64,000 nucleotides of DNA from Patescibacteria group bacterium (GCA_022709565.1 JAKLIO010000001.1:150906-214905); one strand, 5' to 3'. Numbered from the stretch's first letter, positions 1 to 64,000 are shown. The notes: generated by a model from the letters alone, not told the origin. Numbers and translations are program-made.

Positions 1-491
1 ATAGAAATTACCAGTGTTTCCACGGCCAAAATCACAGCTGCCTTATTGCCTTTCTCGATCTGTGTCGCCACAAATTTTTCAACCAAGGTCACCATGATCA
101 GAATCGGGAAAATAGAAATAGAAGCCAAGCCGGTTCTTTGCATCGCTCCGCCAAAACCCAATAGTACTAAAATGGCAATTGCGATCACACTAAGGGTAAT
201 CGCTACCCGCGGCAGATAAAGAATGCGTAGTTCCTTGAGAACAAAACGCATGATCATGCCCAGCAAAATAACACTGACAAAAACAAGAACTCCGTAGCGC
301 AATTGCTGAAATGCCAAAAAGGCAAAAGTAACAATGGCCGGAGTATAAATGCCGAACGCTTTAATGCCGATGACTTGGCGGAAAAAAGCAATAAGAGTCA
401 CGATTATCGGGAGCATCAAAAGCAACTTCACTGTTTCCAGCGGCATGCCCTGGCTTACAAAATAACTGACGATTGGATTAATGTTTTCCAT
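1..491 (-). CDS. polytopic membrane protein, 7TM-type domain (N-terminal part; gene runs off the left edge)
   Basis: Absent from the ORF track because it is edge-truncated. Reverse-strand ATG at 489-491 opens MENINPIVSYFVSQGMPLETVKLLLMLPIIVTLIAFFRQVIGIKAFGIYTPAIV..., open to position 1 with several hydrophobic helices. From memory it resembles the 7TM domain that accompanies inactive transglutaminase/ATP-grasp proteins. Confidence 0.5.
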   Translation of the reverse strand, partial: MENINPIVSYFVSQGMPLETVKLLLMLPIIVTLIAFFRQVIGIKAFGIYTPAIVTFAFLAFQQLRYGVLVFVSVILLGMIMRFVLKELRILYLPRVAITLSVIAIAILVLLGFGGAMQRTGLASISIFPILIMVTLVEKFVATQIEKGNKAAVILAVETLVIS

Positions 492-571
492 AAAAATTTA
501 AGTTATAAGGTTTATAAAGTTTTTAAGGTTTATAAAGTTTTTTAATTTATACTTTACGAACTTTATGAACT

Positions 572-1111
572 TTACGAACATTTGATTTGTCGCATTTTCC
601 GACTATTCAAATGGCATAGCGCGATTGCGATCGCATCTGCCACATCATCCGGTTTCGGGATGCTTTTGAGTTTCAAAATTTTCTGCACCATGATCTGTAT
701 TTGTTTCTTTTCTGCCCGTCCATATCCGGTTAACGCCTGTTTGACCTGGAGCGGAGTATAGCCAGCAATACTAACATTATTTTTCTCCAATGTCAAGAGT
801 ATAGCTCCCCTGGCCTGGCTGACTTTCATGACCGTTTTGACGTTTTTAAAGAAAAAAAGGTCTTCCACCGCCGCTTCTTTTGGCTTGTATTTTTTTATTA
901 TTTTTTCCAGATCAGCCGCCACTTCGAAAAGCCTTCTTTCAGCCGAATCCTTAGGTGAAGTCGCAATGTGGCCATAGGCCGTCGCTTTCACACACCCTTT
1001 TTCTTCATCCAGAATCGCCCACCCGACCGTCGCCGTGCCGGGATCTATACCGAGAACTCGCAAGCATTTTGTTTCGATTTTGTTTTTGGTTTCTTTCACA
1101 AATTTTCTCAA
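572..1111 (-). CDS. ruvC: crossover junction endodeoxyribonuclease RuvC
   Basis: LRVLGIDPGTATVGWAIL near the N-terminus and DVADAIAIALCH near the C-terminus are RuvC RNase-H-fold signatures. Start uncertain: the track start is TTG, and an internal TTG at 1063 would give MRVLGIDPG. Confidence 0.9.
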   Translation of the reverse strand: MRKFVKETKNKIETKCLRVLGIDPGTATVGWAILDEEKGCVKATAYGHIATSPKDSAERRLFEVAADLEKIIKKYKPKEAAVEDLFFFKNVKTVMKVSQARGAILLTLEKNNVSIAGYTPLQVKQALTGYGRAEKKQIQIMVQKILKLKSIPKPDDVADAIAIALCHLNSRKMRQIKCS

Positions 1112-1124
1112 ATATTTTATTTTT

Positions 1125-1252
1125 TAATGTCAAAGCTCAAATGGCAAATTTCCAATCAAATCCAAATGACTAAATGTCAAAAATTTTAACTTTGGATTTT
1201 GTCATTGATTTGTCATTAGAAATTTGGATTTTGTCATTCCAATTTGTAGGCA
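1125..1252. repeat. AT-rich CAAATGAC/GTCATTTG word-repeat element, copy 1
   Basis: Shares TCAAATGGCAAAT, AAATCCAAATGAC and a nearly identical 45-nt tail, TTTGGATTTTGTCATTGATTTGTCATTAGAAATTTGGATTTTGTCATT, with 59135-59250. Confidence 0.7.
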
Positions 1253-1257
1253 ACAGC

Positions 1258-1974
1258 CTATAAATTGTCATATATTTCCTGCACATCATCATGCTCGTCC
1301 AGTTTCTCCAAAAGATTTTCGTAATCAATCTTAGCCTCGGGAGAAAGTTCTATTTTTTGCAGCGGCGCATACACTAAGCCGGCGCCCTCAATTTGCATTC
1401 CGGCTTTTTCCAGATTTTCTTTGACTTTCTGCAAATCAGAAGTTTTTGTATAAACCGTAATCATATCACCCGCGTAAATCGTGTCTTCGGCGCCCGCCTC
1501 AATTGCTGTCATTTCCACTTCATACGGATCTTTTTCTCCAACAGCTAATTCTATGTTTCCAACTTGTTTGAACATAAATTTCACGCTGCCCTCACTCGCC
1601 ATTTTTCCTCCAGCTTTTGTGAAAAGACTTTTAATTTCGCTGACTGTCCGATTGCGATTATCCGTAGCAGCTTTAATGATCATAGCCACATTGCCCGGGC
1701 CATAACCTTCATAAATCACTTCTTCGATTTCCGCGCCGTCTTTGAGTTCGCCGGTGCCTTTTTTGATGGCGCGTTCAATCGTGTCTTTCGGCATATTGAC
1801 CGACCGCGCCTGATCAATTGCTAAACGCAAAGAAAAATTGTGATCCGGATTGCCGCCGCCTTGTTTGGCCGCAATCGAAACCAACCGACCGTATTTGGTA
1901 AACACGTTCGCCTTCTTGGCATCATTGACGCCCTTTCGTTGTTTTATCCCCGCCCAGTGTGAATGTCCAGACAT
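1258..1974 (-). CDS. yebC: YebC/PmpR family DNA-binding transcriptional regulator
   Basis: MSGHSHWAGIKQRKG N-terminus, 238 aa, typical YebC length and adjacency to ruvC. Confidence 0.9.
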   Translation of the reverse strand: MSGHSHWAGIKQRKGVNDAKKANVFTKYGRLVSIAAKQGGGNPDHNFSLRLAIDQARSVNMPKDTIERAIKKGTGELKDGAEIEEVIYEGYGPGNVAMIIKAATDNRNRTVSEIKSLFTKAGGKMASEGSVKFMFKQVGNIELAVGEKDPYEVEMTAIEAGAEDTIYAGDMITVYTKTSDLQKVKENLEKAGMQIEGAGLVYAPLQKIELSPEAKIDYENLLEKLDEHDDVQEIYDNL

Positions 1975-2110
1975 AAATTTAGCTTTTAGGTTTTAGCTTC
2001 ACTAGCTTCTTAGCTTTAAAGCCAATTCAAGAACTTTATGAACTTTAAAAACTTTTGAACTTTATAACTATTGTAATGCTACCACCTAAAAATCTTTGTT
2101 TCAAGGAAAA

Positions 2111-2857
2111 TTATTTGATTTTAATTTCCGGCAACAGATCCCAAGCCATTTCAAAAATAAATTTCATGGTATTGAAAATTTCCGCACTTTCAATGATAAC
2201 CGCCAATTGTTCCTTATTCGATATTAGCGCCACTTTTTGATGACCATAAATATCAATCTCTATAGAAAACGGATATTTTTCTTTTTTTATCGACTTGCAG
2301 GATCTAAGCTGTTGTTGATCCCGAATAAATATTTCTTTCTCTAAATATTCCGTAGAAGGCAATATAGCTCGTACGCGAATTCCCTTTTTGACTCTCCATT
2401 TAATATAATTTTCCACCCAATCTCTTCCCAGTACTTTATATACATCCTCTGAACCAAAAGCAAGAATCTCTCCTGAATATTTTAGTGCGTCATCATAAGC
2501 TTCCATAAGACCTTCTTTTCCCTCAAAATAGCGAATTTTTGGTTTTACCCCGCTAATATTATGAATTGATTTCAGTTGAGGCAAAATCTCCGAAAAAACA
2601 TTCTGTTTTCTTTGCAGATCCTTTTGAATTTTTTCCGGATCTTCCCCGATAAAAAGCCTTTTTTTACCTTTTACTGTCTCAGAAACCATGCCTTCTTTAA
2701 TCAGATCCGTCAGAATATCATAACAAGTTGTCCTTTTAATTCCGGCTTTTTTGGCAATTTCAATAACCGTGGAACTGCCCATTTCTAAAACCGCCAGATA
2801 AACATCCGCTTTTCGCCCATTTAAGCCAAATTGTTCCAATATTTGCCTTATTTCCAT
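2111..2857 (-). CDS. TrmB-family transcriptional regulator
   Basis: N-terminal winged HTH (GLNGRKADVYLAVLEMGSSTVIEIAKKAGIKRTTCYDILTDLIKEGMV) followed by a roughly 170-aa C-terminal domain, as in TrmB-like regulators. Confidence 0.7.
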   Translation of the reverse strand: MEIRQILEQFGLNGRKADVYLAVLEMGSSTVIEIAKKAGIKRTTCYDILTDLIKEGMVSETVKGKKRLFIGEDPEKIQKDLQRKQNVFSEILPQLKSIHNISGVKPKIRYFEGKEGLMEAYDDALKYSGEILAFGSEDVYKVLGRDWVENYIKWRVKKGIRVRAILPSTEYLEKEIFIRDQQQLRSCKSIKKEKYPFSIEIDIYGHQKVALISNKEQLAVIIESAEIFNTMKFIFEMAWDLLPEIKIK

Positions 2858-2864
2858 AAAAAAG

Positions 2865-2930
2865 TTTTCTTCATTATCTTTCTCTCTTGATTAAGGAGAG
2901 ATGTCCCGTCCAACGGGACAGAGAGATTGT
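2865..2930 (+). repeat. 65-nt structured repeat, copy A
   Basis: TTTTCTTCATTAT..CTCTCTTGATTAAGGAGAGATGTCCCGTCCAACGGGACAGAGAGATTG. Two stems: CTCTC/GAGAG and GTCCCG/CGGGAC. Confidence 0.6.
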
Positions 2931-3052
2931 GTCGACATTATCCGTCAACATTTACATTATAGCATACTGGCTTATTTTGTCAATATTTTGCTTAAAATAA
3001 AGGTTTTATACATTTCTTGCGATTTCTATCTTTACACTCTTGACGCTAATTA

Positions 3053-3081
3053 TTGACAGTTTTCATTTTTTGGTGTATCAT
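3053..3081 (+). promoter_or_regulatory. sigma70-like promoter for the 131-aa ORF
   Basis: TTGACA (3053-3058), 17-nt spacer, TATCAT (3076-3081); about 110 nt upstream of the ATG at 3191. Confidence 0.55.
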
Positions 3082-3190
3082 ACACTGTTACGATGAGATG
3101 ACAAATCAATTCGTAGCACAGTACTTTTATTATAAAAATCTCTTCTGTAAGACCTGAACCGCAAGGCAGGCAGGGAAAAGGAGAAATAAA

Positions 3191-3586
3191 ATGAGAAATT
3201 CTATAGAAAAAGAAAAAGCAATCAGCTTTGTTAAGAAGATGAATGGAAATAAAGATGGTGAAAAAGGTTTTTATAGAATATTTTTCCCAAAAGAGCGGAT
3301 GGATATCTGCATTGTATGCAGATGCTTTGTAACCTATCACGGCATAGTACCTTTTGGGATAGAACAACAAGAAAAATATCTCTTATGGCTAGAGAAAAGA
3401 CAGCTCAAGGGAGCGCATTTATCTCAAATAAACACGGATGAATGGGTTAGAAACAATCTTCAACTCCATCGTGATTACAGGGGAAACATTTACCTGCATG
3501 GCGGTAGCGGGAATGGCAGTTATTCCATTTATCCCCCCAAAGGGATAAAAATAAAACTGGACCGCCGCAGACGACGGCGACGTTAG
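3191..3586 (+). CDS. hypothetical protein with C-terminal hepta-arginine tail
   Basis: Good RBS (GGAAAAGGAGAAATAAAATG). 131 aa ending DRRRRRRR, encoded by mixed Arg codons (CGC CGC AGA CGA CGG CGA CGT). It has its own promoter and terminators; no family recognised. Confidence 0.55.
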   Translation: MRNSIEKEKAISFVKKMNGNKDGEKGFYRIFFPKERMDICIVCRCFVTYHGIVPFGIEQQEKYLLWLEKRQLKGAHLSQINTDEWVRNNLQLHRDYRGNIYLHGGSGNGSYSIYPPKGIKIKLDRRRRRRR

Positions 3587-3590
3587 CCCA

Positions 3591-3660
3591 GGCAAGAGAG
3601 GTTTCAATGCAAACTTCTCTTGCCTCTCTTGTCGAAATCATAAATTGTTTATGATTTCAT
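3591..3660 (+). repeat. 3-prime hairpin module, copy 1 (homologous to 4160-4226)
   Basis: GGCAAGAGAGG...CTTCTCTTGCC stem, then TCTCTTGT, then a second hairpin GAAATCATAAattgTTTATGATTTC. It aligns with the sequence after the next small ORF. Confidence 0.6.
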
Positions 3661-3699
3661 TGGAGAATTTTAACTAAAAAAATATGGGCAACTGAATTC

Positions 3700-3734
3700 A
3701 AAAACAGCTTCTGCAAAGCTGTTTTTTGTTTTTT
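3700..3734 (+). terminator. rho-independent terminator
   Basis: AAAAACAGCTTctgcAAGCTGTTTTTTGTTTTTT: stem plus T-tract. Confidence 0.7.
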
Positions 3735-3776
3735 AAAAGCACTTCTGGTTCAGAAAGGCTTCGGCAAGCCAGCTTA

Positions 3777-3805
3777 TTGACAAAATGTTTTTTATAGATT
3801 ATTGT
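3777..3805 (+). promoter_or_regulatory. candidate promoter for the 79-aa ORF
   Basis: TTGACA (3777-3782), 17-nt spacer, weak -10 TATTGT (3800-3805). Confidence 0.35.
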
Positions 3806-3913
3806 AATAAGTTCCTGCGAAATGTTGTATTAGATAGCGTGAATTTAGTTTTTTAAAAAAAGATGAATTGGTGAAATAATTTTTTATTTTTAGAAAAAGA
3901 AAGGAGATAAAAA

Positions 3914-4153
3914 ATGGGAAGAAAATGGGACTATTTACGCGGTTTGCTAAAATCAATCTTTGAAGGTGTTCCTGCTGAAATCAGTTTTCAATTTGAAAGT
4001 CTTTTTCCTTCAGAAGCCAGATTTCTGACTTTGGGAGAAAAAGCCGCTATCTATTCCTTTATCACCGATGAAAAGACTCATGACTATATATTGGAATCAA
4101 ACAGACCGCTAATAGGAGACTTTTTGATAGAAATAGATAACCTAACGACCTAA
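3914..4153 (+). CDS. hypothetical small protein (79 aa)
   Basis: Strong RBS (AAAGGAGATAAAAAATG) and the same downstream hairpin architecture as the preceding ORF; no family recognised. Confidence 0.5.
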   Translation: MGRKWDYLRGLLKSIFEGVPAEISFQFESLFPSEARFLTLGEKAAIYSFITDEKTHDYILESNRPLIGDFLIEIDNLTT

Positions 4154-4159
4154 TACTCA

Positions 4160-4226
4160 CAGCAAGAGGGGCTCAACGCAACTTCTCTTGTCTCTCTTGT
4201 AAAGTTCGTAACTTGTTATGATTTTT
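4160..4226 (+). repeat. 3-prime hairpin module, copy 2
   Basis: CAGCAAGAGGGGCTCAACGCAACTTCTCTTGTCTCTCTTGT...TTGTTATGATTT aligns with 3591-3660. Confidence 0.6.
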
Positions 4227-4235
4227 GCTAAGGGA

Positions 4236-4267
4236 AAAAACAGCTTTCCATAAAGGCTGTTTTTTTA
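4236..4267. terminator. convergent terminator hairpin
   Basis: AAAAACAGCTTTccataAAGGCTGTTTTTTT lies between the + ORF ending at 4153 and the - gene ending at 4265. Confidence 0.55.
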
Positions 4268-6265
4268 TTGAAAGAAAAAATTGATAATAAAATTTATTCT
4301 TGTATTTATTATTGCAAAAATATTTTTCAAAAACTTAATTGCGTAATGTTCTTGCTTGGTAGTTTCCTGTGTGAAAAAATAGATGCCATCCAATTCCCTG
4401 ACTGTTTCCGCTCCCAACACCAGTGGTTCGCCGCTGGAAATTTTTGTTTTTGCAAAATATTCATTTTGCACTGCCAGCAAAACCGGCATTTCTTTTTTCT
4501 TAATTACTATTTCCACGTCTTTTTCGATAACTTCAGGTTCTTCATTTTCTTCCGCACCCTCCTGATTATTATTTTCTATTGCCTGTTGGTTATTGTTTGC
4601 CCCATTAAATTCCTGCGAATCAGGACCCCGACTTGTCGGGGATTTAACCGGGGTCCAAGTCCATCCTCCCTTCTCTTTCACATACACCTCCCCTTCCGCA
4701 ATTCCCTTGTCTTCTTTTTTATATTTCATTTTGTATGCAGTTTTTCCATCTGGATATCTCAGTTCAATTTCCGCTTTTTTATTATTTAAGGTAAATTTGG
4801 AACTTTCTCGCGTAATTTCTTTTTTCTTTCCAGCTTTTATTTCAATTTTTTCCGTAATCGGATGATTGACCAGTTTTTTCCAGCCAGTGGCAATGCTCCA
4901 GCCTTTCAGATTTATTTTCTTTTTTGATTTATTCTGCACTGTTATTGTTTCATTTTTTGTGTCGCTACCGACAGGATTAGCGTTGACTGACACAATTTTA
5001 ACTTCCGGATGCTTTATCTTCTCAACTTCAATAGTGAATTTTTCAGTAACATCTTCGCTGCCTTCCGAATATTTCACACTGGCTTCATACTTTCCGGTTT
5101 TTTTGTATTTATGTTTGGTTTTCGGCTTGTAGCTCTTGTGTCCGTCCCCAAAATCCCAAGTTACTTTGGCTTTTTTAGAAAGACCCACAACTTCAAAATT
5201 TGCAAAAACTTCAACAAAAACCTTTTTGTCAATTTTTATTTTACCATCCGGAATTTCTTCAAAAATATTTTCCGTACCCGGAGTTAATAAACTGCTCCAA
5301 TGCCATTTTTCACCATCAAAATTATATGAAACACCTTTTTTACTGCCATGATACGTGATTTCGAAAACGCTTTTTCCATTTGGATCATAAAGGGTAACTT
5401 TTTCATCACCGCCATTATTGAGCGCAAACTTGAACGTTTTTCTATATACAGCTAAATATTCTTCTGATTCTATTTTATCTTCCGCGGAAAAAATGTATTC
5501 CCCGGATTTCGAAGCATCATGCAGCGACCAGTTTTTTAGTTCTATCTTTTCATCAGAATTATTATACAGCTCAATATATTCATCCCCGCCATCGGCTGGA
5601 TTCGGCAGCAATTCGTTTATCCAAATTTCGTCCGAATATATTTCGGGCTCAGGTGTCGGTTCGGGTTCATCTTTAGTGCTCTCTGCGGAATTTTCGTCTG
5701 CAGGCGTTCCCAGCAAAACATAGCTTTGTCTCCAAAAACCACCCTTATCAAGTTCTAAAGAGAATCCATTGTCATTTCCGCCCAAATCTTTTGAATAGTT
5801 TGCCTGTGCGACAATTTCACCAGCTTTATTTTTTATAGCCAATTCTTCCCCTTCATTGCTAAGCGAAAAAGAACTGTCTAGCAAAATACCTGTAAATCCA
5901 TCGTATTCCTCCATAAATTCTGTTGCATCTTCCACAATCACAGCACGCTCATCGGCTGACAAAATAAAACTGCCCTGTGCCAAAGTTAGGCTATGATTGA
6001 CGCCTGACTCAAAAAATTTCCATCCTGACAAATCAATAGCCTGCTCTGTTTGGTTGTATATTTCAATCCATTCTTTATGCGTGTCTGAACCATCAGGATT
6101 ATACATTATTTCTGTTATTATTAAGCTATCATTAACCGCCAAACTAACACCGAACCAAATAAAAATAAGCAGTACCGATAGAAGCAATACTGCTTGATAT
6201 TTGAGTAATTTTTTTGCCCACATACATTTAAGTCTGCGGGCTTTTTGTTTTTGCTTAGCTTTCAT
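4265..6265 (-). CDS. membrane-anchored surface protein with three lamin-tail domains and one PKD domain
   Basis: N-terminal TM/signal anchor (LLKYQAVLLLSVLLIFIWFGVSL). LTD-type motifs ITEIMYNPDGSDTHKEWIEIYN, INELLPNPADGGDEYIELYN and VSVNANPVGSDTKNETITVQN. PKD-like VTWDFGDGHKSYKPKTKHKYKKTGKYEASV. The ATG at 6265 is preferred over the TTG at 6271. Confidence 0.75.
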   Translation of the reverse strand: MKAKQKQKARRLKCMWAKKLLKYQAVLLLSVLLIFIWFGVSLAVNDSLIITEIMYNPDGSDTHKEWIEIYNQTEQAIDLSGWKFFESGVNHSLTLAQGSFILSADERAVIVEDATEFMEEYDGFTGILLDSSFSLSNEGEELAIKNKAGEIVAQANYSKDLGGNDNGFSLELDKGGFWRQSYVLLGTPADENSAESTKDEPEPTPEPEIYSDEIWINELLPNPADGGDEYIELYNNSDEKIELKNWSLHDASKSGEYIFSAEDKIESEEYLAVYRKTFKFALNNGGDEKVTLYDPNGKSVFEITYHGSKKGVSYNFDGEKWHWSSLLTPGTENIFEEIPDGKIKIDKKVFVEVFANFEVVGLSKKAKVTWDFGDGHKSYKPKTKHKYKKTGKYEASVKYSEGSEDVTEKFTIEVEKIKHPEVKIVSVNANPVGSDTKNETITVQNKSKKKINLKGWSIATGWKKLVNHPITEKIEIKAGKKKEITRESSKFTLNNKKAEIELRYPDGKTAYKMKYKKEDKGIAEGEVYVKEKGGWTWTPVKSPTSRGPDSQEFNGANNNQQAIENNNQEGAEENEEPEVIEKDVEIVIKKKEMPVLLAVQNEYFAKTKISSGEPLVLGAETVRELDGIYFFTQETTKQEHYAIKFLKNIFAIINTRINFIINFFFQ

Positions 6266-6279
6266 CCTCAAAAAACAAT

Positions 6280-6861
6280 TTATTCTCCCATTTTTCTTCT
6301 GATCATGTCCTCAACCTCTTCGCCAATATGCCCTTCACTCTGCTTTTGCAGCTCCATAATAATATTTTTGATAGCATACGGATCAGAAATGGTACGGAAC
6401 ACAAATTCATTTTGTTCACCGGCGGTCTGAATTTTCACATCGCCGTAATTTATAATGGTCGGAAAAAAACCAACCACTTCAGTAGTCACATCTTGAATTT
6501 TTCTGAACCTGAGTTCACTGGCCTTGCGAGTAAACATGCCTTTCTGTTCAATATTGATTATGCGTTCCGAGGTGATTATCCAGATGTCATAATAATAGTC
6601 AATCCAAATCATAAAGCCGTAAATCCAAATGGCCAGCATGAAGAAATTTTCAATAAACGCAATGACTGACTGATCAATGTCCGCGATAAAATCAGGATAA
6701 AGATTTGGCAAAAGAATAAAAGCCCCGCTCAGCATAAATGCGGCCACAACTAAGATCAAATATTGCTGAAAAAGATAAAACCAATTGCGATGAAGCACTT
6801 TTATTATCTTCTCTTGCTGGCCAATATCTTTGAAATGAAATTTTTTTGAAAACCCATCCAC
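6280..6861 (-). CDS. membrane protein with bacterial PH (bPH_2/YdbT-like) domain
   Basis: Two TM helices followed by ERIINIEQKGMFTRKASELRFRKIQDVTTEVVGFFPTIINYGDVKIQTAG, a bPH-type pattern. GTG start. Confidence 0.6.
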   Translation of the reverse strand: MDGFSKKFHFKDIGQQEKIIKVLHRNWFYLFQQYLILVVAAFMLSGAFILLPNLYPDFIADIDQSVIAFIENFFMLAIWIYGFMIWIDYYYDIWIITSERIINIEQKGMFTRKASELRFRKIQDVTTEVVGFFPTIINYGDVKIQTAGEQNEFVFRTISDPYAIKNIIMELQKQSEGHIGEEVEDMIRRKMGE

Positions 6862-7020
6862 TTGCCCTGTTAAATAAGATTTGAATCTCTTTGGAGAAAC
6901 AGCTTATTTTTTATTAATTTTTATTTTAACTTTATTAACCCTGTTTATTATACAGATTCAAATCTTAATTTCGCAAAGCCTGCCTGTCGGTAGGCTGGCA
7001 AAATTATTTAACAGGGTAAA

Positions 7021-7242
7021 TTAAATAAATCCTCCCAGCATATCCTGGAGTGGAATCTTAAAAAACAAAACTAAATTAGCAAACAATAAAACGGCCGCCA
7101 CCGGCACAAATATCATGAGGGTAACTATTTTTGAAGCTGCGCTGTAAGAATAAAAAATGATATGAAACACAACAAAAGCGCACATCAAAACCATAGACAA
7201 AAAAATAATCAGATAAGCTATTTGAAAAATCGGAACTAACAT
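7021..7242 (-). CDS. small hydrophobic membrane protein (73 aa)
   Basis: ATG start and two predicted TM helices; no family recognised. Confidence 0.45.
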   Translation of the reverse strand: MLVPIFQIAYLIIFLSMVLMCAFVVFHIIFYSYSAASKIVTLMIFVPVAAVLLFANLVLFFKIPLQDMLGGFI

Positions 7243-7301
7243 GCGTTTAGTTTATACGAGTTATAAATCTCCTTGCTTATTATAACACAAATTGAAAAAA
7301 A

Positions 7302-8312
7302 CTAAATCAATTTTTTTTGTTTTTCTTCCGGAACCGGATAACCAAGATGCTTGTAGCCATGTTCGGTCACCATGCGGCCGCGCGGAGTGCGCGTCAAAAA
7401 TCCAAGCTGGATCAGAAAAGGCTCATAAACATCTTCGATAGTTTCCACTTCTTCCGAAGTGGCGGCGGCAATGGTTTGAATACCCACCGGCCCGCCATTA
7501 AATTTTTTGATGATCGTTTCCAAAATGCAGCGATCGGTTGGCTCCAATCCCAGCTCATCTATTTCCATCATTTCCAAAGCTTTTCTGGCCACAGCTGAAT
7601 CAATAGTGTTGTGTTCATTAATTTGAGCAAAGTCGCGCACGCGTTTGATCATTCTGTTTCCGACTCTTGGCGTCTTGCGACTGGAACGCGCAATCTCGCT
7701 AGCACCGCTTTCATCCAATTCAACTCCCAAAATTTTTCCACTGCGATGAATAATCTGTTTCATTTCACTATCATCATAAAATTCTAGTTTATGAATCGCG
7801 CCAAAGCGGTTTCTGAGCGGATTGGAAATAGATCCAAGTCTTGTTGTTGCTCCGATAAGTGTGAATTTTGGCAAATCCAATTGCAATGTTCTGGCTGAAG
7901 GACCTTTGCCGATGATCACATCGAGTTTATAATCTTCCATGGCCGGATAGAGAACTTCTTCAATCAATTTATTGAGCCTGTGAATTTCGTCGATGAAAAG
8001 CACGTCGCCGTCTTGCAGGTTTGTCAGAATTGAACCCAAGTCGCCGACTCTTTCAATAGCCGGACCGGAAGTTACGCGGATATTCACGCCCATTTCATTG
8101 GCAATAATATGCGCCAATGTTGTTTTTCCCAAGCCTGCCGGACCATACAAAAGAACGTGCTCGATAGGCTCGTTTCTTTTTTTGGCCGCATCCATAAACA
8201 TCTGCAAATTTTTACGGATTTTGTGCTGGCCGACATATTCTGAAAGTTTCTGTGGACGAAGCGTCGTATCCAAAGTTACGTCTTCTTCTTGTTCGTGAGA
8301 ATTTGTAATCAT
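7302..8312 (-). CDS. ruvB: Holliday junction branch migration helicase RuvB
   Basis: [12 protein letters not shown], Walker [12 protein letters not shown], Walker [10 protein letters not shown], and a C-terminal winged helix; 336 aa. Confidence 0.95.
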
Positions 8313-8320
8313 AAAATAAA

Positions 8321-8388
8321 TTTCTTCATTATGCTACTCTCCCAACTAAGGAGAGGATGTTCCCTGATTGTCGGGGACAGGTGAGGTT
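8321..8388 (+). repeat. 65-nt structured repeat, copy B
   Basis: TTTCTTCATTATGCTACTCTCCCAACTAAGGAGAGGATGTTCCCTGATTGTCGGGGACAGGTGAGGTT. Same layout as copy A, with stem 2 GTTCCC/GGGGAC. Confidence 0.6.
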
Positions 8389-8484
8389 ACTATTGAAACA
8401 ATCATATGGCTTCAGCCGTATTATATCATGCAGGCTCTTTTAGGGGTATTTTTGCTTATGCATGTTCATTTTAGCACGACTTAA

Positions 8485-8680
8485 GCCCCACACCAAATTG
8501 GCGCAAGACTAACCTTCAAAGCTTTTCAAATGTAAAAGCAAAAGGGGTTGATCCCGCACTAAATTGGCACTGCGCCAAAGGCGCAAGATTAAATATCTTA
8601 AATTTGAGCCAAGATAGTTTTTAGAAGAAATTTTTAAAATTCAAAGATTTGCTTTATTAGAGCGCTAAATTAATGCGGGG
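8485..8680. repeat. composite/nested copy of the CCCCGCACTAAATTGGCAC MITE-like element
   Basis: Truncated left end GCCCCACACCAAATTGGCGCAAGAC (8485-8509); full left end CCCGCACTAAATTGGCACTGCGCCAAAGGCGCAAGA (8553-8588); degenerate right end GCGCTAAATTAATGCGGGG (8662-8680), which abuts a TTGACA box. Confidence 0.5.
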
Positions 8681-8709
8681 TTGACAAAAAAATAAAGCTG
8701 TGCTAGACT
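8681..8709 (+). promoter_or_regulatory. sigma70-like promoter
   Basis: TTGACA (8681-8686), 17-nt spacer, TAGACT (8704-8709). It would give a roughly 270-nt leader before the ORF at 8984. Confidence 0.55.
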
Positions 8710-8983
8710 CTTAAATCGAGTAGAAAAATCAGACACTTAGTTCTTATGAAAATATTAGCATTTAATGCTAAATCCATTTTTTGCTTTTGTTGACCTGTAG
8801 GCAGTTGGGGACTCCTATCTTTTGTCCTCAATTCGGCAACTTTTTTGTCCAGACATGGGCATCGCGGTTTCGGCTGCGGTGTTCCTCGACACTGTTGCTT
8901 CCCCGAGGGACCTCGTCTTTTGGGACTTGTCTACAGATCAATGAAAACAAGATTTAAAATAAAACGTTAAAGGAGTTCATACA

Positions 8984-9181
8984 ATGCTAAAGGCCTACAA
9001 ATTAACATTTGCTGGAGACAGTGGATTGGGATTTAATGTAAAGGGAAATGTTCTTGTTATCGCAAATAATTTAAAAGATGCCAGAAAATTCGCGAAAGAA
9101 CAAGGATTTACTATTGTCAGAAATACAGAGCGAACAGAATGGTTCAGAGTTAAAGAGGGACTTTGCATGGTGCTTGAATAA
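8984..9181 (+). CDS. hypothetical small protein (65 aa)
   Basis: RBS AAAGGAGTTCATACAATG and a terminator immediately downstream; no family recognised. Confidence 0.5.
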   Translation: MLKAYKLTFAGDSGLGFNVKGNVLVIANNLKDARKFAKEQGFTIVRNTERTEWFRVKEGLCMVLE

Positions 9182-9206
9182 AGAAACGCCATACTATTAA
9201 AAAATA

Positions 9207-9240
9207 AAAGGCAGGTGATTGAAAAATCCCTGCCTTTTAA
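9207..9240 (+). terminator. rho-independent terminator
   Basis: AAAGGCAGGtgattgaaaaatCCCTGCCTTTT. Confidence 0.7.
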
Positions 9241-9297
9241 AATTGTCGAAAAAATTGTATTTCCTAAAAAGCTAAGCAGCTAAAACCTAAAGCCTGC

Positions 9298-12200
9298 TTA
9301 GACTACCCGATCCACTTCATCAAAAGTCGTTTCGCCTTCGAGAACTTTCAAAATGCCGTCTTGTTCCATGGTGATCATGCCGTTTTCAACGGCCTTGTCC
9401 TGAAGCTGCGTCGTGGACGCGCTTTGCATAATCAATTCTTCGATATCTCGGTCAACTACAAACACTTCGCTGATGGTCGTCCGGCCTTTATAGCCAATTT
9501 TGTTGCATTTTTCGCAGCCATTCGGCACATACACGTGGTCGACTTTCGGAATAATCACGCCGGATTTTTCGGAAATATTTTTCAAAACTTTTTCCACCCT
9601 AGCTTTTTCTTCTTCAGTCATTGGTCTTTCTTTCTTGCAGTCGCAAAGTTTTCTGACCAGCCGCTGCGCCATGAGCGCGTTCACAGATGTGGCCAAATCA
9701 TCACTACGCACGCCCATGTTAGTTAAACGCTGGATGGAACCCGCCGCACTATTGGTGTGGAGCGTGGAAAGAATCGAATGGCCGGTCAGAGCGGATTGCA
9801 CCGCAATATTGGCGGTTTCTTCATCGCGGATTTCACCGATCATCATAATGTCCGGATTCTGACGAAGAAGTGCGCGGAGAGCTGTGGCAAAATTATAGCC
9901 ATTCTTATCATCCACAGCTGTCTGCAAAATTCCTTGGAGTTGATATTCGATTGGATCTTCCACGCTGATGATTTTCACTTCCGGATTATTTAAAATTTTC
10001 AAAATACTGTAGAGCGTTGTTGTTTTTCCTGATCCGGTCGGGCCCGTGTTCAAAAATACGCCGTTCGGTTTTTTTGTTTCACGAATTATCCTTTCCAAAT
10101 TCTGCTTGCGAATTCCCAGCTTTTCCAAATCAAGCGCAACTGCCGATTTGTTGAGAAGACGCATTACGACTGTTTCCCCATAGCCGCCCAAAATTACAGA
10201 CACGCGGACATCCACTTTTGTTTCGGTTATGTTTTTATACGGTTTTTCCAGAGCTATCGTAAAGCGACTGTCCAAGACCCCCCCTCGCACATCCGAAGCA
10301 AACCCGCTTAATAATTTTATATTACCCAAAAGGCTTGGATATTCGTTGATTGGAATTTCCGCAACTGTTTGCAAAATCCCGTCCATGCGGTAACGAATCT
10401 TCACAAATTTTTCTTCCGGTTCAATATGAATATCGCCAACATTCAAAAGCAAACCACTGCCTAGCATATATTTCCCGACTTCCCGCTGATTGGAATTTTG
10501 AAGAAATTTGCCCAAAGATTCAATCGATGCCATATTTTCGGAAACCACATTAAGCTCTTCTTCAGAAATCTCCACAGCCCGCGAAAGAGATTGGTCCATT
10601 AATTTTGCGTAAATATCTTCCAAAAAATCTGTTTGTCCGGTCGCGCTCCAAACTTCCTCCATTGAAGTCAAACCTCCAATAGCTTTAAGAATTCCGTCTT
10701 GCGCCATCATAATCATTCCGTCTTCCATGGCCGCCTGAGTGATTTCTCTTTCACTGCCCATTTCTATAATAAGCTTTTCAACAGACTCCGTGATTGTTAA
10801 AACTTCAAAAATTCCGATACGACCCTTGAAACCAATACTATGGCACTTGCTACAACCAACCGGACGATAAAGCTTTTCAACTGTTTTCGGAATTTCCAGT
10901 TTAGCTTTCGGCGAAATAATAGAAAGGATTTTTTTAATTGAATTGATTGTTTCCTTGGCTGGCACATATTCTTCTCGGCAATGCGGACAAAGTTTTCGCA
11001 CCAGTCGCTGTGCAATGAAAGCATTGACGGAGGGTGCGATAAGGTTTGATTTGACTCCTAACTCTATCAATCTGGGAATTGAAGCTGAAGCATTGTTAGT
11101 ATGTAGTGTTGAAAGCACCAAGTGGCCAGTAAGAGCCGCATTCACGGAAATGTCGGCTGTTTCATCATCGCGTATTTCACCCACCAAAACAACATCGGGA
11201 TCTTGGCGCACAATCGCCCGAAGACCTTCAGCAAAAGTATAGCCGCGGTCTTTTTCAACCTGTGTCTGTGAAATATTTTTCACTTCGTATTCAATAGGAT
11301 CTTCAATGGTAATTATTTTCACCCCTGGCGTATTCAGTTTATTAATAAGAGCATAAAGCGTGGTGGTTTTGCCTGATCCGGTTGGTCCGGTTGTCAGAAT
11401 CATGCCATGGGGTTTTTCAGTTTCTTTTTTTACTCGTTCGTAGGCCAAACCCTGCAGTCCCAAATCCTCCATTGAAAGCATAATGTCAGCTTGATTCAAA
11501 AGACGCATAACAATTGATTCTCCATGATTGCCGGGAATAATGTTAACGCGCACGTTTATTTTTCCATTTTCCATATCAACTGCAAAATGGCCGTCTTGAG
11601 CAGAATCGCGAACATTAATTTTCAATTTTCCCATCATTTTAATGCGAGACAGAATGCTGCGATAAGATTGGTCCGGAAAAACACCGATATCTTGCAGTTC
11701 GCCATCGATGCGAAAACGCATGCGCGCTGTTCCTTCCTGTGGTTCAAAGTGAACATCACTAGCTTTCATTTTCACTGCTCCAGCCATAATAATGGAAATA
11801 ATTTCTGTTGTGGGGATTTCCCGGATACGATTTTTAAGATTCAAAAGTTCGCCGAATTCTTTTTCAAATTCTTCCAGATCCTCACCACTCAGTTTTATTT
11901 GCATTGATTCCAGACTTTCCAAAAAAGGAACATCCTCATATCTTTTCCAGACTTTTTTCAAAGAAGCGGTTGAGATCACATACAGATGAACTATCCACCC
12001 CTCTTCCTTTTTGATTTTTTCAATGTGTTCCAATGTTTCTTTATTGCTCGGATTGATAACCCCTATCCGTAATTCTTTGCCATTTTTTTGAAAAACTGCC
12101 ATTTCATATTTTTTAGAATCCTCCTCGCTTATCAAGCGCATATCGTCCGAACTTACCGGAAAAATATTAAGATCAACATATTCCATGTTGGCCATAGCTG

Positions 12201-12315
12201 CCATCTGCGCTGCCAGCTCTTCCTCCGATTGCTCGCGCATCTTTTGCAGAATTTTTCCAGTCTGCTCCTGCTTCTCGTCGCTTTGCTTTATTTTTTTTGT
12301 AGAAATCTTAACCAT
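9298..12315 (-). CDS. tandem-duplicated PilB/GspE-family secretion ATPase (T2SSE_N domain plus two complete ATPase units)
   Basis: Two Walker A boxes GPTGSGKTTTLY (DNA about 11362-11388 and 10016-10045); two Asp boxes (IITIEDPIEY, IISVEDPIEY); two Walker B boxes (DPDVVLVGEIRD, NPDIMMIGEIRD); two His boxes (TGHLVLSTLHTN, TGHSILSTLHTN). The N-terminal MshEN-like region occurs only once. Confidence 0.9.
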   Translation of the reverse strand: MVKISTKKIKQSDEKQEQTGKILQKMREQSEEELAAQMAAMANMEYVDLNIFPVSSDDMRLISEEDSKKYEMAVFQKNGKELRIGVINPSNKETLEHIEKIKKEEGWIVHLYVISTASLKKVWKRYEDVPFLESLESMQIKLSGEDLEEFEKEFGELLNLKNRIREIPTTEIISIIMAGAVKMKASDVHFEPQEGTARMRFRIDGELQDIGVFPDQSYRSILSRIKMMGKLKINVRDSAQDGHFAVDMENGKINVRVNIIPGNHGESIVMRLLNQADIMLSMEDLGLQGLAYERVKKETEKPHGMILTTGPTGSGKTTTLYALINKLNTPGVKIITIEDPIEYEVKNISQTQVEKDRGYTFAEGLRAIVRQDPDVVLVGEIRDDETADISVNAALTGHLVLSTLHTNNASASIPRLIELGVKSNLIAPSVNAFIAQRLVRKLCPHCREEYVPAKETINSIKKILSIISPKAKLEIPKTVEKLYRPVGCSKCHSIGFKGRIGIFEVLTITESVEKLIIEMGSEREITQAAMEDGMIMMAQDGILKAIGGLTSMEEVWSATGQTDFLEDIYAKLMDQSLSRAVEISEEELNVVSENMASIESLGKFLQNSNQREVGKYMLGSGLLLNVGDIHIEPEEKFVKIRYRMDGILQTVAEIPINEYPSLLGNIKLLSGFASDVRGGVLDSRFTIALEKPYKNITETKVDVRVSVILGGYGETVVMRLLNKSAVALDLEKLGIRKQNLERIIRETKKPNGVFLNTGPTGSGKTTTLYSILKILNNPEVKIISVEDPIEYQLQGILQTAVDDKNGYNFATALRALLRQNPDIMMIGEIRDEETANIAVQSALTGHSILSTLHTNSAAGSIQRLTNMGVRSDDLATSVNALMAQRLVRKLCDCKKERPMTEEEKARVEKVLKNISEKSGVIIPKVDHVYVPNGCEKCNKIGYKGRTTISEVFVVDRDIEELIMQSASTTQLQDKAVENGMITMEQDGILKVLEGETTFDEVDRVV

Positions 12316-12455
12316 AAACCTTTCTTTTTATTTTAGTGTCTTTGTTTTTATAAAGAGTACCCTTATTATACATATTTTAACTCAAAAAGCTTAAATAAGC
12401 AAAAAGACTGTCTTGAATTTTCAATTTATAATTTTTGCATTTTTGCATCCCCTAG

Positions 12456-12633
12456 GCGCCATATGAAGTACGTAGGCTAAGCGCGAGTGATGAGCGTTAA
12501 AAAATTTTAAAACGGAGCGTAGCGGAGTGCAAATTTTAGCGAAGAATGAAGCGCTTGCCATCAGTATCTTCATCCGGCGCGACTTTCTTTTGTAACTTTT
12601 CTTATCTAGAAAGAAAAGTTAATTATGAATTTT
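12456..12633 (+). repeat. 178-bp near-identical direct repeat, copy 1
   Basis: Identical to 15050-15228 apart from one extra C in copy 2. Contains a long imperfect hairpin (GCGCC..ATGAAG..GGC.AAGCGC / GCGCTT.GCC..CTTCAT..GGCGC) and a second hairpin ACTTTTCTT/AAGAAAAGT. Confidence 0.85.
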
Positions 12634-12733
12634 GCGGAAAAAGAAAGTGGAAATAAGTTTTTTAAAAAAAGACAAAAAAATATACACTTTGCCTCGGCCG
12701 ATGCAAAGCGTATAACAAGACAAAAAATATTTT

Positions 12734-13879
12734 TTATTGCTGAACCGCCAGTCCAGCTCGCAGTTTTTCCACAATCCGCTGCCCAGCTTCAGCCGTATCA
12801 GTCGCTTCCTGCTTGAACTCGCAAACATCTCCACTAGCTTTCACTTCCATAATTTCCGCGATTTTGTTAAGCTGTTCTTCATTCACGCATTTGATGATTC
12901 CATGAACTTCGCCAGCCGTTTCATTGAAAAGCACCATAAAAATTCGGCCAGCTGAATAATTTTCTTTAATCTTATCCAGAATAAAAGGCACGTCCGACGG
13001 GTTACTGCGGCTCTGCACAAAATCTTCAATATAGACAGGAGCCCAAGCCATTCCCAAATCATCTTCCCAGAAAAGCCGCGACATCACGCGTCCCCAAAGC
13101 TTCAAAAGATGAAACGGTTGCGTCTTGAACAGATAGCGGATAATTTTTTGCTGGTCAGCCCCTTTAGCCATCAGCATAGCTGCAATCTGCAAAGCTTTCG
13201 GCGTAGTGTTTTTTTTCTGGAAGCTGTTAGTCGCATCAACTATTCCAGTCAGCAGATTTTCCGCAATTTTTTCATCAATATTATTTTCATTATTTTTTTG
13301 CAAAAGATCGGCTACAATTTCACAAGTTGAAGAAGCGGTCATGTCCACGACATTTATCTGCCCGAAATTGTCATTCTCACTGTGATTGTCGATATTAACC
13401 ACCGGCACTTCATAAAAAATATCCGGATTTTCTTCATAGACCTTGCCCAAAGATTCCTTATCCGGACTGCCCAGCACGATCACCAAATCATACTTAAACT
13501 TGGCCGGAATAAATGAAAAGTCGCGCGGATCAATTGAACCTTTTTCCGGCGTAATAAAAATGTTGAGCTGTTCGCCGCTGCGCTCCGTGCGCACGTTGGT
13601 AATTTTATTATGTTCCGTGTTAAAAGAAAGAACGAAATCGCGCGCGCCCGCCAAACTATCCATGACATCTTCCGGTTTGTTCAGAAAAGAAAAACGATCA
13701 AACTGTTTATTTTCAGACGGCACAACCACTGTCGCTTCGATCCCGGTTTTTTTCAGAAAAAAATACATCGCCCAAGCCGAACCTATGGCATCACCCGCTC
13801 CGCTGTGCGCCATAAAAATCAACGCGTGCTTCGTGCTTTTCAAGATACTTTCAAATTGTTGCGAGTTGTCTAAAACCAT
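12734..13879 (-). CDS. DHH-family phosphoesterase paralogue with degenerate catalytic motifs
   Basis: NrnA-like layout, but motif I reads HSGAGDAIGS (canonical H..PDGDxxGS), motif III reads DNH instead of DHH, and no GGGH box is evident. Confidence 0.65.
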   Translation of the reverse strand: MVLDNSQQFESILKSTKHALIFMAHSGAGDAIGSAWAMYFFLKKTGIEATVVVPSENKQFDRFSFLNKPEDVMDSLAGARDFVLSFNTEHNKITNVRTERSGEQLNIFITPEKGSIDPRDFSFIPAKFKYDLVIVLGSPDKESLGKVYEENPDIFYEVPVVNIDNHSENDNFGQINVVDMTASSTCEIVADLLQKNNENNIDEKIAENLLTGIVDATNSFQKKNTTPKALQIAAMLMAKGADQQKIIRYLFKTQPFHLLKLWGRVMSRLFWEDDLGMAWAPVYIEDFVQSRSNPSDVPFILDKIKENYSAGRIFMVLFNETAGEVHGIIKCVNEEQLNKIAEIMEVKASGDVCEFKQEATDTAEAGQRIVEKLRAGLAVQQ

Positions 13880-14077
13880 ATCAGAAAAATTTCTAATTAC
13901 TAATTTCTAATTTCTAAACAAATATCAAACCGCAAATTTCAAATGTTTGGTTATTGATTATTCGAAATTGTTATTTTTTTGTTTCTTGTCTCTTGTTTAT
14001 TGTAGCTTCTCTTGGGCTGTAATAATCGATATTTGAGTTAGTAATATAAGTTAGCAGGGTTTAATAATGCTGTCAAC

Positions 14078-14205
14078 TCCGCATTAATTTGACATTTTCG
14101 CGTTAAATGGTTGTAAAATAGAATTTCAGCATCTTGAGATCAAAAAAGTGATTATTTTTTACTAACGCCCTTAGCGCAATGTCTATTTTGCACTGAGCCA
14201 ATTAT
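14078..14205. repeat. degenerate fourth copy of the MITE-like element
   Basis: CTCCGCATTAATTTGACATTTTCGCG resembles the CCCCGCACTAAATTGGCACTGCGCC left end. The right side (..GCACTGAGCCAATT) is eroded and abuts a strong promoter. Confidence 0.3.
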
Positions 14206-14208
14206 CTA

Positions 14209-14237
14209 TTGACAAAAAGCCTATTTTGGAGTATAAT
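14209..14237 (+). promoter_or_regulatory. consensus sigma70-like promoter
   Basis: TTGACA (14209-14214), 17-nt spacer, TATAAT (14232-14237). Confidence 0.7.
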
Positions 14238-14426
14238 GGGAAGTTAGTTGATCAGAAGGCTTATTTTCAAGTATCCGAAAAGAATTGCCCGAAATAAGCC
14301 CCAAAAGGTCCCTTAAAAACAAATCTTGCCGCAAAATTGTTTTTGCGCTCCGCCTAAAAAATGATTTTGTGGCAAGATTTAAAAACAAAAAAACAATAAA
14401 GATGCCCACTGGGCGGGAGGATTATC

Positions 14427-14924
14427 ATGAAAAAATTTATAGTTGTGATTATGATTGTGGTTATGGTGTTTGTCTCAACTTCTGCCATGGCAAATCATGG
14501 CGGGCACCATGGAGGTGGAAACGGAATTGCAACCGGATTTATTATCCTCGGAGGTATCATAATTGCTGGGATTGCAGTTGGACTCACAAATTCCGTAATT
14601 AAAGCATTTTCTCAACCAGCTCCGGCTCCGGCACAACAACCGGTTTATGGGCAACAGCCGGATTATAATCAACAGGGAATTCCTGAACAGCAGTTGGATT
14701 CTTCGCAATATATTGTGAAGGAGACGAAAGATGTTTTAGGAAAAGTGGAAGTCTTGGTTGGATCGCCTAATGGCAAGGGTCCAGCCCAGATTCAGGGACA
14801 AAAGTGCTTTCCTAATGGGGTACTTTTCCCATACGGAGCACGATTGTTCGACTACAACAACCGGGAAGTCGGTTACGTCCCCAGGGGAGGCACTTATAAA
14901 CCAGGGGAGTGCCTATATGATTAA
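14427..14924 (+). CDS. secreted/membrane-anchored protein with His/Gly-rich N-terminal segment, Pro/Gln linker and small Cys-containing C-terminal domain
   Basis: RBS GGGAGG 6 nt upstream. Signal peptide MKKFIVVIMIVVMVFVSTSAMA, then NHGGHHGGGNG, a TM helix, and a QPAPAPAQQPVYGQQPDYNQQ linker. Confidence 0.6.
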   Translation: MKKFIVVIMIVVMVFVSTSAMANHGGHHGGGNGIATGFIILGGIIIAGIAVGLTNSVIKAFSQPAPAPAQQPVYGQQPDYNQQGIPEQQLDSSQYIVKETKDVLGKVEVLVGSPNGKGPAQIQGQKCFPNGVLFPYGARLFDYNNREVGYVPRGGTYKPGECLYD

Positions 14925-14971
14925 AAGTGCTACCGTCGTGATGCAACACCCCCGGCACGGCAAAGCACTCA

Positions 14972-15010
14972 GGCGGCTGAGACAGAAATTGTCTTAGTCG
15001 CCGTTTTTTT
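14972..15010 (+). terminator. rho-independent terminator
   Basis: GGCGGCTGAGACAgaaatTGTCTTAGTCGCCGTTTTTTT. Confidence 0.75.
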
Positions 15011-15049
15011 ATTGCTTAAATTTCGTATCTAGCTTTTAGTATTCCAAAT

Positions 15050-15228
15050 GCGCCATATGAAGTACGTAGGCTAAGCGCGAGTGATGAGCGTTAAAAAATT
15101 TTAAAACGGAGCGTAGCGGAGTGCAAATTTTAGCGAAGAATGAAGCGCTTGCCATCAGTATCTTCATCCGGCGCGACTTTCTTTTGTAACTTTTCTTATC
15201 CTAGAAAGAAAAGTTAATTATGAATTTT
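15050..15228 (+). repeat. 178-bp near-identical direct repeat, copy 2
   Basis: See 12456-12633. The ATG at 15220 that the ORF track uses as the tsaE start lies inside this repeat. Confidence 0.85.
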
Positions 15229-15282
15229 ATAAAAAATGATAAATGCTTTACACTTTCACTTTTTCACCTTAAACTCTTTAAT

Positions 15283-15756
15283 ATGAACAAAAATACCTTT
15301 GTCACAACATCATCAGTTCAAACCAAAAAACTTGGGTCATTGCTGGCCGAGGAACTTCGCGGTTCTGAAATTATATGTTTGTCTGGCGATCTTGGCGCCG
15401 GCAAAACTACTTTCACGCAAGGCCTGCTCAAGAGGTTAAAATCCAAGGGTCCTTTTACGAGCCCAACATTTAACATTGTAAAAGAGTACGAAGTCAAAAA
15501 TCGCAACGTCCATAAAAAAAATACGAAATACAAAATACGAGATACGAGATACAAAATTTATCACATAGATGCTTACCGCGTTAATTCAAAAGATATTCTG
15601 GAGCTAGGTTTCAAAGATTTCGCCGGAAAATCCAATTCCATCGTCATTATCGAATGGGCTGAAAGAATAAAGAAACTAATCCCCTCTTCCGCACTCTGGA
15701 TTAAATTCCAGTGGCTGAGCGAAAAGGAAAGAAAAATCACGCTTGGAAAAAAATGA
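15283..15756 (+). CDS. tsaE: tRNA t6A37 biosynthesis ATPase TsaE
   Basis: GDLGAGKTTFTQGL P-loop, SPTFNIV and YHIDAYR motifs. Start moved to the ATG at 15283 (MNKNTF) outside the repeat. Carries an insertion, KNTKYKIRDTRYKI, encoded by ATAC heptamer repeats. Confidence 0.8.
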   Translation: MNKNTFVTTSSVQTKKLGSLLAEELRGSEIICLSGDLGAGKTTFTQGLLKRLKSKGPFTSPTFNIVKEYEVKNRNVHKKNTKYKIRDTRYKIYHIDAYRVNSKDILELGFKDFAGKSNSIVIIEWAERIKKLIPSSALWIKFQWLSEKERKITLGKK

Positions 15757-15852
15757 AAAAATATAGGACATTTCATTGGCAATGGCTTTTTTCATAGAAA
15801 TTTCAGCCTTTTTTGTGTGTATTAGCTAATGTTATTAGCGCCCAGCAACCCC

Positions 15853-15881
15853 TTGACAAACAACCTTATTCCTGCTAATAT
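15853..15881 (+). promoter_or_regulatory. sigma70-like promoter
   Basis: TTGACA (15853-15858), 17-nt spacer, TAATAT (15876-15881). Confidence 0.6.
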
Positions 15882-15942
15882 GCTTTTTCTTCTTTAACAA
15901 CAAAAAAACGATAAAATAAACCAGTAAAGAAAGGACTAAGCC

Positions 15943-16212
15943 ATGTACCCAACAGACGGAGATTCAAAGAGAGATTTTGATTATAAGGGAAAAACTTACA
16001 AAGCCTACTTCCGTTCCGAAACAAAAAAAGGAAGAGGGAAATGTTCCATTTGCGGCAGGAAAAAGTATTTTTTTTCCGTAGAAAAAGTCATCGGCGTGAA
16101 GGACTACTACGGAAATGAAATCGACAAAGATTCAGATCTCGAAAAAGAACTCATCGAAAAACTGAAAAGGGTGGTCCGCAGGGAGACAATCTGCGACCAC
16201 TGCGAAATGTAG
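15943..16212 (+). CDS. small zinc-ribbon-like protein (89 aa)
   Basis: CSICGRKK ... CDHCEM (CxxC ... CxxC); RBS AAAGAAAGGACTAAGCCATG. Confidence 0.5.
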   Translation: MYPTDGDSKRDFDYKGKTYKAYFRSETKKGRGKCSICGRKKYFFSVEKVIGVKDYYGNEIDKDSDLEKELIEKLKRVVRRETICDHCEM

Positions 16213-16224
16213 GGAGGTGCTCAA

Positions 16225-16401
16225 ATGAAACAAAAAAACACTCCCAAAAAACAAAGCAAGAGAAGCTTTAAAAGCCTTTCCGAAATAAATCACTACATCT
16301 TAACAAAAGAATGCGGGGAAAAGGAGGCAAATAGAATAATGTGCGAAATGAAGAAGTTTGAGAAAATGGGTCATCCCTCAAAAAATAAGATGCCCATCTA
16401 A
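16225..16401 (+). CDS. unannotated small ORF (58 aa, basic)
   Basis: Below the track's length cut-off. Strong SD GGGAGGTG 5 nt before the ATG at 16225. Translates to MKQKNTPKKQSKRSFKSLSEINHYILTKECGEKEANRIMCEMKKFEKMGHPSKNKMPI. Its stop overlaps the convergent 311-aa gene by 4 nt. Confidence 0.4.
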   Translation: MKQKNTPKKQSKRSFKSLSEINHYILTKECGEKEANRIMCEMKKFEKMGHPSKNKMPI

Positions 16402-17333
16402 CTCATTAAATATGAATAAACGTCATCTTTTTTAGCAACCTTCTCCTCAAAATCATGAGGACGAAGGTTGTTTTTTATTTCTAAAATAGCATTAAAAGTT
16501 TCGTACGTTTTCAATAATATTTGGATCATTTCATGACTTACATTATTTCTTTCTTTGGACATAACATAATCGTCTCCTAATTGCTTTACTATTTCATCAA
16601 GAAACATAAAAGCCGCGTAATCATTAGCCAAATCATTACCTTCGCCTATTCTGGCGCAAAAATCATGAACATTATCTACACCCATTCCAACAATAACCAT
16701 TGGTAAATTTATTTGCCTGCCTCTTATTCCATCTATTTTTGATTGAAAATATTTTATTGAGTGCAGTCTTCCTTCTTTAATATTTTTAGTACATTTTTCT
16801 CTTTTTTCCAAAAGTTTTGATGGGGTTATTGCGGTTGTGACATCAACTAATAATCTTACAACTTCTCCATTCGGGGTTTTTATTTCTAAGACCACATCCG
16901 CTCTGGTGCTGTCTGCCATCGTATCATCAAATACTGAAAGCAGCTGTGCATGAATCTCATTTCCACTCTTTTTGTCCGATAGCAACTTCTCGCTTAGATC
17001 ATAAAAAGAATTTTCTAACACTATGCCAGAAGGCGTTGGTTTTTCCTGTTTCTTTTTCACATCTTCAACTCTTTTTTTATCTCTTTCTATCACACTTAAG
17101 CTGTAGAGGTCCTTAAAATCATCCATTTTAATTTTTCCTTTATCACTCATCTCATGATATTTCTGAAAAATTTCATATCCGGGAACAATTTTTGTTTTTT
17201 TTGTTTGAATGCTTTTATCATCTACTCCAGCGCCGGATACTGATTCCAATTGCTCAATTTTCGTGATTGGAGCTTTTCTTTTGATAAATATTGCTCCCGT
17301 TTTTGGATTTTCTATTCTTCCCATCTTATCCAT
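16398..17333 (-). CDS. hypothetical protein (311 aa), possible PD-(D/E)xK-like core
   Basis: Long clean ORF with an ATG start. The only motif hint is FDD..x12..LEIK followed by a beta-strand-like LLVDVT; no family recognised. Confidence 0.55.
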   Translation of the reverse strand: MDKMGRIENPKTGAIFIKRKAPITKIEQLESVSGAGVDDKSIQTKKTKIVPGYEIFQKYHEMSDKGKIKMDDFKDLYSLSVIERDKKRVEDVKKKQEKPTPSGIVLENSFYDLSEKLLSDKKSGNEIHAQLLSVFDDTMADSTRADVVLEIKTPNGEVVRLLVDVTTAITPSKLLEKREKCTKNIKEGRLHSIKYFQSKIDGIRGRQINLPMVIVGMGVDNVHDFCARIGEGNDLANDYAAFMFLDEIVKQLGDDYVMSKERNNVSHEMIQILLKTYETFNAILEIKNNLRPHDFEEKVAKKDDVYSYLMS

Positions 17334-17456
17334 ATTTTTACGTAATAATTATCTTATTAATATCCTTGCCTACTATTATAAGGCTATTTTAAAAAATCTG
17401 AAAGCAATATTCCCTATTGCAGTTGTGTTATTCATATCTCACGCTATACTTTATAT

Positions 17457-20153
17457 ATGAGTAAAAAACGCCTCATTTTAATCGACGGTAATGCCATCAT
17501 CCACCGGGCTTACCATGCCCTGCCGCCCCTTTCAACCAAACAGGGCGAGTTGGTTAATGCTGTTTATGGCTTCACTTCGACCCTGCTCAGCGTCATAAGC
17601 CAATTTAAGCCGGATTACGTGGTCGCCTCTTTCGATTTGGCCGGACCGACTTTCCGCCATGAAAAATTCGATGATTACAAGGCCAACCGCGTCAAAGCTG
17701 ACCAAGAACTTTACGATCAGATTCCCCGCGTCAAAGAAGTTGTTGAGACTTTCAATATTCCAATTTATGAAAAAGCCGGCTACGAAGCTGACGATATCAT
17801 AGGTACCATCGCCAAACAGGTTGAAAAAGAAAAGCTGCCGATCGAAACAATCATTGTGACCGGCGATATGGATACGCTGCAATTGGTAAACGATACGACT
17901 AAGGTTTACACTATGAAAAGAGGCCTCAGCGATTCAATTTTGTATGACGCTGAAAAAGTCTTTGAGCGCTACGGGCTAGAACCTTCTCAGCTCATTGATT
18001 TCAAAGGGCTTCGCGGCGATCCTTCCGACAACATCCCCGGCGTCAAAGGCATCGGAGAAAAAACAGCCGTAACTTTATTGCAGAAATATAAAACGCTTAG
18101 CGGCGTTTATGAAAACATCGCAGAAATTAAAGGCGCGGTCAAAGATAAGCTTGATCGCGATAAGGCTAACGCCCTGCTCAGCAAAGATTTGGCCACCATC
18201 CGTCTGAATGCGCCAGTCACATTGGAACTAGAAAAAACCAAGCTGCATGATTTTGATCGTGAAAAAATCGTAAAACTTTTCGGAGAGTTGAATTTCTATA
18301 GTTTGGTTAAGCGTTTGCCTACAACCGATTCTAATCCACAAATTACACCCGAATCTGCGAATGAAAAAACAGGGGTAAAAGATTTCAAATATGAAATTGC
18401 CGATGAAAAAAATGTTTCCGAATTGATTTCTGAATTTAATAACTCAAAAGAAATTTCAATTGCTCTCCAAATGGACAATGCAGAGCTAAAAGGCATCGCC
18501 CTTTCCTGCAAAACCGGCCGTGCCGCTTTTTTTCAAGCTTCTCCGAAAAATTTAGAATTATTGCGTCCGATTTTGGAAAATGCTGAAATAAAAAAAGTTG
18601 GCTATGATTTGAAATCGATTTTGAAAGACCTCCGCAAATCAAAAATATATTTGCGCGGAATTTTTTGGGATGTGATGATCGGCGCTTATGTTTTGAATCC
18701 GGGAGAGAAAATAACGCTGGAGAAACTGGCACTTTCAGAATTGGGAGAAGAAACAAATTTTGCTGGAAAATCCAAAGGGCAATTGTCTTTGGTTCCCGAG
18801 ACAGAAGATTCTATAGAGGCCTCTATAGAAGCCTCTAAAAAAGCTGATTATTCTTTGAAGATCAAGCAAACATTGGAAAAAAGAATTGCGGAAATCAGCG
18901 CTGAGCAGAAAAAAGCCGCCCTGACTGACGGCACGATGGAAACAGTTTTTCGCGATATTGAAATGCCACTCGTTGAAATATTAGGCGAAATGGAAATTGC
19001 CGGCATTGAAATAAATACGATTATTTTTGCGGGAATTTCCCAAAAAATCGAAAGCCGGCTGAAAAATTTGGAAAAATCAATCTATGAACTGGCCGGCAAA
19101 GAATTCAACATCAACTCGCCTTCGCAATTATCAGAAATTCTTTTTGTCACTTTGAAATTGCCGACTTTTAATATCAAAAAGGGCAAGACCGGATTCTCTA
19201 CAGCTGCGGATGAACTCCAAAAATTGCGAGAAGCTCATAAAATTATTCCGAAAATTGAAGAGTATCGTGAACTTTTCAAGCTGAAAACAACTTATCTGGA
19301 CACATTGCCCAAAATGATTGATGAAAATTCCAGATTGCACACAACTTTTAATCAAGCCGTGACCGCCACCGGCCGACTGTCTTCAACTGAACCAAATTTG
19401 CAAAATATTCCGATCAAAACTGACTTGGGACAACTCCTTCGCACCGCTTTTGTCGCCCACGCAGGATGCAAACTAATCAGCGCGGATTATTCACAAATCG
19501 ATCTCCGCGCTGTGGCGCATGTCAGCGACGACAAAAAACTGATTGAAGCTTTCCATCGTGGCGATGATATTCATCGTTTGACGGCAGCTGAAATCAATAA
19601 AGTTACGCCTTCGCAGGTTACCGACACAATGCGAAGGAGCGCCAAAGCCTTGAATTTCGGAATTATCTACGGCATGGGAGCTTATGGATTTTCTCAGTCA
19701 GCCGGAATAGGCAGAGAAGAGGCGCAGAAATTTATCAATACTTATATGGAAAAATTTTCTGATGTGGCCAGATATATGAAAGAAACGCGTGAATTCGCCC
19801 GCCAAAATGGATACGTAGAAACATTGTTAGGCAGACGCAGAAATATTCCGGAAATTAATTCACCCAACATGCAGGTTGCAGGCGGTGCCGAGCGCATGGC
19901 CATCAACATGCCCATTCAGGGCTTGGCGGCTGACATTATGAAACTGGCGATGATTGCAGTCTCAGAAAATTATAAATCTGACAAAGATATTAGAATGATT
20001 CTGCAGATTCATGATGAAATAATTTTGGAAGTTAAGGAAGATTTGGCCGATGAAGTTGCTAAAAAAGTAAAAGGTATTCTGGAAAATGTCATTAAGCTTA
20101 AAGTGCCCCTCATCGCTGATGTGAAAGTTGGAGATAATTGGGGAGAAATCTAA
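17457..20153 (+). CDS. polA: DNA polymerase I
   Basis: 5-prime nuclease N-terminus (LILIDGNAIIHRAYHAL, GDPSDNIPGV) and family-A polymerase motifs (DYSQIDLR, RRSAKALNFGIIYG, QIHDEI). Confidence 0.95.
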   Translation: MSKKRLILIDGNAIIHRAYHALPPLSTKQGELVNAVYGFTSTLLSVISQFKPDYVVASFDLAGPTFRHEKFDDYKANRVKADQELYDQIPRVKEVVETFNIPIYEKAGYEADDIIGTIAKQVEKEKLPIETIIVTGDMDTLQLVNDTTKVYTMKRGLSDSILYDAEKVFERYGLEPSQLIDFKGLRGDPSDNIPGVKGIGEKTAVTLLQKYKTLSGVYENIAEIKGAVKDKLDRDKANALLSKDLATIRLNAPVTLELEKTKLHDFDREKIVKLFGELNFYSLVKRLPTTDSNPQITPESANEKTGVKDFKYEIADEKNVSELISEFNNSKEISIALQMDNAELKGIALSCKTGRAAFFQASPKNLELLRPILENAEIKKVGYDLKSILKDLRKSKIYLRGIFWDVMIGAYVLNPGEKITLEKLALSELGEETNFAGKSKGQLSLVPETEDSIEASIEASKKADYSLKIKQTLEKRIAEISAEQKKAALTDGTMETVFRDIEMPLVEILGEMEIAGIEINTIIFAGISQKIESRLKNLEKSIYELAGKEFNINSPSQLSEILFVTLKLPTFNIKKGKTGFSTAADELQKLREAHKIIPKIEEYRELFKLKTTYLDTLPKMIDENSRLHTTFNQAVTATGRLSSTEPNLQNIPIKTDLGQLLRTAFVAHAGCKLISADYSQIDLRAVAHVSDDKKLIEAFHRGDDIHRLTAAEINKVTPSQVTDTMRRSAKALNFGIIYGMGAYGFSQSAGIGREEAQKFINTYMEKFSDVARYMKETREFARQNGYVETLLGRRRNIPEINSPNMQVAGGAERMAINMPIQGLAADIMKLAMIAVSENYKSDKDIRMILQIHDEIILEVKEDLADEVAKKVKGILENVIKLKVPLIADVKVGDNWGEI

Positions 20154-20281
20154 CCTAAATCAAAATGTAAATCTCAAAATGCAAAATGTATGGATCGCTG
20201 CGCGACAATTTTTAAAGTAATTATGAGCGAAGCGAATTCAATAATTTTTAATTTTGATTTTTAAATTTTAAATTTACTATC

Positions 20282-21211
20282 GTGCCTGAATTACCTGAAG
20301 TTCAAACCATCGTTTCGGATCTGAATCAGAAAATTGTCGGCTATACTATAGTCGATTTTTGGAGTGATTGGCCGAAAGCTATCAAAAATTTATCTTTGGA
20401 AAAATTCAAGAAAGAAATTCGAAACCGAAAAATTTTGAACGTGCGCCGGATTGGAAAAAATATTTTTATTGATTTATCTAATAATAAAACGCTGTATATC
20501 CATCTTAAAATGACAGGACACTTGCTGGTAAAACCAGCAATAACCAAGAAACCCGCCTCGACTCGCGGAGATGTCCGCTTGTCGACGCGAGGCGGGCAAG
20601 AAACAAAAACCAAAAATTATTTTGACGATAAGGTAAATGGCTATATTCATCATATCTGGAAGCTGGAAACTAAGAAGTTAAAGCCTGAGAAACTGAATGT
20701 GGAATTTTCCGATGTCAGAAAATTCGCCAAGATTGTTTTGGATGATACTAAAAAAATAAACACTCTGCCGGAAATCAAAAAACTGGGCATCGACGTGATG
20801 GACAAAAAATTCACTTTGAAAAAATTCGAAGAAATTTTAGAGAAGAGAAAAAACAGAGCTGTCGGGCTTGTCCTGATGGAACAAGAACTCATGAGCGGCA
20901 TCGGCAATATTTATCGCAGCGAAATTTTACATTTAGCCAATATCCTGCCGCAAAGAAAGATTGAATATTTATCCGGGCAGGAGCGTATTAAGCTATATCG
21001 GGCTATTTTTATTGTGCTTAAAAAAGCCATAAAGATGCGCGGAACATCCGACAGTGACTATCGCGACACCTTCGGCGCACCGGGCAATTTTCAGAAGGTT
21101 CTCAAGGTTTATCGCAAGACTGGAAAAAAATGTTCAAAATGTGCTACAATAATTAAGAAATCGACATTGGGACAAAGAAGCATTTTCTATTGTTCGCAAT
21201 GTCAACATTAA
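20282..21211 (+). CDS. mutM: formamidopyrimidine-DNA glycosylase
   Basis: GTG start giving (M)PELPEV, an H2TH region (GIGNIYRSEILH), and a C-terminal zinc finger CSKC...CSQC. Contains an extra segment, KKPASTRGDVRLSTRGGQE. Confidence 0.9.
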   Translation: MPELPEVQTIVSDLNQKIVGYTIVDFWSDWPKAIKNLSLEKFKKEIRNRKILNVRRIGKNIFIDLSNNKTLYIHLKMTGHLLVKPAITKKPASTRGDVRLSTRGGQETKTKNYFDDKVNGYIHHIWKLETKKLKPEKLNVEFSDVRKFAKIVLDDTKKINTLPEIKKLGIDVMDKKFTLKKFEEILEKRKNRAVGLVLMEQELMSGIGNIYRSEILHLANILPQRKIEYLSGQERIKLYRAIFIVLKKAIKMRGTSDSDYRDTFGAPGNFQKVLKVYRKTGKKCSKCATIIKKSTLGQRSIFYCSQCQH

Positions 21212-21232
21212 AAAAATTAATAATATAAAAAG

Positions 21233-22339
21233 ATGAGTAGAAAACAAATAGGCATATTAGTTCTTGTGGCCGCAATCATTGTCGGCGGTATTTTTTATTT
21301 CACCAAGGGACGCCAAATTTTAAGAAGTAAAAATGTTAAACAGATCGAGCTAAATCAAAAACCAGAACAAATATCTGCTCCATCCAATATTGGCGACGTT
21401 AGTCCAATTACGGGAATTGCTTGCACCAATTGGAATAAAAGAACCTATGCGGTTATGCAGCCAGCTGATACTTATGCCCGACCTTTGGCCGGATTAGGCC
21501 AAGCCGATATGGTGTTTGAAATGTCAGCCGTCTACGGCAGTATCACCCGCCTCATGGGAGTTTATGGCTGCACCACTCCGGAAGAAGTCGGATCGCTGCG
21601 CAGCGCCCGTCATGATTTCGTTCACATCGCCAAAAGTCTGGATTCAATTTATGTCCACTGGGGACGCGCTGACATCGAACAGTTTAAAGATGTTCTCAAC
21701 AGTGGCATTATAGATGATATGAACTGCAATAATGATGCAGGAAAATCAGCCGGACAATATTGTTTCAGAAAAGAAGGCATGGAACGCGGAGTTGATTCCG
21801 GCTATGCAAAATTCGCAGATCTGATTGAAGGTGCCAAAAATTTTGGATACAGCACAGAAAATAAATTTTCCGGTTATCCGCATCAGGAAGAAGCGGCTTT
21901 GGATCAAAGACCCAACGGGGGCAATTTGCGGGTAGCTTACGCTAAGCCATATGACGCGGAATATGATTACGACAAAGCCACAAATTCATACAAGAGAACT
22001 TGGGGCAGCGTTGCTGATACCGACAGAAACACGAAAGAAAGAATAGCCCCAAAAAATGTGGTTGTTATGATTGCGGATGCGGCGCCTATTAAAGTTGGCG
22101 AGCAATATGTTAATGTGCAGATTGGCGATCCATGGTTTGATAGTGCCGATTCCGGCTCAGCTTTCTATTACATGAACGGCCAGCAATACAGAGGAACTTG
22201 GAAAAAAGATAAATCAAAAATAGACAGTAAACTTTTTTTCTATGATGAATCAGGACAGGAAATAAAATTCGTGCCGGGACAGATTTGGGTTGACATTATT
22301 GATCCGGGCCAAGCTCTTCGTTGGACACCCTCGGCTTAA
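21233..22339 (+). CDS. DUF3048-family (YerB-like) membrane-anchored protein
   Basis: N-terminal TM helix. YAVMQPADTYARPLAGLGQADMVFEMSAVYGSITRLMGVY resembles the DUF3048 core (from memory). Confidence 0.6.
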   Translation: MSRKQIGILVLVAAIIVGGIFYFTKGRQILRSKNVKQIELNQKPEQISAPSNIGDVSPITGIACTNWNKRTYAVMQPADTYARPLAGLGQADMVFEMSAVYGSITRLMGVYGCTTPEEVGSLRSARHDFVHIAKSLDSIYVHWGRADIEQFKDVLNSGIIDDMNCNNDAGKSAGQYCFRKEGMERGVDSGYAKFADLIEGAKNFGYSTENKFSGYPHQEEAALDQRPNGGNLRVAYAKPYDAEYDYDKATNSYKRTWGSVADTDRNTKERIAPKNVVVMIADAAPIKVGEQYVNVQIGDPWFDSADSGSAFYYMNGQQYRGTWKKDKSKIDSKLFFYDESGQEIKFVPGQIWVDIIDPGQALRWTPSA

Positions 22340-22455
22340 ATTTTCAATTCTCAATTTACAATTTTAAATGAATTTTCAATGTACTAATTTTCCAATGTTT
22401 AAAACATTTGATCATTATGATTTGATTTAAAATTTAAAATTTAAAATTTAAAATT
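22340..22455. repeat. AT-rich intergenic element family (central AATGTTTAAAACATT palindrome, TTTAAAA heptamer tail)
   Basis: TTTTAAATGAATTTTCAATGTACTAATTTTCCAATGTTTAAAACATTTGATCATTATGATTTGATTTAAAATTTAAAATTTAAAATTTAAAATT. Homologous to 24541-24643 and 28731-28849. Confidence 0.65.
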
Positions 22456-23421
22456 GTGTTCATATTTCTATACGGCGTTGACACTTTTCGTTCATGTGAA
22501 AAGCTCAGTGCCCTCAAAAACAAATACTTAGAAAAGAATAGCTCAGGCACTGACCTGAGCGTTCTTGACTATGACGGAAACTCCGAAGTTAAAAATTTGG
22601 AAAACATCTTGTCGGCTCAAGGTCTTTTTTCCAGCAAACAATTAGTGATTATTAAAAATATTCTGACCAAAGGCTTGCTGGAGAAACAAAAAGCTGTCCT
22701 GAAATTTTTGGAATCAAATCTCAGCTTGGAAAAAGACACTGACGCAATCATCATATTTTTCGAAGAAGGCTCTCCCAAAAAAAATGGTTCTCTATTCAAA
22801 TTTCTTTTGGCTCATTCCAAAAAGCAGGAATTCGCGCCCCTGAATGGTGCTCAGCTTACCAATTGGGCCTTGGGTTATGCTAAAAGTCTTTCACCTAAGT
22901 CTCAATTTTCCCGCAGCGCGCTCAATCTTCTATTGTCGGAAACCGGCAATGACCTTTATGCTCTCAGCAATGAAATAGCCAAGCTTGTGAATTACAAAAA
23001 TGATGAAACCATCTCGGATGCTGATGTTGAGCTGTTAGTCAGATCCAAAAATGATTCTACAATTTTTGAAACCATCGAAGCGCTCTTTAGCGGCAACAAA
23101 CAACTGGCTCTCAATCTTTTTCACCAGCAAATCGCCAAAGGTGAAGATGTTTTTTATATTCTCTCCATGTATATTTATCAAATCCGCACTCTTCTAAAAA
23201 TTGGCGATTTTTATTGGCAAGGACTGACTAGCGCCTCGGAAATTGCCAAGGCTTCCAAACTGCATCCTTTTGTTGTGCAAAAATCACTTTCGCAAATCCG
23301 CAATCTCAGCGCTGAAAAAACCAAGCAGGCCCTTCGCGATTTGGCACAAATTGATCAAGACGCCAAGACCGGCAAAATCGATCCTGTTTTAGCCCTCGAT
23401 ACTTTTATTGTTTCCCTCTAA
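22456..23421 (+). CDS. holA: DNA polymerase III subunit delta
   Basis: GTG start, MFIFLYGVDTF..., size 321 aa, and the helical C-terminal half typical of HolA. Confidence 0.7.
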   Translation: MFIFLYGVDTFRSCEKLSALKNKYLEKNSSGTDLSVLDYDGNSEVKNLENILSAQGLFSSKQLVIIKNILTKGLLEKQKAVLKFLESNLSLEKDTDAIIIFFEEGSPKKNGSLFKFLLAHSKKQEFAPLNGAQLTNWALGYAKSLSPKSQFSRSALNLLLSETGNDLYALSNEIAKLVNYKNDETISDADVELLVRSKNDSTIFETIEALFSGNKQLALNLFHQQIAKGEDVFYILSMYIYQIRTLLKIGDFYWQGLTSASEIAKASKLHPFVVQKSLSQIRNLSAEKTKQALRDLAQIDQDAKTGKIDPVLALDTFIVSL

Positions 23422-23424
23422 AGC

Positions 23425-23488
23425 TTTCTTCTTTGTCATTCTCTCCTGACTAAGGAGATAATGTCATGTGCTCGTGACAAGTGAGGTT
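23425..23488 (+). repeat. 65-nt structured repeat, copy C
   Basis: TTTCTTCTTTGTCATTCTCTCCTGACTAAGGAGATAATGTCATGTGCTCGTGACAAGTGAGGTTTC. Stem 2 is replaced by TGTCA/TGACA, a compensatory change. Confidence 0.55.
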
Positions 23489-23490
23489 TC

Positions 23491-23521
23491 AAAAAACACT
23501 CCGCTGAAACGGAGTGTTTTT
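23491..23521. terminator. bidirectional terminator between holA and rpsT
   Basis: AAAAAACACTCCGctgaaaCGGAGTGTTTTT. Confidence 0.75.
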
Positions 23522-23534
23522 AATATTCTGAAAG

Positions 23535-23807
23535 TTATTTTTTCAAAGCGATTTTTTTGACCATCGCGTTTAGTCTGGATTTCTTGCGAGCCGCGGTGTT
23601 TTTCTTGATCACTTTTTTCTGAGCGGCTTTGTCGATAGCTTTAATGGCAGCCTTGAGTGATTTTTGAGCATCTTCTATTTTTCCAGCTGTTAGGGATTCT
23701 TTGGTTTGCTTTACGGCATTTTTTAGAACACCTTTAATTTTTCTGTTTTTGAGCGTTTTCCTGTCGGTCACGCGCATATACTTCTTAGCTGATTTTTTGA
23801 TTGGCAC
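23535..23807 (-). CDS. rpsT: 30S ribosomal protein S20
   Basis: PIKKSAKKYMRVTDRKTLKNRKIK...AARKKSRL. The GTG at 23807 gives a 90-aa product of typical S20 length; the track's TTG start at 23840 is the alternative. Confidence 0.85.
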   Translation of the reverse strand: MPIKKSAKKYMRVTDRKTLKNRKIKGVLKNAVKQTKESLTAGKIEDAQKSLKAAIKAIDKAAQKKVIKKNTAARKKSRLNAMVKKIALKK

Positions 23808-23915
23808 TTCGGTTTTTGAAATTTCGCATCCTGAGAGCAATAGAAAAACGAAATTTGCTAAAATTATTAATTACAAGCTTCTTATATTATTAACATATTA
23901 TTTTGATTCTGGCAA

Positions 23916-24042
23916 CCCCGCACTAAATTGGCACTGCGCCAAAGGCGCAAAAGCAAATCAAAACATGTTTTATCAAAATATTTCTTTTCAATATTGCCTG
24001 ATAGACGAAAAAATTTTAAAAAAGTACCAAATTAGTGCGGGG
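23916..24042. mobile_element. MITE-like element with about 19-bp terminal inverted repeats
   Basis: Left end CCCCGCACTAAATTGGCACTGCGCCAAAGGCGCAAAAGC; right end GTACCAAATTAGTGCGGGG; 127 bp, non-coding, flanked by CAA on both sides. Confidence 0.5.
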
Positions 24043-24064
24043 CAATAGTTCGCTTGCTCATAAC

Positions 24065-24092
24065 AAAATCCCCTGCTCAAGCGGGGGATTTT
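24065..24092. terminator. terminator downstream of hup
   Basis: AAAATCCCCTGCtcaaGCGGGGGATTTT. Confidence 0.7.
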
Positions 24093-24136
24093 ATTTCCAT
24101 CTTTTGTTTTTTATCTAAAAGGTTTTAAAAGACAGA

Positions 24137-24418
24137 CTATTTAACAGCTTCCTTAAGAGCTTTGCCAGCCGTAAATTTAGGCACAGTCATAGCTGGGATT
24201 TGGATTTTTGCCTTTGTCTGAGGATTAATTCCTTCGCGGGCAGCTCTGTTTGAAACTCTGAAAGTTCCGAATCCTGTCAAAGTAACCTTGTTACCCTGTC
24301 GGATTTCTGTGGTGATTTTTTCTTCGAGAGCCTCAATAACGCTTTCAACAGCCTTTTTTGCCAAGTCAGTTTTAGCTGCAATTGCATCAACCAAAGCATC
24401 TTTGTTTACATTAGCCAT
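24137..24418 (-). CDS. hup: HU-family nucleoid DNA-binding protein
   Basis: MANVNKDALVDAIA...GFGTFRVSNRAAREGINPQT; 93 aa. Confidence 0.9.
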   Translation of the reverse strand: MANVNKDALVDAIAAKTDLAKKAVESVIEALEEKITTEIRQGNKVTLTGFGTFRVSNRAAREGINPQTKAKIQIPAMTVPKFTAGKALKEAVK

Positions 24419-24540
24419 AGTATCACCTGCCTTTCTAGTTTTGTTTTATAATTTATCTACATTGATCACTTCTATATTCTACTCTTTTTCCCACAAATAA
24501 AGCAAATATGTTATACACACCGCCCAAAGGAAGAATTTTA

Positions 24541-24643
24541 AATTTCTAATTTTAAATTTTTAATCAATTTTGAATGAATTAATTTCTTAATGTTTAAAAC
24601 ATTATGATTTTATTCGAAATTCAAAATTCATAATTCGAAATTA
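24541..24643. repeat. AT-rich intergenic element family member
   Basis: ..TTGAATGAATTAATTTCTTAATGTTTAAAACATTATGATTTTATTCGAAATTC.. Confidence 0.6.
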
Positions 24644-26170
24644 TTAACGTGCATATTCTACACTTCTGGTCTCCCTAAGTACATTTACCTTTATTTCTCC
24701 AGGATATTTCAGGTCTTGTTCAATTTTATCGGCAATTTCGCGAGCCAGTTTGAGCGCGCCTAAATCGTCAATATCTTCCGGCTTAACAAAGACACGAATT
24801 TCCCTTCCTGCTTGAATTGCGTAGGTTTTTTCCACTCCAGAGAATGAATTAGCGGTGGCTTCCAATTCTTCCAAGCGTTTGAGATATTTTTCAATCGTAT
24901 CTTTTCTGGCACCTGGACGGCTGGCAGAAATCGCATCGGCCGCGGCAATAATAAAAGATTCCGGCGTTTCAAAAGGATAATCTTCGTGATGGGATTTTAC
25001 GGCATCAATAACTTCTTTCGGCATCTTGAATTTTTCCAATATTTTCATGCCGATTTCTATGTGTGTTCCCTGAATTTCATGATCAACAGCTTTGCCAATA
25101 TCGTGCAAGAGGCCGGCTTTTTTGGCTACTGCAACATCTGCGCCCAATTCTGCGGCTAAAGCGCCGGAAAGATGTGCGACTTCCAAAGAATGGAGCAAAA
25201 CATTTTGCCCAAAACTGGTTCTATATCTTAATCTGCCCAAAAGATAAACTAATTTCGGATCAAGTCCGGCAATTCCCAAATCATAAGTAGCCGCTTCGCC
25301 GGCTTCTTTAATTTTGTTGTCAATTTCTTTTTTCGCAAATTCCACCGCGTCTTCAATGCGGGTTGGATGAATGCGGCCATCGCCAATCAGTTTTTCCAGC
25401 GCTATTCTGGCAATTTCGCGCCGTACCGGGTCAAAACCGGAAATAACCACTGCTTCCGGCGTATCATCAACAATAATTTCAACTCCGGTCAGTTTTTCCA
25501 GAACCTTAATGTTGCGTCCTTCACGCCCGATAATTCGGCCCTTTACTTCATCCGAAGGAATAGACACAGTTGTGGTGACCACTTCCGCCGCATGCGATCC
25601 GGCATATTTCTGAATAATGCTGGTCATAAGAGTCTTGGCTCTTTTTTCTATTTCTTCAACTCCCTCCTTCTCAATTTTGGCAATATGCTTAGCAATTGCA
25701 TCGCGATTTTCTTCTTCTGTCAGTTGAAGCAATATGTTTTTGGCTTGTTCCTTGGAAAGTCCGGCGATTTTTTCCAGTCTTTCAAGTTCTTTTTTCCTAG
25801 CTTCTTCCGACTCTTTTCTAATTTTCCTGACTTCTTCGGCTTTTTGTTCCAATATTTTACGGCCCTGTTCTAATTCTTCTGTTTTCTTGTCCAGAGCTAT
25901 TTCTCTTTTTTCCAGCCTTTGTTCATTGCGGATTATTTGATCTTCCCGCTCTTTTTCCGTTTTTTTGGCTTCTTCTAAAATTTCAACTGCTTTGTTTTTC
26001 GCGTCTAAAATTGTTTCTTGAGACTTTTTCTCAACATCTTCCATCATTTTTTCGATTTTACCTTCCGCTGTGTCCAGACGATTCTTGGCAATCGATTGCC
26101 TAACAATATAACCAACAAAAAAACCGACCGCAATTCCTATGGCAGCACCTAAAATAATTACTGTTATCAT
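24644..26170 (-). CDS. rny: ribonuclease Y
   Basis: N-terminal TM helix, coiled coil, KH domain (GRIIGREGRNIK) and HD domain (LLHDIGKA). Confidence 0.95.
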   Translation of the reverse strand: MITVIILGAAIGIAVGFFVGYIVRQSIAKNRLDTAEGKIEKMMEDVEKKSQETILDAKNKAVEILEEAKKTEKEREDQIIRNEQRLEKREIALDKKTEELEQGRKILEQKAEEVRKIRKESEEARKKELERLEKIAGLSKEQAKNILLQLTEEENRDAIAKHIAKIEKEGVEEIEKRAKTLMTSIIQKYAGSHAAEVVTTTVSIPSDEVKGRIIGREGRNIKVLEKLTGVEIIVDDTPEAVVISGFDPVRREIARIALEKLIGDGRIHPTRIEDAVEFAKKEIDNKIKEAGEAATYDLGIAGLDPKLVYLLGRLRYRTSFGQNVLLHSLEVAHLSGALAAELGADVAVAKKAGLLHDIGKAVDHEIQGTHIEIGMKILEKFKMPKEVIDAVKSHHEDYPFETPESFIIAAADAISASRPGARKDTIEKYLKRLEELEATANSFSGVEKTYAIQAGREIRVFVKPEDIDDLGALKLAREIADKIEQDLKYPGEIKVNVLRETRSVEYAR

Positions 26171-26450
26171 ACATTTTCATTCCGATATGAATGAAACGCA
26201 ATACAACATCAAAGCGAGCGCTCTGCGCCCTTACGACCGAATGCAAATATATAGTATTCCTGAAGTAAAAATAGACTTCATATAATATGCAAAACCGTGT
26301 AAATAAGCCTTTTCTGTATTGCCAATCAATTCCAATCGGTTAATTTATAATTTTATTTCCATAACAATCTTACCGTGAAACTAAAATTTTGTCAAAATAC
26401 TTTAAAAATGGTAGGATAGTTACAGTTAACAAAATTCATTTTTAAACAAT

Positions 26451-28016
26451 ATGTATAAACCAGTAGTCCTTGTTGTTCTCGACGGGTGGGGCATCAGCAA
26501 TAATAGCCGGGGAAATGTTTTAAAAGAAACTGAGCTTCCGACTATTGCCAAACTAGATGCTAATTATCCAATGACAACCTTGCAAGCCTCGGGTGTTTCC
26601 GTCGGCCTTTTTTGGGGCGAACCGGGAAATAGCGAAGTCGGCCACATGGCGCTTGGAGCCGGAAAAATAATCTATCAGAATTTGCCGCGCATAACTTTGT
26701 CGATCCAAGACAGATCATTTTTTGAAAACAAAGTTCTGATTGATTCAATGAAAAATGTTAAGGAAAAAAATTCGGCTTTTCATATCATGGGCCTTGTTAG
26801 TCAGGGCAGCGTGCATTCTTATTTGGAACATATTTATGCCATTTTGGAAATGGCCAAAGAACAAGGTCTCGGCGAAGTCTATATTCACGCTTTTATGGAT
26901 GGCCGCGATTCGCCGCCTACGTCAGGATTAAATGCTCTTGAAAGTATACATGAACATATTAAAGGGATTGGCATTGGAAAAATTGTCTCTCTTTGCGGAA
27001 GAAATTGGGCTATGGATAGAAACAATAACTGGGATCGCGTTGAAAAAGCCTACCGGATGCTCACGGAGGGTAAAGGTGAAAAATTTTCTGATCCAAAAAA
27101 ATGCTTGGATGATTCTTACGCCAAAGAAATAACTGATGAATATGTTGAGCCTTCAATCATAACGGATGAAAATGGCGCAGCTACGATCATTAAAGATGAG
27201 GATGCTGTTCTCTTTTTCAATTTCCGTGAAGATCGCGCCCGTGAACTGACCAAAGCTTTTGTCTCGCCTGATTTTGACGGTTTTCAGCGTACTCCCTTAA
27301 AGCTAGATTTTATTACCATGGTTGAATATGAAACAAATCTGCCGGTAAGCATAGTTTTTCCGCCTATAAAAATGGAAGGTGGACTCGGGAAGACACTTAG
27401 TGATTGCAAATGCATTCAACTACGAATTGCCGAAACAGAAAAATATGCCCATGTGACCTATTTCTTTAATGGCGGCAAAGAAGATCCTTGGCCAAATGAA
27501 GACAGAATGCTGGTTCCTTCGCCTGCGGTTTCCAAGTTTGATGAAGCACCAGAAATGAGCGCTTCTCAAATAACCGAAAAACTTCTGGAGGTTATAGAGC
27601 AAGAAAAATATGACGTTATTGTTGTTAACTATGCCAACGCTGACATGGTAGGCCATACAGCCAATAGAGAAGCCTGCATCGTGGCTGTGCAAGCTATCGA
27701 CAAAAATCTTTCTCAACTTATTCCGGCGGTTTTGCAAAAAGGCGGTTGCCTTTTGATAACAGCCGACCACGGAAACATTGAAGATATCCAGAATTTTCAT
27801 ACGGGAGAAAAAAATACGGAACACACTTCCAATCCGGTTCCGCTCTGGTTTGTTACTCCGACAAATCATCGCGAAAAGGCTGCTGAAGAAATCGTCCGCC
27901 AGCAAAATGAAGTCAGCGGACTGCTGAGCGACATTGCTCCAACAATTCTCGATTTATTGGGCATCGATAAGCCAGCCGACATGAACGGAGAAAGTCTGAT
28001 GCCGATGTTGCAATAA
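26451..28016 (+). CDS. gpmI: 2,3-bisphosphoglycerate-independent phosphoglycerate mutase
   Basis: LVVLDGWG, GNSEVGHMALGAG, FMDGRDSPP and ADHGN motifs; 521 aa. Confidence 0.95.
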   Translation: MYKPVVLVVLDGWGISNNSRGNVLKETELPTIAKLDANYPMTTLQASGVSVGLFWGEPGNSEVGHMALGAGKIIYQNLPRITLSIQDRSFFENKVLIDSMKNVKEKNSAFHIMGLVSQGSVHSYLEHIYAILEMAKEQGLGEVYIHAFMDGRDSPPTSGLNALESIHEHIKGIGIGKIVSLCGRNWAMDRNNNWDRVEKAYRMLTEGKGEKFSDPKKCLDDSYAKEITDEYVEPSIITDENGAATIIKDEDAVLFFNFREDRARELTKAFVSPDFDGFQRTPLKLDFITMVEYETNLPVSIVFPPIKMEGGLGKTLSDCKCIQLRIAETEKYAHVTYFFNGGKEDPWPNEDRMLVPSPAVSKFDEAPEMSASQITEKLLEVIEQEKYDVIVVNYANADMVGHTANREACIVAVQAIDKNLSQLIPAVLQKGGCLLITADHGNIEDIQNFHTGEKNTEHTSNPVPLWFVTPTNHREKAAEEIVRQQNEVSGLLSDIAPTILDLLGIDKPADMNGESLMPMLQ

Positions 28017-28145
28017 ACAGCTTCTTGGGCATCAGCTTTTTAGAAAATACGAGAATTAAAAAACTCAGCCGTGAAGCTGAGTTTTTTGTAAATCTGAATT
28101 TATATATTGCATTTATACTGGAAGTTATGATATGACAGCTGAGAG

Positions 28146-28730
28146 CTAACCTATCACTTTATCCGCGATGCCATATTTTACTGCTTCCTGAGCGCTCATA
28201 AAATAATCTCGATCAGTGTCATTTTCCACTTTGGAAATTTTTTGACCGGTATGTTTAGCCAGAATTTGGTTTAACGTGACTTTGGTTTTGATAATATGTT
28301 TGGCATGAATATCAATATCACTGGCTTGGCCTTGCGCTCCGCCCATAACCTGATGAATCATAACTTCCGCATTCGGCAAAACAAAACGCTTGCCTTTTTT
28401 TCCGGCTGCCAAAAGCAATGACGCGGCTGAGGCAGCCAGACCCACACAAATCGTCTGCACGTCAGCGCGCACATATTGCATCGTGTCATAGATTGCCAGG
28501 GCACTGCTCACCACTCCGCCTGGAGAATTTATATATAATTTTATATCTTCTTTAGAATTTTGCTGATCCAAAAAAAGGAGTTGAGCGATAATCGCATTGG
28601 CCACGCCGTCATCAATAGTGGTGCCCAGAAAAATTATTCTGTCCTTGAGCAAACGAGAATAAATGTCATACGCCCGCTCGCCGTAGTTGGTTTTTTCGAT
28701 AACGGTAGGAATGAGATATTGATTATCCAT
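28146..28730 (-). CDS. clpP: ATP-dependent Clp protease proteolytic subunit
   Basis: [22 protein letters not shown], active-site context [11 protein letters not shown]; 194 aa. Confidence 0.95.
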
Positions 28731-28849
28731 AAATTTAATTTTAAGTTTTAAATTATAAATTTTAAATGAATTTTTAATTTTCCAATGAAAAAATTTTTAA
28801 AATTTAATCATTAAGATTTGATTTAAAATTTAAAATTTGTTATTTAAAA
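28731..28849. repeat. AT-rich intergenic element family member
   Basis: ..TTTTAAATGAATTTTTAATTTTCCAATGAAAAAATTTTTAAAATTTAATCATTAAGATTTGATTTAAAATTTAAAATTTG.. Confidence 0.6.
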
Positions 28850-30151
28850 TTATTGTATCCCTTCCAGCATCTCCAACACTTTTTCATTCTGCATCATGCC
28901 TTTGACATAATTATACAATCTAGCCAGATCAATATTCTTTTCCACGTCTTTGATTTTTTTGTATTGCGCCAAAGTCTTGTTCATCTCTGCCTCTACTTCT
29001 TCGCTTTTAATTTCAATTTCTTTCTCTTTGGCAACTTCTTCCAGAACTAACGCCGCCTTAACGCGTTTTTCAGCCTGTGGTTCCCATTCTTTTTCCAAAT
29101 CATCAATGGATTTGCCAATCTGTTTCATATATTGATCAAAAGTCATTCCCATGCCGCTGAGTTGCACTTCAAATTCTCCAATCATTTTGTGCAATTCTTC
29201 GTGAATCAGCACCTCCGGCAGCTCAACTTGGAGATGTTCAATAAGCGCATCAATAATTTCTACTCGGTGTTTTTCTTTTGATTCATGCTTTTTTTCTTTT
29301 TCCATGCCTTCAGCAACGCTTTTGCGCAAATCTTCCAAGTTTTTAAATTTTTCTCCCAAAGATCTGGCAAATTCATCGGAAACTTCCGGTGATTTTCTCT
29401 CTTGCACTTCATTCACAGTGACTGTAAATTGTGCCGGATTGCCCGCTAAACTTTTTTCATGATAATCTTTGGGAAAAATCAATTCAAAATCTTTGGTTTC
29501 GCCCGCTTTCATGCCGACCACCTGCTCTTCAAATCCTGGAATAAAAACCCCGCGTCCCAAAATTAAAGGATGATTTTTGCTCGAACCGTTTTCAATCGGC
29601 ACGCCGTCTCTTTTGACTCCAAAATCTAAAATAACATTATCTCCGTCCTTAGCTTCCCGATCCACTTTAACATGCTGCACCCGACTCTTGGCAATGTTTT
29701 CCAATTCTTTTTCAATTTCTTCTTTGGAAACTTCAACTTTTTTCTTGGCATATCCCTTGTTGATTTTTTCAATCGCGCTTTTCCAAGGTTTCAGGGTAAC
29801 TTCCGGAATGACCGCGCACACTGCTTTATATTCCAGTTCATTGCCTTCCGCCAATTTCAAAATCTCCGCTTTTGGCGCGCCAATCGCATCAATCTTATTT
29901 TCTGTTATGATTTTTGGATATGTTCCCTGCACGGCTTTCTGCGCAGCTGCTTCCAAAAGAGCGCCTTTGCCAACTTTTTGCTCAACCATGTCTTTCGGAG
30001 CCTTGCCTGGACGAAAACCTTCAATTTTTATTTCTTTGGAATAATCAGCCACTGCTTGGTCGATATATTTTTTCCATTCATCCCAAGAAACACTGACTTT
30101 AATTTCAAGTTGCGAATTTGGAAGTTTTTTAATCTCTGAATTTATAGCCAT
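28850..30151 (-). CDS. tig: trigger factor
   Basis: GFRPGKAP ribosome-binding signature, central FKBP-like region and helical C-terminal arm; 433 aa. Confidence 0.9.
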   Translation of the reverse strand: MAINSEIKKLPNSQLEIKVSVSWDEWKKYIDQAVADYSKEIKIEGFRPGKAPKDMVEQKVGKGALLEAAAQKAVQGTYPKIITENKIDAIGAPKAEILKLAEGNELEYKAVCAVIPEVTLKPWKSAIEKINKGYAKKKVEVSKEEIEKELENIAKSRVQHVKVDREAKDGDNVILDFGVKRDGVPIENGSSKNHPLILGRGVFIPGFEEQVVGMKAGETKDFELIFPKDYHEKSLAGNPAQFTVTVNEVQERKSPEVSDEFARSLGEKFKNLEDLRKSVAEGMEKEKKHESKEKHRVEIIDALIEHLQVELPEVLIHEELHKMIGEFEVQLSGMGMTFDQYMKQIGKSIDDLEKEWEPQAEKRVKAALVLEEVAKEKEIEIKSEEVEAEMNKTLAQYKKIKDVEKNIDLARLYNYVKGMMQNEKVLEMLEGIQ

Positions 30152-30234
30152 AGTAAATTATTTTTAAAAATATTATTTTCTTATAAATTTTCGAACCTAT
30201 TTCGTAAGAGCAAATTTTTTTGATTAGAATAATG

Positions 30235-30330
30235 GCCGAAAATATTGTTTTTGCGGCTTCCGCATGAATGCGCTGCGAACCAGGTTTGCAGTGCATGAAT
30301 GAAAGGCAAGCAAAAAACAATATTTTCGGC
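30235..30330. repeat. long palindromic element with GC-rich core
   Basis: Arms GCCGAAAATATTGTTTTTGC / GCAAAAAACAATATTTTCGGC enclose a core with the direct repeat GCATGAATG x2. Lies between tig and hppA. Confidence 0.7.
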
Positions 30331-30404
30331 AATACATATTCAGCTATACTCCGAAGTAAATAGGCGATGAAAACTTACGAGTTTTTTAATTTGCCTAATG
30401 TAAA

Positions 30405-32414
30405 TTAGATAATAAATCCGGCAATCAGAAGAGCCACTATGTTCATGATTTTAATCATCGGATTGATCGCAGGTCCGGCTGTGTCTTTGTACGGATCACC
30501 GACTGTGTCTCCCGTCACCGCTGCTTGATGAGCGAAAGAACCTTTGCCGCCGTATTGTCCGTCTTCGATATATTTCTTAGCATTGTCCCATGCGCCTCCG
30601 CCGGATGTCATAGAAATCGCTAGGAATATTCCGGTAACTATTGAACCAACCAATAATCCACCCAGAGCTTCCGGTCCAAGAATCTTGCCTACAAGAATCG
30701 GAGCTATAACCGGGATAATCGCCGGCACAATCATTTCTTTGAGAGCCGCCTTAGTCACAATATCAACACAGGTAGAATAATCAGGCTTTCCGGTTCCTTC
30801 CATGATACCTTTGATTTCACGAAATTGGCGACGTACTTCTTCAACCACTGATCCGGCAGCTTTGGAAACTGCGCGCATGCTGATGGAAGAAAATAAATAT
30901 GGAATCATGCCTCCAATCAAAAGTCCCACCAAAACGTTCACGTCGCTTAAATCAAACTTTATTGAAGAGCCCTTATCCATTAGTTCTTGCGCATATGACG
31001 CAAAAAGGACAACGGCTGCGAGTCCCGCAGAAGCGATAGCATAACCCTTAGTTACAGCCTTTGTCGTGTTCCCAACAGAATCCAAAGCATCAGTCACTTT
31101 TCTGATCTCCGGTCCCAGTTCTGACATTTCAGCAATACCGCCGGCGTTGTCAGTCACCGGTCCAAATGAATCGATAGCCACAATAATTCCCGCCATGGAA
31201 AGCATGCTCATTGCAGCCACGGCTACGCCGTAGAGGCCTGCTAATGAAAATGCGGCTATAATACCAGCGACAATAATCACGATTGGCAGAGCGGTGGCTT
31301 CCATACCCATAGCCAAGCCCATAATCACATTTGTTCCGTGTCCGGATTTTGAAGCTTTGGCAATTTCTTTAACCGGACGATAGCTTTTGGAAGTGTAATA
31401 TTCCGTAATTATAACCATGCCGGCTGTCACGATGATTCCAATAACCGCTGTCAGATATATATTAGTAAAACTATATAGTCCATTTCCCACCATCAAAGCT
31501 TTTGTCACTGGATAGAATCCAATGAGCGCAAAAACTGAAGAAGCGATAAGTCCTTTGTACAAAGCTCCCATAATTTTGTCGCCGTTGTCCTTGTCTTTGT
31601 CGCTAAGGCGCACAAAGTATATTCCCAAAACTGAAGCGATGATAGAAACTGCTCCGATAGCCAGCGGGAAAACTATTGCATTTCCGAAATTTGCAAACAT
31701 TAATGAGCCCAAAATCATGGCGGCAATCGCAGTCACCGCGTATGTTTCAAAAAGATCAGCGGCCATTCCCGCACAATCACCGACATTGTCTCCGACATTG
31801 TCAGCAATTACAGCTGGATTTCTTGGATCATCTTCCGGAATTCCGGCTTCAACTTTTCCCACTAAGTCAGCGCCAACATCAGCGGCTTTAGTGAAAATTC
31901 CTCCGCCCAGTCTGGCAAAAACGCTAATTAAACTGCCTCCAAATCCAACTCCGATTAGGGCCTTAATATCACCCTCTGTAAATAAATAGAAGCCCGCAAC
32001 TACTAAAAGACCCAAACCAATAACCAAAAGACCTGTCACTGCGCCAGCCTTAAAAGCCACGTTCAAAGCCTTTCTGAGCCCTGATTTGGCCGCCTGCGCT
32101 GTGCGCACATTGGCCTGCACTGAAACATTCATTCCGATGTAACCTGCTAAAGCAGAGGCAATAGCGCCAATTAAAAATCCGACGCTGGCATTAGGCCCAA
32201 GCGTAAAATAAAGCACTGCTGCTACAACCACAGCTACGTAAGCTACGGTCTTGTACTGGCGATTTAAGAATGCCTTGGCTCCTTCTTTGATGGCAGCCGC
32301 AATTTCAACCATTTTTCCTTCACCAGCTGGCATATTTTTTACTTTCCAGCTCAGATACAGGGCGAATGCGATTGACAAGAGCGCCGCGCCGATTGCATAA
32401 ACTTCTACTGACAT
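30405..32414 (-). CDS. hppA: membrane-bound proton-translocating pyrophosphatase (K+-independent type)
   Basis: About 15 TM helices, [19 protein letters not shown], and [10 protein letters not shown]. Lys at the A/K position is reported to mark K+-independent enzymes. Confidence 0.95.
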
Positions 32415-32511
32415 ACTTTTTTTCCTCGCCTATTCTTTCTTTGATCAAAACATCTAAGAAAAAATAAACTGGATGCTTTTAAAAATTATAAATTAATTTT
32501 GTTATTGCAAT

Positions 32512-33738
32512 TTATTCTTCTTCCTTAACTTCTTCTGTCTCCCCTTCAACTTCTTCTACTTCTTCTTTTTTTGTTTCAATTGCCGCTCCAAGCACATCTA
32601 TTTTCCAACCGGTTAGTTTCGCCGCCAAGCGCACATTCTGTCCTTGCTTGCCGATAGCCAGCGACAGTTGATCCTCGGGCACAGTAACCTTAGCTTCCCT
32701 GCGTTCTTCATCCAAAGAAACGGAAATAACTTTAGCCGGACTGATTGCTGAAGCAATAAATTTTTCCGGTTTTTCATTCCATTCAATTATATCAATTTTT
32801 TCGCCTCCTAATTCTTCAATCACGGCTTGCACGCGAATTCCTTTTTGTCCCACGCATGATCCGATCGGATCAACTCCTTCTTCATTTGAAACAATGGCCA
32901 TTTTCGTGCGCGATCCGGCTTCACGGGAAATTGATTTTATTTCCACAGTGCCGGAAAATATTTCCGGAACTTCCAATTCAAAAAGTTTTTTCACCATATC
33001 CGGATGTGTGCGGCTCAGTGTTATGCCAGGACCCTTAGGATCGGATTCGACTTTGTATAAATACACTTTGACCCGCTGGCCAATTTTCAGCATTTCTCCC
33101 TGAATCTGTTCGGATGGAAACAGAACTCCGACTGATTTTCCGAGATCTATATACACATTTCTGCCTTCAATTCTTTGGACTGCTCCGCTCACCACTTCGC
33201 CTTCTTTGCCTTTATATTCGGCAAACATTGAATCGCGTTCCGCCTCTCTGATTCTTTGAATTATAACCTGTTTGGCGGTTTGAGCGGCTACTCGTCCATA
33301 TTCGCTTTGCGATGGAAGTTCAATTTCAATCACATCTCCGACTTTGGCGCCTTTTTTTATTTTTTTTGCCTCTGCCAGAAGCATATCTCTTTCCGGATTG
33401 TAGCGTGGCATTTTTTCCTCGCCTTCAACTGTTTCTACGATTTCTTCCTCAACTGCAGCTTCTTCCTCGGAAACAAATTCCCTGATTGTTTCATCCACAA
33501 CATCTTTCAAGAGAAAGAATTTGGCGCTGCCATCGACATCGTTAAAATCAGCCCGAATGCGCTGTCCTCTTTTTCCATAGTCTTTTTTGTACGCAGCCGC
33601 CAGAGCCGCTTCAATAGTTTCAATGACGACATTTTTTGGAATGCCTTTTTCTTCGGCAATTTGCATGATGGCACTTCCAAATTCGCCCAACCTCCCGCTT
33701 TGACTCACTTCATCAACTTGTTTTTTCTTACGTGGCAT
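32512..33738 (-). CDS. nusA: transcription termination/antitermination factor NusA
   Basis: S1 domain and two KH domains (GPGITLSRTHP, CVGQKGIRVQAV, AIGKQGQNVRLA), plus an acidic C-terminal tail. Confidence 0.95.
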   Translation of the reverse strand: MPRKKKQVDEVSQSGRLGEFGSAIMQIAEEKGIPKNVVIETIEAALAAAYKKDYGKRGQRIRADFNDVDGSAKFFLLKDVVDETIREFVSEEEAAVEEEIVETVEGEEKMPRYNPERDMLLAEAKKIKKGAKVGDVIEIELPSQSEYGRVAAQTAKQVIIQRIREAERDSMFAEYKGKEGEVVSGAVQRIEGRNVYIDLGKSVGVLFPSEQIQGEMLKIGQRVKVYLYKVESDPKGPGITLSRTHPDMVKKLFELEVPEIFSGTVEIKSISREAGSRTKMAIVSNEEGVDPIGSCVGQKGIRVQAVIEELGGEKIDIIEWNEKPEKFIASAISPAKVISVSLDEERREAKVTVPEDQLSLAIGKQGQNVRLAAKLTGWKIDVLGAAIETKKEEVEEVEGETEEVKEEE

Positions 33739-33780
33739 ATTTTTTATTATAAAAGTTAAATTATTAAAAATGTCCTATTT

Positions 33781-33808
33781 AAAGAAAAAAGTTCGCACTC
33801 GTGCGAAC
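33781..33808 (-). terminator. intrinsic terminator inside the nusA leader (candidate attenuator)
   Basis: Minus strand reads GTTCGCACgaGTGCGAAC followed by TTTTTTCTTT. It lies about 25 nt after the predicted start of transcription and 43 nt before the nusA ATG. Confidence 0.6.
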
Positions 33809-33837
33809 CCCGTTACCACCCATAACTGTCTAGAGTT

Positions 33838-33866
33838 ATGTTAGCAAATTTCTTTTTTGGTGTCAA
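33838..33866 (-). promoter_or_regulatory. sigma70-like promoter upstream of nusA
   Basis: Minus strand TTGACA (33866-33861), 17-nt spacer, TAACAT (33843-33838). Confidence 0.55.
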
Positions 33867-33963
33867 TCTGGCATTAATTTCTTCTATATTAAAAAATAGC
33901 CAGAAATAGATGTGCAAAAAAATATTAAACACACTATATCTGATTTATGCTTAAATACGCAAT

Positions 33964-33985
33964 AAACGACCCACTGGGGTCGTTT
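33964..33985 (-). terminator. terminator after the pilin operon
   Basis: AAACGACCCactgGGGTCGTTT palindrome directly downstream of the stop at 34010, followed by T-rich sequence on the minus strand. Confidence 0.6.
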
Positions 33986-34009
33986 ATTGTTTTACATGCA
34001 TGTAAATCT

Positions 34010-34360
34010 CTAGAAATTGCCTTCAGTGTTCAACATTGCCTTAACTGCCTGAATTATAACAACCCCCGCAAGAGCTACAATGACTCCAACAATAGCATAA
34101 ACCATAGCCTTTTTACCTTTGTCAATCTGCTCCTGATCTCCAGCCGCAGTCAAATAGATAATGCCCGCTATCACGAAACCAATAACTCCCAATATACCAA
34201 CAATAATCAGTAGCCAGTTCATAGCACCCGTAAGAATGCCGACGACTGTTCCGTTTGGAAGATTAGTTCCGGATGGAGTTGTAAATTGTGCTCCTGCCGC
34301 AAAAGGCATAACCATAATATAGGCAGCGAACCCGTATGCAGTTTTCTTAATAATATTCAT
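34010..34360 (-). CDS. VirB2/TrbC-like T4SS pilin-family protein
   Basis: SD GGAGGTG 5 nt before the ATG at 34360. Signal-like N-terminus ending AAGA, then two TM helices joined by the loop LTAAGDQEQIDKGKKA. Same architecture as the other pilin paralogues in this window. Confidence 0.6.
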   Translation of the reverse strand: MNIIKKTAYGFAAYIMVMPFAAGAQFTTPSGTNLPNGTVVGILTGAMNWLLIIVGILGVIGFVIAGIIYLTAAGDQEQIDKGKKAMVYAIVGVIVALAGVVIIQAVKAMLNTEGNF

Positions 34361-34442
34361 AACCACACCTCCTTTCTTAATTTATAATTTATTTATTTTA
34401 TTTCCTTGATTCTGATTAATCTACTAATGCTTTGCGGAATTT

Positions 34443-34718
34443 TTAGCTTAAAAAATTGCTGATTGTTTTAACGATAATCAGACCGCTCAGCGCCATAACA
34501 ATTCCGATTATTGCGTATTTCGTGCTGTCTTTGGCAATTTGTATTTTTTTTTCATCTCCGGCAGAAAAAAAATAAAGCGCTCCGGAAATAGCTAGCATTA
34601 TTATAGCAATTATTCCAACGATTGACAACAAAAAATTGAGAGTGTTGGCTAAAATATCTTTGAAAGATGTTGCATCGGAAATGGTTCCTGCATGGGCAAT
34701 TTCAATTAAGTGTAACAT
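34443..34718 (-). CDS. VirB2/TrbC-like T4SS pilin-family protein (short N-terminus)
   Basis: Two TM helices with the loop FSAGDEKKIQIAKDS. ATG at 34718 (TTG at 34724 is the alternative). Confidence 0.55.
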   Translation of the reverse strand: MLHLIEIAHAGTISDATSFKDILANTLNFLLSIVGIIAIIMLAISGALYFFSAGDEKKIQIAKDSTKYAIIGIVMALSGLIIVKTISNFLS

Positions 34719-34744
34719 AAACAAAAAAAATTAATTTTACACGG

Positions 34745-36073
34745 TTAATTTCTGAGATCAATTATATTGCCTGAGTTTTTTGTTTCTTCGCTTAATTCTA
34801 CAAACTCTTTTTCATTATTTTTGTAACTCTTTGGCTTCATTTGCCATTGAGAATGCTGCTGGAATTGTTTTGGCGGAACTGATTGCACATTTGTTTTTTG
34901 CACGCTGCTTTTTATTTCCTCAGTTTTGGCATCATTGACTGCTTGTTCTGCTGGTAATTTCTGCGCTGAAGAAAAACTTATTGATCCGCTAGTTAAAGCG
35001 GTATTTTGATCTGAATTATTTCTATCTTTGATGCTTGCGAAATCATTGAAATAATTATCTTTTCCCGAATTTATCTTTTGACCGACATTTTTGAAATAGT
35101 TTTCATCTTTGATACTGCTTTGCTCTTTTTTTTCATTCTTAAAATCCATGGAAGGACTAGTCTGCGGTTTTTTGATGGCTTGCGGCACATATCTTTGAAA
35201 AACATCTTTCTGTTCAATAGCAGCGCTGGTTTTTAGATCTTCGCTTCTTTCATCCATTTCTTTTCTCATATTTACCATGGTCTGTTGTTTGGCAACTTCG
35301 GATTGTTCATTATTTTCAAAAATAACAGTCTGTTTTTCCGGATCAATTTTGATAGACGTTTTTTCCTCCAATGACTTCAAAATAAAAGCTAGTTTTTGTC
35401 TTTCAATCGGTGTTATTTTTTTTCCGTTATCGCCATGAAAAAGATAATTGGATCGATCCATAGCACTGTGTTTGCCGGCACCCATATTGTCGTGAAAATC
35501 CGTGATCCAATTTTTGATGGATGGCCTGACGGAAGTTGGAAAATATCTAAGCTTTAGGGGGTTGACTGTTACTGATTGTTCTCCGATATTGGGATATTTT
35601 TCCAGTGCCATATTCAGATCCATACTGATTATTTTTTGAGCTGCTTTTTCTTCCTGTTTTTTTTCTTCTTTTTCTTGCTCAACAATCCACGGTTCAATGT
35701 CTAAAACCCGCCTCTGAACTTTTTCTTCGGTTACAATAGGGGGGATTTTGTTCTGTTCCCATTGTTTCAGCAGTTCTTGCGCATTTTTAAAATAGTCATC
35801 GAACGGACAGAATGATTTTTTGCTTAGTTCGCAGGCAATTCCATTTGCAATATCATTCTTTACCTGAAAAGCAGCTTGAATCTTCATTGGCAGTTGATCT
35901 AGGGGCATATCTTTTATGAAAATATCTCTCACTGGTAAAGCTATTTTTTCTATATCATCTTCTTTTATATCATACAAAAAACAAGCTCGTTCAATATCTA
36001 AACGCACATCATTGGCACACAAATATTCTCGCACTTTTTCGGGTAAATTGTTTATTTTTTCTGAAAAATCCAT
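34745..36073 (-). CDS. hypothetical protein (442 aa) of the T4SS-like block; no TM helix, Q/N/K-rich C-terminal half
   Basis: Clean ORF tightly packed between the VirB6-like gene and the pilin genes; no family recognised. Confidence 0.6.
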   Translation of the reverse strand: MDFSEKINNLPEKVREYLCANDVRLDIERACFLYDIKEDDIEKIALPVRDIFIKDMPLDQLPMKIQAAFQVKNDIANGIACELSKKSFCPFDDYFKNAQELLKQWEQNKIPPIVTEEKVQRRVLDIEPWIVEQEKEEKKQEEKAAQKIISMDLNMALEKYPNIGEQSVTVNPLKLRYFPTSVRPSIKNWITDFHDNMGAGKHSAMDRSNYLFHGDNGKKITPIERQKLAFILKSLEEKTSIKIDPEKQTVIFENNEQSEVAKQQTMVNMRKEMDERSEDLKTSAAIEQKDVFQRYVPQAIKKPQTSPSMDFKNEKKEQSSIKDENYFKNVGQKINSGKDNYFNDFASIKDRNNSDQNTALTSGSISFSSAQKLPAEQAVNDAKTEEIKSSVQKTNVQSVPPKQFQQHSQWQMKPKSYKNNEKEFVELSEETKNSGNIIDLRN

Positions 36074-36095
36074 CCTTTTTTATTTATTTTTTATT

Positions 36096-38321
36096 TTATA
36101 AAAAACCAGCTAACACAGGGCTTCTTCTTATCTGTTTTACCAATTCAGGTCTCGGCGGATCAAGTTCATTAACTGCTTTTACCAATGCTTTTCTGCTTTC
36201 ATCAGTTTTTAAATTTGAACCTATCTCATTAAATTTTCCAGCACTTATATGTTTAGCAATTTCAGGAGCAAGTTTTTGTATCGTACCCTCAGTAAGATTC
36301 TTCGTATTATCCTTGTCAAATCGCTTAATTAAATCTCTTCTTTCAATATCAACCAATGAACTATGGATTTCTCCTGTTGCAGCCGTATGCGCCAATTGTA
36401 TTTGCATATTTGTTTCATTGGCAGTATTGCCATGATCCGGATCGTTAGCAAGTTGTATAATAGATTGTTTAATATTTCTCTTGTGCTCTTCGCTTTTTTC
36501 AGCTAAATTGCGAAGTCCCTTCTCGTTAAGACCTCCATGTTTCATAGCTATCTCTACAAATTTAACATTGCCAAGCGCATTAGCACTAAGTTTTTTCTCA
36601 TCATATTGATTGCTTTCAACATGCTCTCTAGCTGCATTCTCATCAAGTTTTGTGGTTTTAGAACCGTCCGGATTAGTAACTGTAGTAGAAAATGCCGAAG
36701 CCGGATCATATGCTTTAACTTTATTTTGCATTTGCTTGAATACCTGGCTGTTTTCACCAAAAAGCTCCCTGACCTTGTCGAGTTCTTCTGTGCCTTTAGT
36801 TTTTCCGCGATTAGCAAGTTCTTGATACGCAGCTGCTTGAGTATGCTTGCTTCCTGTTCTGGCTAGATTTTGAAGGTCAAGATTATTCATATTTGCAGTA
36901 TCGCGAAGCTTGGCCTCTTCAGCCACCTTGGCAGATTCCGCAGATTGATATCGATTTGCAGCATGCTGTGCCGTATAGCCCTTTGAAAATATCCCTCCCC
37001 TTAATTGATCTTGCTTGTTGCCAGCCCAATTTCCCAAACGATTCGACCATTTGTCTCCTTTGGCCTGATCCCTGCGCGCCTGATAAGCTTTATAAGCGCC
37101 TGCTGCAAATGTCAAGCCGGAAGCAAATTTTATAGCGCTCTTTGCAAAACCTTGCGCTTTATCAACAACCAAATTCGATCCGGCAATTCCCATCGATTTA
37201 GCTACGCCCATTCCAAACCATAAAACAACGATGGGAACCATAAAAAATGAAGCATTTGAAACAAATTTAGCCACATCAGAGTCCACGGTGCTTGAAGTAG
37301 CTGCTTTCAAAAAAGCGTTTTGATCATCACCCATAGCCTTAGTTATTGCTAAAGCCACGACTAACATAAAAACCATGATTGGTCCGAAAAAAGCATAGTT
37401 AAAAAGTTTACCCCACCAATCACTGGCAAATTTCTGGGTACTTGGAAAAATAAAACCGACGAAGCCAATTGGGGAAAACATTATTAGTATTGTCAGCGCC
37501 ACTATTCTAATCAAAAAAAGAGCGCCCAAAATCAGCAATGTCATGCCAAAAATAAAGGTGAATACTATACTCATCAACTCAAACGTAAGTGGCATTTTTT
37601 CAAAACCGGCTGGAGTCATTATCTTAGAAATTTGTGAAAAAGTGCCGAAGCTTGCGGCTATTGTCGAACCAGTTGCCTTGCTTCCCGAGGCTAATGAAGA
37701 AGTAAACATATTGTTCAGGAAATAATACATAGCTACATTGGATATGTCTATGAAAAAACGTGCGATCGGATAGCTGAAGTTTACCAGCAAAGCGTTAATA
37801 AGAATATTGAGCCAGGTTTTTTTTAAGTTCCATTTTTCTACTTGGAAAATTGTGCAAAAAGCCGAAAAAAGCAAAACTAGAATAAAAAACATATTCGCAA
37901 TATCTCTGACCATAACCCAAATATTTTTTACGGCATTTCTATTGAAAATCCCCTTGTCACCTGAGATTATATCAGGATTCATAACGGCTTCTAGAATACT
38001 TGTAGCTATAGAAACCAAGACTACCATGCCTTTTTGAATAAGCAACATTAAATTGCCTATTGTGGCATCAGCAATAGCTTGAGCGCCAGCTCCTACTACT
38101 TCGCCTGCTTTTTTCCCAACCCAATTCACCGGATTCGTAAGGAATCCTTGATCATCTGCCGCCAATACCCCTTCAGCATTAATAAAAAAAACGCACACCA
38201 AAAATAAAACAACCAAAATTGTTTTTGTTCTTTTGCTGCGCAGAATGTTTTTCAACTTGCAAAAAAAATCGCTTGTTGATTTTTCGCAAGGTATTTTTTT
38301 GTTTTTAAAAATCCAGTTCAT
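36096..38321 (-). CDS. polytopic membrane protein, VirB6/TrbL-like candidate, with a roughly 340-aa helical C-terminal domain
   Basis: An N-terminal TM helix, a periplasmic-like segment, at least 6 further TM helices (residues about 130-400), then a long soluble tail. Assignment rests on topology and context only. Confidence 0.45.
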   Translation of the reverse strand: MNWIFKNKKIPCEKSTSDFFCKLKNILRSKRTKTILVVLFLVCVFFINAEGVLAADDQGFLTNPVNWVGKKAGEVVGAGAQAIADATIGNLMLLIQKGMVVLVSIATSILEAVMNPDIISGDKGIFNRNAVKNIWVMVRDIANMFFILVLLFSAFCTIFQVEKWNLKKTWLNILINALLVNFSYPIARFFIDISNVAMYYFLNNMFTSSLASGSKATGSTIAASFGTFSQISKIMTPAGFEKMPLTFELMSIVFTFIFGMTLLILGALFLIRIVALTILIMFSPIGFVGFIFPSTQKFASDWWGKLFNYAFFGPIMVFMLVVALAITKAMGDDQNAFLKAATSSTVDSDVAKFVSNASFFMVPIVVLWFGMGVAKSMGIAGSNLVVDKAQGFAKSAIKFASGLTFAAGAYKAYQARRDQAKGDKWSNRLGNWAGNKQDQLRGGIFSKGYTAQHAANRYQSAESAKVAEEAKLRDTANMNNLDLQNLARTGSKHTQAAAYQELANRGKTKGTEELDKVRELFGENSQVFKQMQNKVKAYDPASAFSTTVTNPDGSKTTKLDENAAREHVESNQYDEKKLSANALGNVKFVEIAMKHGGLNEKGLRNLAEKSEEHKRNIKQSIIQLANDPDHGNTANETNMQIQLAHTAATGEIHSSLVDIERRDLIKRFDKDNTKNLTEGTIQKLAPEIAKHISAGKFNEIGSNLKTDESRKALVKAVNELDPPRPELVKQIRRSPVLAGFL

Positions 38322-38500
38322 CAGGATTTAGTATAATTGTCTATCTATAAAAAATTATAGCATACTTTTTCAATATCAAGAAGTATTTTATGCACAAAAA
38401 AATCGACCCAAGAAAGGCCGATTTTTATAAAAAATATTTTGTGTTTTTTATGGCTTGTATATTTTACTAATAAGCTAAGCAGCTAAAGAAGCTAACGAAG

Positions 38501-39655
38501 CTAATAGATGTATCCCTTAATTACCCGACTGGAAGTTGAAATTGTCCGGCGGCTGGTTTTGGCATAGCCCACATAATTCATTTCCGAAACGGTTATGGTT
38601 CCGCCGCTGACTTTTTCCACATAGGCCACGTGGCCGTAATATCTGTTTTCAGTCGTCACTACAATCGAGCCGACACGCGGCGATTTGCCGGTTGCATAAC
38701 CCATGGCTTTGGCATGATAGAGCCAGGTTCCGGCATTACCACCCCAAGGAACATAGCGTTTTTGCGAGACAAACCAGGTACAATATCCATATGGAAATCT
38801 GTGTCCAGCGCCAGCCTTGCCCCTTGGCGTAACTTCAGAAATTTGTGGAGTTCCCCCGCTAGAGGTTGCATATTGCCTCTTATCAAGCAACGACTGGCTG
38901 CTGGGAGCGGGTTTTGGCGCCTCGCCCTGCCCGTCCGGAATAATAATTTCTTTTCCAACTTCAATATCGCCATTGGCCGGCAAATCATTGAAAGCTATAA
39001 TTTTATCTTTCTCCGCCTTATATTTATTAGCGATTGATTCAATATTATCCCCTGATTTAATCACATATTTTATGCCTGATACCGGCAAAATAAACATAGT
39101 ATCCCCTGGCATTATCGAATCAACATTTTCGATATCATTGGCCCACAAAAGAGTATTCACTGAAATTTTATTCTTTTCGGCAATCGATCCAAGAGTATCG
39201 CCAGATTGGACAACATACATTTCAACCCCACCTTCTTCTTCCGGATCCTGCATCGGGCTCGCTCCCCCGGAAGCTGTCATTATGCCTTGCTCGCTAATCA
39301 CGTTTTTGATTATTTCTTCTTCTTTGGCTTCCGGATCAACAGATGTATTCGGCTTTGAAAGAGGAACCAGCGCCAAATCATTTTTTTTGTCGGTTTGGCC
39401 GCTAATTCTACTTTCTACGATCTGGGATTCATTTGAATCATCCAAATAACCAAAAAGAAAGCCACTATTGACTTTGCCTGATGCAACATTAGTTGCTGCC
39501 ACAAGAAGCGAGCTGGACACAACAACCGCAAAAGCTGAGTAGTTGCGCAGAAGATGCAGGAGCTTTATTGTCCTGTGCTCCTTGATAAATCTCGCTATGC
39601 TGTGTTGGTAGAAATGGAGCTTGGTGTTGAAACCTTTGAGGTCGATTTTTTCCAA
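38501..39655 (-). CDS. membrane-anchored peptidoglycan hydrolase, 2x LysM + CHAP domain
   Basis: LysM repeats YVVQSGDTLGSIAEKNKISVNTLLWAN and YVIKSGDNIESIANKYKAEKDKIIAFN. CHAP region FPYGYCTWFV...GHVAYVE. TTG start, uncertain. Confidence 0.8.
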   Translation of the reverse strand: MEKIDLKGFNTKLHFYQHSIARFIKEHRTIKLLHLLRNYSAFAVVVSSSLLVAATNVASGKVNSGFLFGYLDDSNESQIVESRISGQTDKKNDLALVPLSKPNTSVDPEAKEEEIIKNVISEQGIMTASGGASPMQDPEEEGGVEMYVVQSGDTLGSIAEKNKISVNTLLWANDIENVDSIMPGDTMFILPVSGIKYVIKSGDNIESIANKYKAEKDKIIAFNDLPANGDIEVGKEIIIPDGQGEAPKPAPSSQSLLDKRQYATSSGGTPQISEVTPRGKAGAGHRFPYGYCTWFVSQKRYVPWGGNAGTWLYHAKAMGYATGKSPRVGSIVVTTENRYYGHVAYVEKVSGGTITVSEMNYVGYAKTSRRTISTSSRVIKGYIY

Positions 39656-39827
39656 AGACTCCCGTATATAAGAAAAAATGGGTTTTTTACTAATAAAAAA
39701 GTCCTTTCAGTTGACTGTCAGCAAAGAAAAAACGGCAAGAGAAAATCAGTAGTGCCGCAATCCATGACCTGCAGTCTTAATTTTTAACTGCTATTAATTG
39801 TATCCCCACGGGGGTCTTTTTGTCAAA

Positions 39828-39958
39828 CCCCGCACTAAATTGGCACTGTGCTAAAAGCGCAAAAATAATATGCTGAATAACTTATAAAACCTGCGCAATT
39901 ATAAAGATAGCGTCTTCTATATTTTTAAAATATAAATAGGTGCCAATTTAGTGCGGGG
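39828..39958. mobile_element. MITE-like element with 19-bp terminal inverted repeats
   Basis: CCCCGCACTAAATTGGCAC ... GTGCCAATTTAGTGCGGGG (perfect TIR), 131 bp, flanked by TCAAA on both sides. Confidence 0.55.
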
Positions 39959-40056
39959 TCAAAGAAATTATACACTCTAATCTGTTTTTTTGGCTAATAT
40001 AAGCCTTTTTTTATTTTAACTTTTTTATATCTTCAGAAGTAGAGTATAATAAAAAC

Positions 40057-40965
40057 ATGCTTATAGATAAATTGCTCACAGATTTTTTGGAATATTTAGA
40101 AATTGAGCGCAATCGCTCTCAAAAAACCATTGAGAACTATCATCACTATCTCAGACGCTTTTTGGAATGGGCAAAAATATCAAAACCCAAAGATATCACC
40201 GCTGAGCTTGTTCGCAGTTATCGCATCTACCTTAACAGGAAAACTGATGCCAAGGGCAAAGAACTCAAAAAGGTTACGCAAAACTATCACATGATCGCTA
40301 TTCGCAGTTTTCTCAAATATCTGTCCAAGCGCGACATTGAAAGCCTAGCGGCAGAAAAAATCGAAATCGGCAAAAACCCTTCCCATGAAATAGAATTTCT
40401 TGATGGCAACGAGCTTGACCGTCTCCTCTCTGCTGCCAGCGGAACTAGCGTCAAAGCTCTCCGCGATAGGGCTATTTTGGAGCTTCTTTTCTCAGCCGGC
40501 CTGCGTGTTTCCGAACTCATCAACATCAACCGCGACCAGATCAATTTATCTAGGCAGGAATTCAGCGTCAAAGGCAAGGGCGATAAAATCCGCATTGTTT
40601 TTGTTTCCAACACGGCCAAAGAAGCTTTAGAAAAATATTTAGCCAAAAGAATGGATATTGACCCAGCTTTATTTGTTAGATTTTCTAAGAAAAAAAAGAC
40701 GGAAACCGATAAAAAACGTCTCACTCCACGATCTATTCAAAGAATTGTGAAATTCTATGCCACTAAAGCCGGCATTGTGAAAGATGTGCATCCGCACACT
40801 CTGCGCCACAGTTTTGCCACTGATCTTTTAGCCAATGGTGCCGACATCCGCAGCGTGCAAACAATGCTTGGCCATTCATCAATAACAACAACTCAGATTT
40901 ATACCCACATCACCAATCAACAGCTCAAAGAAGTCCACAAAAAATTCCACGGAAAGAAAAAATAA
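40057..40965 (+). CDS. site-specific tyrosine recombinase, XerC/XerD-like
   Basis: N-terminal SAM-like domain (FLEYLEIERNRSQKTIENY) and catalytic residues in context: ARD/RVSEL, HPHTLRHSFAT, LGHSSITTTQIYTH. Confidence 0.85.
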   Translation: MLIDKLLTDFLEYLEIERNRSQKTIENYHHYLRRFLEWAKISKPKDITAELVRSYRIYLNRKTDAKGKELKKVTQNYHMIAIRSFLKYLSKRDIESLAAEKIEIGKNPSHEIEFLDGNELDRLLSAASGTSVKALRDRAILELLFSAGLRVSELININRDQINLSRQEFSVKGKGDKIRIVFVSNTAKEALEKYLAKRMDIDPALFVRFSKKKKTETDKKRLTPRSIQRIVKFYATKAGIVKDVHPHTLRHSFATDLLANGADIRSVQTMLGHSSITTTQIYTHITNQQLKEVHKKFHGKKK

Positions 40966-40977
40966 ATTGAAATAATT

Positions 40978-41075
40978 AAAAGTATATGTTTTGAAGCGGC
41001 TAGCGAGTGCGACGGCACGAGCTCGGAGCATTTTTTCAGCAGAAAAAATGCGTGCGCTGAAAAACATATACTTTT
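40978..41075. repeat. long palindromic element with GC-rich core (convergent terminator)
   Basis: Arms AAAAGTATATGTTTTGAAGCG / CGCTGAAAAACATATACTTTT and an inner hairpin GCATTTTTT/AAAAAATGC. Lies between the recombinase and uvrD stops. Confidence 0.7.
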
Positions 41076-41088
41076 AAAATTAGAATGC

Positions 41089-43305
41089 TTACAACTTTTT
41101 AAGTTTTGCAAATTCTACAGAAAGCCGCTTGATGCCGGCTTTTTTAAATGCCACCACCACAATATCGCCAACAGCTGAAACCACAATGCCGTCGCCGAAT
41201 TCAGCGTGTCTGACTTTTTCTCCACCTTTGAAAATTACAGCGTGAGATGTTGCGTGTTTGCTGTTAGAATTTTTGCTTTTTCTATTTTTATTTAACAGCT
41301 CTTTAAATACTTTCTGCTCCGCTTCGCGATATGAATTTTTCTGCATGAGTTTTTCCGGAATATCTTCTAAAAATCTGGATGGGGAATTCATTTGCGTCGA
41401 ACCGAACAAAGTGCGCTGACGCGTGAAAAGTAAATATATTTTTTCCTTGGCTCTGGTAAGACCAACATACATAAGTCTTCTCTCCTCTTCCATCTCAGCA
41501 TAAGACAACATGCTGCGTGAATGCGGCAAGACGCCTTCTTCCAAACCGGCAATAAAAACCACCGGAAATTCCAAACCTTTGGCGCTGTGCAGTGTCATCA
41601 GATGCACCGCTTCTTCATTTTGATTAATATTATCCACATCCGATGCCAAAGCGATTTCTTCCAAAAAAGCGCTGAGTTTGTTTTCCGATTCGTCTTTCAT
41701 TTCGTCGTACTTTTGCGCGACCGAAACCAACTCTTTCACGTTCTCCCAGCGCATTTCGCCTTCCGGTCCTTCATTCAAAAGCATTTGCTCATAACCGCTT
41801 TCCCTAAAAACTTTTTCCACAAAATCCGCCAGCTTTATCCGCGGCTGCACATCTTTCATTCTTCGAACAAATTCCGAAAATTTAATTATGGCATCAATTT
41901 TGGAAATTGGGATTTGAATATTGTTTGGAAATTGGAAATTGGGATTTGAAAATTGGAGCGACACATCAATAAGATTAGTCTCTAAAAAATTTGCTGTTTT
42001 CACCCATTTTTTTAGTGTCATATCACCAATTGAGCGACGTGGTTCATTAATTATTCTTTCCAATGAAACAACATCGGAATAATTCGCAATCAATCTGAGA
42101 TAGCTCACCATGTCTTTTACTTCTTTCCTTTGATAAAATTTGATGCCGCCAATAATCCGATACGGAATAGATCTTTTCAAAAAAACCTCTTCAATCATGC
42201 GCGACTGCGCGTTGGTACGATAGAGAACCACAAAATCGGAATATTTTCTTTTGGCATTTTTAATTTCATGCGCGATAAACTCAGCCTCGTCGCTTTCATC
42301 TTCCGCTTCAAAAGAAGAAACCAAATGTCCTTTTTCTTTTTCTGTCCAAAGTTTTTTGTCTTTGCGATTGATGTTCTTGGAAATCACGCCATACGCCGCA
42401 TCCAAAATAGTTTGCGTTGAACGGTAATTCTGTTCCAAATGAATAACCTTCGCTTCCGGATAATCTTTTTCAAAATTAAGAATATTCTGAATATCCGCGC
42501 CTCGGAACTTATAGATCGACTGCCAATCGTCCCCCACAACGCACAAATTGCGATGTTTCCCAGCCAGCATATTAATGAGCAGATACTGCGCATGATTAGT
42601 ATCTTGATATTCATCCACTAAAATATATTTAAATTGTTTTTGATATTTCAGGAGTACTTGTGGAAATTTTTTAAAAATTTCAACCGCGAACATCAGAATA
42701 TCATCAAAATCCAAACCATTATTTTCTTTGAGAGTGGCTTGATATTTTTTATAGGTCTTAGCTACAATTTCTTCGTAATATCCGTTGGCCTGATTTTCGA
42801 ATTTTTCAACTGTCATCATTTCGTTTTTGGCTTTACTGATGTTGGCCAAAATCGCCCGCGGATTGAACTGCTGCGGATCGATTTCCAATTCTTTCAAAAC
42901 TTTTTTCATGAGAACCTGCTGATCCTGATCATCAACGATGTGAAAAGTTTTGGAATATCCCAACACTTCGATTTCACTGCGCAAAATCTTGGAACAGATT
43001 GCATGGAAAGTGCCGATGGTTGGCAAATTGGAATTGTTATATAAACTGTATATGTAATTTTTGTCCGCTTGCGGATAAAGCAACCTGATAATTCTCTCGC
43101 ACATTTCCCCCGCCGCCTTATTGGTGAAAGTCACCGCCAAAATATTTTGCGGATTAACTCCGTGCTTTTTGATAAGATAGGCCACCCGATGCGTCAGGGT
43201 TTTGGTTTTGCCACTGCCAGCCCCTGCAATAATCAAAAGCGGACCGTCAGCCGTAGCCACCGCCTCTTTTTGTTGTTCATTAAGTTCAGCCAAAACATCT
43301 ACCAT
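41089..43305 (-). CDS. uvrD: UvrD/PcrA-family ATP-dependent DNA helicase
   Basis: GAGSGKTKTLTHR Walker A, VDEYQDTN, QNYRST, VHLMTLHSAKGLEFPVVF, YVGLTRAK. Confidence 0.95.
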   Translation of the reverse strand: MVDVLAELNEQQKEAVATADGPLLIIAGAGSGKTKTLTHRVAYLIKKHGVNPQNILAVTFTNKAAGEMCERIIRLLYPQADKNYIYSLYNNSNLPTIGTFHAICSKILRSEIEVLGYSKTFHIVDDQDQQVLMKKVLKELEIDPQQFNPRAILANISKAKNEMMTVEKFENQANGYYEEIVAKTYKKYQATLKENNGLDFDDILMFAVEIFKKFPQVLLKYQKQFKYILVDEYQDTNHAQYLLINMLAGKHRNLCVVGDDWQSIYKFRGADIQNILNFEKDYPEAKVIHLEQNYRSTQTILDAAYGVISKNINRKDKKLWTEKEKGHLVSSFEAEDESDEAEFIAHEIKNAKRKYSDFVVLYRTNAQSRMIEEVFLKRSIPYRIIGGIKFYQRKEVKDMVSYLRLIANYSDVVSLERIINEPRRSIGDMTLKKWVKTANFLETNLIDVSLQFSNPNFQFPNNIQIPISKIDAIIKFSEFVRRMKDVQPRIKLADFVEKVFRESGYEQMLLNEGPEGEMRWENVKELVSVAQKYDEMKDESENKLSAFLEEIALASDVDNINQNEEAVHLMTLHSAKGLEFPVVFIAGLEEGVLPHSRSMLSYAEMEEERRLMYVGLTRAKEKIYLLFTRQRTLFGSTQMNSPSRFLEDIPEKLMQKNSYREAEQKVFKELLNKNRKSKNSNSKHATSHAVIFKGGEKVRHAEFGDGIVVSAVGDIVVVAFKKAGIKRLSVEFAKLKKL

Positions 43306-43308
43306 ATT

Positions 43309-44106
43309 TTATAAAAATTCAATTAATTTTTGCCAATCCTCCACTCCCAATTCCTGCGCGCGGGTATTTTTTGAAAAACCAAACGCAATCAATTTTTCTT
43401 CAACAGTTTTTTTATCCAGTTGCAAACCATTGGCAAGATTATTAACCAGAGTTTTTCTTTTGGCGGAAAATCCCGCCCTCACTACTCTAAAAAAATCCCT
43501 ATTATTTTTTTTACTGATTACTGGTTGCTGGTTGCTGGTTACTATTCTGATAACTGCACTATCCACTTTCGGCATGGGATCAAAAGCAGTTTTTGGGACA
43601 GTGAATAAATATTCCGGCTGGGCATAATATTGCACGGAAACCGCTAAAATGCTCATCTCTCCGGCCTTGGCGCAAATTCTTTCCGCCACTTCTTTCTGCA
43701 CCATTAAAATCATTTCGCTTGGCGGAATTTTTGTTTCTAAAAGTAAACGAATAATTGGTGCTGTAATATAATAAGGTATGTTTGCAACAGTTTTGTATCT
43801 CGTATCTTGTATTTCGTATTTAGAAACTAATTCTGGCAAGTTGATTTTTAAAATATCATTATGAATAATTTCAACATTTTCTTTGTTACGTAGCTTGTTA
43901 CGTAGCATTTCAATTAAACGGTCATCCAATTCAATAGCAATCACTTTTTTACATTTCCGAGCCAGTAATTCCGTCAGCACTCCATGTCCTGGCCCAATTT
44001 CAATCACAACATCATTTTTTGAAAGATTGGCACTTTCAATAATCCGCTGCAAAACCGCATCGTCTTTCAAAAAATTCTGCCCTAAAGATTTTTTAGCCTT
44101 AATCAT
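43309..44106 (-). CDS. rsmA: 16S rRNA (adenine1518/1519-N6)-dimethyltransferase
   Basis: KKSLGQNFL, EIGPGHG, ANIPYYITAP. Contains the in-frame ATAC-heptamer segment SKYEIQDTRYKT. Confidence 0.9.
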   Translation of the reverse strand: MIKAKKSLGQNFLKDDAVLQRIIESANLSKNDVVIEIGPGHGVLTELLARKCKKVIAIELDDRLIEMLRNKLRNKENVEIIHNDILKINLPELVSKYEIQDTRYKTVANIPYYITAPIIRLLLETKIPPSEMILMVQKEVAERICAKAGEMSILAVSVQYYAQPEYLFTVPKTAFDPMPKVDSAVIRIVTSNQQPVISKKNNRDFFRVVRAGFSAKRKTLVNNLANGLQLDKKTVEEKLIAFGFSKNTRAQELGVEDWQKLIEFL

Positions 44107-44118
44107 AAATACTAAAAT

Positions 44119-44655
44119 TTAATATTCATAAACATACAGCGTGCCTAGCGCACCAGCTTTTTCTTGAATAATCATTTTCGGCTTTCTGGTTTTTATGGGG
44201 AAAGAATTGGAAATGACTATCGTTCCCTTTCTTAATTCCTGAGAAAACTTTGCTTCCAAGCGCACCATAAGGCCGGGGAAAAGATAAACATATATTATGT
44301 CCGCATCGCTGATATTAATTTTAAAAAAATCTCCCAGTTTATAGTCAATTTTTTGTTTAAGAAAAAGATTTCTGAATTTTGCAGAGCAATAAGCTGCTAT
44401 ATTATATTCAACCCCTATGCATTTTAGGTCCGGATAACGGCTGGCTACTTTTGAAATCATCTTGCCGCTGCCTGATCCCAATTCATAAAAATTTTTCGCT
44501 TTTCCAAAATCTATGTTCTGCAAAAAATTTTCAATAGCACCACTTCCGGAAGAAAGCATCGGGACTTTCAAATAAAAAGAATAAAATAAATTTAAATATA
44601 TAAAAATCATAAAGCAAAAAAGAAGCAGCGTTATGATCAATAATAAAATGTGCAT
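44119..44655 (-). CDS. class I SAM-dependent methyltransferase with N-terminal TM helix
   Basis: YELGSGSGKM motif I. The hydrophobic N-terminus MHILLLIITLLLFCFMIFIYL is unusual for this fold. Confidence 0.6.
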   Translation of the reverse strand: MHILLLIITLLLFCFMIFIYLNLFYSFYLKVPMLSSGSGAIENFLQNIDFGKAKNFYELGSGSGKMISKVASRYPDLKCIGVEYNIAAYCSAKFRNLFLKQKIDYKLGDFFKINISDADIIYVYLFPGLMVRLEAKFSQELRKGTIVISNSFPIKTRKPKMIIQEKAGALGTLYVYEY

Positions 44656-44696
44656 TGCGTTAAAAAATTATTTTTTAATAATTGATGATAAAAAGA

Positions 44697-45659
44697 TTAG
44701 TTTAATACTGGCTCCACTTTTACCCCAATAACCCCAGCACCCAATGAAGCAATCTTGGCAAAAGCAACCTTGTCCAGATCTATAATGCGGCCCTTGCCCT
44801 GAGGACCATAGTCATTGATCTGCACAACGACCGATTTACCGTTTTCCGTATTTGTTACTTTAGCATAAGAACCTCGCGGAAGAGTTGTGCTGGCGGCAAA
44901 AAGTCCGCCTTTGAAAGCATACCACGTACCTTGCCCTCTGGCAGCTTTGCCCAGTTTCATGTATGTTCCTTGCGTAACAACTTCTTCAATCGGATCTTTT
45001 ATTCTGTTTTTTTCTAAAATTTTTCTCGATATTTCCTTGCCATCATGATACACCACTTTATATTTCACTTCATCAATGCCCTTTTCACCTTTTTTCGTAA
45101 CTTTTTTTATCCGCCAACCCAATTTATCATCTTCATTGGAAACAGTTTTAAAATCTACATCCAATTTTTTGATTTCTTCTTTAATAACCACATGCGTCAC
45201 AGCTATTTTCATTCCATCTTTGGTCAATGTCTGCCTGGCCGGATTTGTTATATCATCTTCGGAGAGATTAATATTTTTATTTTCCCAAATCGCCTGCTCA
45301 ACTGTATTTTGCAAGGTAGAGATTTCAAAAGTCTTGCTGCTTTCTTTTATTGTTATATTTTTAGCACGAAAAATTATAATTTTAGTTCCGGAATAAATTT
45401 TCACGCCCCTGTCCGGCAATACAAGATCATTTTCTTTCAAGATAATTTTCTGCTCATCCAAAAATTCCTGGACTGTTTTGGCTTTGGATTTTATTTCAAA
45501 CATCAGGCCGCTGTCTTGTAATATTATGTTATTTTGTTGAGATTCAAATTCGCTTTCTGCAGCCGAGGAGCAAACCGGTATTGCTAAAAATATAAAAAAC
45601 AAAAGAAATAAAATGTTTCTTTTTTTAACATTTATTTTGAAGATTATATTGTTTATCAT
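44697..45659 (-). CDS. secreted cell-wall protein: DUF348-like + G5 + RlpA-like double-psi beta-barrel
   Basis: Signal/TM N-terminus, a G5-like middle region (VTHVVIKEEIKKLDVDFKTVSNEDDKLGWRIKKVTKKGEKG), and C-terminal GTWYAF..LPRGSYAKVTNTENGKSVVVQINDYGPQGKGRIIDLD. The ATG at 45659 is preferred. Confidence 0.7.
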   Translation of the reverse strand: MINNIIFKINVKKRNILFLLFFIFLAIPVCSSAAESEFESQQNNIILQDSGLMFEIKSKAKTVQEFLDEQKIILKENDLVLPDRGVKIYSGTKIIIFRAKNITIKESSKTFEISTLQNTVEQAIWENKNINLSEDDITNPARQTLTKDGMKIAVTHVVIKEEIKKLDVDFKTVSNEDDKLGWRIKKVTKKGEKGIDEVKYKVVYHDGKEISRKILEKNRIKDPIEEVVTQGTYMKLGKAARGQGTWYAFKGGLFAASTTLPRGSYAKVTNTENGKSVVVQINDYGPQGKGRIIDLDKVAFAKIASLGAGVIGVKVEPVLN

Positions 45660-45677
45660 TATCAACGTCTTACAATT

Positions 45678-45830
45678 AGAATTTACACTTTTGTTTTTTC
45701 AAGGAACTTAGCGAAGGCGTCTCAAAACTTTAGAATTTGGTAAAAATATTATTGAATTACTAAGTTATTTTCCAAACAAAAAAACTTAAGCGCCGGAGTA
45801 GTGTATTGAAAAAATAAAAGTGTAAATTCT
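45678..45830. repeat. long palindromic element with GC-rich islands
   Basis: Arms AGAATTTACACTTTTGTTTTTT / AAAAAATAAAAGTGTAAATTCT, 153 bp overall. Confidence 0.65.
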
Positions 45831-45864
45831 GGACAAGTAAACATCTTCCGCGACCACACAAAAT

Positions 45865-47391
45865 TCACTCTGTTTTAAACCTGTATTGAATAGCTTCTGC
45901 CACATGATTCGATTGAATATTTTCGCTCCCGGATAGATCGGCAATCGTGCGCGCAATTTTGATGATGCGATGATAGCCGCGTGCGCTAAGTTTCAAAGAA
46001 ACTACCGCGCTCCTGAGCAGTTGCAAACATGGCTCATCCAAAAAGCAGAAGTTTTTTATTTGATCAGGTGACATTTCACTATTAGAAACTATCGGCAAAT
46101 TTTCAAATCTTTTCAATTGTATTTTCCTGGCACTTTCTACCCTGTTTCTGATATCTAAACTTTTTTCTTCATTGGATCCTTCCTGCAGTTTATCAAAACT
46201 GAGCCGTGGAACTTCTATATGCAGATCGATGCGATCCATAATCGGTCCCGAAATTTTTTGCTGATATCTGGCAATTTGTAGCGGCGTGCAGGTGCAAATT
46301 CTTTCCGGATCGGTTGCGTTCCCGCAAAAGCAGGGGTTCATGGCGGCCACTAAGATGAATCTGGCCGGAAAATGCAATGAGCCTTTGGCTCGTGAGATTG
46401 TTATCATACCATCCTCAAGCGGCTGGCGCAAATTTTCCAGCACGCTTTTGGGAAATTCGGCAAATTCATCCAAAAATAGCACTCCCCGGTGCGCCAAGCT
46501 TATTTCTCCCGGTTTTGGATAGCTGCCACCGCCAATTAGCGAGACGCTGCTGGCGCTGTGATGCGGATTACGATACGGCCTAGTTGTTATCAAAGATTGA
46601 CCTTTATGTAATTTTCCGGCCACGGAAAATATTTTAGTAATTTCCAGCGATTCACTCATAGTTAGTTGCGGCAAAATTGTCGGCATGGCTTTGGCCAAGA
46701 GTGTCTTGCCTGATCCCGGTGGGCCATTGAGAATCACATTGTGTCCACCGGCCGCCGCAATTTCCAAAGCTCTCTTAGCATGCTGTTGTCCTTTAATATG
46801 CGCCATATCAATCGGATATTCGCCAGTTGAAAACAAAGCTTCGCCGGAAATCTCCGGAAAATAATCGATGTGCCGATTGCCGGAAAAATGATCAGCCAAA
46901 GAATACAAAGTATCCACCGGCACAATATTGATGCCTTTCACCACGCTGGCCTCTGAAGCGTTTTCATTAGGAACGTACAATTCGCGAAAGCCTTTTTCCT
47001 TGGCTAGAAGCGCAATTGGCAAAATTCCCTGAATTGGACGCACGCGCCCATCTAGAGAAAGTTCTCCCACGACCATCCGGCCGTTAAAATCAAATTGCAG
47101 TTGTTTGGTCGCTAACAAAAATCCCACCGCTATCGGTAGGTCGTAAATTGGACTGGCTTTGGGAAGATCGGCTGGCGCCAGATTGACAGTGATGCGTCCG
47201 CACTGGTGCGGCGGCTTGAAACCACTGTTTTTGATGGCGCTACTCACCCGATCGCGCGATTCTTTGATGGCCGTGTCCGGCAGACCGACAATATTGAAAT
47301 TGTGCAGACCGGCACCCAGCACATCAACCTCCACCTCCACTACTTCGCCGTCCAGCCCGATTGTCGCCGCTGAATATATTTTGGAAGACAT
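45865..47391 (-). CDS. comM: YifB/ComM-family Mg-chelatase-like AAA+ ATPase
   Basis: Lon-protease-like N-domain, GPPGSGKT Walker A, VLFLDEFAEF Walker B, and a C-terminal HTH-like region; 508 aa. Confidence 0.9.
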   Translation of the reverse strand: MSSKIYSAATIGLDGEVVEVEVDVLGAGLHNFNIVGLPDTAIKESRDRVSSAIKNSGFKPPHQCGRITVNLAPADLPKASPIYDLPIAVGFLLATKQLQFDFNGRMVVGELSLDGRVRPIQGILPIALLAKEKGFRELYVPNENASEASVVKGINIVPVDTLYSLADHFSGNRHIDYFPEISGEALFSTGEYPIDMAHIKGQQHAKRALEIAAAGGHNVILNGPPGSGKTLLAKAMPTILPQLTMSESLEITKIFSVAGKLHKGQSLITTRPYRNPHHSASSVSLIGGGSYPKPGEISLAHRGVLFLDEFAEFPKSVLENLRQPLEDGMITISRAKGSLHFPARFILVAAMNPCFCGNATDPERICTCTPLQIARYQQKISGPIMDRIDLHIEVPRLSFDKLQEGSNEEKSLDIRNRVESARKIQLKRFENLPIVSNSEMSPDQIKNFCFLDEPCLQLLRSAVVSLKLSARGYHRIIKIARTIADLSGSENIQSNHVAEAIQYRFKTE

Positions 47392-47527
47392 CTTTTAGAT
47401 AATTTGAATTTAAAATTTGAAATCCCTGTCTGTCGATAAACAGTAAATCTTGATAAATAAATGTCTAGAACATTAAGAAATTATTGATTTATCCAAAATT
47501 AAAAATTAGAAATTTATTATTTTATTC

Positions 47528-48058
47528 TCATGCCCCTGCTTTTTCAGTTTTTTCGGTATTTGCTCTTTCATAAAGAACCATAAGATAGACCAGCAAATTT
47601 ACAATGATTGAAATAGGCAAAACGCCTAAGCCAGGAAAACTATCAAATAAACTACCCGCAACCCAGAGAGCTATTTTTAGCATTAATCTTGCTTTAAGCT
47701 TGCCATGCACTTTTTCTTCCACTTCCGAAAACTTAGCCAATTGCATCATCATAATACCAAAAATGGTGTTGAGTATAGAAACGATAAAGGAAAACGGATA
47801 AAGAATAACCAGCGCTTGGCAGACAACATCTATAATTTCTTTCAATATAGTGGCCACCATCATGCAAAGATAAGGCTGATCTTTGAATAGATTCATTTGC
47901 CCCAATAAAGCAAAGGGATTAAAAGTTTTTTTTCTGGCTATACCACTCTTTTTAAGCTCTTTCTTGTTCTTACTGCCCGAATTTATCGGACGACTGTCTT
48001 CAGCTAGTGCTCGAGATTTTTTTAAATCCTCATTGTATTGTTCATTGGTATAAGACAT
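47528..48058 (-). CDS. membrane protein (about 3-4 TM) downstream of virB4
   Basis: Basic N-terminal 50 aa followed by hydrophobic helices. The ATG at 48058 is preferred over the TTG at 48064; no family recognised. Confidence 0.5.
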   Translation of the reverse strand: MSYTNEQYNEDLKKSRALAEDSRPINSGSKNKKELKKSGIARKKTFNPFALLGQMNLFKDQPYLCMMVATILKEIIDVVCQALVILYPFSFIVSILNTIFGIMMMQLAKFSEVEEKVHGKLKARLMLKIALWVAGSLFDSFPGLGVLPISIIVNLLVYLMVLYERANTEKTEKAGA

Positions 48059-48086
48059 AGTCAAAAAATTTCAAGTTATACTTCCA

Positions 48087-49919
48087 CTAGTTGCCTTCCT
48101 CTTCCGCTTCAAGGTCTTTCTTGGCTTGTTCAATTTCCATCAGCTGGCGCGGATCAGATGTGATTATTTGATCCTCGGCATAGGAAGCAATGACTTTAAT
48201 CGCAACATGTTTGGCTCCGGCGAAAAGAATTCCTTCGCCAACGCCGCTTTCCAGAAGCAAGAATTTTTCCTGCTCAGTCAGATAGAAAGTATCAGAAATT
48301 GTTTCGATAGCCGCCGGCGACTGGCGCAGCAGAAACTGCAATGATGAGTTGGTAACGATTGGCTTACCGTAGCGCGATGCCATAAAATCAGCAATATCTT
48401 GAGTAATTGTAGTAAGCCCCGTGTAATATTTTCTGCAACGCTTGGCAATTCCGAACAAAAATGAGGCAGCATCTTCATTCTGCATCATAACCCAAGCCTC
48501 ATCGACAACCACTATTCTTTTCTTAAGAGAAGAGCGCATTTCATTCCAAATAAACTGCAGAACGGTGTACATAGCAATTGGACGCAACTGCTCTTCCAAA
48601 TCGCGAATATTAAAAACTACCATTTGATTATTTATCTGAACATTTGTCGTATGATTAAGCACTCCCGCAAAAATTCCTTCCGTATATTTTTCCATTCTTT
48701 TAGCAATCGACTCTCCGCCTTCCGAATTTCTGACTACCGAATAAAGATCTGCCATCGTGGGAAAAGAATTGTAGTTCAAGTTTTTAAAATCAGTCTGTGC
48801 TGTGATATCACGCAGCGCATACGTTTCACGGATTGCCACATCTAATATTGAATCTTCTTCTGGTGTGACATTTCCAAGCATAAGATGAAGAAGGCCGATC
48901 AAACTGGCAATATTACTCCTGAGAACATCCTCTGGATCTTCATCCTCTCCAATCTTAGGCAAGTCAAAAGGATTGAGATGATAATTCGAGTTCAAAGACA
49001 TTTTTATAAAAGCTCCGCCGACAGTTTCACAAAGATATTTATACTCGTTTTCAGGATCTATGACGACAACGTTTGTGCCGACCATCAATGACCTGAATAT
49101 TTCTAGCTTGACTGTATAGCTTTTTCCTCCCCCAGATTTAGCAAAAACAACCATGTTGGCATTTTCCATTTTGAATCTGTCAAATAAAATCAGGCTGTTA
49201 TTGTGACGATTGATTCCATACAAAATTCCTTCATTGGAAGAAAGATCCGAAGAAACAAAAGGAAAAGTAGTGGACAGCGGTGCCGTATTAAGGTTATTGG
49301 CTACATCCAATTCATCGTTAGCCAAGGGCAGTGTCGAAGTAAACGCTTGTTCAACTTTTAAAACGGCTGGTTTTACATAAACCATTTGGGCTTCCAGCAG
49401 TGATTCGATCTGTCTATGCATTTTTTCTACTTCTTCCAAATTGTTGCCATACAAAGTCATATATAATCCGAAGCGAAAAAATTTCTCCGTTCCCTGCTGC
49501 AATTTATCACGAAGATCTTCAATATCCTGAATAGCCGTTTCCAAGATTGGATTGCGAATTTTTCCAGATTCTTCTTCTATATGAATTTGCGACTGTACTT
49601 GCGTGGAACTTTTTCTGAGCGTTTTTAAAATTTCCGCCGTATTGATTGGATGGATAAACATGGAGGTATCCATAGAAAAATCAATATTAATTATCGGCGC
49701 AAACCAGTTGGTATGCAGATATCTGGGATAAGCCACGACGAAAATAGTTCTGGCAACTGTTTCTCCGATCTGCAGGTTATTAGCACTAATTTTCATGGCT
49801 GACGGAGCAATCAAATCTTTGATTGTCGCCACCCCTCTTTGATACAAATCTTCACTTTGCAAAAGCTCGCTATCAACCACGGGGGGTTTTTTGTTTTTAT
49901 TTATATCTAATCCAAACAT
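48087..49919 (-). CDS. virB4: VirB4/TrbE/PrgJ-family type IV secretion ATPase (short, 610 aa)
   Basis: N-terminal pattern RTIFVVAYPRYLHTNWFAPIIN, Walker A VFAKSGGGKSY, Walker B RIVVVDEAW, and TTITQDIADF. Confidence 0.85.
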   Translation of the reverse strand: MFGLDINKNKKPPVVDSELLQSEDLYQRGVATIKDLIAPSAMKISANNLQIGETVARTIFVVAYPRYLHTNWFAPIINIDFSMDTSMFIHPINTAEILKTLRKSSTQVQSQIHIEEESGKIRNPILETAIQDIEDLRDKLQQGTEKFFRFGLYMTLYGNNLEEVEKMHRQIESLLEAQMVYVKPAVLKVEQAFTSTLPLANDELDVANNLNTAPLSTTFPFVSSDLSSNEGILYGINRHNNSLILFDRFKMENANMVVFAKSGGGKSYTVKLEIFRSLMVGTNVVVIDPENEYKYLCETVGGAFIKMSLNSNYHLNPFDLPKIGEDEDPEDVLRSNIASLIGLLHLMLGNVTPEEDSILDVAIRETYALRDITAQTDFKNLNYNSFPTMADLYSVVRNSEGGESIAKRMEKYTEGIFAGVLNHTTNVQINNQMVVFNIRDLEEQLRPIAMYTVLQFIWNEMRSSLKKRIVVVDEAWVMMQNEDAASFLFGIAKRCRKYYTGLTTITQDIADFMASRYGKPIVTNSSLQFLLRQSPAAIETISDTFYLTEQEKFLLLESGVGEGILFAGAKHVAIKVIASYAEDQIITSDPRQLMEIEQAKKDLEAEEEGN

Positions 49920-50054
49920 CTGTTTTGTTTTTATGAATTAAGATTCAGTTATCAACACACTACACTTTTGCTAGCTACGGAAATCCCAACATTTTATATT
50001 TATATATGCGCCTGCCTGCCGGTAGGCAGGTACTTTATTAGTAATTAGTAAACA

Positions 50055-50744
50055 TTATTTCAATTCTACTTTTTCAATATCTTTAATTATGGAGTTGTTG
50101 CGTGTTGATGGATTGTAGGAATTATATAAAAGCTCTATAAGCTCTTCGGTCTTTAGTAGGACAATCTTAACTCCAGTCCCCCCAAGGCCTGCTGTTACGT
50201 GATCCACTCTCTGCCAAAGCTGGTTTTTATAAGTTTCAAAAAGTTCTCTTCTGCGAGCTATGCTCATTTGCGTATTTGCGGATCCCAGAAGTCTGTCAAA
50301 AAAACCGGTTTTTATATTTTCGACTGGATGAAAAGGAACGACAACATAAAAAAACTTAGACATAATATTGGATACCTCGGCTAAATTTTTAATAAAATTT
50401 TGATATTCAGAAATTTGAAAAATAAGCAGCTCGTTGTCAAGTTGAGTTTCTTTCTTCTTAAGATACTCCATATACGGCTTTATATTGAGCTTTCTGGAAC
50501 TTATGAGAATCTGCATCGGAAAATCCAGAGAGTTCAGAAAATTTTGATATTGGCTAATGATAGAGTCCTGCTCTTCGGTGGCTTTGAGATCGAAATTTAT
50601 TGATGAGACTAAAAGAACTGCCCTGAATGAGCCATCCTTAAGAATAATAACACCATCTTTAACCTCTTCCACGTCGACATATTTTTGCGTGCTTGAACCG
50701 CTATTGCCTCCGCTAGTAAGTTTTTGTGAATGCAAAAATTCCAT
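50055..50744 (-). CDS. soluble 229-aa protein between the VirB3-like and VirB4 genes; candidate detached VirB4 N-terminal domain
   Basis: No TM helix. VDVEEVKDGVIILKDGSFRAVLLVSSINFDLKATEEQDSIISQYQNFLNSLDFPMQILI resembles the start of VirB4/TraC proteins (by eye). Confidence 0.5.
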   Translation of the reverse strand: MEFLHSQKLTSGGNSGSSTQKYVDVEEVKDGVIILKDGSFRAVLLVSSINFDLKATEEQDSIISQYQNFLNSLDFPMQILISSRKLNIKPYMEYLKKKETQLDNELLIFQISEYQNFIKNLAEVSNIMSKFFYVVVPFHPVENIKTGFFDRLLGSANTQMSIARRRELFETYKNQLWQRVDHVTAGLGGTGVKIVLLKTEELIELLYNSYNPSTRNNSIIKDIEKVELK

Positions 50745-50870
50745 TTGTTTTACTAATTACTAATTATTTACCTGCCCTAATTTGCAATTCATTGCAAGCG
50801 AGCGAATATGCAAATTCCGAAAAGAATTTCATTTGTACATTTGTAATAAATTCGTACTTTCGTTGGGATA

Positions 50871-51320
50871 TTATTTTTTTACCGGAGCTTTTTTTAATAT
50901 TTCTTCCAAATCAGTACTGTACTGCGCGCCTTCGCTATCTACTAAGCGCGCCAGTCCTCTCAATTCTTCTGACGACAATTCCTTTTTCGCCGAAACAGTG
51001 GTAATTTCATTTTTTTTATGCGTTGAAGGAGCTTCTTTTTGTGGCGTTCTCTTCCAAAAATACAGCTTCGGATGAAAAAAATACATGATGCCAAATATTA
51101 TAAAATTTCCCAATGGCACACCGTATGGCTTAAAAAATGCTAGTGCCAAAAAAATCAGCGCTACTGGAAGCCCTATTAAAAAAAACAACGGACCCGGAAG
51201 CATGTTCCACATGACAATTAAAATCACTCCCATCGCTATAAGCCAACCCAGCTGTTTGGCTGTCAGGGGTCCGACAATCTTATCTTCTATATCGATGTAT
51301 TGTGGAACATTAATTAGCAT
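50871..51320 (-). CDS. PrgI-family (VirB3-like) membrane protein
   Basis: VPQYIDIEDKIVGPLTAKQLGWLIAMGVILIV followed by a second TM helix, the PrgI-family pattern as I remember it. Confidence 0.6.
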   Translation of the reverse strand: MLINVPQYIDIEDKIVGPLTAKQLGWLIAMGVILIVMWNMLPGPLFFLIGLPVALIFLALAFFKPYGVPLGNFIIFGIMYFFHPKLYFWKRTPQKEAPSTHKKNEITTVSAKKELSSEELRGLARLVDSEGAQYSTDLEEILKKAPVKK

Positions 51321-51377
51321 TTTATGTCTAAATTTCGACAGTTTATTAGCCGAAAATTTTAAAAAATTATTTATTTT

Positions 51378-52001
51378 TTAGCTAGTGGAAACACCCAAGA
51401 GTGTAGCTATTTGAGTTACGATAATCAGTGCCGACAAAGCAATAATGGTTCCAATTAAAGCATATTTGAAGGTACTCTTTCCTTTTTCTATTCTTTCATT
51501 GTCTCCGGCTGAAGTCATGTACATCATACCGCTAACCACCATCATTATCACAGACAAGGTTGCAACAATGCTTAAAAGAAGTTTCAGGGCATTCAGAGCG
51601 ATTGTTGAAAAGGCAGTAGCATTTGAAACAGTTGAATCGGTTGTAGACCAGCCTACTATCGTTGCTAATTCTTTTAAAATTGAAGGTGCTGCCAACGCAA
51701 TTACCAGACCGACACAGGCCATAGTAATGGTTTTTTTTGCTCTTTCAATTGTTGCCGATTCTCCCGTTGAAACAATATACATAATCGCGCCAACAACTAT
51801 TACAATCAGCGCTAGTGCTATAACTATTTTTTGTATCCCAGCTAATGCGGTGCTCAACACACTTTGAACCTCGGTAACTGACCCTAAAGGATTAACAAAG
51901 GTAGCACTAGTTGCAGCAAAGACGCTGCCTGATAATAGTATAATAATTAATCCAGTTAAGGCAACTGCAAAAAATATTTTTTTGTTTTTTATTTTGTTCA
52001 T
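51378..52001 (-). CDS. tandem two-domain VirB2/TrbC-like pilin
   Basis: Signal peptide ...SVFA, then two consecutive helix-loop-helix units with loops VSTGESATIERAKKT and TSAGDNERIEKGKST. Confidence 0.65.
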   Translation of the reverse strand: MNKIKNKKIFFAVALTGLIIILLSGSVFAATSATFVNPLGSVTEVQSVLSTALAGIQKIVIALALIVIVVGAIMYIVSTGESATIERAKKTITMACVGLVIALAAPSILKELATIVGWSTTDSTVSNATAFSTIALNALKLLLSIVATLSVIMMVVSGMMYMTSAGDNERIEKGKSTFKYALIGTIIALSALIIVTQIATLLGVSTS

Positions 52002-52025
52002 TTTATTTGAAAATTTTAAAATTAC

Positions 52026-52502
52026 CTATTTTGAAGCCGAGCAATCGAATGTATACCAGTTTGTAACTCCAATGCCCAAATTTGTCTGAGCCCCTATAAG
52101 GAGCATGGTTGTGTTAATAATTATGAAAGCCAAGACACAAATTACTATTCCAATAAGCGCATTCTTCATGGCATTTTTCCCCATTTCAATAAGACCGGGA
52201 TCTCCAATGGAGACAATATACAAAATACCGCCTACACACATAGCTAAAACCGCAATACCGACTGCTATCTTTAATAAATAATCAACTACATCTTTTATCC
52301 CCACAACAAGATCGCAAAGCGTGCACATATCTTGCCCGCCCCGTCCGCAAGAAACGATTCCTCCTGTTTCAGTGCTCCCCGGAACCTTTCCATCTGACAC
52401 AGTTGTATCAGCTGCTGCTATCACATTTATTGTTGGACTGAACGTACAAAAAATGGCGAAAATAACCAGCAGAAAAATTTTATTTTTATTTAAAAATTTC
52501 AT
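52026..52502 (-). CDS. VirB2/TrbC-like pilin with Cys-rich N-terminal extension
   Basis: Signal peptide ...NVIAA, a segment VSCGRGGQDMCTLCDL, a helix-loop-helix with loop VSIGDPGLIEMGKNA, and a C-terminal Cys (FDCSASK). Confidence 0.55.
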   Translation of the reverse strand: MKFLNKNKIFLLVIFAIFCTFSPTINVIAAADTTVSDGKVPGSTETGGIVSCGRGGQDMCTLCDLVVGIKDVVDYLLKIAVGIAVLAMCVGGILYIVSIGDPGLIEMGKNAMKNALIGIVICVLAFIIINTTMLLIGAQTNLGIGVTNWYTFDCSASK

Positions 52503-52518
52503 TTTATTTTTTCAAAAA

Positions 52519-53967
52519 TTAATTTTCTTGCAAACTATTAACTCGACCCCTTGCCAAAACCAAAGCGTCATGCAAAGATGTTCCGCCTGAATTTACAGTT
52601 TCTATCATTTCGGTAAATATGCCATCTATCTTTTCGGGATTTTTTTGATACCAATTTTTCGCAAATAGATTTCCTGAAGCAAAGACGCCCAATTTCAAAT
52701 CGTTTTTTTGCTCTTTAATAATATCGCGACGAGCGGCTGGCTGCAATGTTTTTTTAATATAATCCGAGGCTGGATCAATATTTACGAGAAAATCCATACT
52801 GCTCTTCGTGTTAAGGGCATTGTATAAAGTAATCTTGCCATTATTTTTTAGAGTCAAAAATCTCAAAAATTCCCAGGCTTCGTGAGCCCGCGCATCATTA
52901 GAAACAGGTTTTGTCTTGGATTGTTCCTGAGAAACCATGCGAGGATTTTTATTCGAAGAAACTGCAAAACCCCAATAGTTTGCAATCGTAACCGGTTTGT
53001 CGGCAGACACCTGAGGAATAGGTGCAATATCATAATTGAGTTTTGGGTTTTTATTTTTTATTACTGAGTTTTGCCATGCATAATTAAAAAGCATGGCCAC
53101 AGATCCGCCAGCAAAAGCATCTACCGAATTTTCTTGCTCTGCATTCCACGTGTATAGCCTATTAGCATTTCCATTAGAATCATTGATTTTTGCAAACTTA
53201 GTATAGAAATCCAGAGCTGCTTCGCCTAGGCGGAGTTTTTCACCTCCGCTTCCAAGAGAATATGCTCCCTCGTCAAAACTGGCGAGTTCGCCTTTTTTCA
53301 TAGGCAACTTAGCTTCATACTGGAGCATCAACAGGCTAATTAGATCAGTTGATCTGTTGACATTTTTGGCTGTTCCAATCGCCGCTCCGGATCTTATTAT
53401 TTTACCTTCTTGATCTATCTTGGTCAGCGCTTCTACGCAATTTTCTAATTCTTGCCAGGTCTTCGGAGGAGACGTTATGCCAACCGCATTAAACATATCT
53501 TTATTGTAATAAAGTTGCATAGAATCCATTGCGAGCGGCACAGCATAGGCCTTATTTTCGCTCACAAAATCAGAATAAACCACGTCCGGAAAATTATCTT
53601 TTATGTCCTGAGGGCTTATGAATGGAGTCGGTGCTGGGTAAAGCTTATTTTCAAAATATGGAAACCAAGTGTTGTTTATTAGAAAAATATCCGGACCATT
53701 GCCAGAAGCTAGGCCATCAATAAGTTCTTCTTTATATGTCTCTAGGCTGAATTTTCTGTATTTTATCTCCCTAACATGGGTATTCATTTTCTTATACTCA
53801 GTTATAATATCGCCATAAACCAAAGAGTCATCAAATGGACCCCAAATTTCAAGGTCGACCAAATAGCTAGGGTTAGAGCTAGATCCGCAACCGGAAAAAA
53901 ACGGGACTGCCACCACAGCCAATACTGCTAGAATTATTCTGAATTTATTTTTTATTATATATTGCAT
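52519..53967 (-). CDS. extracellular solute-binding lipoprotein (ABC-type family-1-like), no cognate permease or ATPase nearby
   Basis: Lipobox FFSGC; size and pattern (NNTWFPYF..., YAVPLAMDSMQLYYNKDMF) typical of sugar-type SBPs. Confidence 0.7.
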   Translation of the reverse strand: MQYIIKNKFRIILAVLAVVAVPFFSGCGSSSNPSYLVDLEIWGPFDDSLVYGDIITEYKKMNTHVREIKYRKFSLETYKEELIDGLASGNGPDIFLINNTWFPYFENKLYPAPTPFISPQDIKDNFPDVVYSDFVSENKAYAVPLAMDSMQLYYNKDMFNAVGITSPPKTWQELENCVEALTKIDQEGKIIRSGAAIGTAKNVNRSTDLISLLMLQYEAKLPMKKGELASFDEGAYSLGSGGEKLRLGEAALDFYTKFAKINDSNGNANRLYTWNAEQENSVDAFAGGSVAMLFNYAWQNSVIKNKNPKLNYDIAPIPQVSADKPVTIANYWGFAVSSNKNPRMVSQEQSKTKPVSNDARAHEAWEFLRFLTLKNNGKITLYNALNTKSSMDFLVNIDPASDYIKKTLQPAARRDIIKEQKNDLKLGVFASGNLFAKNWYQKNPEKIDGIFTEMIETVNSGGTSLHDALVLARGRVNSLQEN

Positions 53968-53984
53968 ATTTTTATTTTTATTTC

Positions 53985-54551
53985 TTACTTTTTTGTTGCC
54001 ACAAAAGCATAATGAAAATCGCCGGCAACAATGTCTTTTTCTATGGAAAAATTTTGATCAGTAAACATTTTTTTCAGCATATCGCTTGATATTCGCAAAT
54101 CATTTTCCGGACCGACTGAAGATTCTTCTTTGTTCCATTCAACAACCAGAACTTTCCCCCCTGATTTAAGAACCCTGTTTGCTTCAGCAATGACAATCTC
54201 TTTTTTTTGATTTTGAAATAAAACATCTTTAAGAATTACCCAGTCGACTAGGGCGGATTCAAGCCTTGAGCCATTTTCTTTTTCAACATTTGCGCGGATC
54301 ATAACTATATTTGATATGGCCGAATTTCGCATTTTACTTTTAACTGATTCCAACGCCTGCGGCAAAACATCTAGCGCATAAACTTTTCCATCTTCACCGA
54401 CAGCCTTAGCAAAAGGCACGGAAAAAAAACCCGGGCCACAACCAAAGTCCGCAACCTTGCTATCTTTTTCAACTCCTAATTGCGCGATAATCGAACCCGG
54501 ATCAATAAATTTTCCGAATTCCTTTTTGTCTTCTTCCATAAAATTTTGCAT
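53985..54551 (-). CDS. class I SAM-dependent methyltransferase
   Basis: VADFGCGPGFFS motif I, YALDV motif II; 188 aa. Confidence 0.65.
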   Translation of the reverse strand: MQNFMEEDKKEFGKFIDPGSIIAQLGVEKDSKVADFGCGPGFFSVPFAKAVGEDGKVYALDVLPQALESVKSKMRNSAISNIVMIRANVEKENGSRLESALVDWVILKDVLFQNQKKEIVIAEANRVLKSGGKVLVVEWNKEESSVGPENDLRISSDMLKKMFTDQNFSIEKDIVAGDFHYAFVATKK

Positions 54552-54695
54552 CTGTTATAATACGTATCTATTTTACAACAAAAATGAAAAATAACAAAAT
54601 GCTTTACCAGCATCCAGAATCATGTAAAATATAGCATGTATGTTGTTGGGCATTTTATACTTGATACATACTTGCTTATACGGGATACTTATTCT

Positions 54696-54782
54696 GGAAA
54701 GTTGCCAGAGTGGTCGAATGGGCCGCACTCGAAATGCGGTGAGGAAGTAATTCCTCCGGAGGTTCGAATCCTCCACTTTCCG
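54696..54782 (+). tRNA. tRNA-Ser (anticodon CGA)
   Basis: Acceptor GGAAAGT/ACTTTCC, anticodon stem-loop CCGCA-CTCGAAA-TGCGG, long variable arm, T arm GGAGG-TTCGAAT-CCTCC, discriminator G, no encoded CCA. Confidence 0.9.
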
Positions 54783-54793
54783 CGAAAATAAAA

Positions 54794-54817
54794 GCTCGGA
54801 ACATTACTGCTCCGAGC
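54794..54817 (-). terminator. terminator of the PhoH-like gene
   Basis: GCTCGGA...TCCGAGC stem followed on the minus strand by TTTTATTTT. Confidence 0.65.
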
Positions 54818-54841
54818 CCAAAACTTTAAGTTTAACGTATT

Positions 54842-56431
54842 TTAACGTTTAGATAAATTTGTAATCTCTTCCACAAAAGGATTTCTAAACACCTCCGTGA
54901 GGGTCATGTGAGCCGCACGTTCGCTGTTTTTCATTCCTTCGATGATCCACACCATTCCGCTAGCCGTGGGCTGTAAAGCTTGACGATGAATTTGATTTAA
55001 ATCACCTGTCAAAAAAATCTTTCCATTTTTACCGATACGCGTTAACAACTCTTCTGTTTCTGGTTTTGTAAAATCTTGACTTTCATCATCAACCATTACG
55101 GTATTGTGATAAGTCCTCCCTTTGACAAAATTAATAGACTCCAGCTTAATCCTTCCGCTACCCAAATACCCATCTACTACGTCTCCGCCTCCGTTTTTCA
55201 TAAACAGATCATGTTCCATGGTCCCATTTGGTGGACGTATTTCGTTGGGTTTGCCATTATTCGCAGCATCACGAAACGCCTCAATTACCGGTAAAACATA
55301 AGGAGCTATTTTTTCTCCATAACTCCCAGGAAGAAAGCCTAGTTTAGTACCACTTTCGACTATTGGTCTGAAAATTACAACATTTTTGTTGCTATTTCCT
55401 CCCAAAATATCGAGGCTTATCTTAGCAATAGAGATAGTTTTTCCAGTACCAGCACTTCCAGCCACAGTGATCAGCGTTATCGATTTATCCCATGCCAATG
55501 CTTCAATAAAACATTGGTCCATGTTTTTGGGGCCAATCTTTAACCCATCTTCACCGGAATTTGGATTAGGACGCTGATCAATGACTCGAAAAATGTTTTT
55601 GCTTTTTTTATAAATCACATATCTAACATCATCCTCAAAATTCAAGATGCAACACTGATTAGGATAAAGCTGGTCAAGATTGACATATCTGGCTATTTTT
55701 TGTCCCCGTATCACTTTTATCTTATTCCCGCTACTGTTGTCGTCTTCAGCAATCATTTCAATCATGCCTTCAATGCTGGCTTTGATTTTCAAATCAGCTT
55801 TTCCGGTGTATAAATCTCTGATGTTAGAAATGAAATTGCCGCTTTTGTATTCCTGGGTTTCGAGCCCTTCATTTTGACCCATAATTACAAACACTGGATC
55901 TGATGAAACAATTATAACCCTTTTTCTGACTGCTTCAATTTCCGCTGCCGTCAAATCTGCTTGCTTTTTCTCTCTTTTAGCTTTGCATATCTGATTGATG
56001 ATGTTCCAGCCAATCAAAAAAATTCTGTTCTCTTGGCTTCTTTCTAGTCCAGGAGAAAGATCTTCAAAGTTATTGCCATTAGTATCCAACATCGCTGTTG
56101 AACCACTTCTTGTTTTAAACACCCCCTTACCTTTGTTGTAGTCCTTGTATTCACGAAAGTTTTGGATAAATTTCCATGATCCAAAATCTATATCATCAGC
56201 ATTAGCTCTCCTTCTTACATCCTGAAGTTCAGCGATAGGTATTACTATAAGGTTTTTTTCAAAGGCCTCCAGACATGATGGATCGCACCACATCACAGTT
56301 CTATGCAAAATGAATATCTTATGCGCTTTCAGCATAATTATTGTTTTCTCAGTTTGAGCTTTCTCTTCCGCTTCCTGCCTTGCTAACCCAGCGCCACCAT
56401 CACTTTTAGAACTAGAGTCTTTCTGATGCAT
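54842..56431 (-). CDS. PhoH-family ATPase with N-terminal degenerate PIN-like domain (YlaK/PhoH2 architecture)
   Basis: Walker A GSAGTGKT, DESQDF, LTGDLNQI. The N-terminal FILHRTVMWCDP sits where YlaK-type PIN domains have (V/I)LDTNVL. Start set at the ATG at 56431, which has a GGAGG 6 nt upstream. Confidence 0.75.
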   Translation of the reverse strand: MHQKDSSSKSDGGAGLARQEAEEKAQTEKTIIMLKAHKIFILHRTVMWCDPSCLEAFEKNLIVIPIAELQDVRRRANADDIDFGSWKFIQNFREYKDYNKGKGVFKTRSGSTAMLDTNGNNFEDLSPGLERSQENRIFLIGWNIINQICKAKREKKQADLTAAEIEAVRKRVIIVSSDPVFVIMGQNEGLETQEYKSGNFISNIRDLYTGKADLKIKASIEGMIEMIAEDDNSSGNKIKVIRGQKIARYVNLDQLYPNQCCILNFEDDVRYVIYKKSKNIFRVIDQRPNPNSGEDGLKIGPKNMDQCFIEALAWDKSITLITVAGSAGTGKTISIAKISLDILGGNSNKNVVIFRPIVESGTKLGFLPGSYGEKIAPYVLPVIEAFRDAANNGKPNEIRPPNGTMEHDLFMKNGGGDVVDGYLGSGRIKLESINFVKGRTYHNTVMVDDESQDFTKPETEELLTRIGKNGKIFLTGDLNQIHRQALQPTASGMVWIIEGMKNSERAAHMTLTEVFRNPFVEEITNLSKR

Positions 56432-56736
56432 ATACAACCTCCGTTTATGGATTTGGATTCTTTTGTTAAGGGACAAGAAATGTGAGTTTTCACCTCCTCC
56501 TTCTTCTTTTTTATTTTATATTTTTTTATTTGTATAATCTTTAATCTATTGTCAATCTACCATTCAAAAAATAATAATGCAACTTTACATATTCATTTTT
56601 AATGTTTTACTTTCGCTACCAACTCAAAACCAGCTTTATAATTAAAGTTTTACATTTATCTAACGGCGGTGTGGGGTTTACATGCGGCAAAAATAGTGTT
56701 ACCATGCGGCATAGATATTATTATTAACATTAACTT

Positions 56737-57240
56737 ATGTTGATACCTAATAACATTTTGCAAATTATTGTTTTTTCCGGAGCTTTTTTGGCTCTAATCA
56801 GCTTTATTTTGGTAATTTTTGCCTTGGTGCGCCAAAGAAAAATTAGAAAGAATTTAGAAACACTTTTTTCCGGCAAGCAAGCGCAAGACCTTGAAGCCAT
56901 TCTTTTGGCTCAAACAAAGGAAATTTGCCAATTAGACAAGGAGATTCAGGAATTGTTTGAAATTTCCAATAAAATTCATGATTTGGCTCAAAAGAGCATT
57001 CACAAGGTTGGGATTATCCGTTTTAATCCTTTCAAAGACATCGGCGGAGACCAAAGTTTTGCTTTAGCCCTTTTGGACGGTAAAAATTCGGGTATTGTTA
57101 TTTCATCACTGCATACTCGAGAAGGAACCAGAATTTATTCAAAACCGGTAATCAAAGGCGAATCGGAAAAATACACGCTAACCGAGGAAGAAAAACAGGC
57201 TATCAAAGCAGCCGTGGCAACAAAACCCACCAAAGTATAG
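56737..57240 (+). CDS. DUF4446-family protein
   Basis: N-terminal TM helix, coiled coil, then GIIRFNPFKDIGGDQSFALALLD...SLHTREGTRIYSKPV (from memory of the family). Confidence 0.6.
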   Translation: MLIPNNILQIIVFSGAFLALISFILVIFALVRQRKIRKNLETLFSGKQAQDLEAILLAQTKEICQLDKEIQELFEISNKIHDLAQKSIHKVGIIRFNPFKDIGGDQSFALALLDGKNSGIVISSLHTREGTRIYSKPVIKGESEKYTLTEEEKQAIKAAVATKPTKV

Positions 57241-57343
57241 CTCAAATAAGGCCTTTTTTGCTTATTTCAAAAATCGTCGGAAATCTGTTTCCCGCGATTA
57301 AGTTGTCTATATAAATAATCTATAAATGTTTTTATTATAAATC

Positions 57344-59134
57344 ATGGCTCAAATTCAACCAGAAGAGAAAAAAATCGTCAAAGTTCCGGCCAGCATCACC
57401 GTAAAAAAATTCAGTGAAGTTTTAGGTTTGCCTGTTTCGGTGATAATCACCGAACTTATGAAAAATAAAATTTTAGCCACTATAAATGAAGAAATCGATT
57501 TTGATACCGCCACTATCATTGCCCAAGATTTGGGCTTTGAAACTGAAGTTGATCTCGAAATTTCCGATTCAGCCACAATAACTGTTGAAAAATTGATTGA
57601 AATTTGTAAAAAGGAGAAAGAATCGGGAAAAAATCTCCGTCCGCGTCCACCGGTAGTCACGATTCTTGGCCACGTTGATCATGGAAAAACAACTCTTTTG
57701 GACACGATACGCAAAACTAGTGTCGCTGCCAAGGAAGCTGGCGGAATAACCCAGGCCATTAGCGCCTATCAGGCCAAAAAGAAAGGCAAACTCATAACTT
57801 TTATCGATACTCCCGGACATGAAGCTTTTTCCGGTATGCGCGAGCGCGGTGTCAGCATCGCTGACATTGCGGTTTTGGTTGTGGCTGCCGATGATGGAGT
57901 TAGACCGCAAACTAAAGAAGTTATTGAATATTTAAAAGACAAAAAAATTCCGACCGTGGTCGCGATCAATAAAATTGACAAACCGGAAGCCAATCCGCAA
58001 AGAGTCAAACAAGAATTGGCAGACAATGGAATTGTTATTGAACAATGGGGCGGCAATGTGATTAGCGTCAATGTCAGCGCCAAACAAAATATTGGCATTG
58101 ATGAACTTTTAGAAAGCGTTCTGCTTGTATCTGAAGTTGAAGATTTTAAGGCTGATGACAAGAGAGATGGACTGGCGATTGTCTTGGAATCGAATTTGGA
58201 TCCGCAAAAAGGACCGGTTGCAACTATTTTGATAAAAACCGGCACATTGAAAGTCGGCCAGGATGTTACTGTTGGCACAACTTATGGCCGCATCCGCAAA
58301 ATAGAAGATTTTACCGGTAAAAGTCTCCTCAGCGCCGGACCATCAACACCCGTAATGCTCATGGGACTAAATAGCACACCGAACACTAATGACATTTTGC
58401 AAGTTGTTGACGGAAAATCAATTGCCAGGCTTAAATCAAAAGAATTTTCCGCCGGCCTGCTTGATCAGAAAGATCGCAGCACCTCCCAAAAAATTTCCCA
58501 AGGAATCGAAGAAGGCGGAGCTCAAAAATTAAACCTGATTCTCAAGGCTGATGTCCAGGGATCATTGGAAGCTATTGAACAAATTCTGGGCGCCATCAAA
58601 ACCGATGAAGTTATTATAAATTTCGTGGAAACTGGGGTTGGCAATGTGACTGAATCTGACATTAAAATAGGCGCGCCAGCCAAAGCTTTAATCTTAGGTT
58701 TCAATGTGGAAACAACTCCGGTTGCCAAACGCTTGGCTGAAACCAACAATTTAACTATCAAAAATTTCAAAATAATTTACGAACTAGTTGAGGAGGTCAA
58801 AAAAACTATTATCGATATGTTGCCGCCGGAAATTGTCCGCACTGATCACGGCATGGTAAATGTTTTAGCGATTTTCAAAACAGGCAAACACGACATGATT
58901 GTCGGCGGCCGGGTTACGGAAGGAAAAATAATCAAAGGCGCTCTGGTAGAAATCAAACGTAGTGGAGAAATTGTCGGTAAAGGAAAAATAGAAGGACTGC
59001 AACAAAACAAGAATGTGACCGCTGAAGTCGGACAAGGCAATGAATGCGGAATTGTTTTCGAAGGCAACACCCGCATCAAAGAAGGCGACACTTTGATTGC
59101 CTATACTGAAGAAGAAAAGAAGAGAACACTTTAA
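57344..59134 (+). CDS. infB: translation initiation factor IF-2
   Basis: GHVDHGKTTLLD, DTPGHEAF and NKID G-domain motifs; short N-terminal region; 596 aa. Confidence 0.95.
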   Translation: MAQIQPEEKKIVKVPASITVKKFSEVLGLPVSVIITELMKNKILATINEEIDFDTATIIAQDLGFETEVDLEISDSATITVEKLIEICKKEKESGKNLRPRPPVVTILGHVDHGKTTLLDTIRKTSVAAKEAGGITQAISAYQAKKKGKLITFIDTPGHEAFSGMRERGVSIADIAVLVVAADDGVRPQTKEVIEYLKDKKIPTVVAINKIDKPEANPQRVKQELADNGIVIEQWGGNVISVNVSAKQNIGIDELLESVLLVSEVEDFKADDKRDGLAIVLESNLDPQKGPVATILIKTGTLKVGQDVTVGTTYGRIRKIEDFTGKSLLSAGPSTPVMLMGLNSTPNTNDILQVVDGKSIARLKSKEFSAGLLDQKDRSTSQKISQGIEEGGAQKLNLILKADVQGSLEAIEQILGAIKTDEVIINFVETGVGNVTESDIKIGAPAKALILGFNVETTPVAKRLAETNNLTIKNFKIIYELVEEVKKTIIDMLPPEIVRTDHGMVNVLAIFKTGKHDMIVGGRVTEGKIIKGALVEIKRSGEIVGKGKIEGLQQNKNVTAEVGQGNECGIVFEGNTRIKEGDTLIAYTEEEKKRTL

Positions 59135-59250
59135 AATTTCAAATGGCAAATGACAAATTTCAAATAAACTCCTAAATCCAAATGACAAAAATTTGAGTTT
59201 TGGATTTTGACATTGATTTGTCATTGGAAATTTGGATTTTGTCATTTATA
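59135..59250. repeat. AT-rich CAAATGAC/GTCATTTG word-repeat element, copy 2
   Basis: See 1125-1252. Lies between infB and rbfA. Confidence 0.7.
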
Positions 59251-59254
59251 AGAT

Positions 59255-59584
59255 ATGTCTGAGCGTATTGCAAAAATAAATAAACTGATAAAACGCGACT
59301 TGGCGGAAATCTTGGTTCGTGAACTCAACTTAAAACCTGGGATTTTTTTGACTGTGGCCAAGGTTGACACAAGCAGAGATCTCCGCTATGCTAAGGTGTT
59401 CATAAGTGTTTTTCCCTACAAAGAATCGAACTACGCGCTGAAAACACTCTCTAAAGAAATGTATTCTATTCAGGGAGAATTGAACAAAAAACTTAAAATG
59501 AAACCTCTGCCCCGCATTCAGTTCGAGCTGGACTCGACTGAAGAAGAAGCCGACAAGATTGAAAAAATTTTGCTGAAGTTATAG
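59255..59584 (+). CDS. rbfA: ribosome-binding factor A
   Basis: RIAKINKLIKRDLAEIL...KPLPRIQFELD; 109 aa, directly after infB. Confidence 0.9.
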   Translation: MSERIAKINKLIKRDLAEILVRELNLKPGIFLTVAKVDTSRDLRYAKVFISVFPYKESNYALKTLSKEMYSIQGELNKKLKMKPLPRIQFELDSTEEEADKIEKILLKL

Positions 59585-59653
59585 ATCAAAAACAAAAAGT
59601 TTTTTAAAATAAAAATTCCTAAATAATATTAGGATTTTTTATTTCTCTTGATG

Positions 59654-59806
59654 CTAAAACCTGCATATTTATTTTTCGCGAAGCTCTACGCAGGCGCTTT
59701 AAAAATATTATTTTAAAGAAATATATTATTGGTCTGCTGAGATAAAAAACAATGTTATAACGTGCGCGCCGAGCAGCGTAGCAAAAAATAAATATGCAGG
59801 TTTTAG
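59654..59806. repeat. long palindromic element with GC-rich islands
   Basis: 23-nt arms CTAAAACCTGCATATTTATTTTT / AAAAATAAATATGCAGGTTTTAG enclose CGCGAAGCTCTACGCAGGCGC ... GTGCGCGCCGAGCAGCGTAGC. Confidence 0.7.
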
Positions 59807-59824
59807 AAAAATATAATTAATTCA

Positions 59825-60784
59825 ATGAAAAACTTTTCCACAGAATTTAATACTCTTTCCTACATAATTGACAAAGCTAACAAAGTTTTGCTTTTTGCGC
59901 ATTCCGATCCGGATGGCGACACAGTCGGATCAGTTTTGGCGTTCAAGGAATATCTAAACTCTCTGGGAAAAACCGCCGACATTGCTTGTCTTTCTCCGTT
60001 TCCCTCTTTTCTAGAATCACTAACGGAAGAAAAATTTAAATATCCCGAAAATTTGGATCTCGAGTCTTATGATGCTGCTATCGGCTGCGACAGTGTAGAT
60101 CGCGGATTTCAGACAGTTGTTCCAAATCTTTCCGAGAAAGCTGTGACTGTTATCTTTGATCATCATCCAGACATAAAACTTAAAGCGGATGTTGTTATGA
60201 TTGATGCTAAACTCTCTTCCACTTGCGAACTCGTCTATGAATATCTAATTTCGCAAAACGCGCACATTTCCAAAAATATCGCGACCTATCTGATGATCGG
60301 CATTATGTCAGACACCGGTAATTTTCAACATTCCAACACCACCAGCCATGTTATGGAAATTTCTGCCGACCTTTTGAAAAAGGGTGCTTCGGTTCTGAAA
60401 ATTGTCAAAGCTTCTTTTGCCAACAAAAAAATGTCCACTTTGAAACTTTGGGGACGCGCTTTTGAAAGAGCCAGAATCAATCCTAAAAATGGACTCATCT
60501 CTACCATGCTGACTAAAAAAGATCTCGACGAATGCGACGCCACTACTGACGACATCAGCCAAGTAGCGTCAATTCTTAATACCGTTCCGGGCACAAAGTT
60601 TTCGCTGGTTCTTTCCGAACGCGAAGACGGAAAAATCAAAGGCAGTCTTCGAAGCGAAGAATACAAAGGTACGGACGTTTCCAAAATCGCCCACCAATTC
60701 GGCGGCGGTGGACACAGGCTGGCCAGTGGCTTTGAGATTAAAGGTGAAATTGTTGAAACCAAGAATGGATGGGAAATAGTCTAG
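59825..60784 (+). CDS. nrnA: DHH/DHHA1 phosphoesterase, NrnA-like (canonical motifs)
   Basis: AHSDPDGDTVGS, FDHHPD and GGGGH motifs are all intact. Confidence 0.8.
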   Translation: MKNFSTEFNTLSYIIDKANKVLLFAHSDPDGDTVGSVLAFKEYLNSLGKTADIACLSPFPSFLESLTEEKFKYPENLDLESYDAAIGCDSVDRGFQTVVPNLSEKAVTVIFDHHPDIKLKADVVMIDAKLSSTCELVYEYLISQNAHISKNIATYLMIGIMSDTGNFQHSNTTSHVMEISADLLKKGASVLKIVKASFANKKMSTLKLWGRAFERARINPKNGLISTMLTKKDLDECDATTDDISQVASILNTVPGTKFSLVLSEREDGKIKGSLRSEEYKGTDVSKIAHQFGGGGHRLASGFEIKGEIVETKNGWEIV

Positions 60785-60787
60785 GCT

Positions 60788-60854
60788 GTATTTTGTATTT
60801 AGTATATGGTATTTTGTATTTATACAAGATACTAAATACTTGATACTAAATACT
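60788..60854. repeat. inverted array of ATAC/GTAT heptamer repeats
   Basis: GTATTTT GTATTTA GTATATG GTATTTT GTATTTA | TACAAGA TACTAAA TACTTGA TACTAAA TAC. Lies between nrnA and nfo. Confidence 0.75.
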
Positions 60855-61676
60855 ATGCACATTGGTTGCCATGTTTCTATCGCTGGCGGAGTCCAAAACG
60901 CGCCTGAACGCGCGCATGATCTTGGCTGTGAATGTTTCCAAATGTTCACCCGTTCGCCCCAAGGCGGCAAAGCCCCAGAATTAACCCCAGAAATTATAAA
61001 TGATTTTAAAATACTAAATACTAAACACCAGATACAAAATACCTACATTCATACTCCTTACTATATAAATTTTGCTTCACAAAATAACCGCGTTCGCTAC
61101 GGCAGCGTCAGCGTCGTGCGTGATGAGTTAGAACGCGCAACACTACTTGGCGCCAAATATGTCATGACACATCTAGGCAGCGCTGGTGATCTTTCAGAAA
61201 AAGAAGCGAGCGAAAAAACAATTGAGATGCTCAAAAAAACTTTGGACGGTTATGCTGGCAGCGCGCAACTCTTGATTGAAAACAGTGCTGGTGCCGGAAA
61301 AATAATCGGCGATGATCTTTCGGAAATTGCAGAAATTATAAATAAAGTAAATCATCCTGCTTTAGTAGGTATTTGCTTGGACACGCAACATTCTTTCGCT
61401 TCCGGTTACGCTTGGCGCGACTTTGAAAATACAATCAAAAAAATCGACGCTGAAATTGGTTTGGAAAAAATCAAACTTATTCATGCCAATGACAGTCTGA
61501 CAGAATTTAATTCCAAAAAAGATCGCCACGCCCACATCGGGCAAGGACAAATCGGCCCCGAAGCTTTTCAAAACATCGTAAAATTTGCCAAAGAAAAAAA
61601 TATCGATATGATTCTTGAAACTGAACATGAAAAAGTCAAAGAAGACATTGAACTTCTAAAAAAACTCCGAGACTAA
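60855..61676 (+). CDS. nfo: deoxyribonuclease IV (endonuclease IV)
   Basis: MHIGCHVSIAGG start (ATG at 60855 preferred), HTPYYINFAS, ENSAGAG, CLDTQH, HANDS. Contains the in-frame repeat-encoded KILNTKHQIQNTY. Confidence 0.9.
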   Translation: MHIGCHVSIAGGVQNAPERAHDLGCECFQMFTRSPQGGKAPELTPEIINDFKILNTKHQIQNTYIHTPYYINFASQNNRVRYGSVSVVRDELERATLLGAKYVMTHLGSAGDLSEKEASEKTIEMLKKTLDGYAGSAQLLIENSAGAGKIIGDDLSEIAEIINKVNHPALVGICLDTQHSFASGYAWRDFENTIKKIDAEIGLEKIKLIHANDSLTEFNSKKDRHAHIGQGQIGPEAFQNIVKFAKEKNIDMILETEHEKVKEDIELLKKLRD

Positions 61677-61696
61677 AATAAAAACTTTTACATAAG

Positions 61697-61730
61697 AAAA
61701 AGGCGGTAGTCATGATAGACTCCGCCTTGT
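61697..61730. terminator. convergent terminator
   Basis: AAAAAGGCGGtagtcatgatagacTCCGCCTT; T-tract on the minus strand. Confidence 0.65.
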
Positions 61731-61733
61731 TGC

Positions 61734-62051
61734 TTACCTAAAAATATCCAGAAATTCCCCTGCATGTTCCATGAGTTTTTTTACTTGTTCTCTAGAAGAA
61801 GTAGCCCCTCCTGGACCTTCACACTTAGTCTGTTCAGAAATATATTCCATGATAGAAACAGCAATAGGATTCACCCTGCAGTGAAACTGTTCATTTTGTC
61901 TGCTTTTTAATTCTTCCAATTCATCCTCAAATATTCTCCTTTCTTTTTCTAATTTTTTAAGCTTCTTCAGAAGAAGCGAAGTAAAAATAAAAGAAAAACC
62001 CACAATTCTGTCGTCGCACCGAAGTGAAAGTTTACAAATGTTTTTTTGCAT
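61734..62051 (-). CDS. hypothetical protein (105 aa), coiled-coil centre
   Basis: RBS AAGAAGGGATAAATCATG; KKLKKLEKERRIFEDELEELKSRQNE; no family recognised. Confidence 0.5.
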   Translation of the reverse strand: MQKNICKLSLRCDDRIVGFSFIFTSLLLKKLKKLEKERRIFEDELEELKSRQNEQFHCRVNPIAVSIMEYISEQTKCEGPGGATSSREQVKKLMEHAGEFLDIFR

Positions 62052-62189
62052 GATTTATCCCTTCTTAGCATTTCTAGTTTTTAAGTAACATTGTTATTTT
62101 TATTCTTTTACAAAACCATAAAAAAATATTTATGCTTTTGATTGAAGAGGCAAATAGATTTGTTAATCTATTTGCCAACTGCTTGCGAC

Positions 62190-62540
62190 TCAGCGCCCAT
62201 CTATTACACGCCTGATGTCGTCTTCGGTCGCAAGAGATGGAGCAGGCCCCTTGGGAGAGTTATCTCGCCAGAAAGTTCTGCGTTCATCATCATCCTCACT
62301 TTTCTCATAAACAACTTCTTTGTTTATGATGTTTTCCAATATCTCGATCCGATCTTTCACTTCGCGAGGGATATCGCTTGTGTAATTGTTACAGCCTCCG
62401 TCACAAGGACGGAAATTTCCCCATGTTTCCACTTTTGAGTCAAGGTCAATTAAGTGATGGGCATGAACTTTGCCATCAATACAAAGATCTTCTCTTTTGC
62501 ATGCACCGTCATTATGAGAACCATATATTCTTGCTACCAT
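62190..62540 (-). CDS. hypothetical Cys-containing protein (116 aa)
   Basis: Strong RBS GGAAAAGGAGATTATTATG; four Cys (CKREDLC ... CDGGC) and an acidic tail; no family recognised. Confidence 0.55.
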   Translation of the reverse strand: MVARIYGSHNDGACKREDLCIDGKVHAHHLIDLDSKVETWGNFRPCDGGCNNYTSDIPREVKDRIEILENIINKEVVYEKSEDDDERRTFWRDNSPKGPAPSLATEDDIRRVIDGR

Positions 62541-62691
62541 AATAATCTCCTTTTCCCATATTCTGTAGTCCGCATTGGGTGTCTATATGGATTATTTTTT
62601 GTAAGAACTTTTCTCCTATGAATCCGCCACTGTGGTGGACTCAATGAGAGAGGCAAGAAAGTTAGAATCAACTTTCTTGCCAAAATTTTAA

Positions 62692-63120
62692 TCACCCCAT
62701 TTCAACATTGGTTGTCAGACACCAAAGGGCGTCTAACCATTTTTTTCTTCCGTCATCATCTTTGCCGGTAAAAAAATCATATCCCCACATTAACTTTAGA
62801 GGGTCACGCAACCTAAGAAAGAGATCGTATGCCCACATCACTTCTGCTTTTCCCTTGTTTTCATCGCAACAAAAAACTGTCTTGATACCCTTTCCCATGG
62901 CAACTGCAGCAATATTTACACCAAAAGGCTGCTTTTCTTTGTTTGTTTTATCTCTTGAAATGAAAACTTCTGTTATTACCCCCTCGGGCTTCTGCCTGTG
63001 CAAAATTGTAAAAGCTTCTTCATAATTTTTTGCAAATAGAATTTCCACGTCTCCACCAAGAATATCTATTGCATCTGCCATATTTTTCTCATTATCTTCA
63101 ACTATCATTATTTTCTTCAT
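62692..63120 (-). CDS. stand-alone receiver-like (CheY-fold-like) protein with Glu at the phospho-acceptor position
   Basis: MKKIMIVEDNE ... PEGVITEVFISR follows the REC beta1/beta3 pattern, but with ED instead of DD and E instead of the acceptor D. Confidence 0.4.
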   Translation of the reverse strand: MKKIMIVEDNEKNMADAIDILGGDVEILFAKNYEEAFTILHRQKPEGVITEVFISRDKTNKEKQPFGVNIAAVAMGKGIKTVFCCDENKGKAEVMWAYDLFLRLRDPLKLMWGYDFFTGKDDDGRKKWLDALWCLTTNVEMG

Positions 63121-63311
63121 TTTTCTATCCTTTCTGCGTGGCCCGCCGGCGTTGTATGTTTGAGGTGATTTTCAAAGTACTCGTTACGATTCCTGTTTAC
63201 TTATTCATCGTAACAGCATATTATATCGTATTTTGGACAATATTTCAATAGTTTAGTTGCTTTTTTATCAATAATGTACTATAATAACTATATAATGATA
63301 AATTTTAAAAA

Positions 63312-64000
63312 ATGAATCTTACAGAACTCGACAAAAAAATACTTTTTGAACTCGACAAGGATGGCCGGGTCAGTTTTTCCGAAATTGCCCGCACTTTAGG
63401 CTCTACTCCACAGGTTATCAAATACCATGCAGAGCAAATGCAGGAAAAAGGCATCATCAAGCACTTTTGGGCCTTCACCGACTACGACAAAGCGGATTAC
63501 TCCTTTTTTTGGGGCTATTGGCTAAAATTTGGCGGTTTAACAAAAGAGAAGGAATCTGAAATGTACGCTGACTTCAACGCCAACAAATATATCCCAATCA
63601 TTATGCGCTCCGACGGCTATGCCGACGTTATGTTGGCCATCATTGCTCGCGATGTTTTCCACCAGACCCAAATCTTGCAGGACATTTTCAGCAAATACGG
63701 ACAATACATCACCATGTCTGATATTTTTGTCGGTTTAGGCTTCATCAAATTTCCCCGCACCTATTTGGTCGGCAAAGAAAATGAATTTCAAAAATTTGCC
63801 GTTTCCGGCGGCACCACGGAAAAAATAAAGCTATCGGAAAATGATCGCAAAATCATTTCTTTGCTTTTACAGGATGGACGCATGGAGCTCACCCGGATTG
63901 CCAAAATTCTTGGCGTCTCTGTCGGACTCGTCCACAAACATTTTAATAAATTGGAACAAAGTGGCGTCATCACTAAAATCGCTTGCACGCTTGACTACCA
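63312..64000 (+). CDS. Lrp/AsnC-like regulator with two winged-HTH units (C-terminus beyond the window)
   Basis: Absent from the track because it is edge-truncated. The ATG at 63312 opens MNLTELDKKILFELDKDGRVSFSEIARTLGSTPQVIKYHAEQMQEKGII..., and a second unit LSENDRKIISLLLQDGRMELTRIAKILGVSVGLVHKHFNKLEQSGVI follows. Open to position 64000. Confidence 0.65.
   Translation, partial: MNLTELDKKILFELDKDGRVSFSEIARTLGSTPQVIKYHAEQMQEKGIIKHFWAFTDYDKADYSFFWGYWLKFGGLTKEKESEMYADFNANKYIPIIMRSDGYADVMLAIIARDVFHQTQILQDIFSKYGQYITMSDIFVGLGFIKFPRTYLVGKENEFQKFAVSGGTTEKIKLSENDRKIISLLLQDGRMELTRIAKILGVSVGLVHKHFNKLEQSGVITKIACTLDY

Follow-up and report, generated by a model that had tools for sequence, protein, structure and literature searches.

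What might a single gene that encodes two complete PilB/GspE ATPase cores drive, when no pilus gene lies beside it? We encountered such a gene in a 64,000-nucleotide stretch of DNA from an ultrasmall Patescibacteria group bacterium of the CPR, a member of Moranbacteria (hereafter, the stretch is called the window). The open reading frame (9298..12315, minus strand, ATG start, 1005 aa), which we call the tandem PilB, had been described in an earlier note as one N-terminal domain followed by two full cores, and Pfam, NCBIfam and an alignment of the two halves all bore out that description. PF00437 (T2SSE) matched in two stretches with 746 bits summed over the two units (cut-off 24.9), and MshEN (PF05157) matched once per chain, at residues 43-111, with 26.8 bits against a cut-off of 23.1. 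Both NCBIfam equivalogs passed, each in two stretches and with scores that are likewise sums over the two units (TIGR02538 PilB, 860 vs. 676; TIGR02533 GspE, 872 vs. 630), and each unit by itself matched PilB/GspE chains at E = 1e-79 to 1e-97. In Foldseek comparisons, the unit cores matched PilB/PilF/GspE cores with TM 0.92-0.93 and an rmsd of about 2.5 A, and the best structural matches of both units were PilB/GspE. PilT structures matched far more weakly (E of about 1e-36 or weaker vs. 1e-106 for PilB; pilT_fam 343, again a sum over both units). PilT/PilU retraction ATPases are about 350 aa long and have neither an N1D nor a Zn-cysteine motif, whereas the tandem PilB has an N1D and the cysteine motif. 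Direct reading of the tandem PilB sequence revealed no RLGxx c-di-GMP motif. An architecture in which two full PilB/GspE cores follow a single MshEN-like N-domain is confirmed, and the gene, its parts and its upstream neighbor are laid out as follows.

9298..12315, minus strand: tandem PilB, whole gene, consisting of N1D, unit 1, linker and unit 2 plus the stop codon (Pfam, NCBIfam, AF2, Foldseek)
11932..12279, minus strand: N1D, MshEN/T2SSE_N-like, approximately residues 13-128 (Pfam MshEN; AF2 H13-41, E72-113, H116-128)
10636..11793, minus strand: unit 1 core, residues 175-560, with N2D at ~175-290 and CTD at ~291-560 (hmmsearch envelope)
10471..10635, minus strand: inter-unit linker, residues 561-615 (conservation profile; AF2; half-to-half alignment from 137/578)
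9301..10470, minus strand: unit 2 core, residues 616-1005, with N2D at ~616-738 and CTD at ~739-1005 (hmmsearch envelope)
12734..13879, minus strand: DHHx, 381 aa, a degenerate DHH/DHHA1 (NrnA-like) protein (Pfam DHH, 7.4e-13)

The linker has a conserved helix, TGQTDFLEDIYAKLMDQSLSR, then a low-confidence hinge (572-578) and after it a helical stretch that is the counterpart of residues 135-182, in front of unit 1. Among 64 proteins with two cores (doubles), residues G560, E566, Y569 and R579 of the linker region are nearly invariant. The AF2 monomer, in which the single domains are confidently modeled, has a pLDDT of 82.3 and a pTM of 0.46, with helices at 585-623 and pLDDT <50 at 572-578; given this pTM and the low-confidence hinge, the model leaves unit 2 unplaced relative to unit 1.

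We then compared the two units with each other and with GmPilB (Geobacter PilB), from which functional residues were mapped onto the 64 doubles, a set spanning 37-91% identity. Residues 137-555 and 578-1001 align with 43% protein identity (E = 9e-127), and the sole stretch shared by the DNA of the two halves is 337 nt long and 68% identical, so that no repeat is available to collapse. The Walker A sequence GPTGSGKT occurs at 310 in unit 1 and at 758 in unit 2. Unit 1 carries Walker A T312/K316, Asp box E338/E342, Walker B E380, pore-loop E385, His box T396/H398/H405 and Arg sensors R256/R271 and R440; the corresponding residues of unit 2 are T760/K764, E786/E790, E828, E833, T844/H846/H853, and R684/R704/R719 and R888. 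Seven pairs (K316/K764, E342/E790, E380/E828, H398/H846, H405/H853, R256/R704 and R271/R719) are invariant across the 64 doubles, and E385/E833 and R888 are at least 90% conserved. The only departure from the GmPilB catalytic and sensor set is at the equivalent of R257, where unit 1 has His243 and unit 2 has Arg684; with that one qualification, the residue mapping upholds the earlier reading that the catalytic motifs of both cores are intact. The cysteine motifs, CPHC443/CSKC488 in unit 1 and CDC891/CEKC934 in unit 2, are also as the earlier note gave them; the number of cysteines in unit 2 is still four. The CxxC...CxxC motif of unit 1 (C443/C446/C488/C491) is invariant among the 64 doubles, and in the CxC...CxxC motif of unit 2 (C891/C893/C934/C937) the outer two cysteines, C891 and C937, are invariant and C893 and C934 are at least 90% conserved. 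Judged by sequence, the tetracysteine, putative Zn motif, a PilB/GspE trait absent from PilT, is retained in both units.

Selection has also treated the two units alike. Of 127 columns conserved in canonical PilB, 88 are retained in both units, and the N2D alpha2 / alpha2-beta4 segment of unit 2, while diverged from the canonical sequence, is conserved within the family. The dN values of unit 1 and unit 2 are nearly equal (from 0.115/0.121 up to 0.268/0.263) and far below those of the N1D and the linker; the N1D is the fastest-evolving folded part (dN 0.31-0.59 vs. 0.11-0.27 for the cores). Purifying selection is shown to be equally strong on both units. A pseudo-ATPase half, which the earlier note had named as a possible refutation, is ruled out for either unit by the residue-by-residue GmPilB mapping, the retained columns and the dN comparison, and the protein is predicted to be an active tandem PilB-type assembly ATPase with the catalytic residues of both units intact.

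The survey of CPR genomes proposed in the earlier note did uncover the same fusion. Proteins with two cores occur in >120 clusters, which share 65-91% identity, come from many samples and are uniformly about 1005 aa long at 100% coverage. Another 13 representatives of 50%-identity clusters have the same build at 38-54% identity, and GTDB has 29 two-core loci; about 30 GTDB species are involved (Moranbacteria, Parcubacteria, Paceibacterota). One relative has three cores (protein P0025; locus L004); this triple is a singleton, seen in one cluster and on one contig. In an old assembly (L056), the gene is broken into ORFs of 893 and 119 aa, probably by a sequencing frameshift. Two sets of candidates were discarded: an apparently free unit 2 (P0153) is really a double cut short by the end of its 1.9-kb contig, and 2.55-kb matches in Saccharibacteria (L042, L043, L048) are really a PilB with an adjacent PilT. 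To the idea of an assembly chimera, a collapsed repeat or a decaying pseudogene half we assign practically no weight. The double has the same uninterrupted frame in hundreds of independent assemblies, identity between its halves is 43% for protein and no more than 68% for DNA, both halves are under purifying selection, and all catalytic residues are invariant; the cluster count, the GTDB loci and the 68% DNA identity over 337 nt exclude the artefact against which the earlier note had advised a check. The fusion is conserved lineage-wide and is not an assembly artefact. Full-text literature searches yielded no description of a tandem PilB or GspE, and the two-core PilB appears to be previously undescribed.

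The tandem PilB belongs to a CPR-specific "type-B" clade of PilB paralogs that lies outside the pilus operon. Neighbor-joining trees, in which deep nodes are weak (unit-2 monophyly, 56% support), separated operon PilBs and non-CPR PilBs from type-B single-unit proteins, unit 1 and unit 2 with 98% bootstrap, which places both units with the type-B singles and across the split from the operon-type (type-A) CPR PilBs. The latter (e.g., the 584-aa protein of L088) are of the same family, share the MshEN + T2SSE order and occur in the same genomes, but differ from the tandem PilB in having a single core, in clade and in lying inside an HK-RR-PilB-PilC-...-PilM-PilN operon. On one 921,850-bp contig (Ga0451577_0000003), a double 67% identical to ours lies at 191-214 kb, and HK, RR, PilB (584 aa), PilC, PilX_N, PilM and PilN follow one another at 297-318 kb. 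In a second case, a contig size of 150,260 bp recurs in all three match lists (double, PilC and operon PilB), and only one of the PilC matches has that contig size. A third pairing, P0491 with L011 (15,864 bp), was a coincidence, and L011 has no second PilB. The double coexists with a separate canonical PilB-PilC-PilM-PilN operon and is an extra motor; that it might be its genome's only PilB is refuted for at least two genomes, in which the operon PilB is also present.

Around the gene itself, no pilC, pilM, prepilin or second T2SSE gene was found anywhere in the 64-kb window, in agreement with the earlier statement that adjacent pilus genes are lacking. A prepilin motif scan of the window and related loci found nothing near the doubles, and Rfam and tRNA scans of the gene flanks gave no matches. 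Among 40 related loci there was no adjoining pilC, pilM or pilin gene, and a PilC was nearby in only two (L056 and L089), in which it stands alone 5-6 kb off on the opposite strand. The neighbors in the window are DHHx and, beyond a 985-nt gap, RuvB. DHHx is degenerate as reported before (its GGGH motif is lost and DHH has become DNH), but it is not the incidental neighbor that it had been taken for: it lies directly upstream on the same strand in 21 of the 28 doubles with enough flanking sequence (median gap, 113 nt), and also upstream of a single-unit ortholog (L007) and of the triple. It is missing in L005 and L035. DHHx is a conserved upstream partner, and from synteny only we infer that the two may be linked in function. 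The gene order in L007 is DHHx, a single-unit PilB of 565 aa and then RuvB, and the tandem PilB is the positional ortholog of this single-unit PilB. More broadly, the conserved non-pilus order is TsaE, a DHH-like or membrane protein, PilB and RuvB, and the TsaE...PilB...RuvB position reaches as far as Saccharibacteria (L055, L069). The term "orphan" used in the earlier note holds locally; it does not hold for a gene with a positional ortholog, a paralog clade of its own and, on a relative's contig, a canonical operon.

Each unit is 39-41% identical to PilB/GspE/PilF proteins of known structure (Geobacter metallireducens PilB, 5tsh/6olj; Thermus PilF, 5it5) and shares with them the N2D+CTD fold and, per unit, the Walker A, Asp box, atypical Walker B, His box, Arg sensors, pore-loop Glu and Zn-cysteine motif; the N-terminal, MshEN-like N1D is also common to both. 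The tandem PilB differs in having two cores per chain in place of one (three in P0025), a conserved linker and one N1D per two cores, in the CxC...CxxC motif and diverged N2D segment of unit 2, in the His at GmPilB R257 in unit 1, and in its location away from pilC, pilM and pilins. None of the structure matches was a solved structure with two cores in one chain. Two or three NTPase cores per chain do occur in p97/ClpB/NSF (type II AAA+), KaiC and the T7SS protein EccC (three FtsK-like domains), and engineered, covalently linked ClpX has demonstrated that subunit linkage is compatible with ring-motor function. These natural tandem ATPases resemble the tandem PilB in having several cores per chain and non-equivalent sites, but they belong to other ATPase classes, none of them PilT/VirB11, and their rings are stacked rather than alternating; the tandem PilB has a PilT-class fold and not an AAA+ fold, and the likeness to AAA+ and KaiC double rings is one of analogy only. 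The T4aP sets of PilB, PilT and PilU that share one PilC, paralogs that arose via ATPase duplication (PMC6668835), offer a parallel in that the genomes with the tandem PilB also have several hexameric-motor paralogs and, apparently, one PilC; the extra paralog here is PilB-like rather than PilT-like, and is internally duplicated. The PilC/GspF platform itself has an internal tandem duplication through which three chains would supply six homologous domains in the trimer proposed to work under a hexameric ATPase (PMC10790770), but it is a membrane protein of unrelated fold, and a trimer of the tandem PilB is one that we infer.

The tandem PilB most likely forms a pseudo-hexameric ring in which non-equivalent units from three chains alternate. 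In Moranbacteria and related Parcubacteria, a segment consisting of the pre-N2D helices, N2D and CTD was duplicated in place. Three chains arranged head-to-tail would close into one ring of six units (a trimer of covalent dimers), with unit 1 and unit 2 alternating around it. The PilB hexamer is built of N2D(n)-CTD(n+1) packing units (PMC5424180), and such alternation would make every one of them heterotypic. The ring would dock on a trimeric PilC-type platform, with the two N2Ds of each chain contacting both homologous cytoplasmic domains of one platform protomer, at an ATPase:platform stoichiometry of 3:3 in place of 6:3 and with only three N1D anchors per ring. In the PulE6:PulF3 model, each platform protomer binds two adjacent ATPase N2Ds via Cyto1 and Cyto2, and the N2D alpha2 / alpha2-beta4 region is named as the interface (PMC10790770); a three-chain ring would match this published trimeric platform, in which every PilC/GspF protomer takes up a pair of neighboring ATPase subunits. 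The three-unit relative would reach such a ring with two chains, as a dimer of trimers. The core copy numbers seen, 2 and 3, are both divisors of 6, an argument that is weak with the triple being a singleton. According to structure entry titles, hexamer conformers of both C2 ("ccocco") and C3 ("ocococ") type exist in the PilB/GspE family. Elsewhere, PilB and PilT share one PilC, and the tandem PilB may serve type IV filament dynamics as a second motor, one that possibly uses a single PilC in common with the operon PilB. The whole account, that of a tandem type-B PilB forming an alternating ring on trimeric PilC as a second filament motor, stands in our estimation at about an even chance.

The arrangement of the units could differ from this. 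Six chains could instead form coaxial unit-1 and unit-2 hexamers, a stacked double ring like those of p97, ClpB and KaiC, with 12 ATPase sites. Of its two rings, one would be turned toward the membrane platform, and the distal one would serve as a regulator or power booster. The 55-residue linker with its flexible hinge could span two rings, homotypic packing units could have outlasted the duplication without having to adapt anew, a copy number of 3 fits stacking as well as it fits a single ring, and engineered GspE-Hcp1 fusions (PDB 4ksr, 4kss) indicate that a C-terminally attached ring can stack under a GspE hexamer. However, no PilT-class ATPase is known to form stacked rings, and the platform would be out of reach for a distal ring, and yet E833 and a family-conserved N2D surface are preserved in unit 2, which is as constrained as unit 1. 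The published platform model also pairs two adjacent in-ring N2Ds with one protomer, and we judge stacking to be unlikely, if still deserving of attention. A different partner is a separate matter. Since genomes with the tandem PilB already have an operon PilB, the type-B paralog may serve something else, and the conserved neighbors hint at a partner other than PilC: DHHx, or c22, a 340-aa membrane protein that lies directly upstream in seven single type-B loci and in L035. The same architecture might then power a machine other than the canonical type IV pilus, such as DNA uptake or processing tied to the adjacent RuvB, RuvC and PolA, or an uncharacterized export step. The 98% separation from operon PilBs, the want of adjoining pilus genes in the 40 loci (the distant PilC of L056 and L089 excepted), DHHx in 21 of 28 loci, and the spread of the TsaE...PilB...RuvB position to Saccharibacteria all favor this idea. 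Against it, the region is a slowly rearranging housekeeping block (PolA, Fpg, HolA, TsaE, RuvB, RuvC), so adjacency may reflect synteny without function; DHHx is missing in two loci; all PilB hallmarks are kept, including N1D, Zn motif and pore-loop Glu; and no alternative platform protein was found, c22 having no Pfam match. On balance a non-pilus machine seems improbable to us, to much the same degree as stacking.

The earlier note had also suggested that the gene might serve the T4SS-like locus, which does lie 22 kb away as stated. T4SS-like genes occupy 34.0-39.7 kb and 47.5-52.5 kb of the window and encode a VirB4-like ATPase, PrgI, four T4SS_pilin proteins and a weak TrbL/VirB6 match. 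The tandem PilB and VirB11 are members of one ATPase superfamily, no VirB11 was found among the T4SS-like genes of the window, and L007 has a T4SS_pilin-domain gene after RuvB, all of which would be in keeping with a VirB11-type role. But Gram-positive-type T4SSs generally lack VirB11, and the tandem PilB scored below every relevant cut-off (VirB11, 98.7 vs. 249.95; TrbB, 99.1 vs. 304.55; DotB, 145.9 vs. 463.3). It has the N1D and Zn-cysteine motif of PilB/GspE, its best structure matches are PilB/GspE, and T4SS genes are not recurrent neighbors in the 40 related loci; we therefore regard this role as very improbable. Returning to the alternating ring, we tentatively entertain a joint reading that is possible but rather doubtful: naturally and covalently linked PilB motors (3x2, once 2x3) whose alternating, non-equivalent units are each specialized for one of the two cytoplasmic domains in a trimeric PilC platform. 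Such motors, together with a DHH/DHHA1 partner that has lost its catalytic activity, would make up a second PilB system particular to CPR, with a filament function apart from the canonical operon.

In the episymbiotic life of CPR bacteria, type IV pili have a central part. Parcubacteria are shown here to have another PilB paralog, not remarked on before, whose position is conserved and lies apart from the pilus genes, and pilus gene inventories that list one "PilB" for these bacteria are therefore incomplete. For the motor family more widely, the coupling of six ATPase subunits to a possibly trimeric platform is a standing problem, and PilB/PilT-class motors are thought to cycle as C2 hexamers, although C3 and C6 states have also been seen. 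In a natural chain of two or three fused units that differ from each other but are fully competent, both the order and the stoichiometry of subunits are fixed, and site-specific mutations in unit 1 vs. unit 2 (E380Q vs. E828Q) would address alternating positions in the ring, for which homohexamers need artificial linkage. If the proposed assembly is true, this natural "linked-subunit" experiment could decide between C2 and C3 working cycles of PilT-class motors.

The tandem ATPase gene occupies a single open reading frame:

9298-12315, minus strand: uninterrupted ORF with an ATG start, encoding the 1005-aa PilB/GspE-type ATPase (hereafter the double)

Pfam matched T2SSE to two stretches of the protein and residues 43-111 to an MshEN-type N-domain, and the NCBIfam equivalog models for both GspE and PilB scored above cut-off, again in two stretches each; the NCBIfam models for VirB11, TrbB and DotB all fell far below theirs. 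Residues 137-555 (the half with unit 1) aligned with residues 578-1001 (the half with unit 2) at 43% identity (E = 9e-127), and Walker A (GPTGSGKT) occurs at both 310 and 758. Pfam, NCBIfam and the alignment of the halves thus confirm an earlier note, made from the sequence alone, that described two PilB/GspE cores behind one N-domain. The cysteine motifs it listed were exact as well: unit 1 has CPHC443/CSKC488 and unit 2 has CDC891/CEKC934, still four cysteines in total. AlphaFold2 folded both units confidently (mean pLDDT 82.3), and in Foldseek each matched PilF, PilB and GspE cores with TM scores up to 0.93 and an rmsd of about 2.5 A. No solved chain with two cores was found among the structure matches. 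We regard the double as real, conserved and probably functional.

The double is not an assembly artefact. At the DNA level its halves have one stretch in common, 337 nt at 68% identity, so there is no repeat for an assembler to collapse, and the architecture recurs in many independent assemblies; the collapsed or chimeric assembly about which the earlier note had cautioned was not found. The survey of CPR genomes that it proposed recovered the fusion in at least 120 clusters. The best 120 clusters at 90% identity were almost all 1005-1020 aa long, with 100% coverage of and 65-91% identity to the double; they came from JGI, ENA, NCBI and Logan assemblies, and the named ones were Candidatus Moranbacteria or Patescibacteria. 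Among 1.84 billion cluster representatives, a search added 13 of 978-1018 aa, each with two cores and 38-54% identity, whose named members belong to the Parcubacteria group or Candidatus Paceibacterota. A GTDB scan yielded 29 two-core loci, plus five interrupted by contig ends.

One relative, P0025 (1460 aa; L004:10001-14383, JGI 3300022698 Ga0248662_100121), has three cores and lies behind the same DHH-like gene that precedes the double. It is represented by one cluster and one contig. Its cores are 44-58% identical to one another, which marks an old triplication rather than a misassembly. The middle unit carries the full CxxC...CxxC motif and the last unit CxC...CxxC.

Several database entries call for comment. 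In the older assembly of Candidatus Moranbacteria GW2011_GWF2_35_54 (L056:9989-12998), the double is broken into an 893-aa and an overlapping 119-aa ORF, most likely by a sequencing frameshift near the 3' end and not by natural truncation. Five short contigs titled 'uncultured Bdellovibrionales bacterium' in GTDB (L016, L021, L029, L030, L040) carry a Moranbacteria-type double (52-63% identity) with the same RuvB neighbour; these titles probably reflect mislabelling or bin contamination rather than an occurrence outside the CPR. A non-CPR MAG encodes P0138 (L006:10001-13144, GCA_964384625.1), a 1047-aa protein with two T2SSE cores and a T2SSF-matching N-terminal region, adjoining an ECF sigma/anti-sigma pair and sulfatases. 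As its two cores pair together in the tree, it is a secretion ATPase that was duplicated in tandem independently, and it is unrelated to the double.

We aligned each unit separately to the solved PilB of Geobacter metallireducens (GmPilB), with numbering calibrated on T327/E357.

Mapped GmPilB residues and their counterparts in the double
Walker A: GmPilB T327/K331; unit 1 T312/K316; unit 2 T760/K764
Asp box, Mg: GmPilB E357; unit 1 E342; unit 2 E790
Walker B: GmPilB E395; unit 1 E380; unit 2 E828
Pore loop 1: GmPilB E400; unit 1 E385; unit 2 E833
His box: GmPilB T411/H413/H420; unit 1 T396/H398/H405; unit 2 T844/H846/H853
Arg sensors: GmPilB R271/R286; unit 1 R256/R271; unit 2 R704/R719
Arg: GmPilB R455; unit 1 R440; unit 2 R888

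Across 64 aligned doubles (37-91% identity), all mapped residues were invariant or at least 90% conserved in both units. The sole asymmetric position corresponds to GmPilB R257: unit 1 has His243 there, and unit 2 has Arg684. Canonical PilBs show 127 columns with a conservation of 80% or more; of these, 88 were retained in both units, 6 were changed in unit 1 only, 16 in unit 2 only and 17 in both. In five comparisons, dN was nearly equal for unit 1 and unit 2 (0.115/0.121, 0.113/0.144, 0.151/0.214, 0.207/0.228 and 0.268/0.263) and much lower than for the N1D (0.31-0.59) or the linker (0.24-0.68); dS was saturated in these comparisons, and omega values are rough only. With the GmPilB residues kept and dN near-equal, both units look like working ATPases, and a pseudo-ATPase half, which the earlier note had named as a possible refutation, was not borne out.

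The double is embedded in a housekeeping region, in the order RuvC, YebC, LTD/PKD surface protein, bPH, RuvB, double, DHH-like protein, TsaE, PolA, Fpg, DUF3048 and HolA, with genes such as RNase Y, ClpP, trigger factor and NusA further along. As the earlier note had stated for its immediate neighbours, no pilus genes adjoin it: genes for PilC, PilM and prepilins are absent from the 64-kb window, as is another T2SSE gene. The gene order around the double was repeated in orthologs at 67% and 42% identity. Among doubles with enough flanking sequence, the gene directly upstream on the same strand was DHH-like in 21 of 28 (median gap, 113 nt), and RuvB was one of the six genes that follow in 21 of 25. 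Two DHH-family proteins are encoded in the window:

12734-13879, minus strand: 381-aa degenerate DHH/DHHA1 protein (DHHx), with two insertions and DHH changed to DNH
59825-60784, plus strand: 319-aa canonical DHH+DHHA1 protein, NrnA-like

DHHx is a diverged NrnA-type paralog that has lost the GGGH motif, in line with the degeneracy noted earlier. The DHH motif is lost as well in the lineages that bear doubles (IDNHS, IDNKN, IDNNP, IDCHS), and from its sequence DHHx resembles a pseudo-enzyme that has been kept throughout the lineage. The gap between DHHx and the ATPase (12316-12733) is 418 nt, compared to the 113-nt median in relatives; it contains several weak promoter-like matches and a 53-nt stretch common to L009 only, and no Rfam match was found in it. 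In a related MAG (L007), the same DHHx-PilB-RuvB position is held by a 565-aa PilB with one unit, which shares 50% identity with unit 1, indicating that the duplication happened in place.

A conserved non-coding element lies in the interval from the ATPase stop (9298) to the ruvB start (8312):

about 8780-8951, minus strand (ruvB sense): conserved element upstream of ruvB

The element spans about 145-170 nt and is 72-83% identical in DNA across about 30 loci where the flanking proteins are just 57-79% identical. It is always 100-300 nt upstream of ruvB, also in loci where further genes separate the ATPase from ruvB; L014 carries it twice. In an alignment of 20 sequences, a closing stem (CTGTAGACA...TGTCTACAG) is visible along with a hairpin in which 7 pairs carry compensatory changes, and a helix with AU/GU alternation favours the ruvB-sense strand. 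Rfam gave no match at E <= 0.1. The element is a candidate for a structured RNA outside the classified families or for a leader of ruvB. A 58-aa ORF on the plus strand (8781-8957) overlaps the element and is probably spurious.

Single-unit PilB loci of the CPR were of two kinds. Type A lies in a pilus operon (PilM, pilins, PilB, PilC, pilin); type B lies outside pilus operons, adjoining TsaE/TsaD, behind DHHx or c22. The latter, a ~340-aa polytopic membrane protein without a Pfam match (L035:8793-9815; also L044-L051), is encoded directly before type-B PilB and on the same strand. The c22-PilB pairing was found in Buchananbacteria- and Kuenenbacteria-type MAGs and in one double (L035); c22, in the position held by the DHH-like protein in Moranbacteria, may be an alternative partner. 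Two Saccharibacteria MAGs (L055:9971-11275 and L069:4706-6022) carry a PilB-like ATPase of 435-439 aa without an N1D beside TsaE, followed in L055 by RuvB. Parcubacteria have their type-B PilB at this chromosomal position, and the Saccharibacteria PilB-PilT-PilC operons (L042, L048) are separate from it.

In a neighbour-joining tree of 78 cores (200 bootstraps; deep nodes weak), a split at 98% set type A and non-CPR PilBs apart from a group made up of the type-B singles and both units of the doubles. Main-family unit 1 grouped at 80% (72% with L007) and unit 2 formed one clade at 56%. In the L035 double (45% identical), unit 1 fell with c22-type singles at 99% and unit 2 inside the unit-2 clade. 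We read this as a single old duplication, after which certain lineages underwent loss or exchange; for P0132 (L005), an independent duplication is conceivable.

The earlier note called the double an orphan with an unclear partner machine. That description holds only locally: a relative's contig carries a full PilB-PilC-PilM-PilN operon: Ga0451577_0000003 (921,850 bp) has a double at 191-214 kb and HK-RR-PilB(584 aa)-PilC-PilX_N-PilM-PilN at 297-318 kb. Because this contig carries both the double and a canonical operon with its own PilB, the double is an extra motor beside the operon's PilB. A 150,260-bp contig size common to the double, PilC and operon-PilB lists points to a second co-occurrence, matched on size. 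The search for platform genes suggested earlier also found, in L056 and the complete 1.27-Mb genome L089, a stand-alone PilC 5-6 kb from the DHHx-double-RuvB block. PilC on the 921,850-bp contig gave only one entry among matches down to 57% identity, which suggests, but does not prove, one PilC platform for two PilB-type motors.

Type IV pili are widespread in the CPR, with PilB, PilT, PilC and PilM/N/O often co-localised (PMC6744442), and two pilus systems operate in Saccharibacteria. A survey of the TFF superfamily covered ATPase paralogy and internal duplication of the platform, and a tandem ATPase is absent from it (PMC6668835). Database names of the double are generic ('GspE/PulE family protein'). 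The double has the same parts and chemistry as ordinary PilB; the covalent two- and threefold architecture, the paralog clade and the genomic context appear undescribed. Our full-text literature search, with thin coverage of subscription journals, turned up no account of PilB or GspE in tandem form, though a prior mention is possible.

How could two linked cores be arranged? In the PilB hexamer, flexible linkers connect rigid packing units of the form N2D(n)-CTD(n+1), and ATP binds between neighbouring ones (PMC5424180). In a cross-link-supported model, the GspF/PilC platform is a trimer under the ATPase hexamer, and the two homologous cytoplasmic domains of each protomer contact two adjacent N2Ds through the alpha2 helix and alpha2-beta4 loop (PMC10790770), so a two-unit chain would match exactly one platform protomer. 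Three chains of the double would close a six-unit ring with units 1 and 2 alternating, and the three-unit P0025 would form the same ring as a dimer. We consider such a pseudo-hexameric ring of three chains the most likely arrangement. Several unit-2-specific departures from the canonical sequence fall in the N2D alpha2/alpha2-beta4 segment, where 'sRiK...PQDGR' becomes 'g.IK.LsG.K...GV.DsRF', conserved within the family. These changes fit the ring, as do the pore-loop Glu kept in both units, the conserved first part of the inter-unit linker, and the C2 (ccocco) and C3 (ocococ) hexamer conformers that structure entry titles document for this ATPase class. A stack of a unit-1 ring and a unit-2 ring is sterically conceivable, given that in GspE-Hcp1 fusions the C-terminal face accommodates a ring, but it would leave unit 2, whose pore loop and N2D surface are conserved, without platform access. 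The AlphaFold2 monomer (pTM 0.46, low-confidence hinge at 572-578) does not fix how unit 2 lies relative to unit 1, and the partner machine is one we infer.

The separate PilB clade and the conserved non-pilus context make a role outside the pilus, together with DHHx or c22, a serious alternative to a pilus motor; however, the surrounding block is generally syntenic housekeeping DNA, and DHHx is missing from some doubles. The earlier note also proposed that the double might serve a T4SS-like locus, of which the window has two groups:

34010-39655: two T4SS_pilin genes, an unknown protein of 442 aa, a membrane protein of 741 aa with a weak TrbL/VirB6-like match (E = 0.0013), and a LysM-CHAP hydrolase
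47528-52502: VirB4-like ATPase, PrgI-family protein and two T4SS_pilin genes

Neither VirD4 nor VirB11 was seen within the 64-kb window, and we found no support for this proposal beyond the shared superfamily. The double is of mechanistic interest as a natural linked-subunit motor whose oligomeric state and partner we infer.
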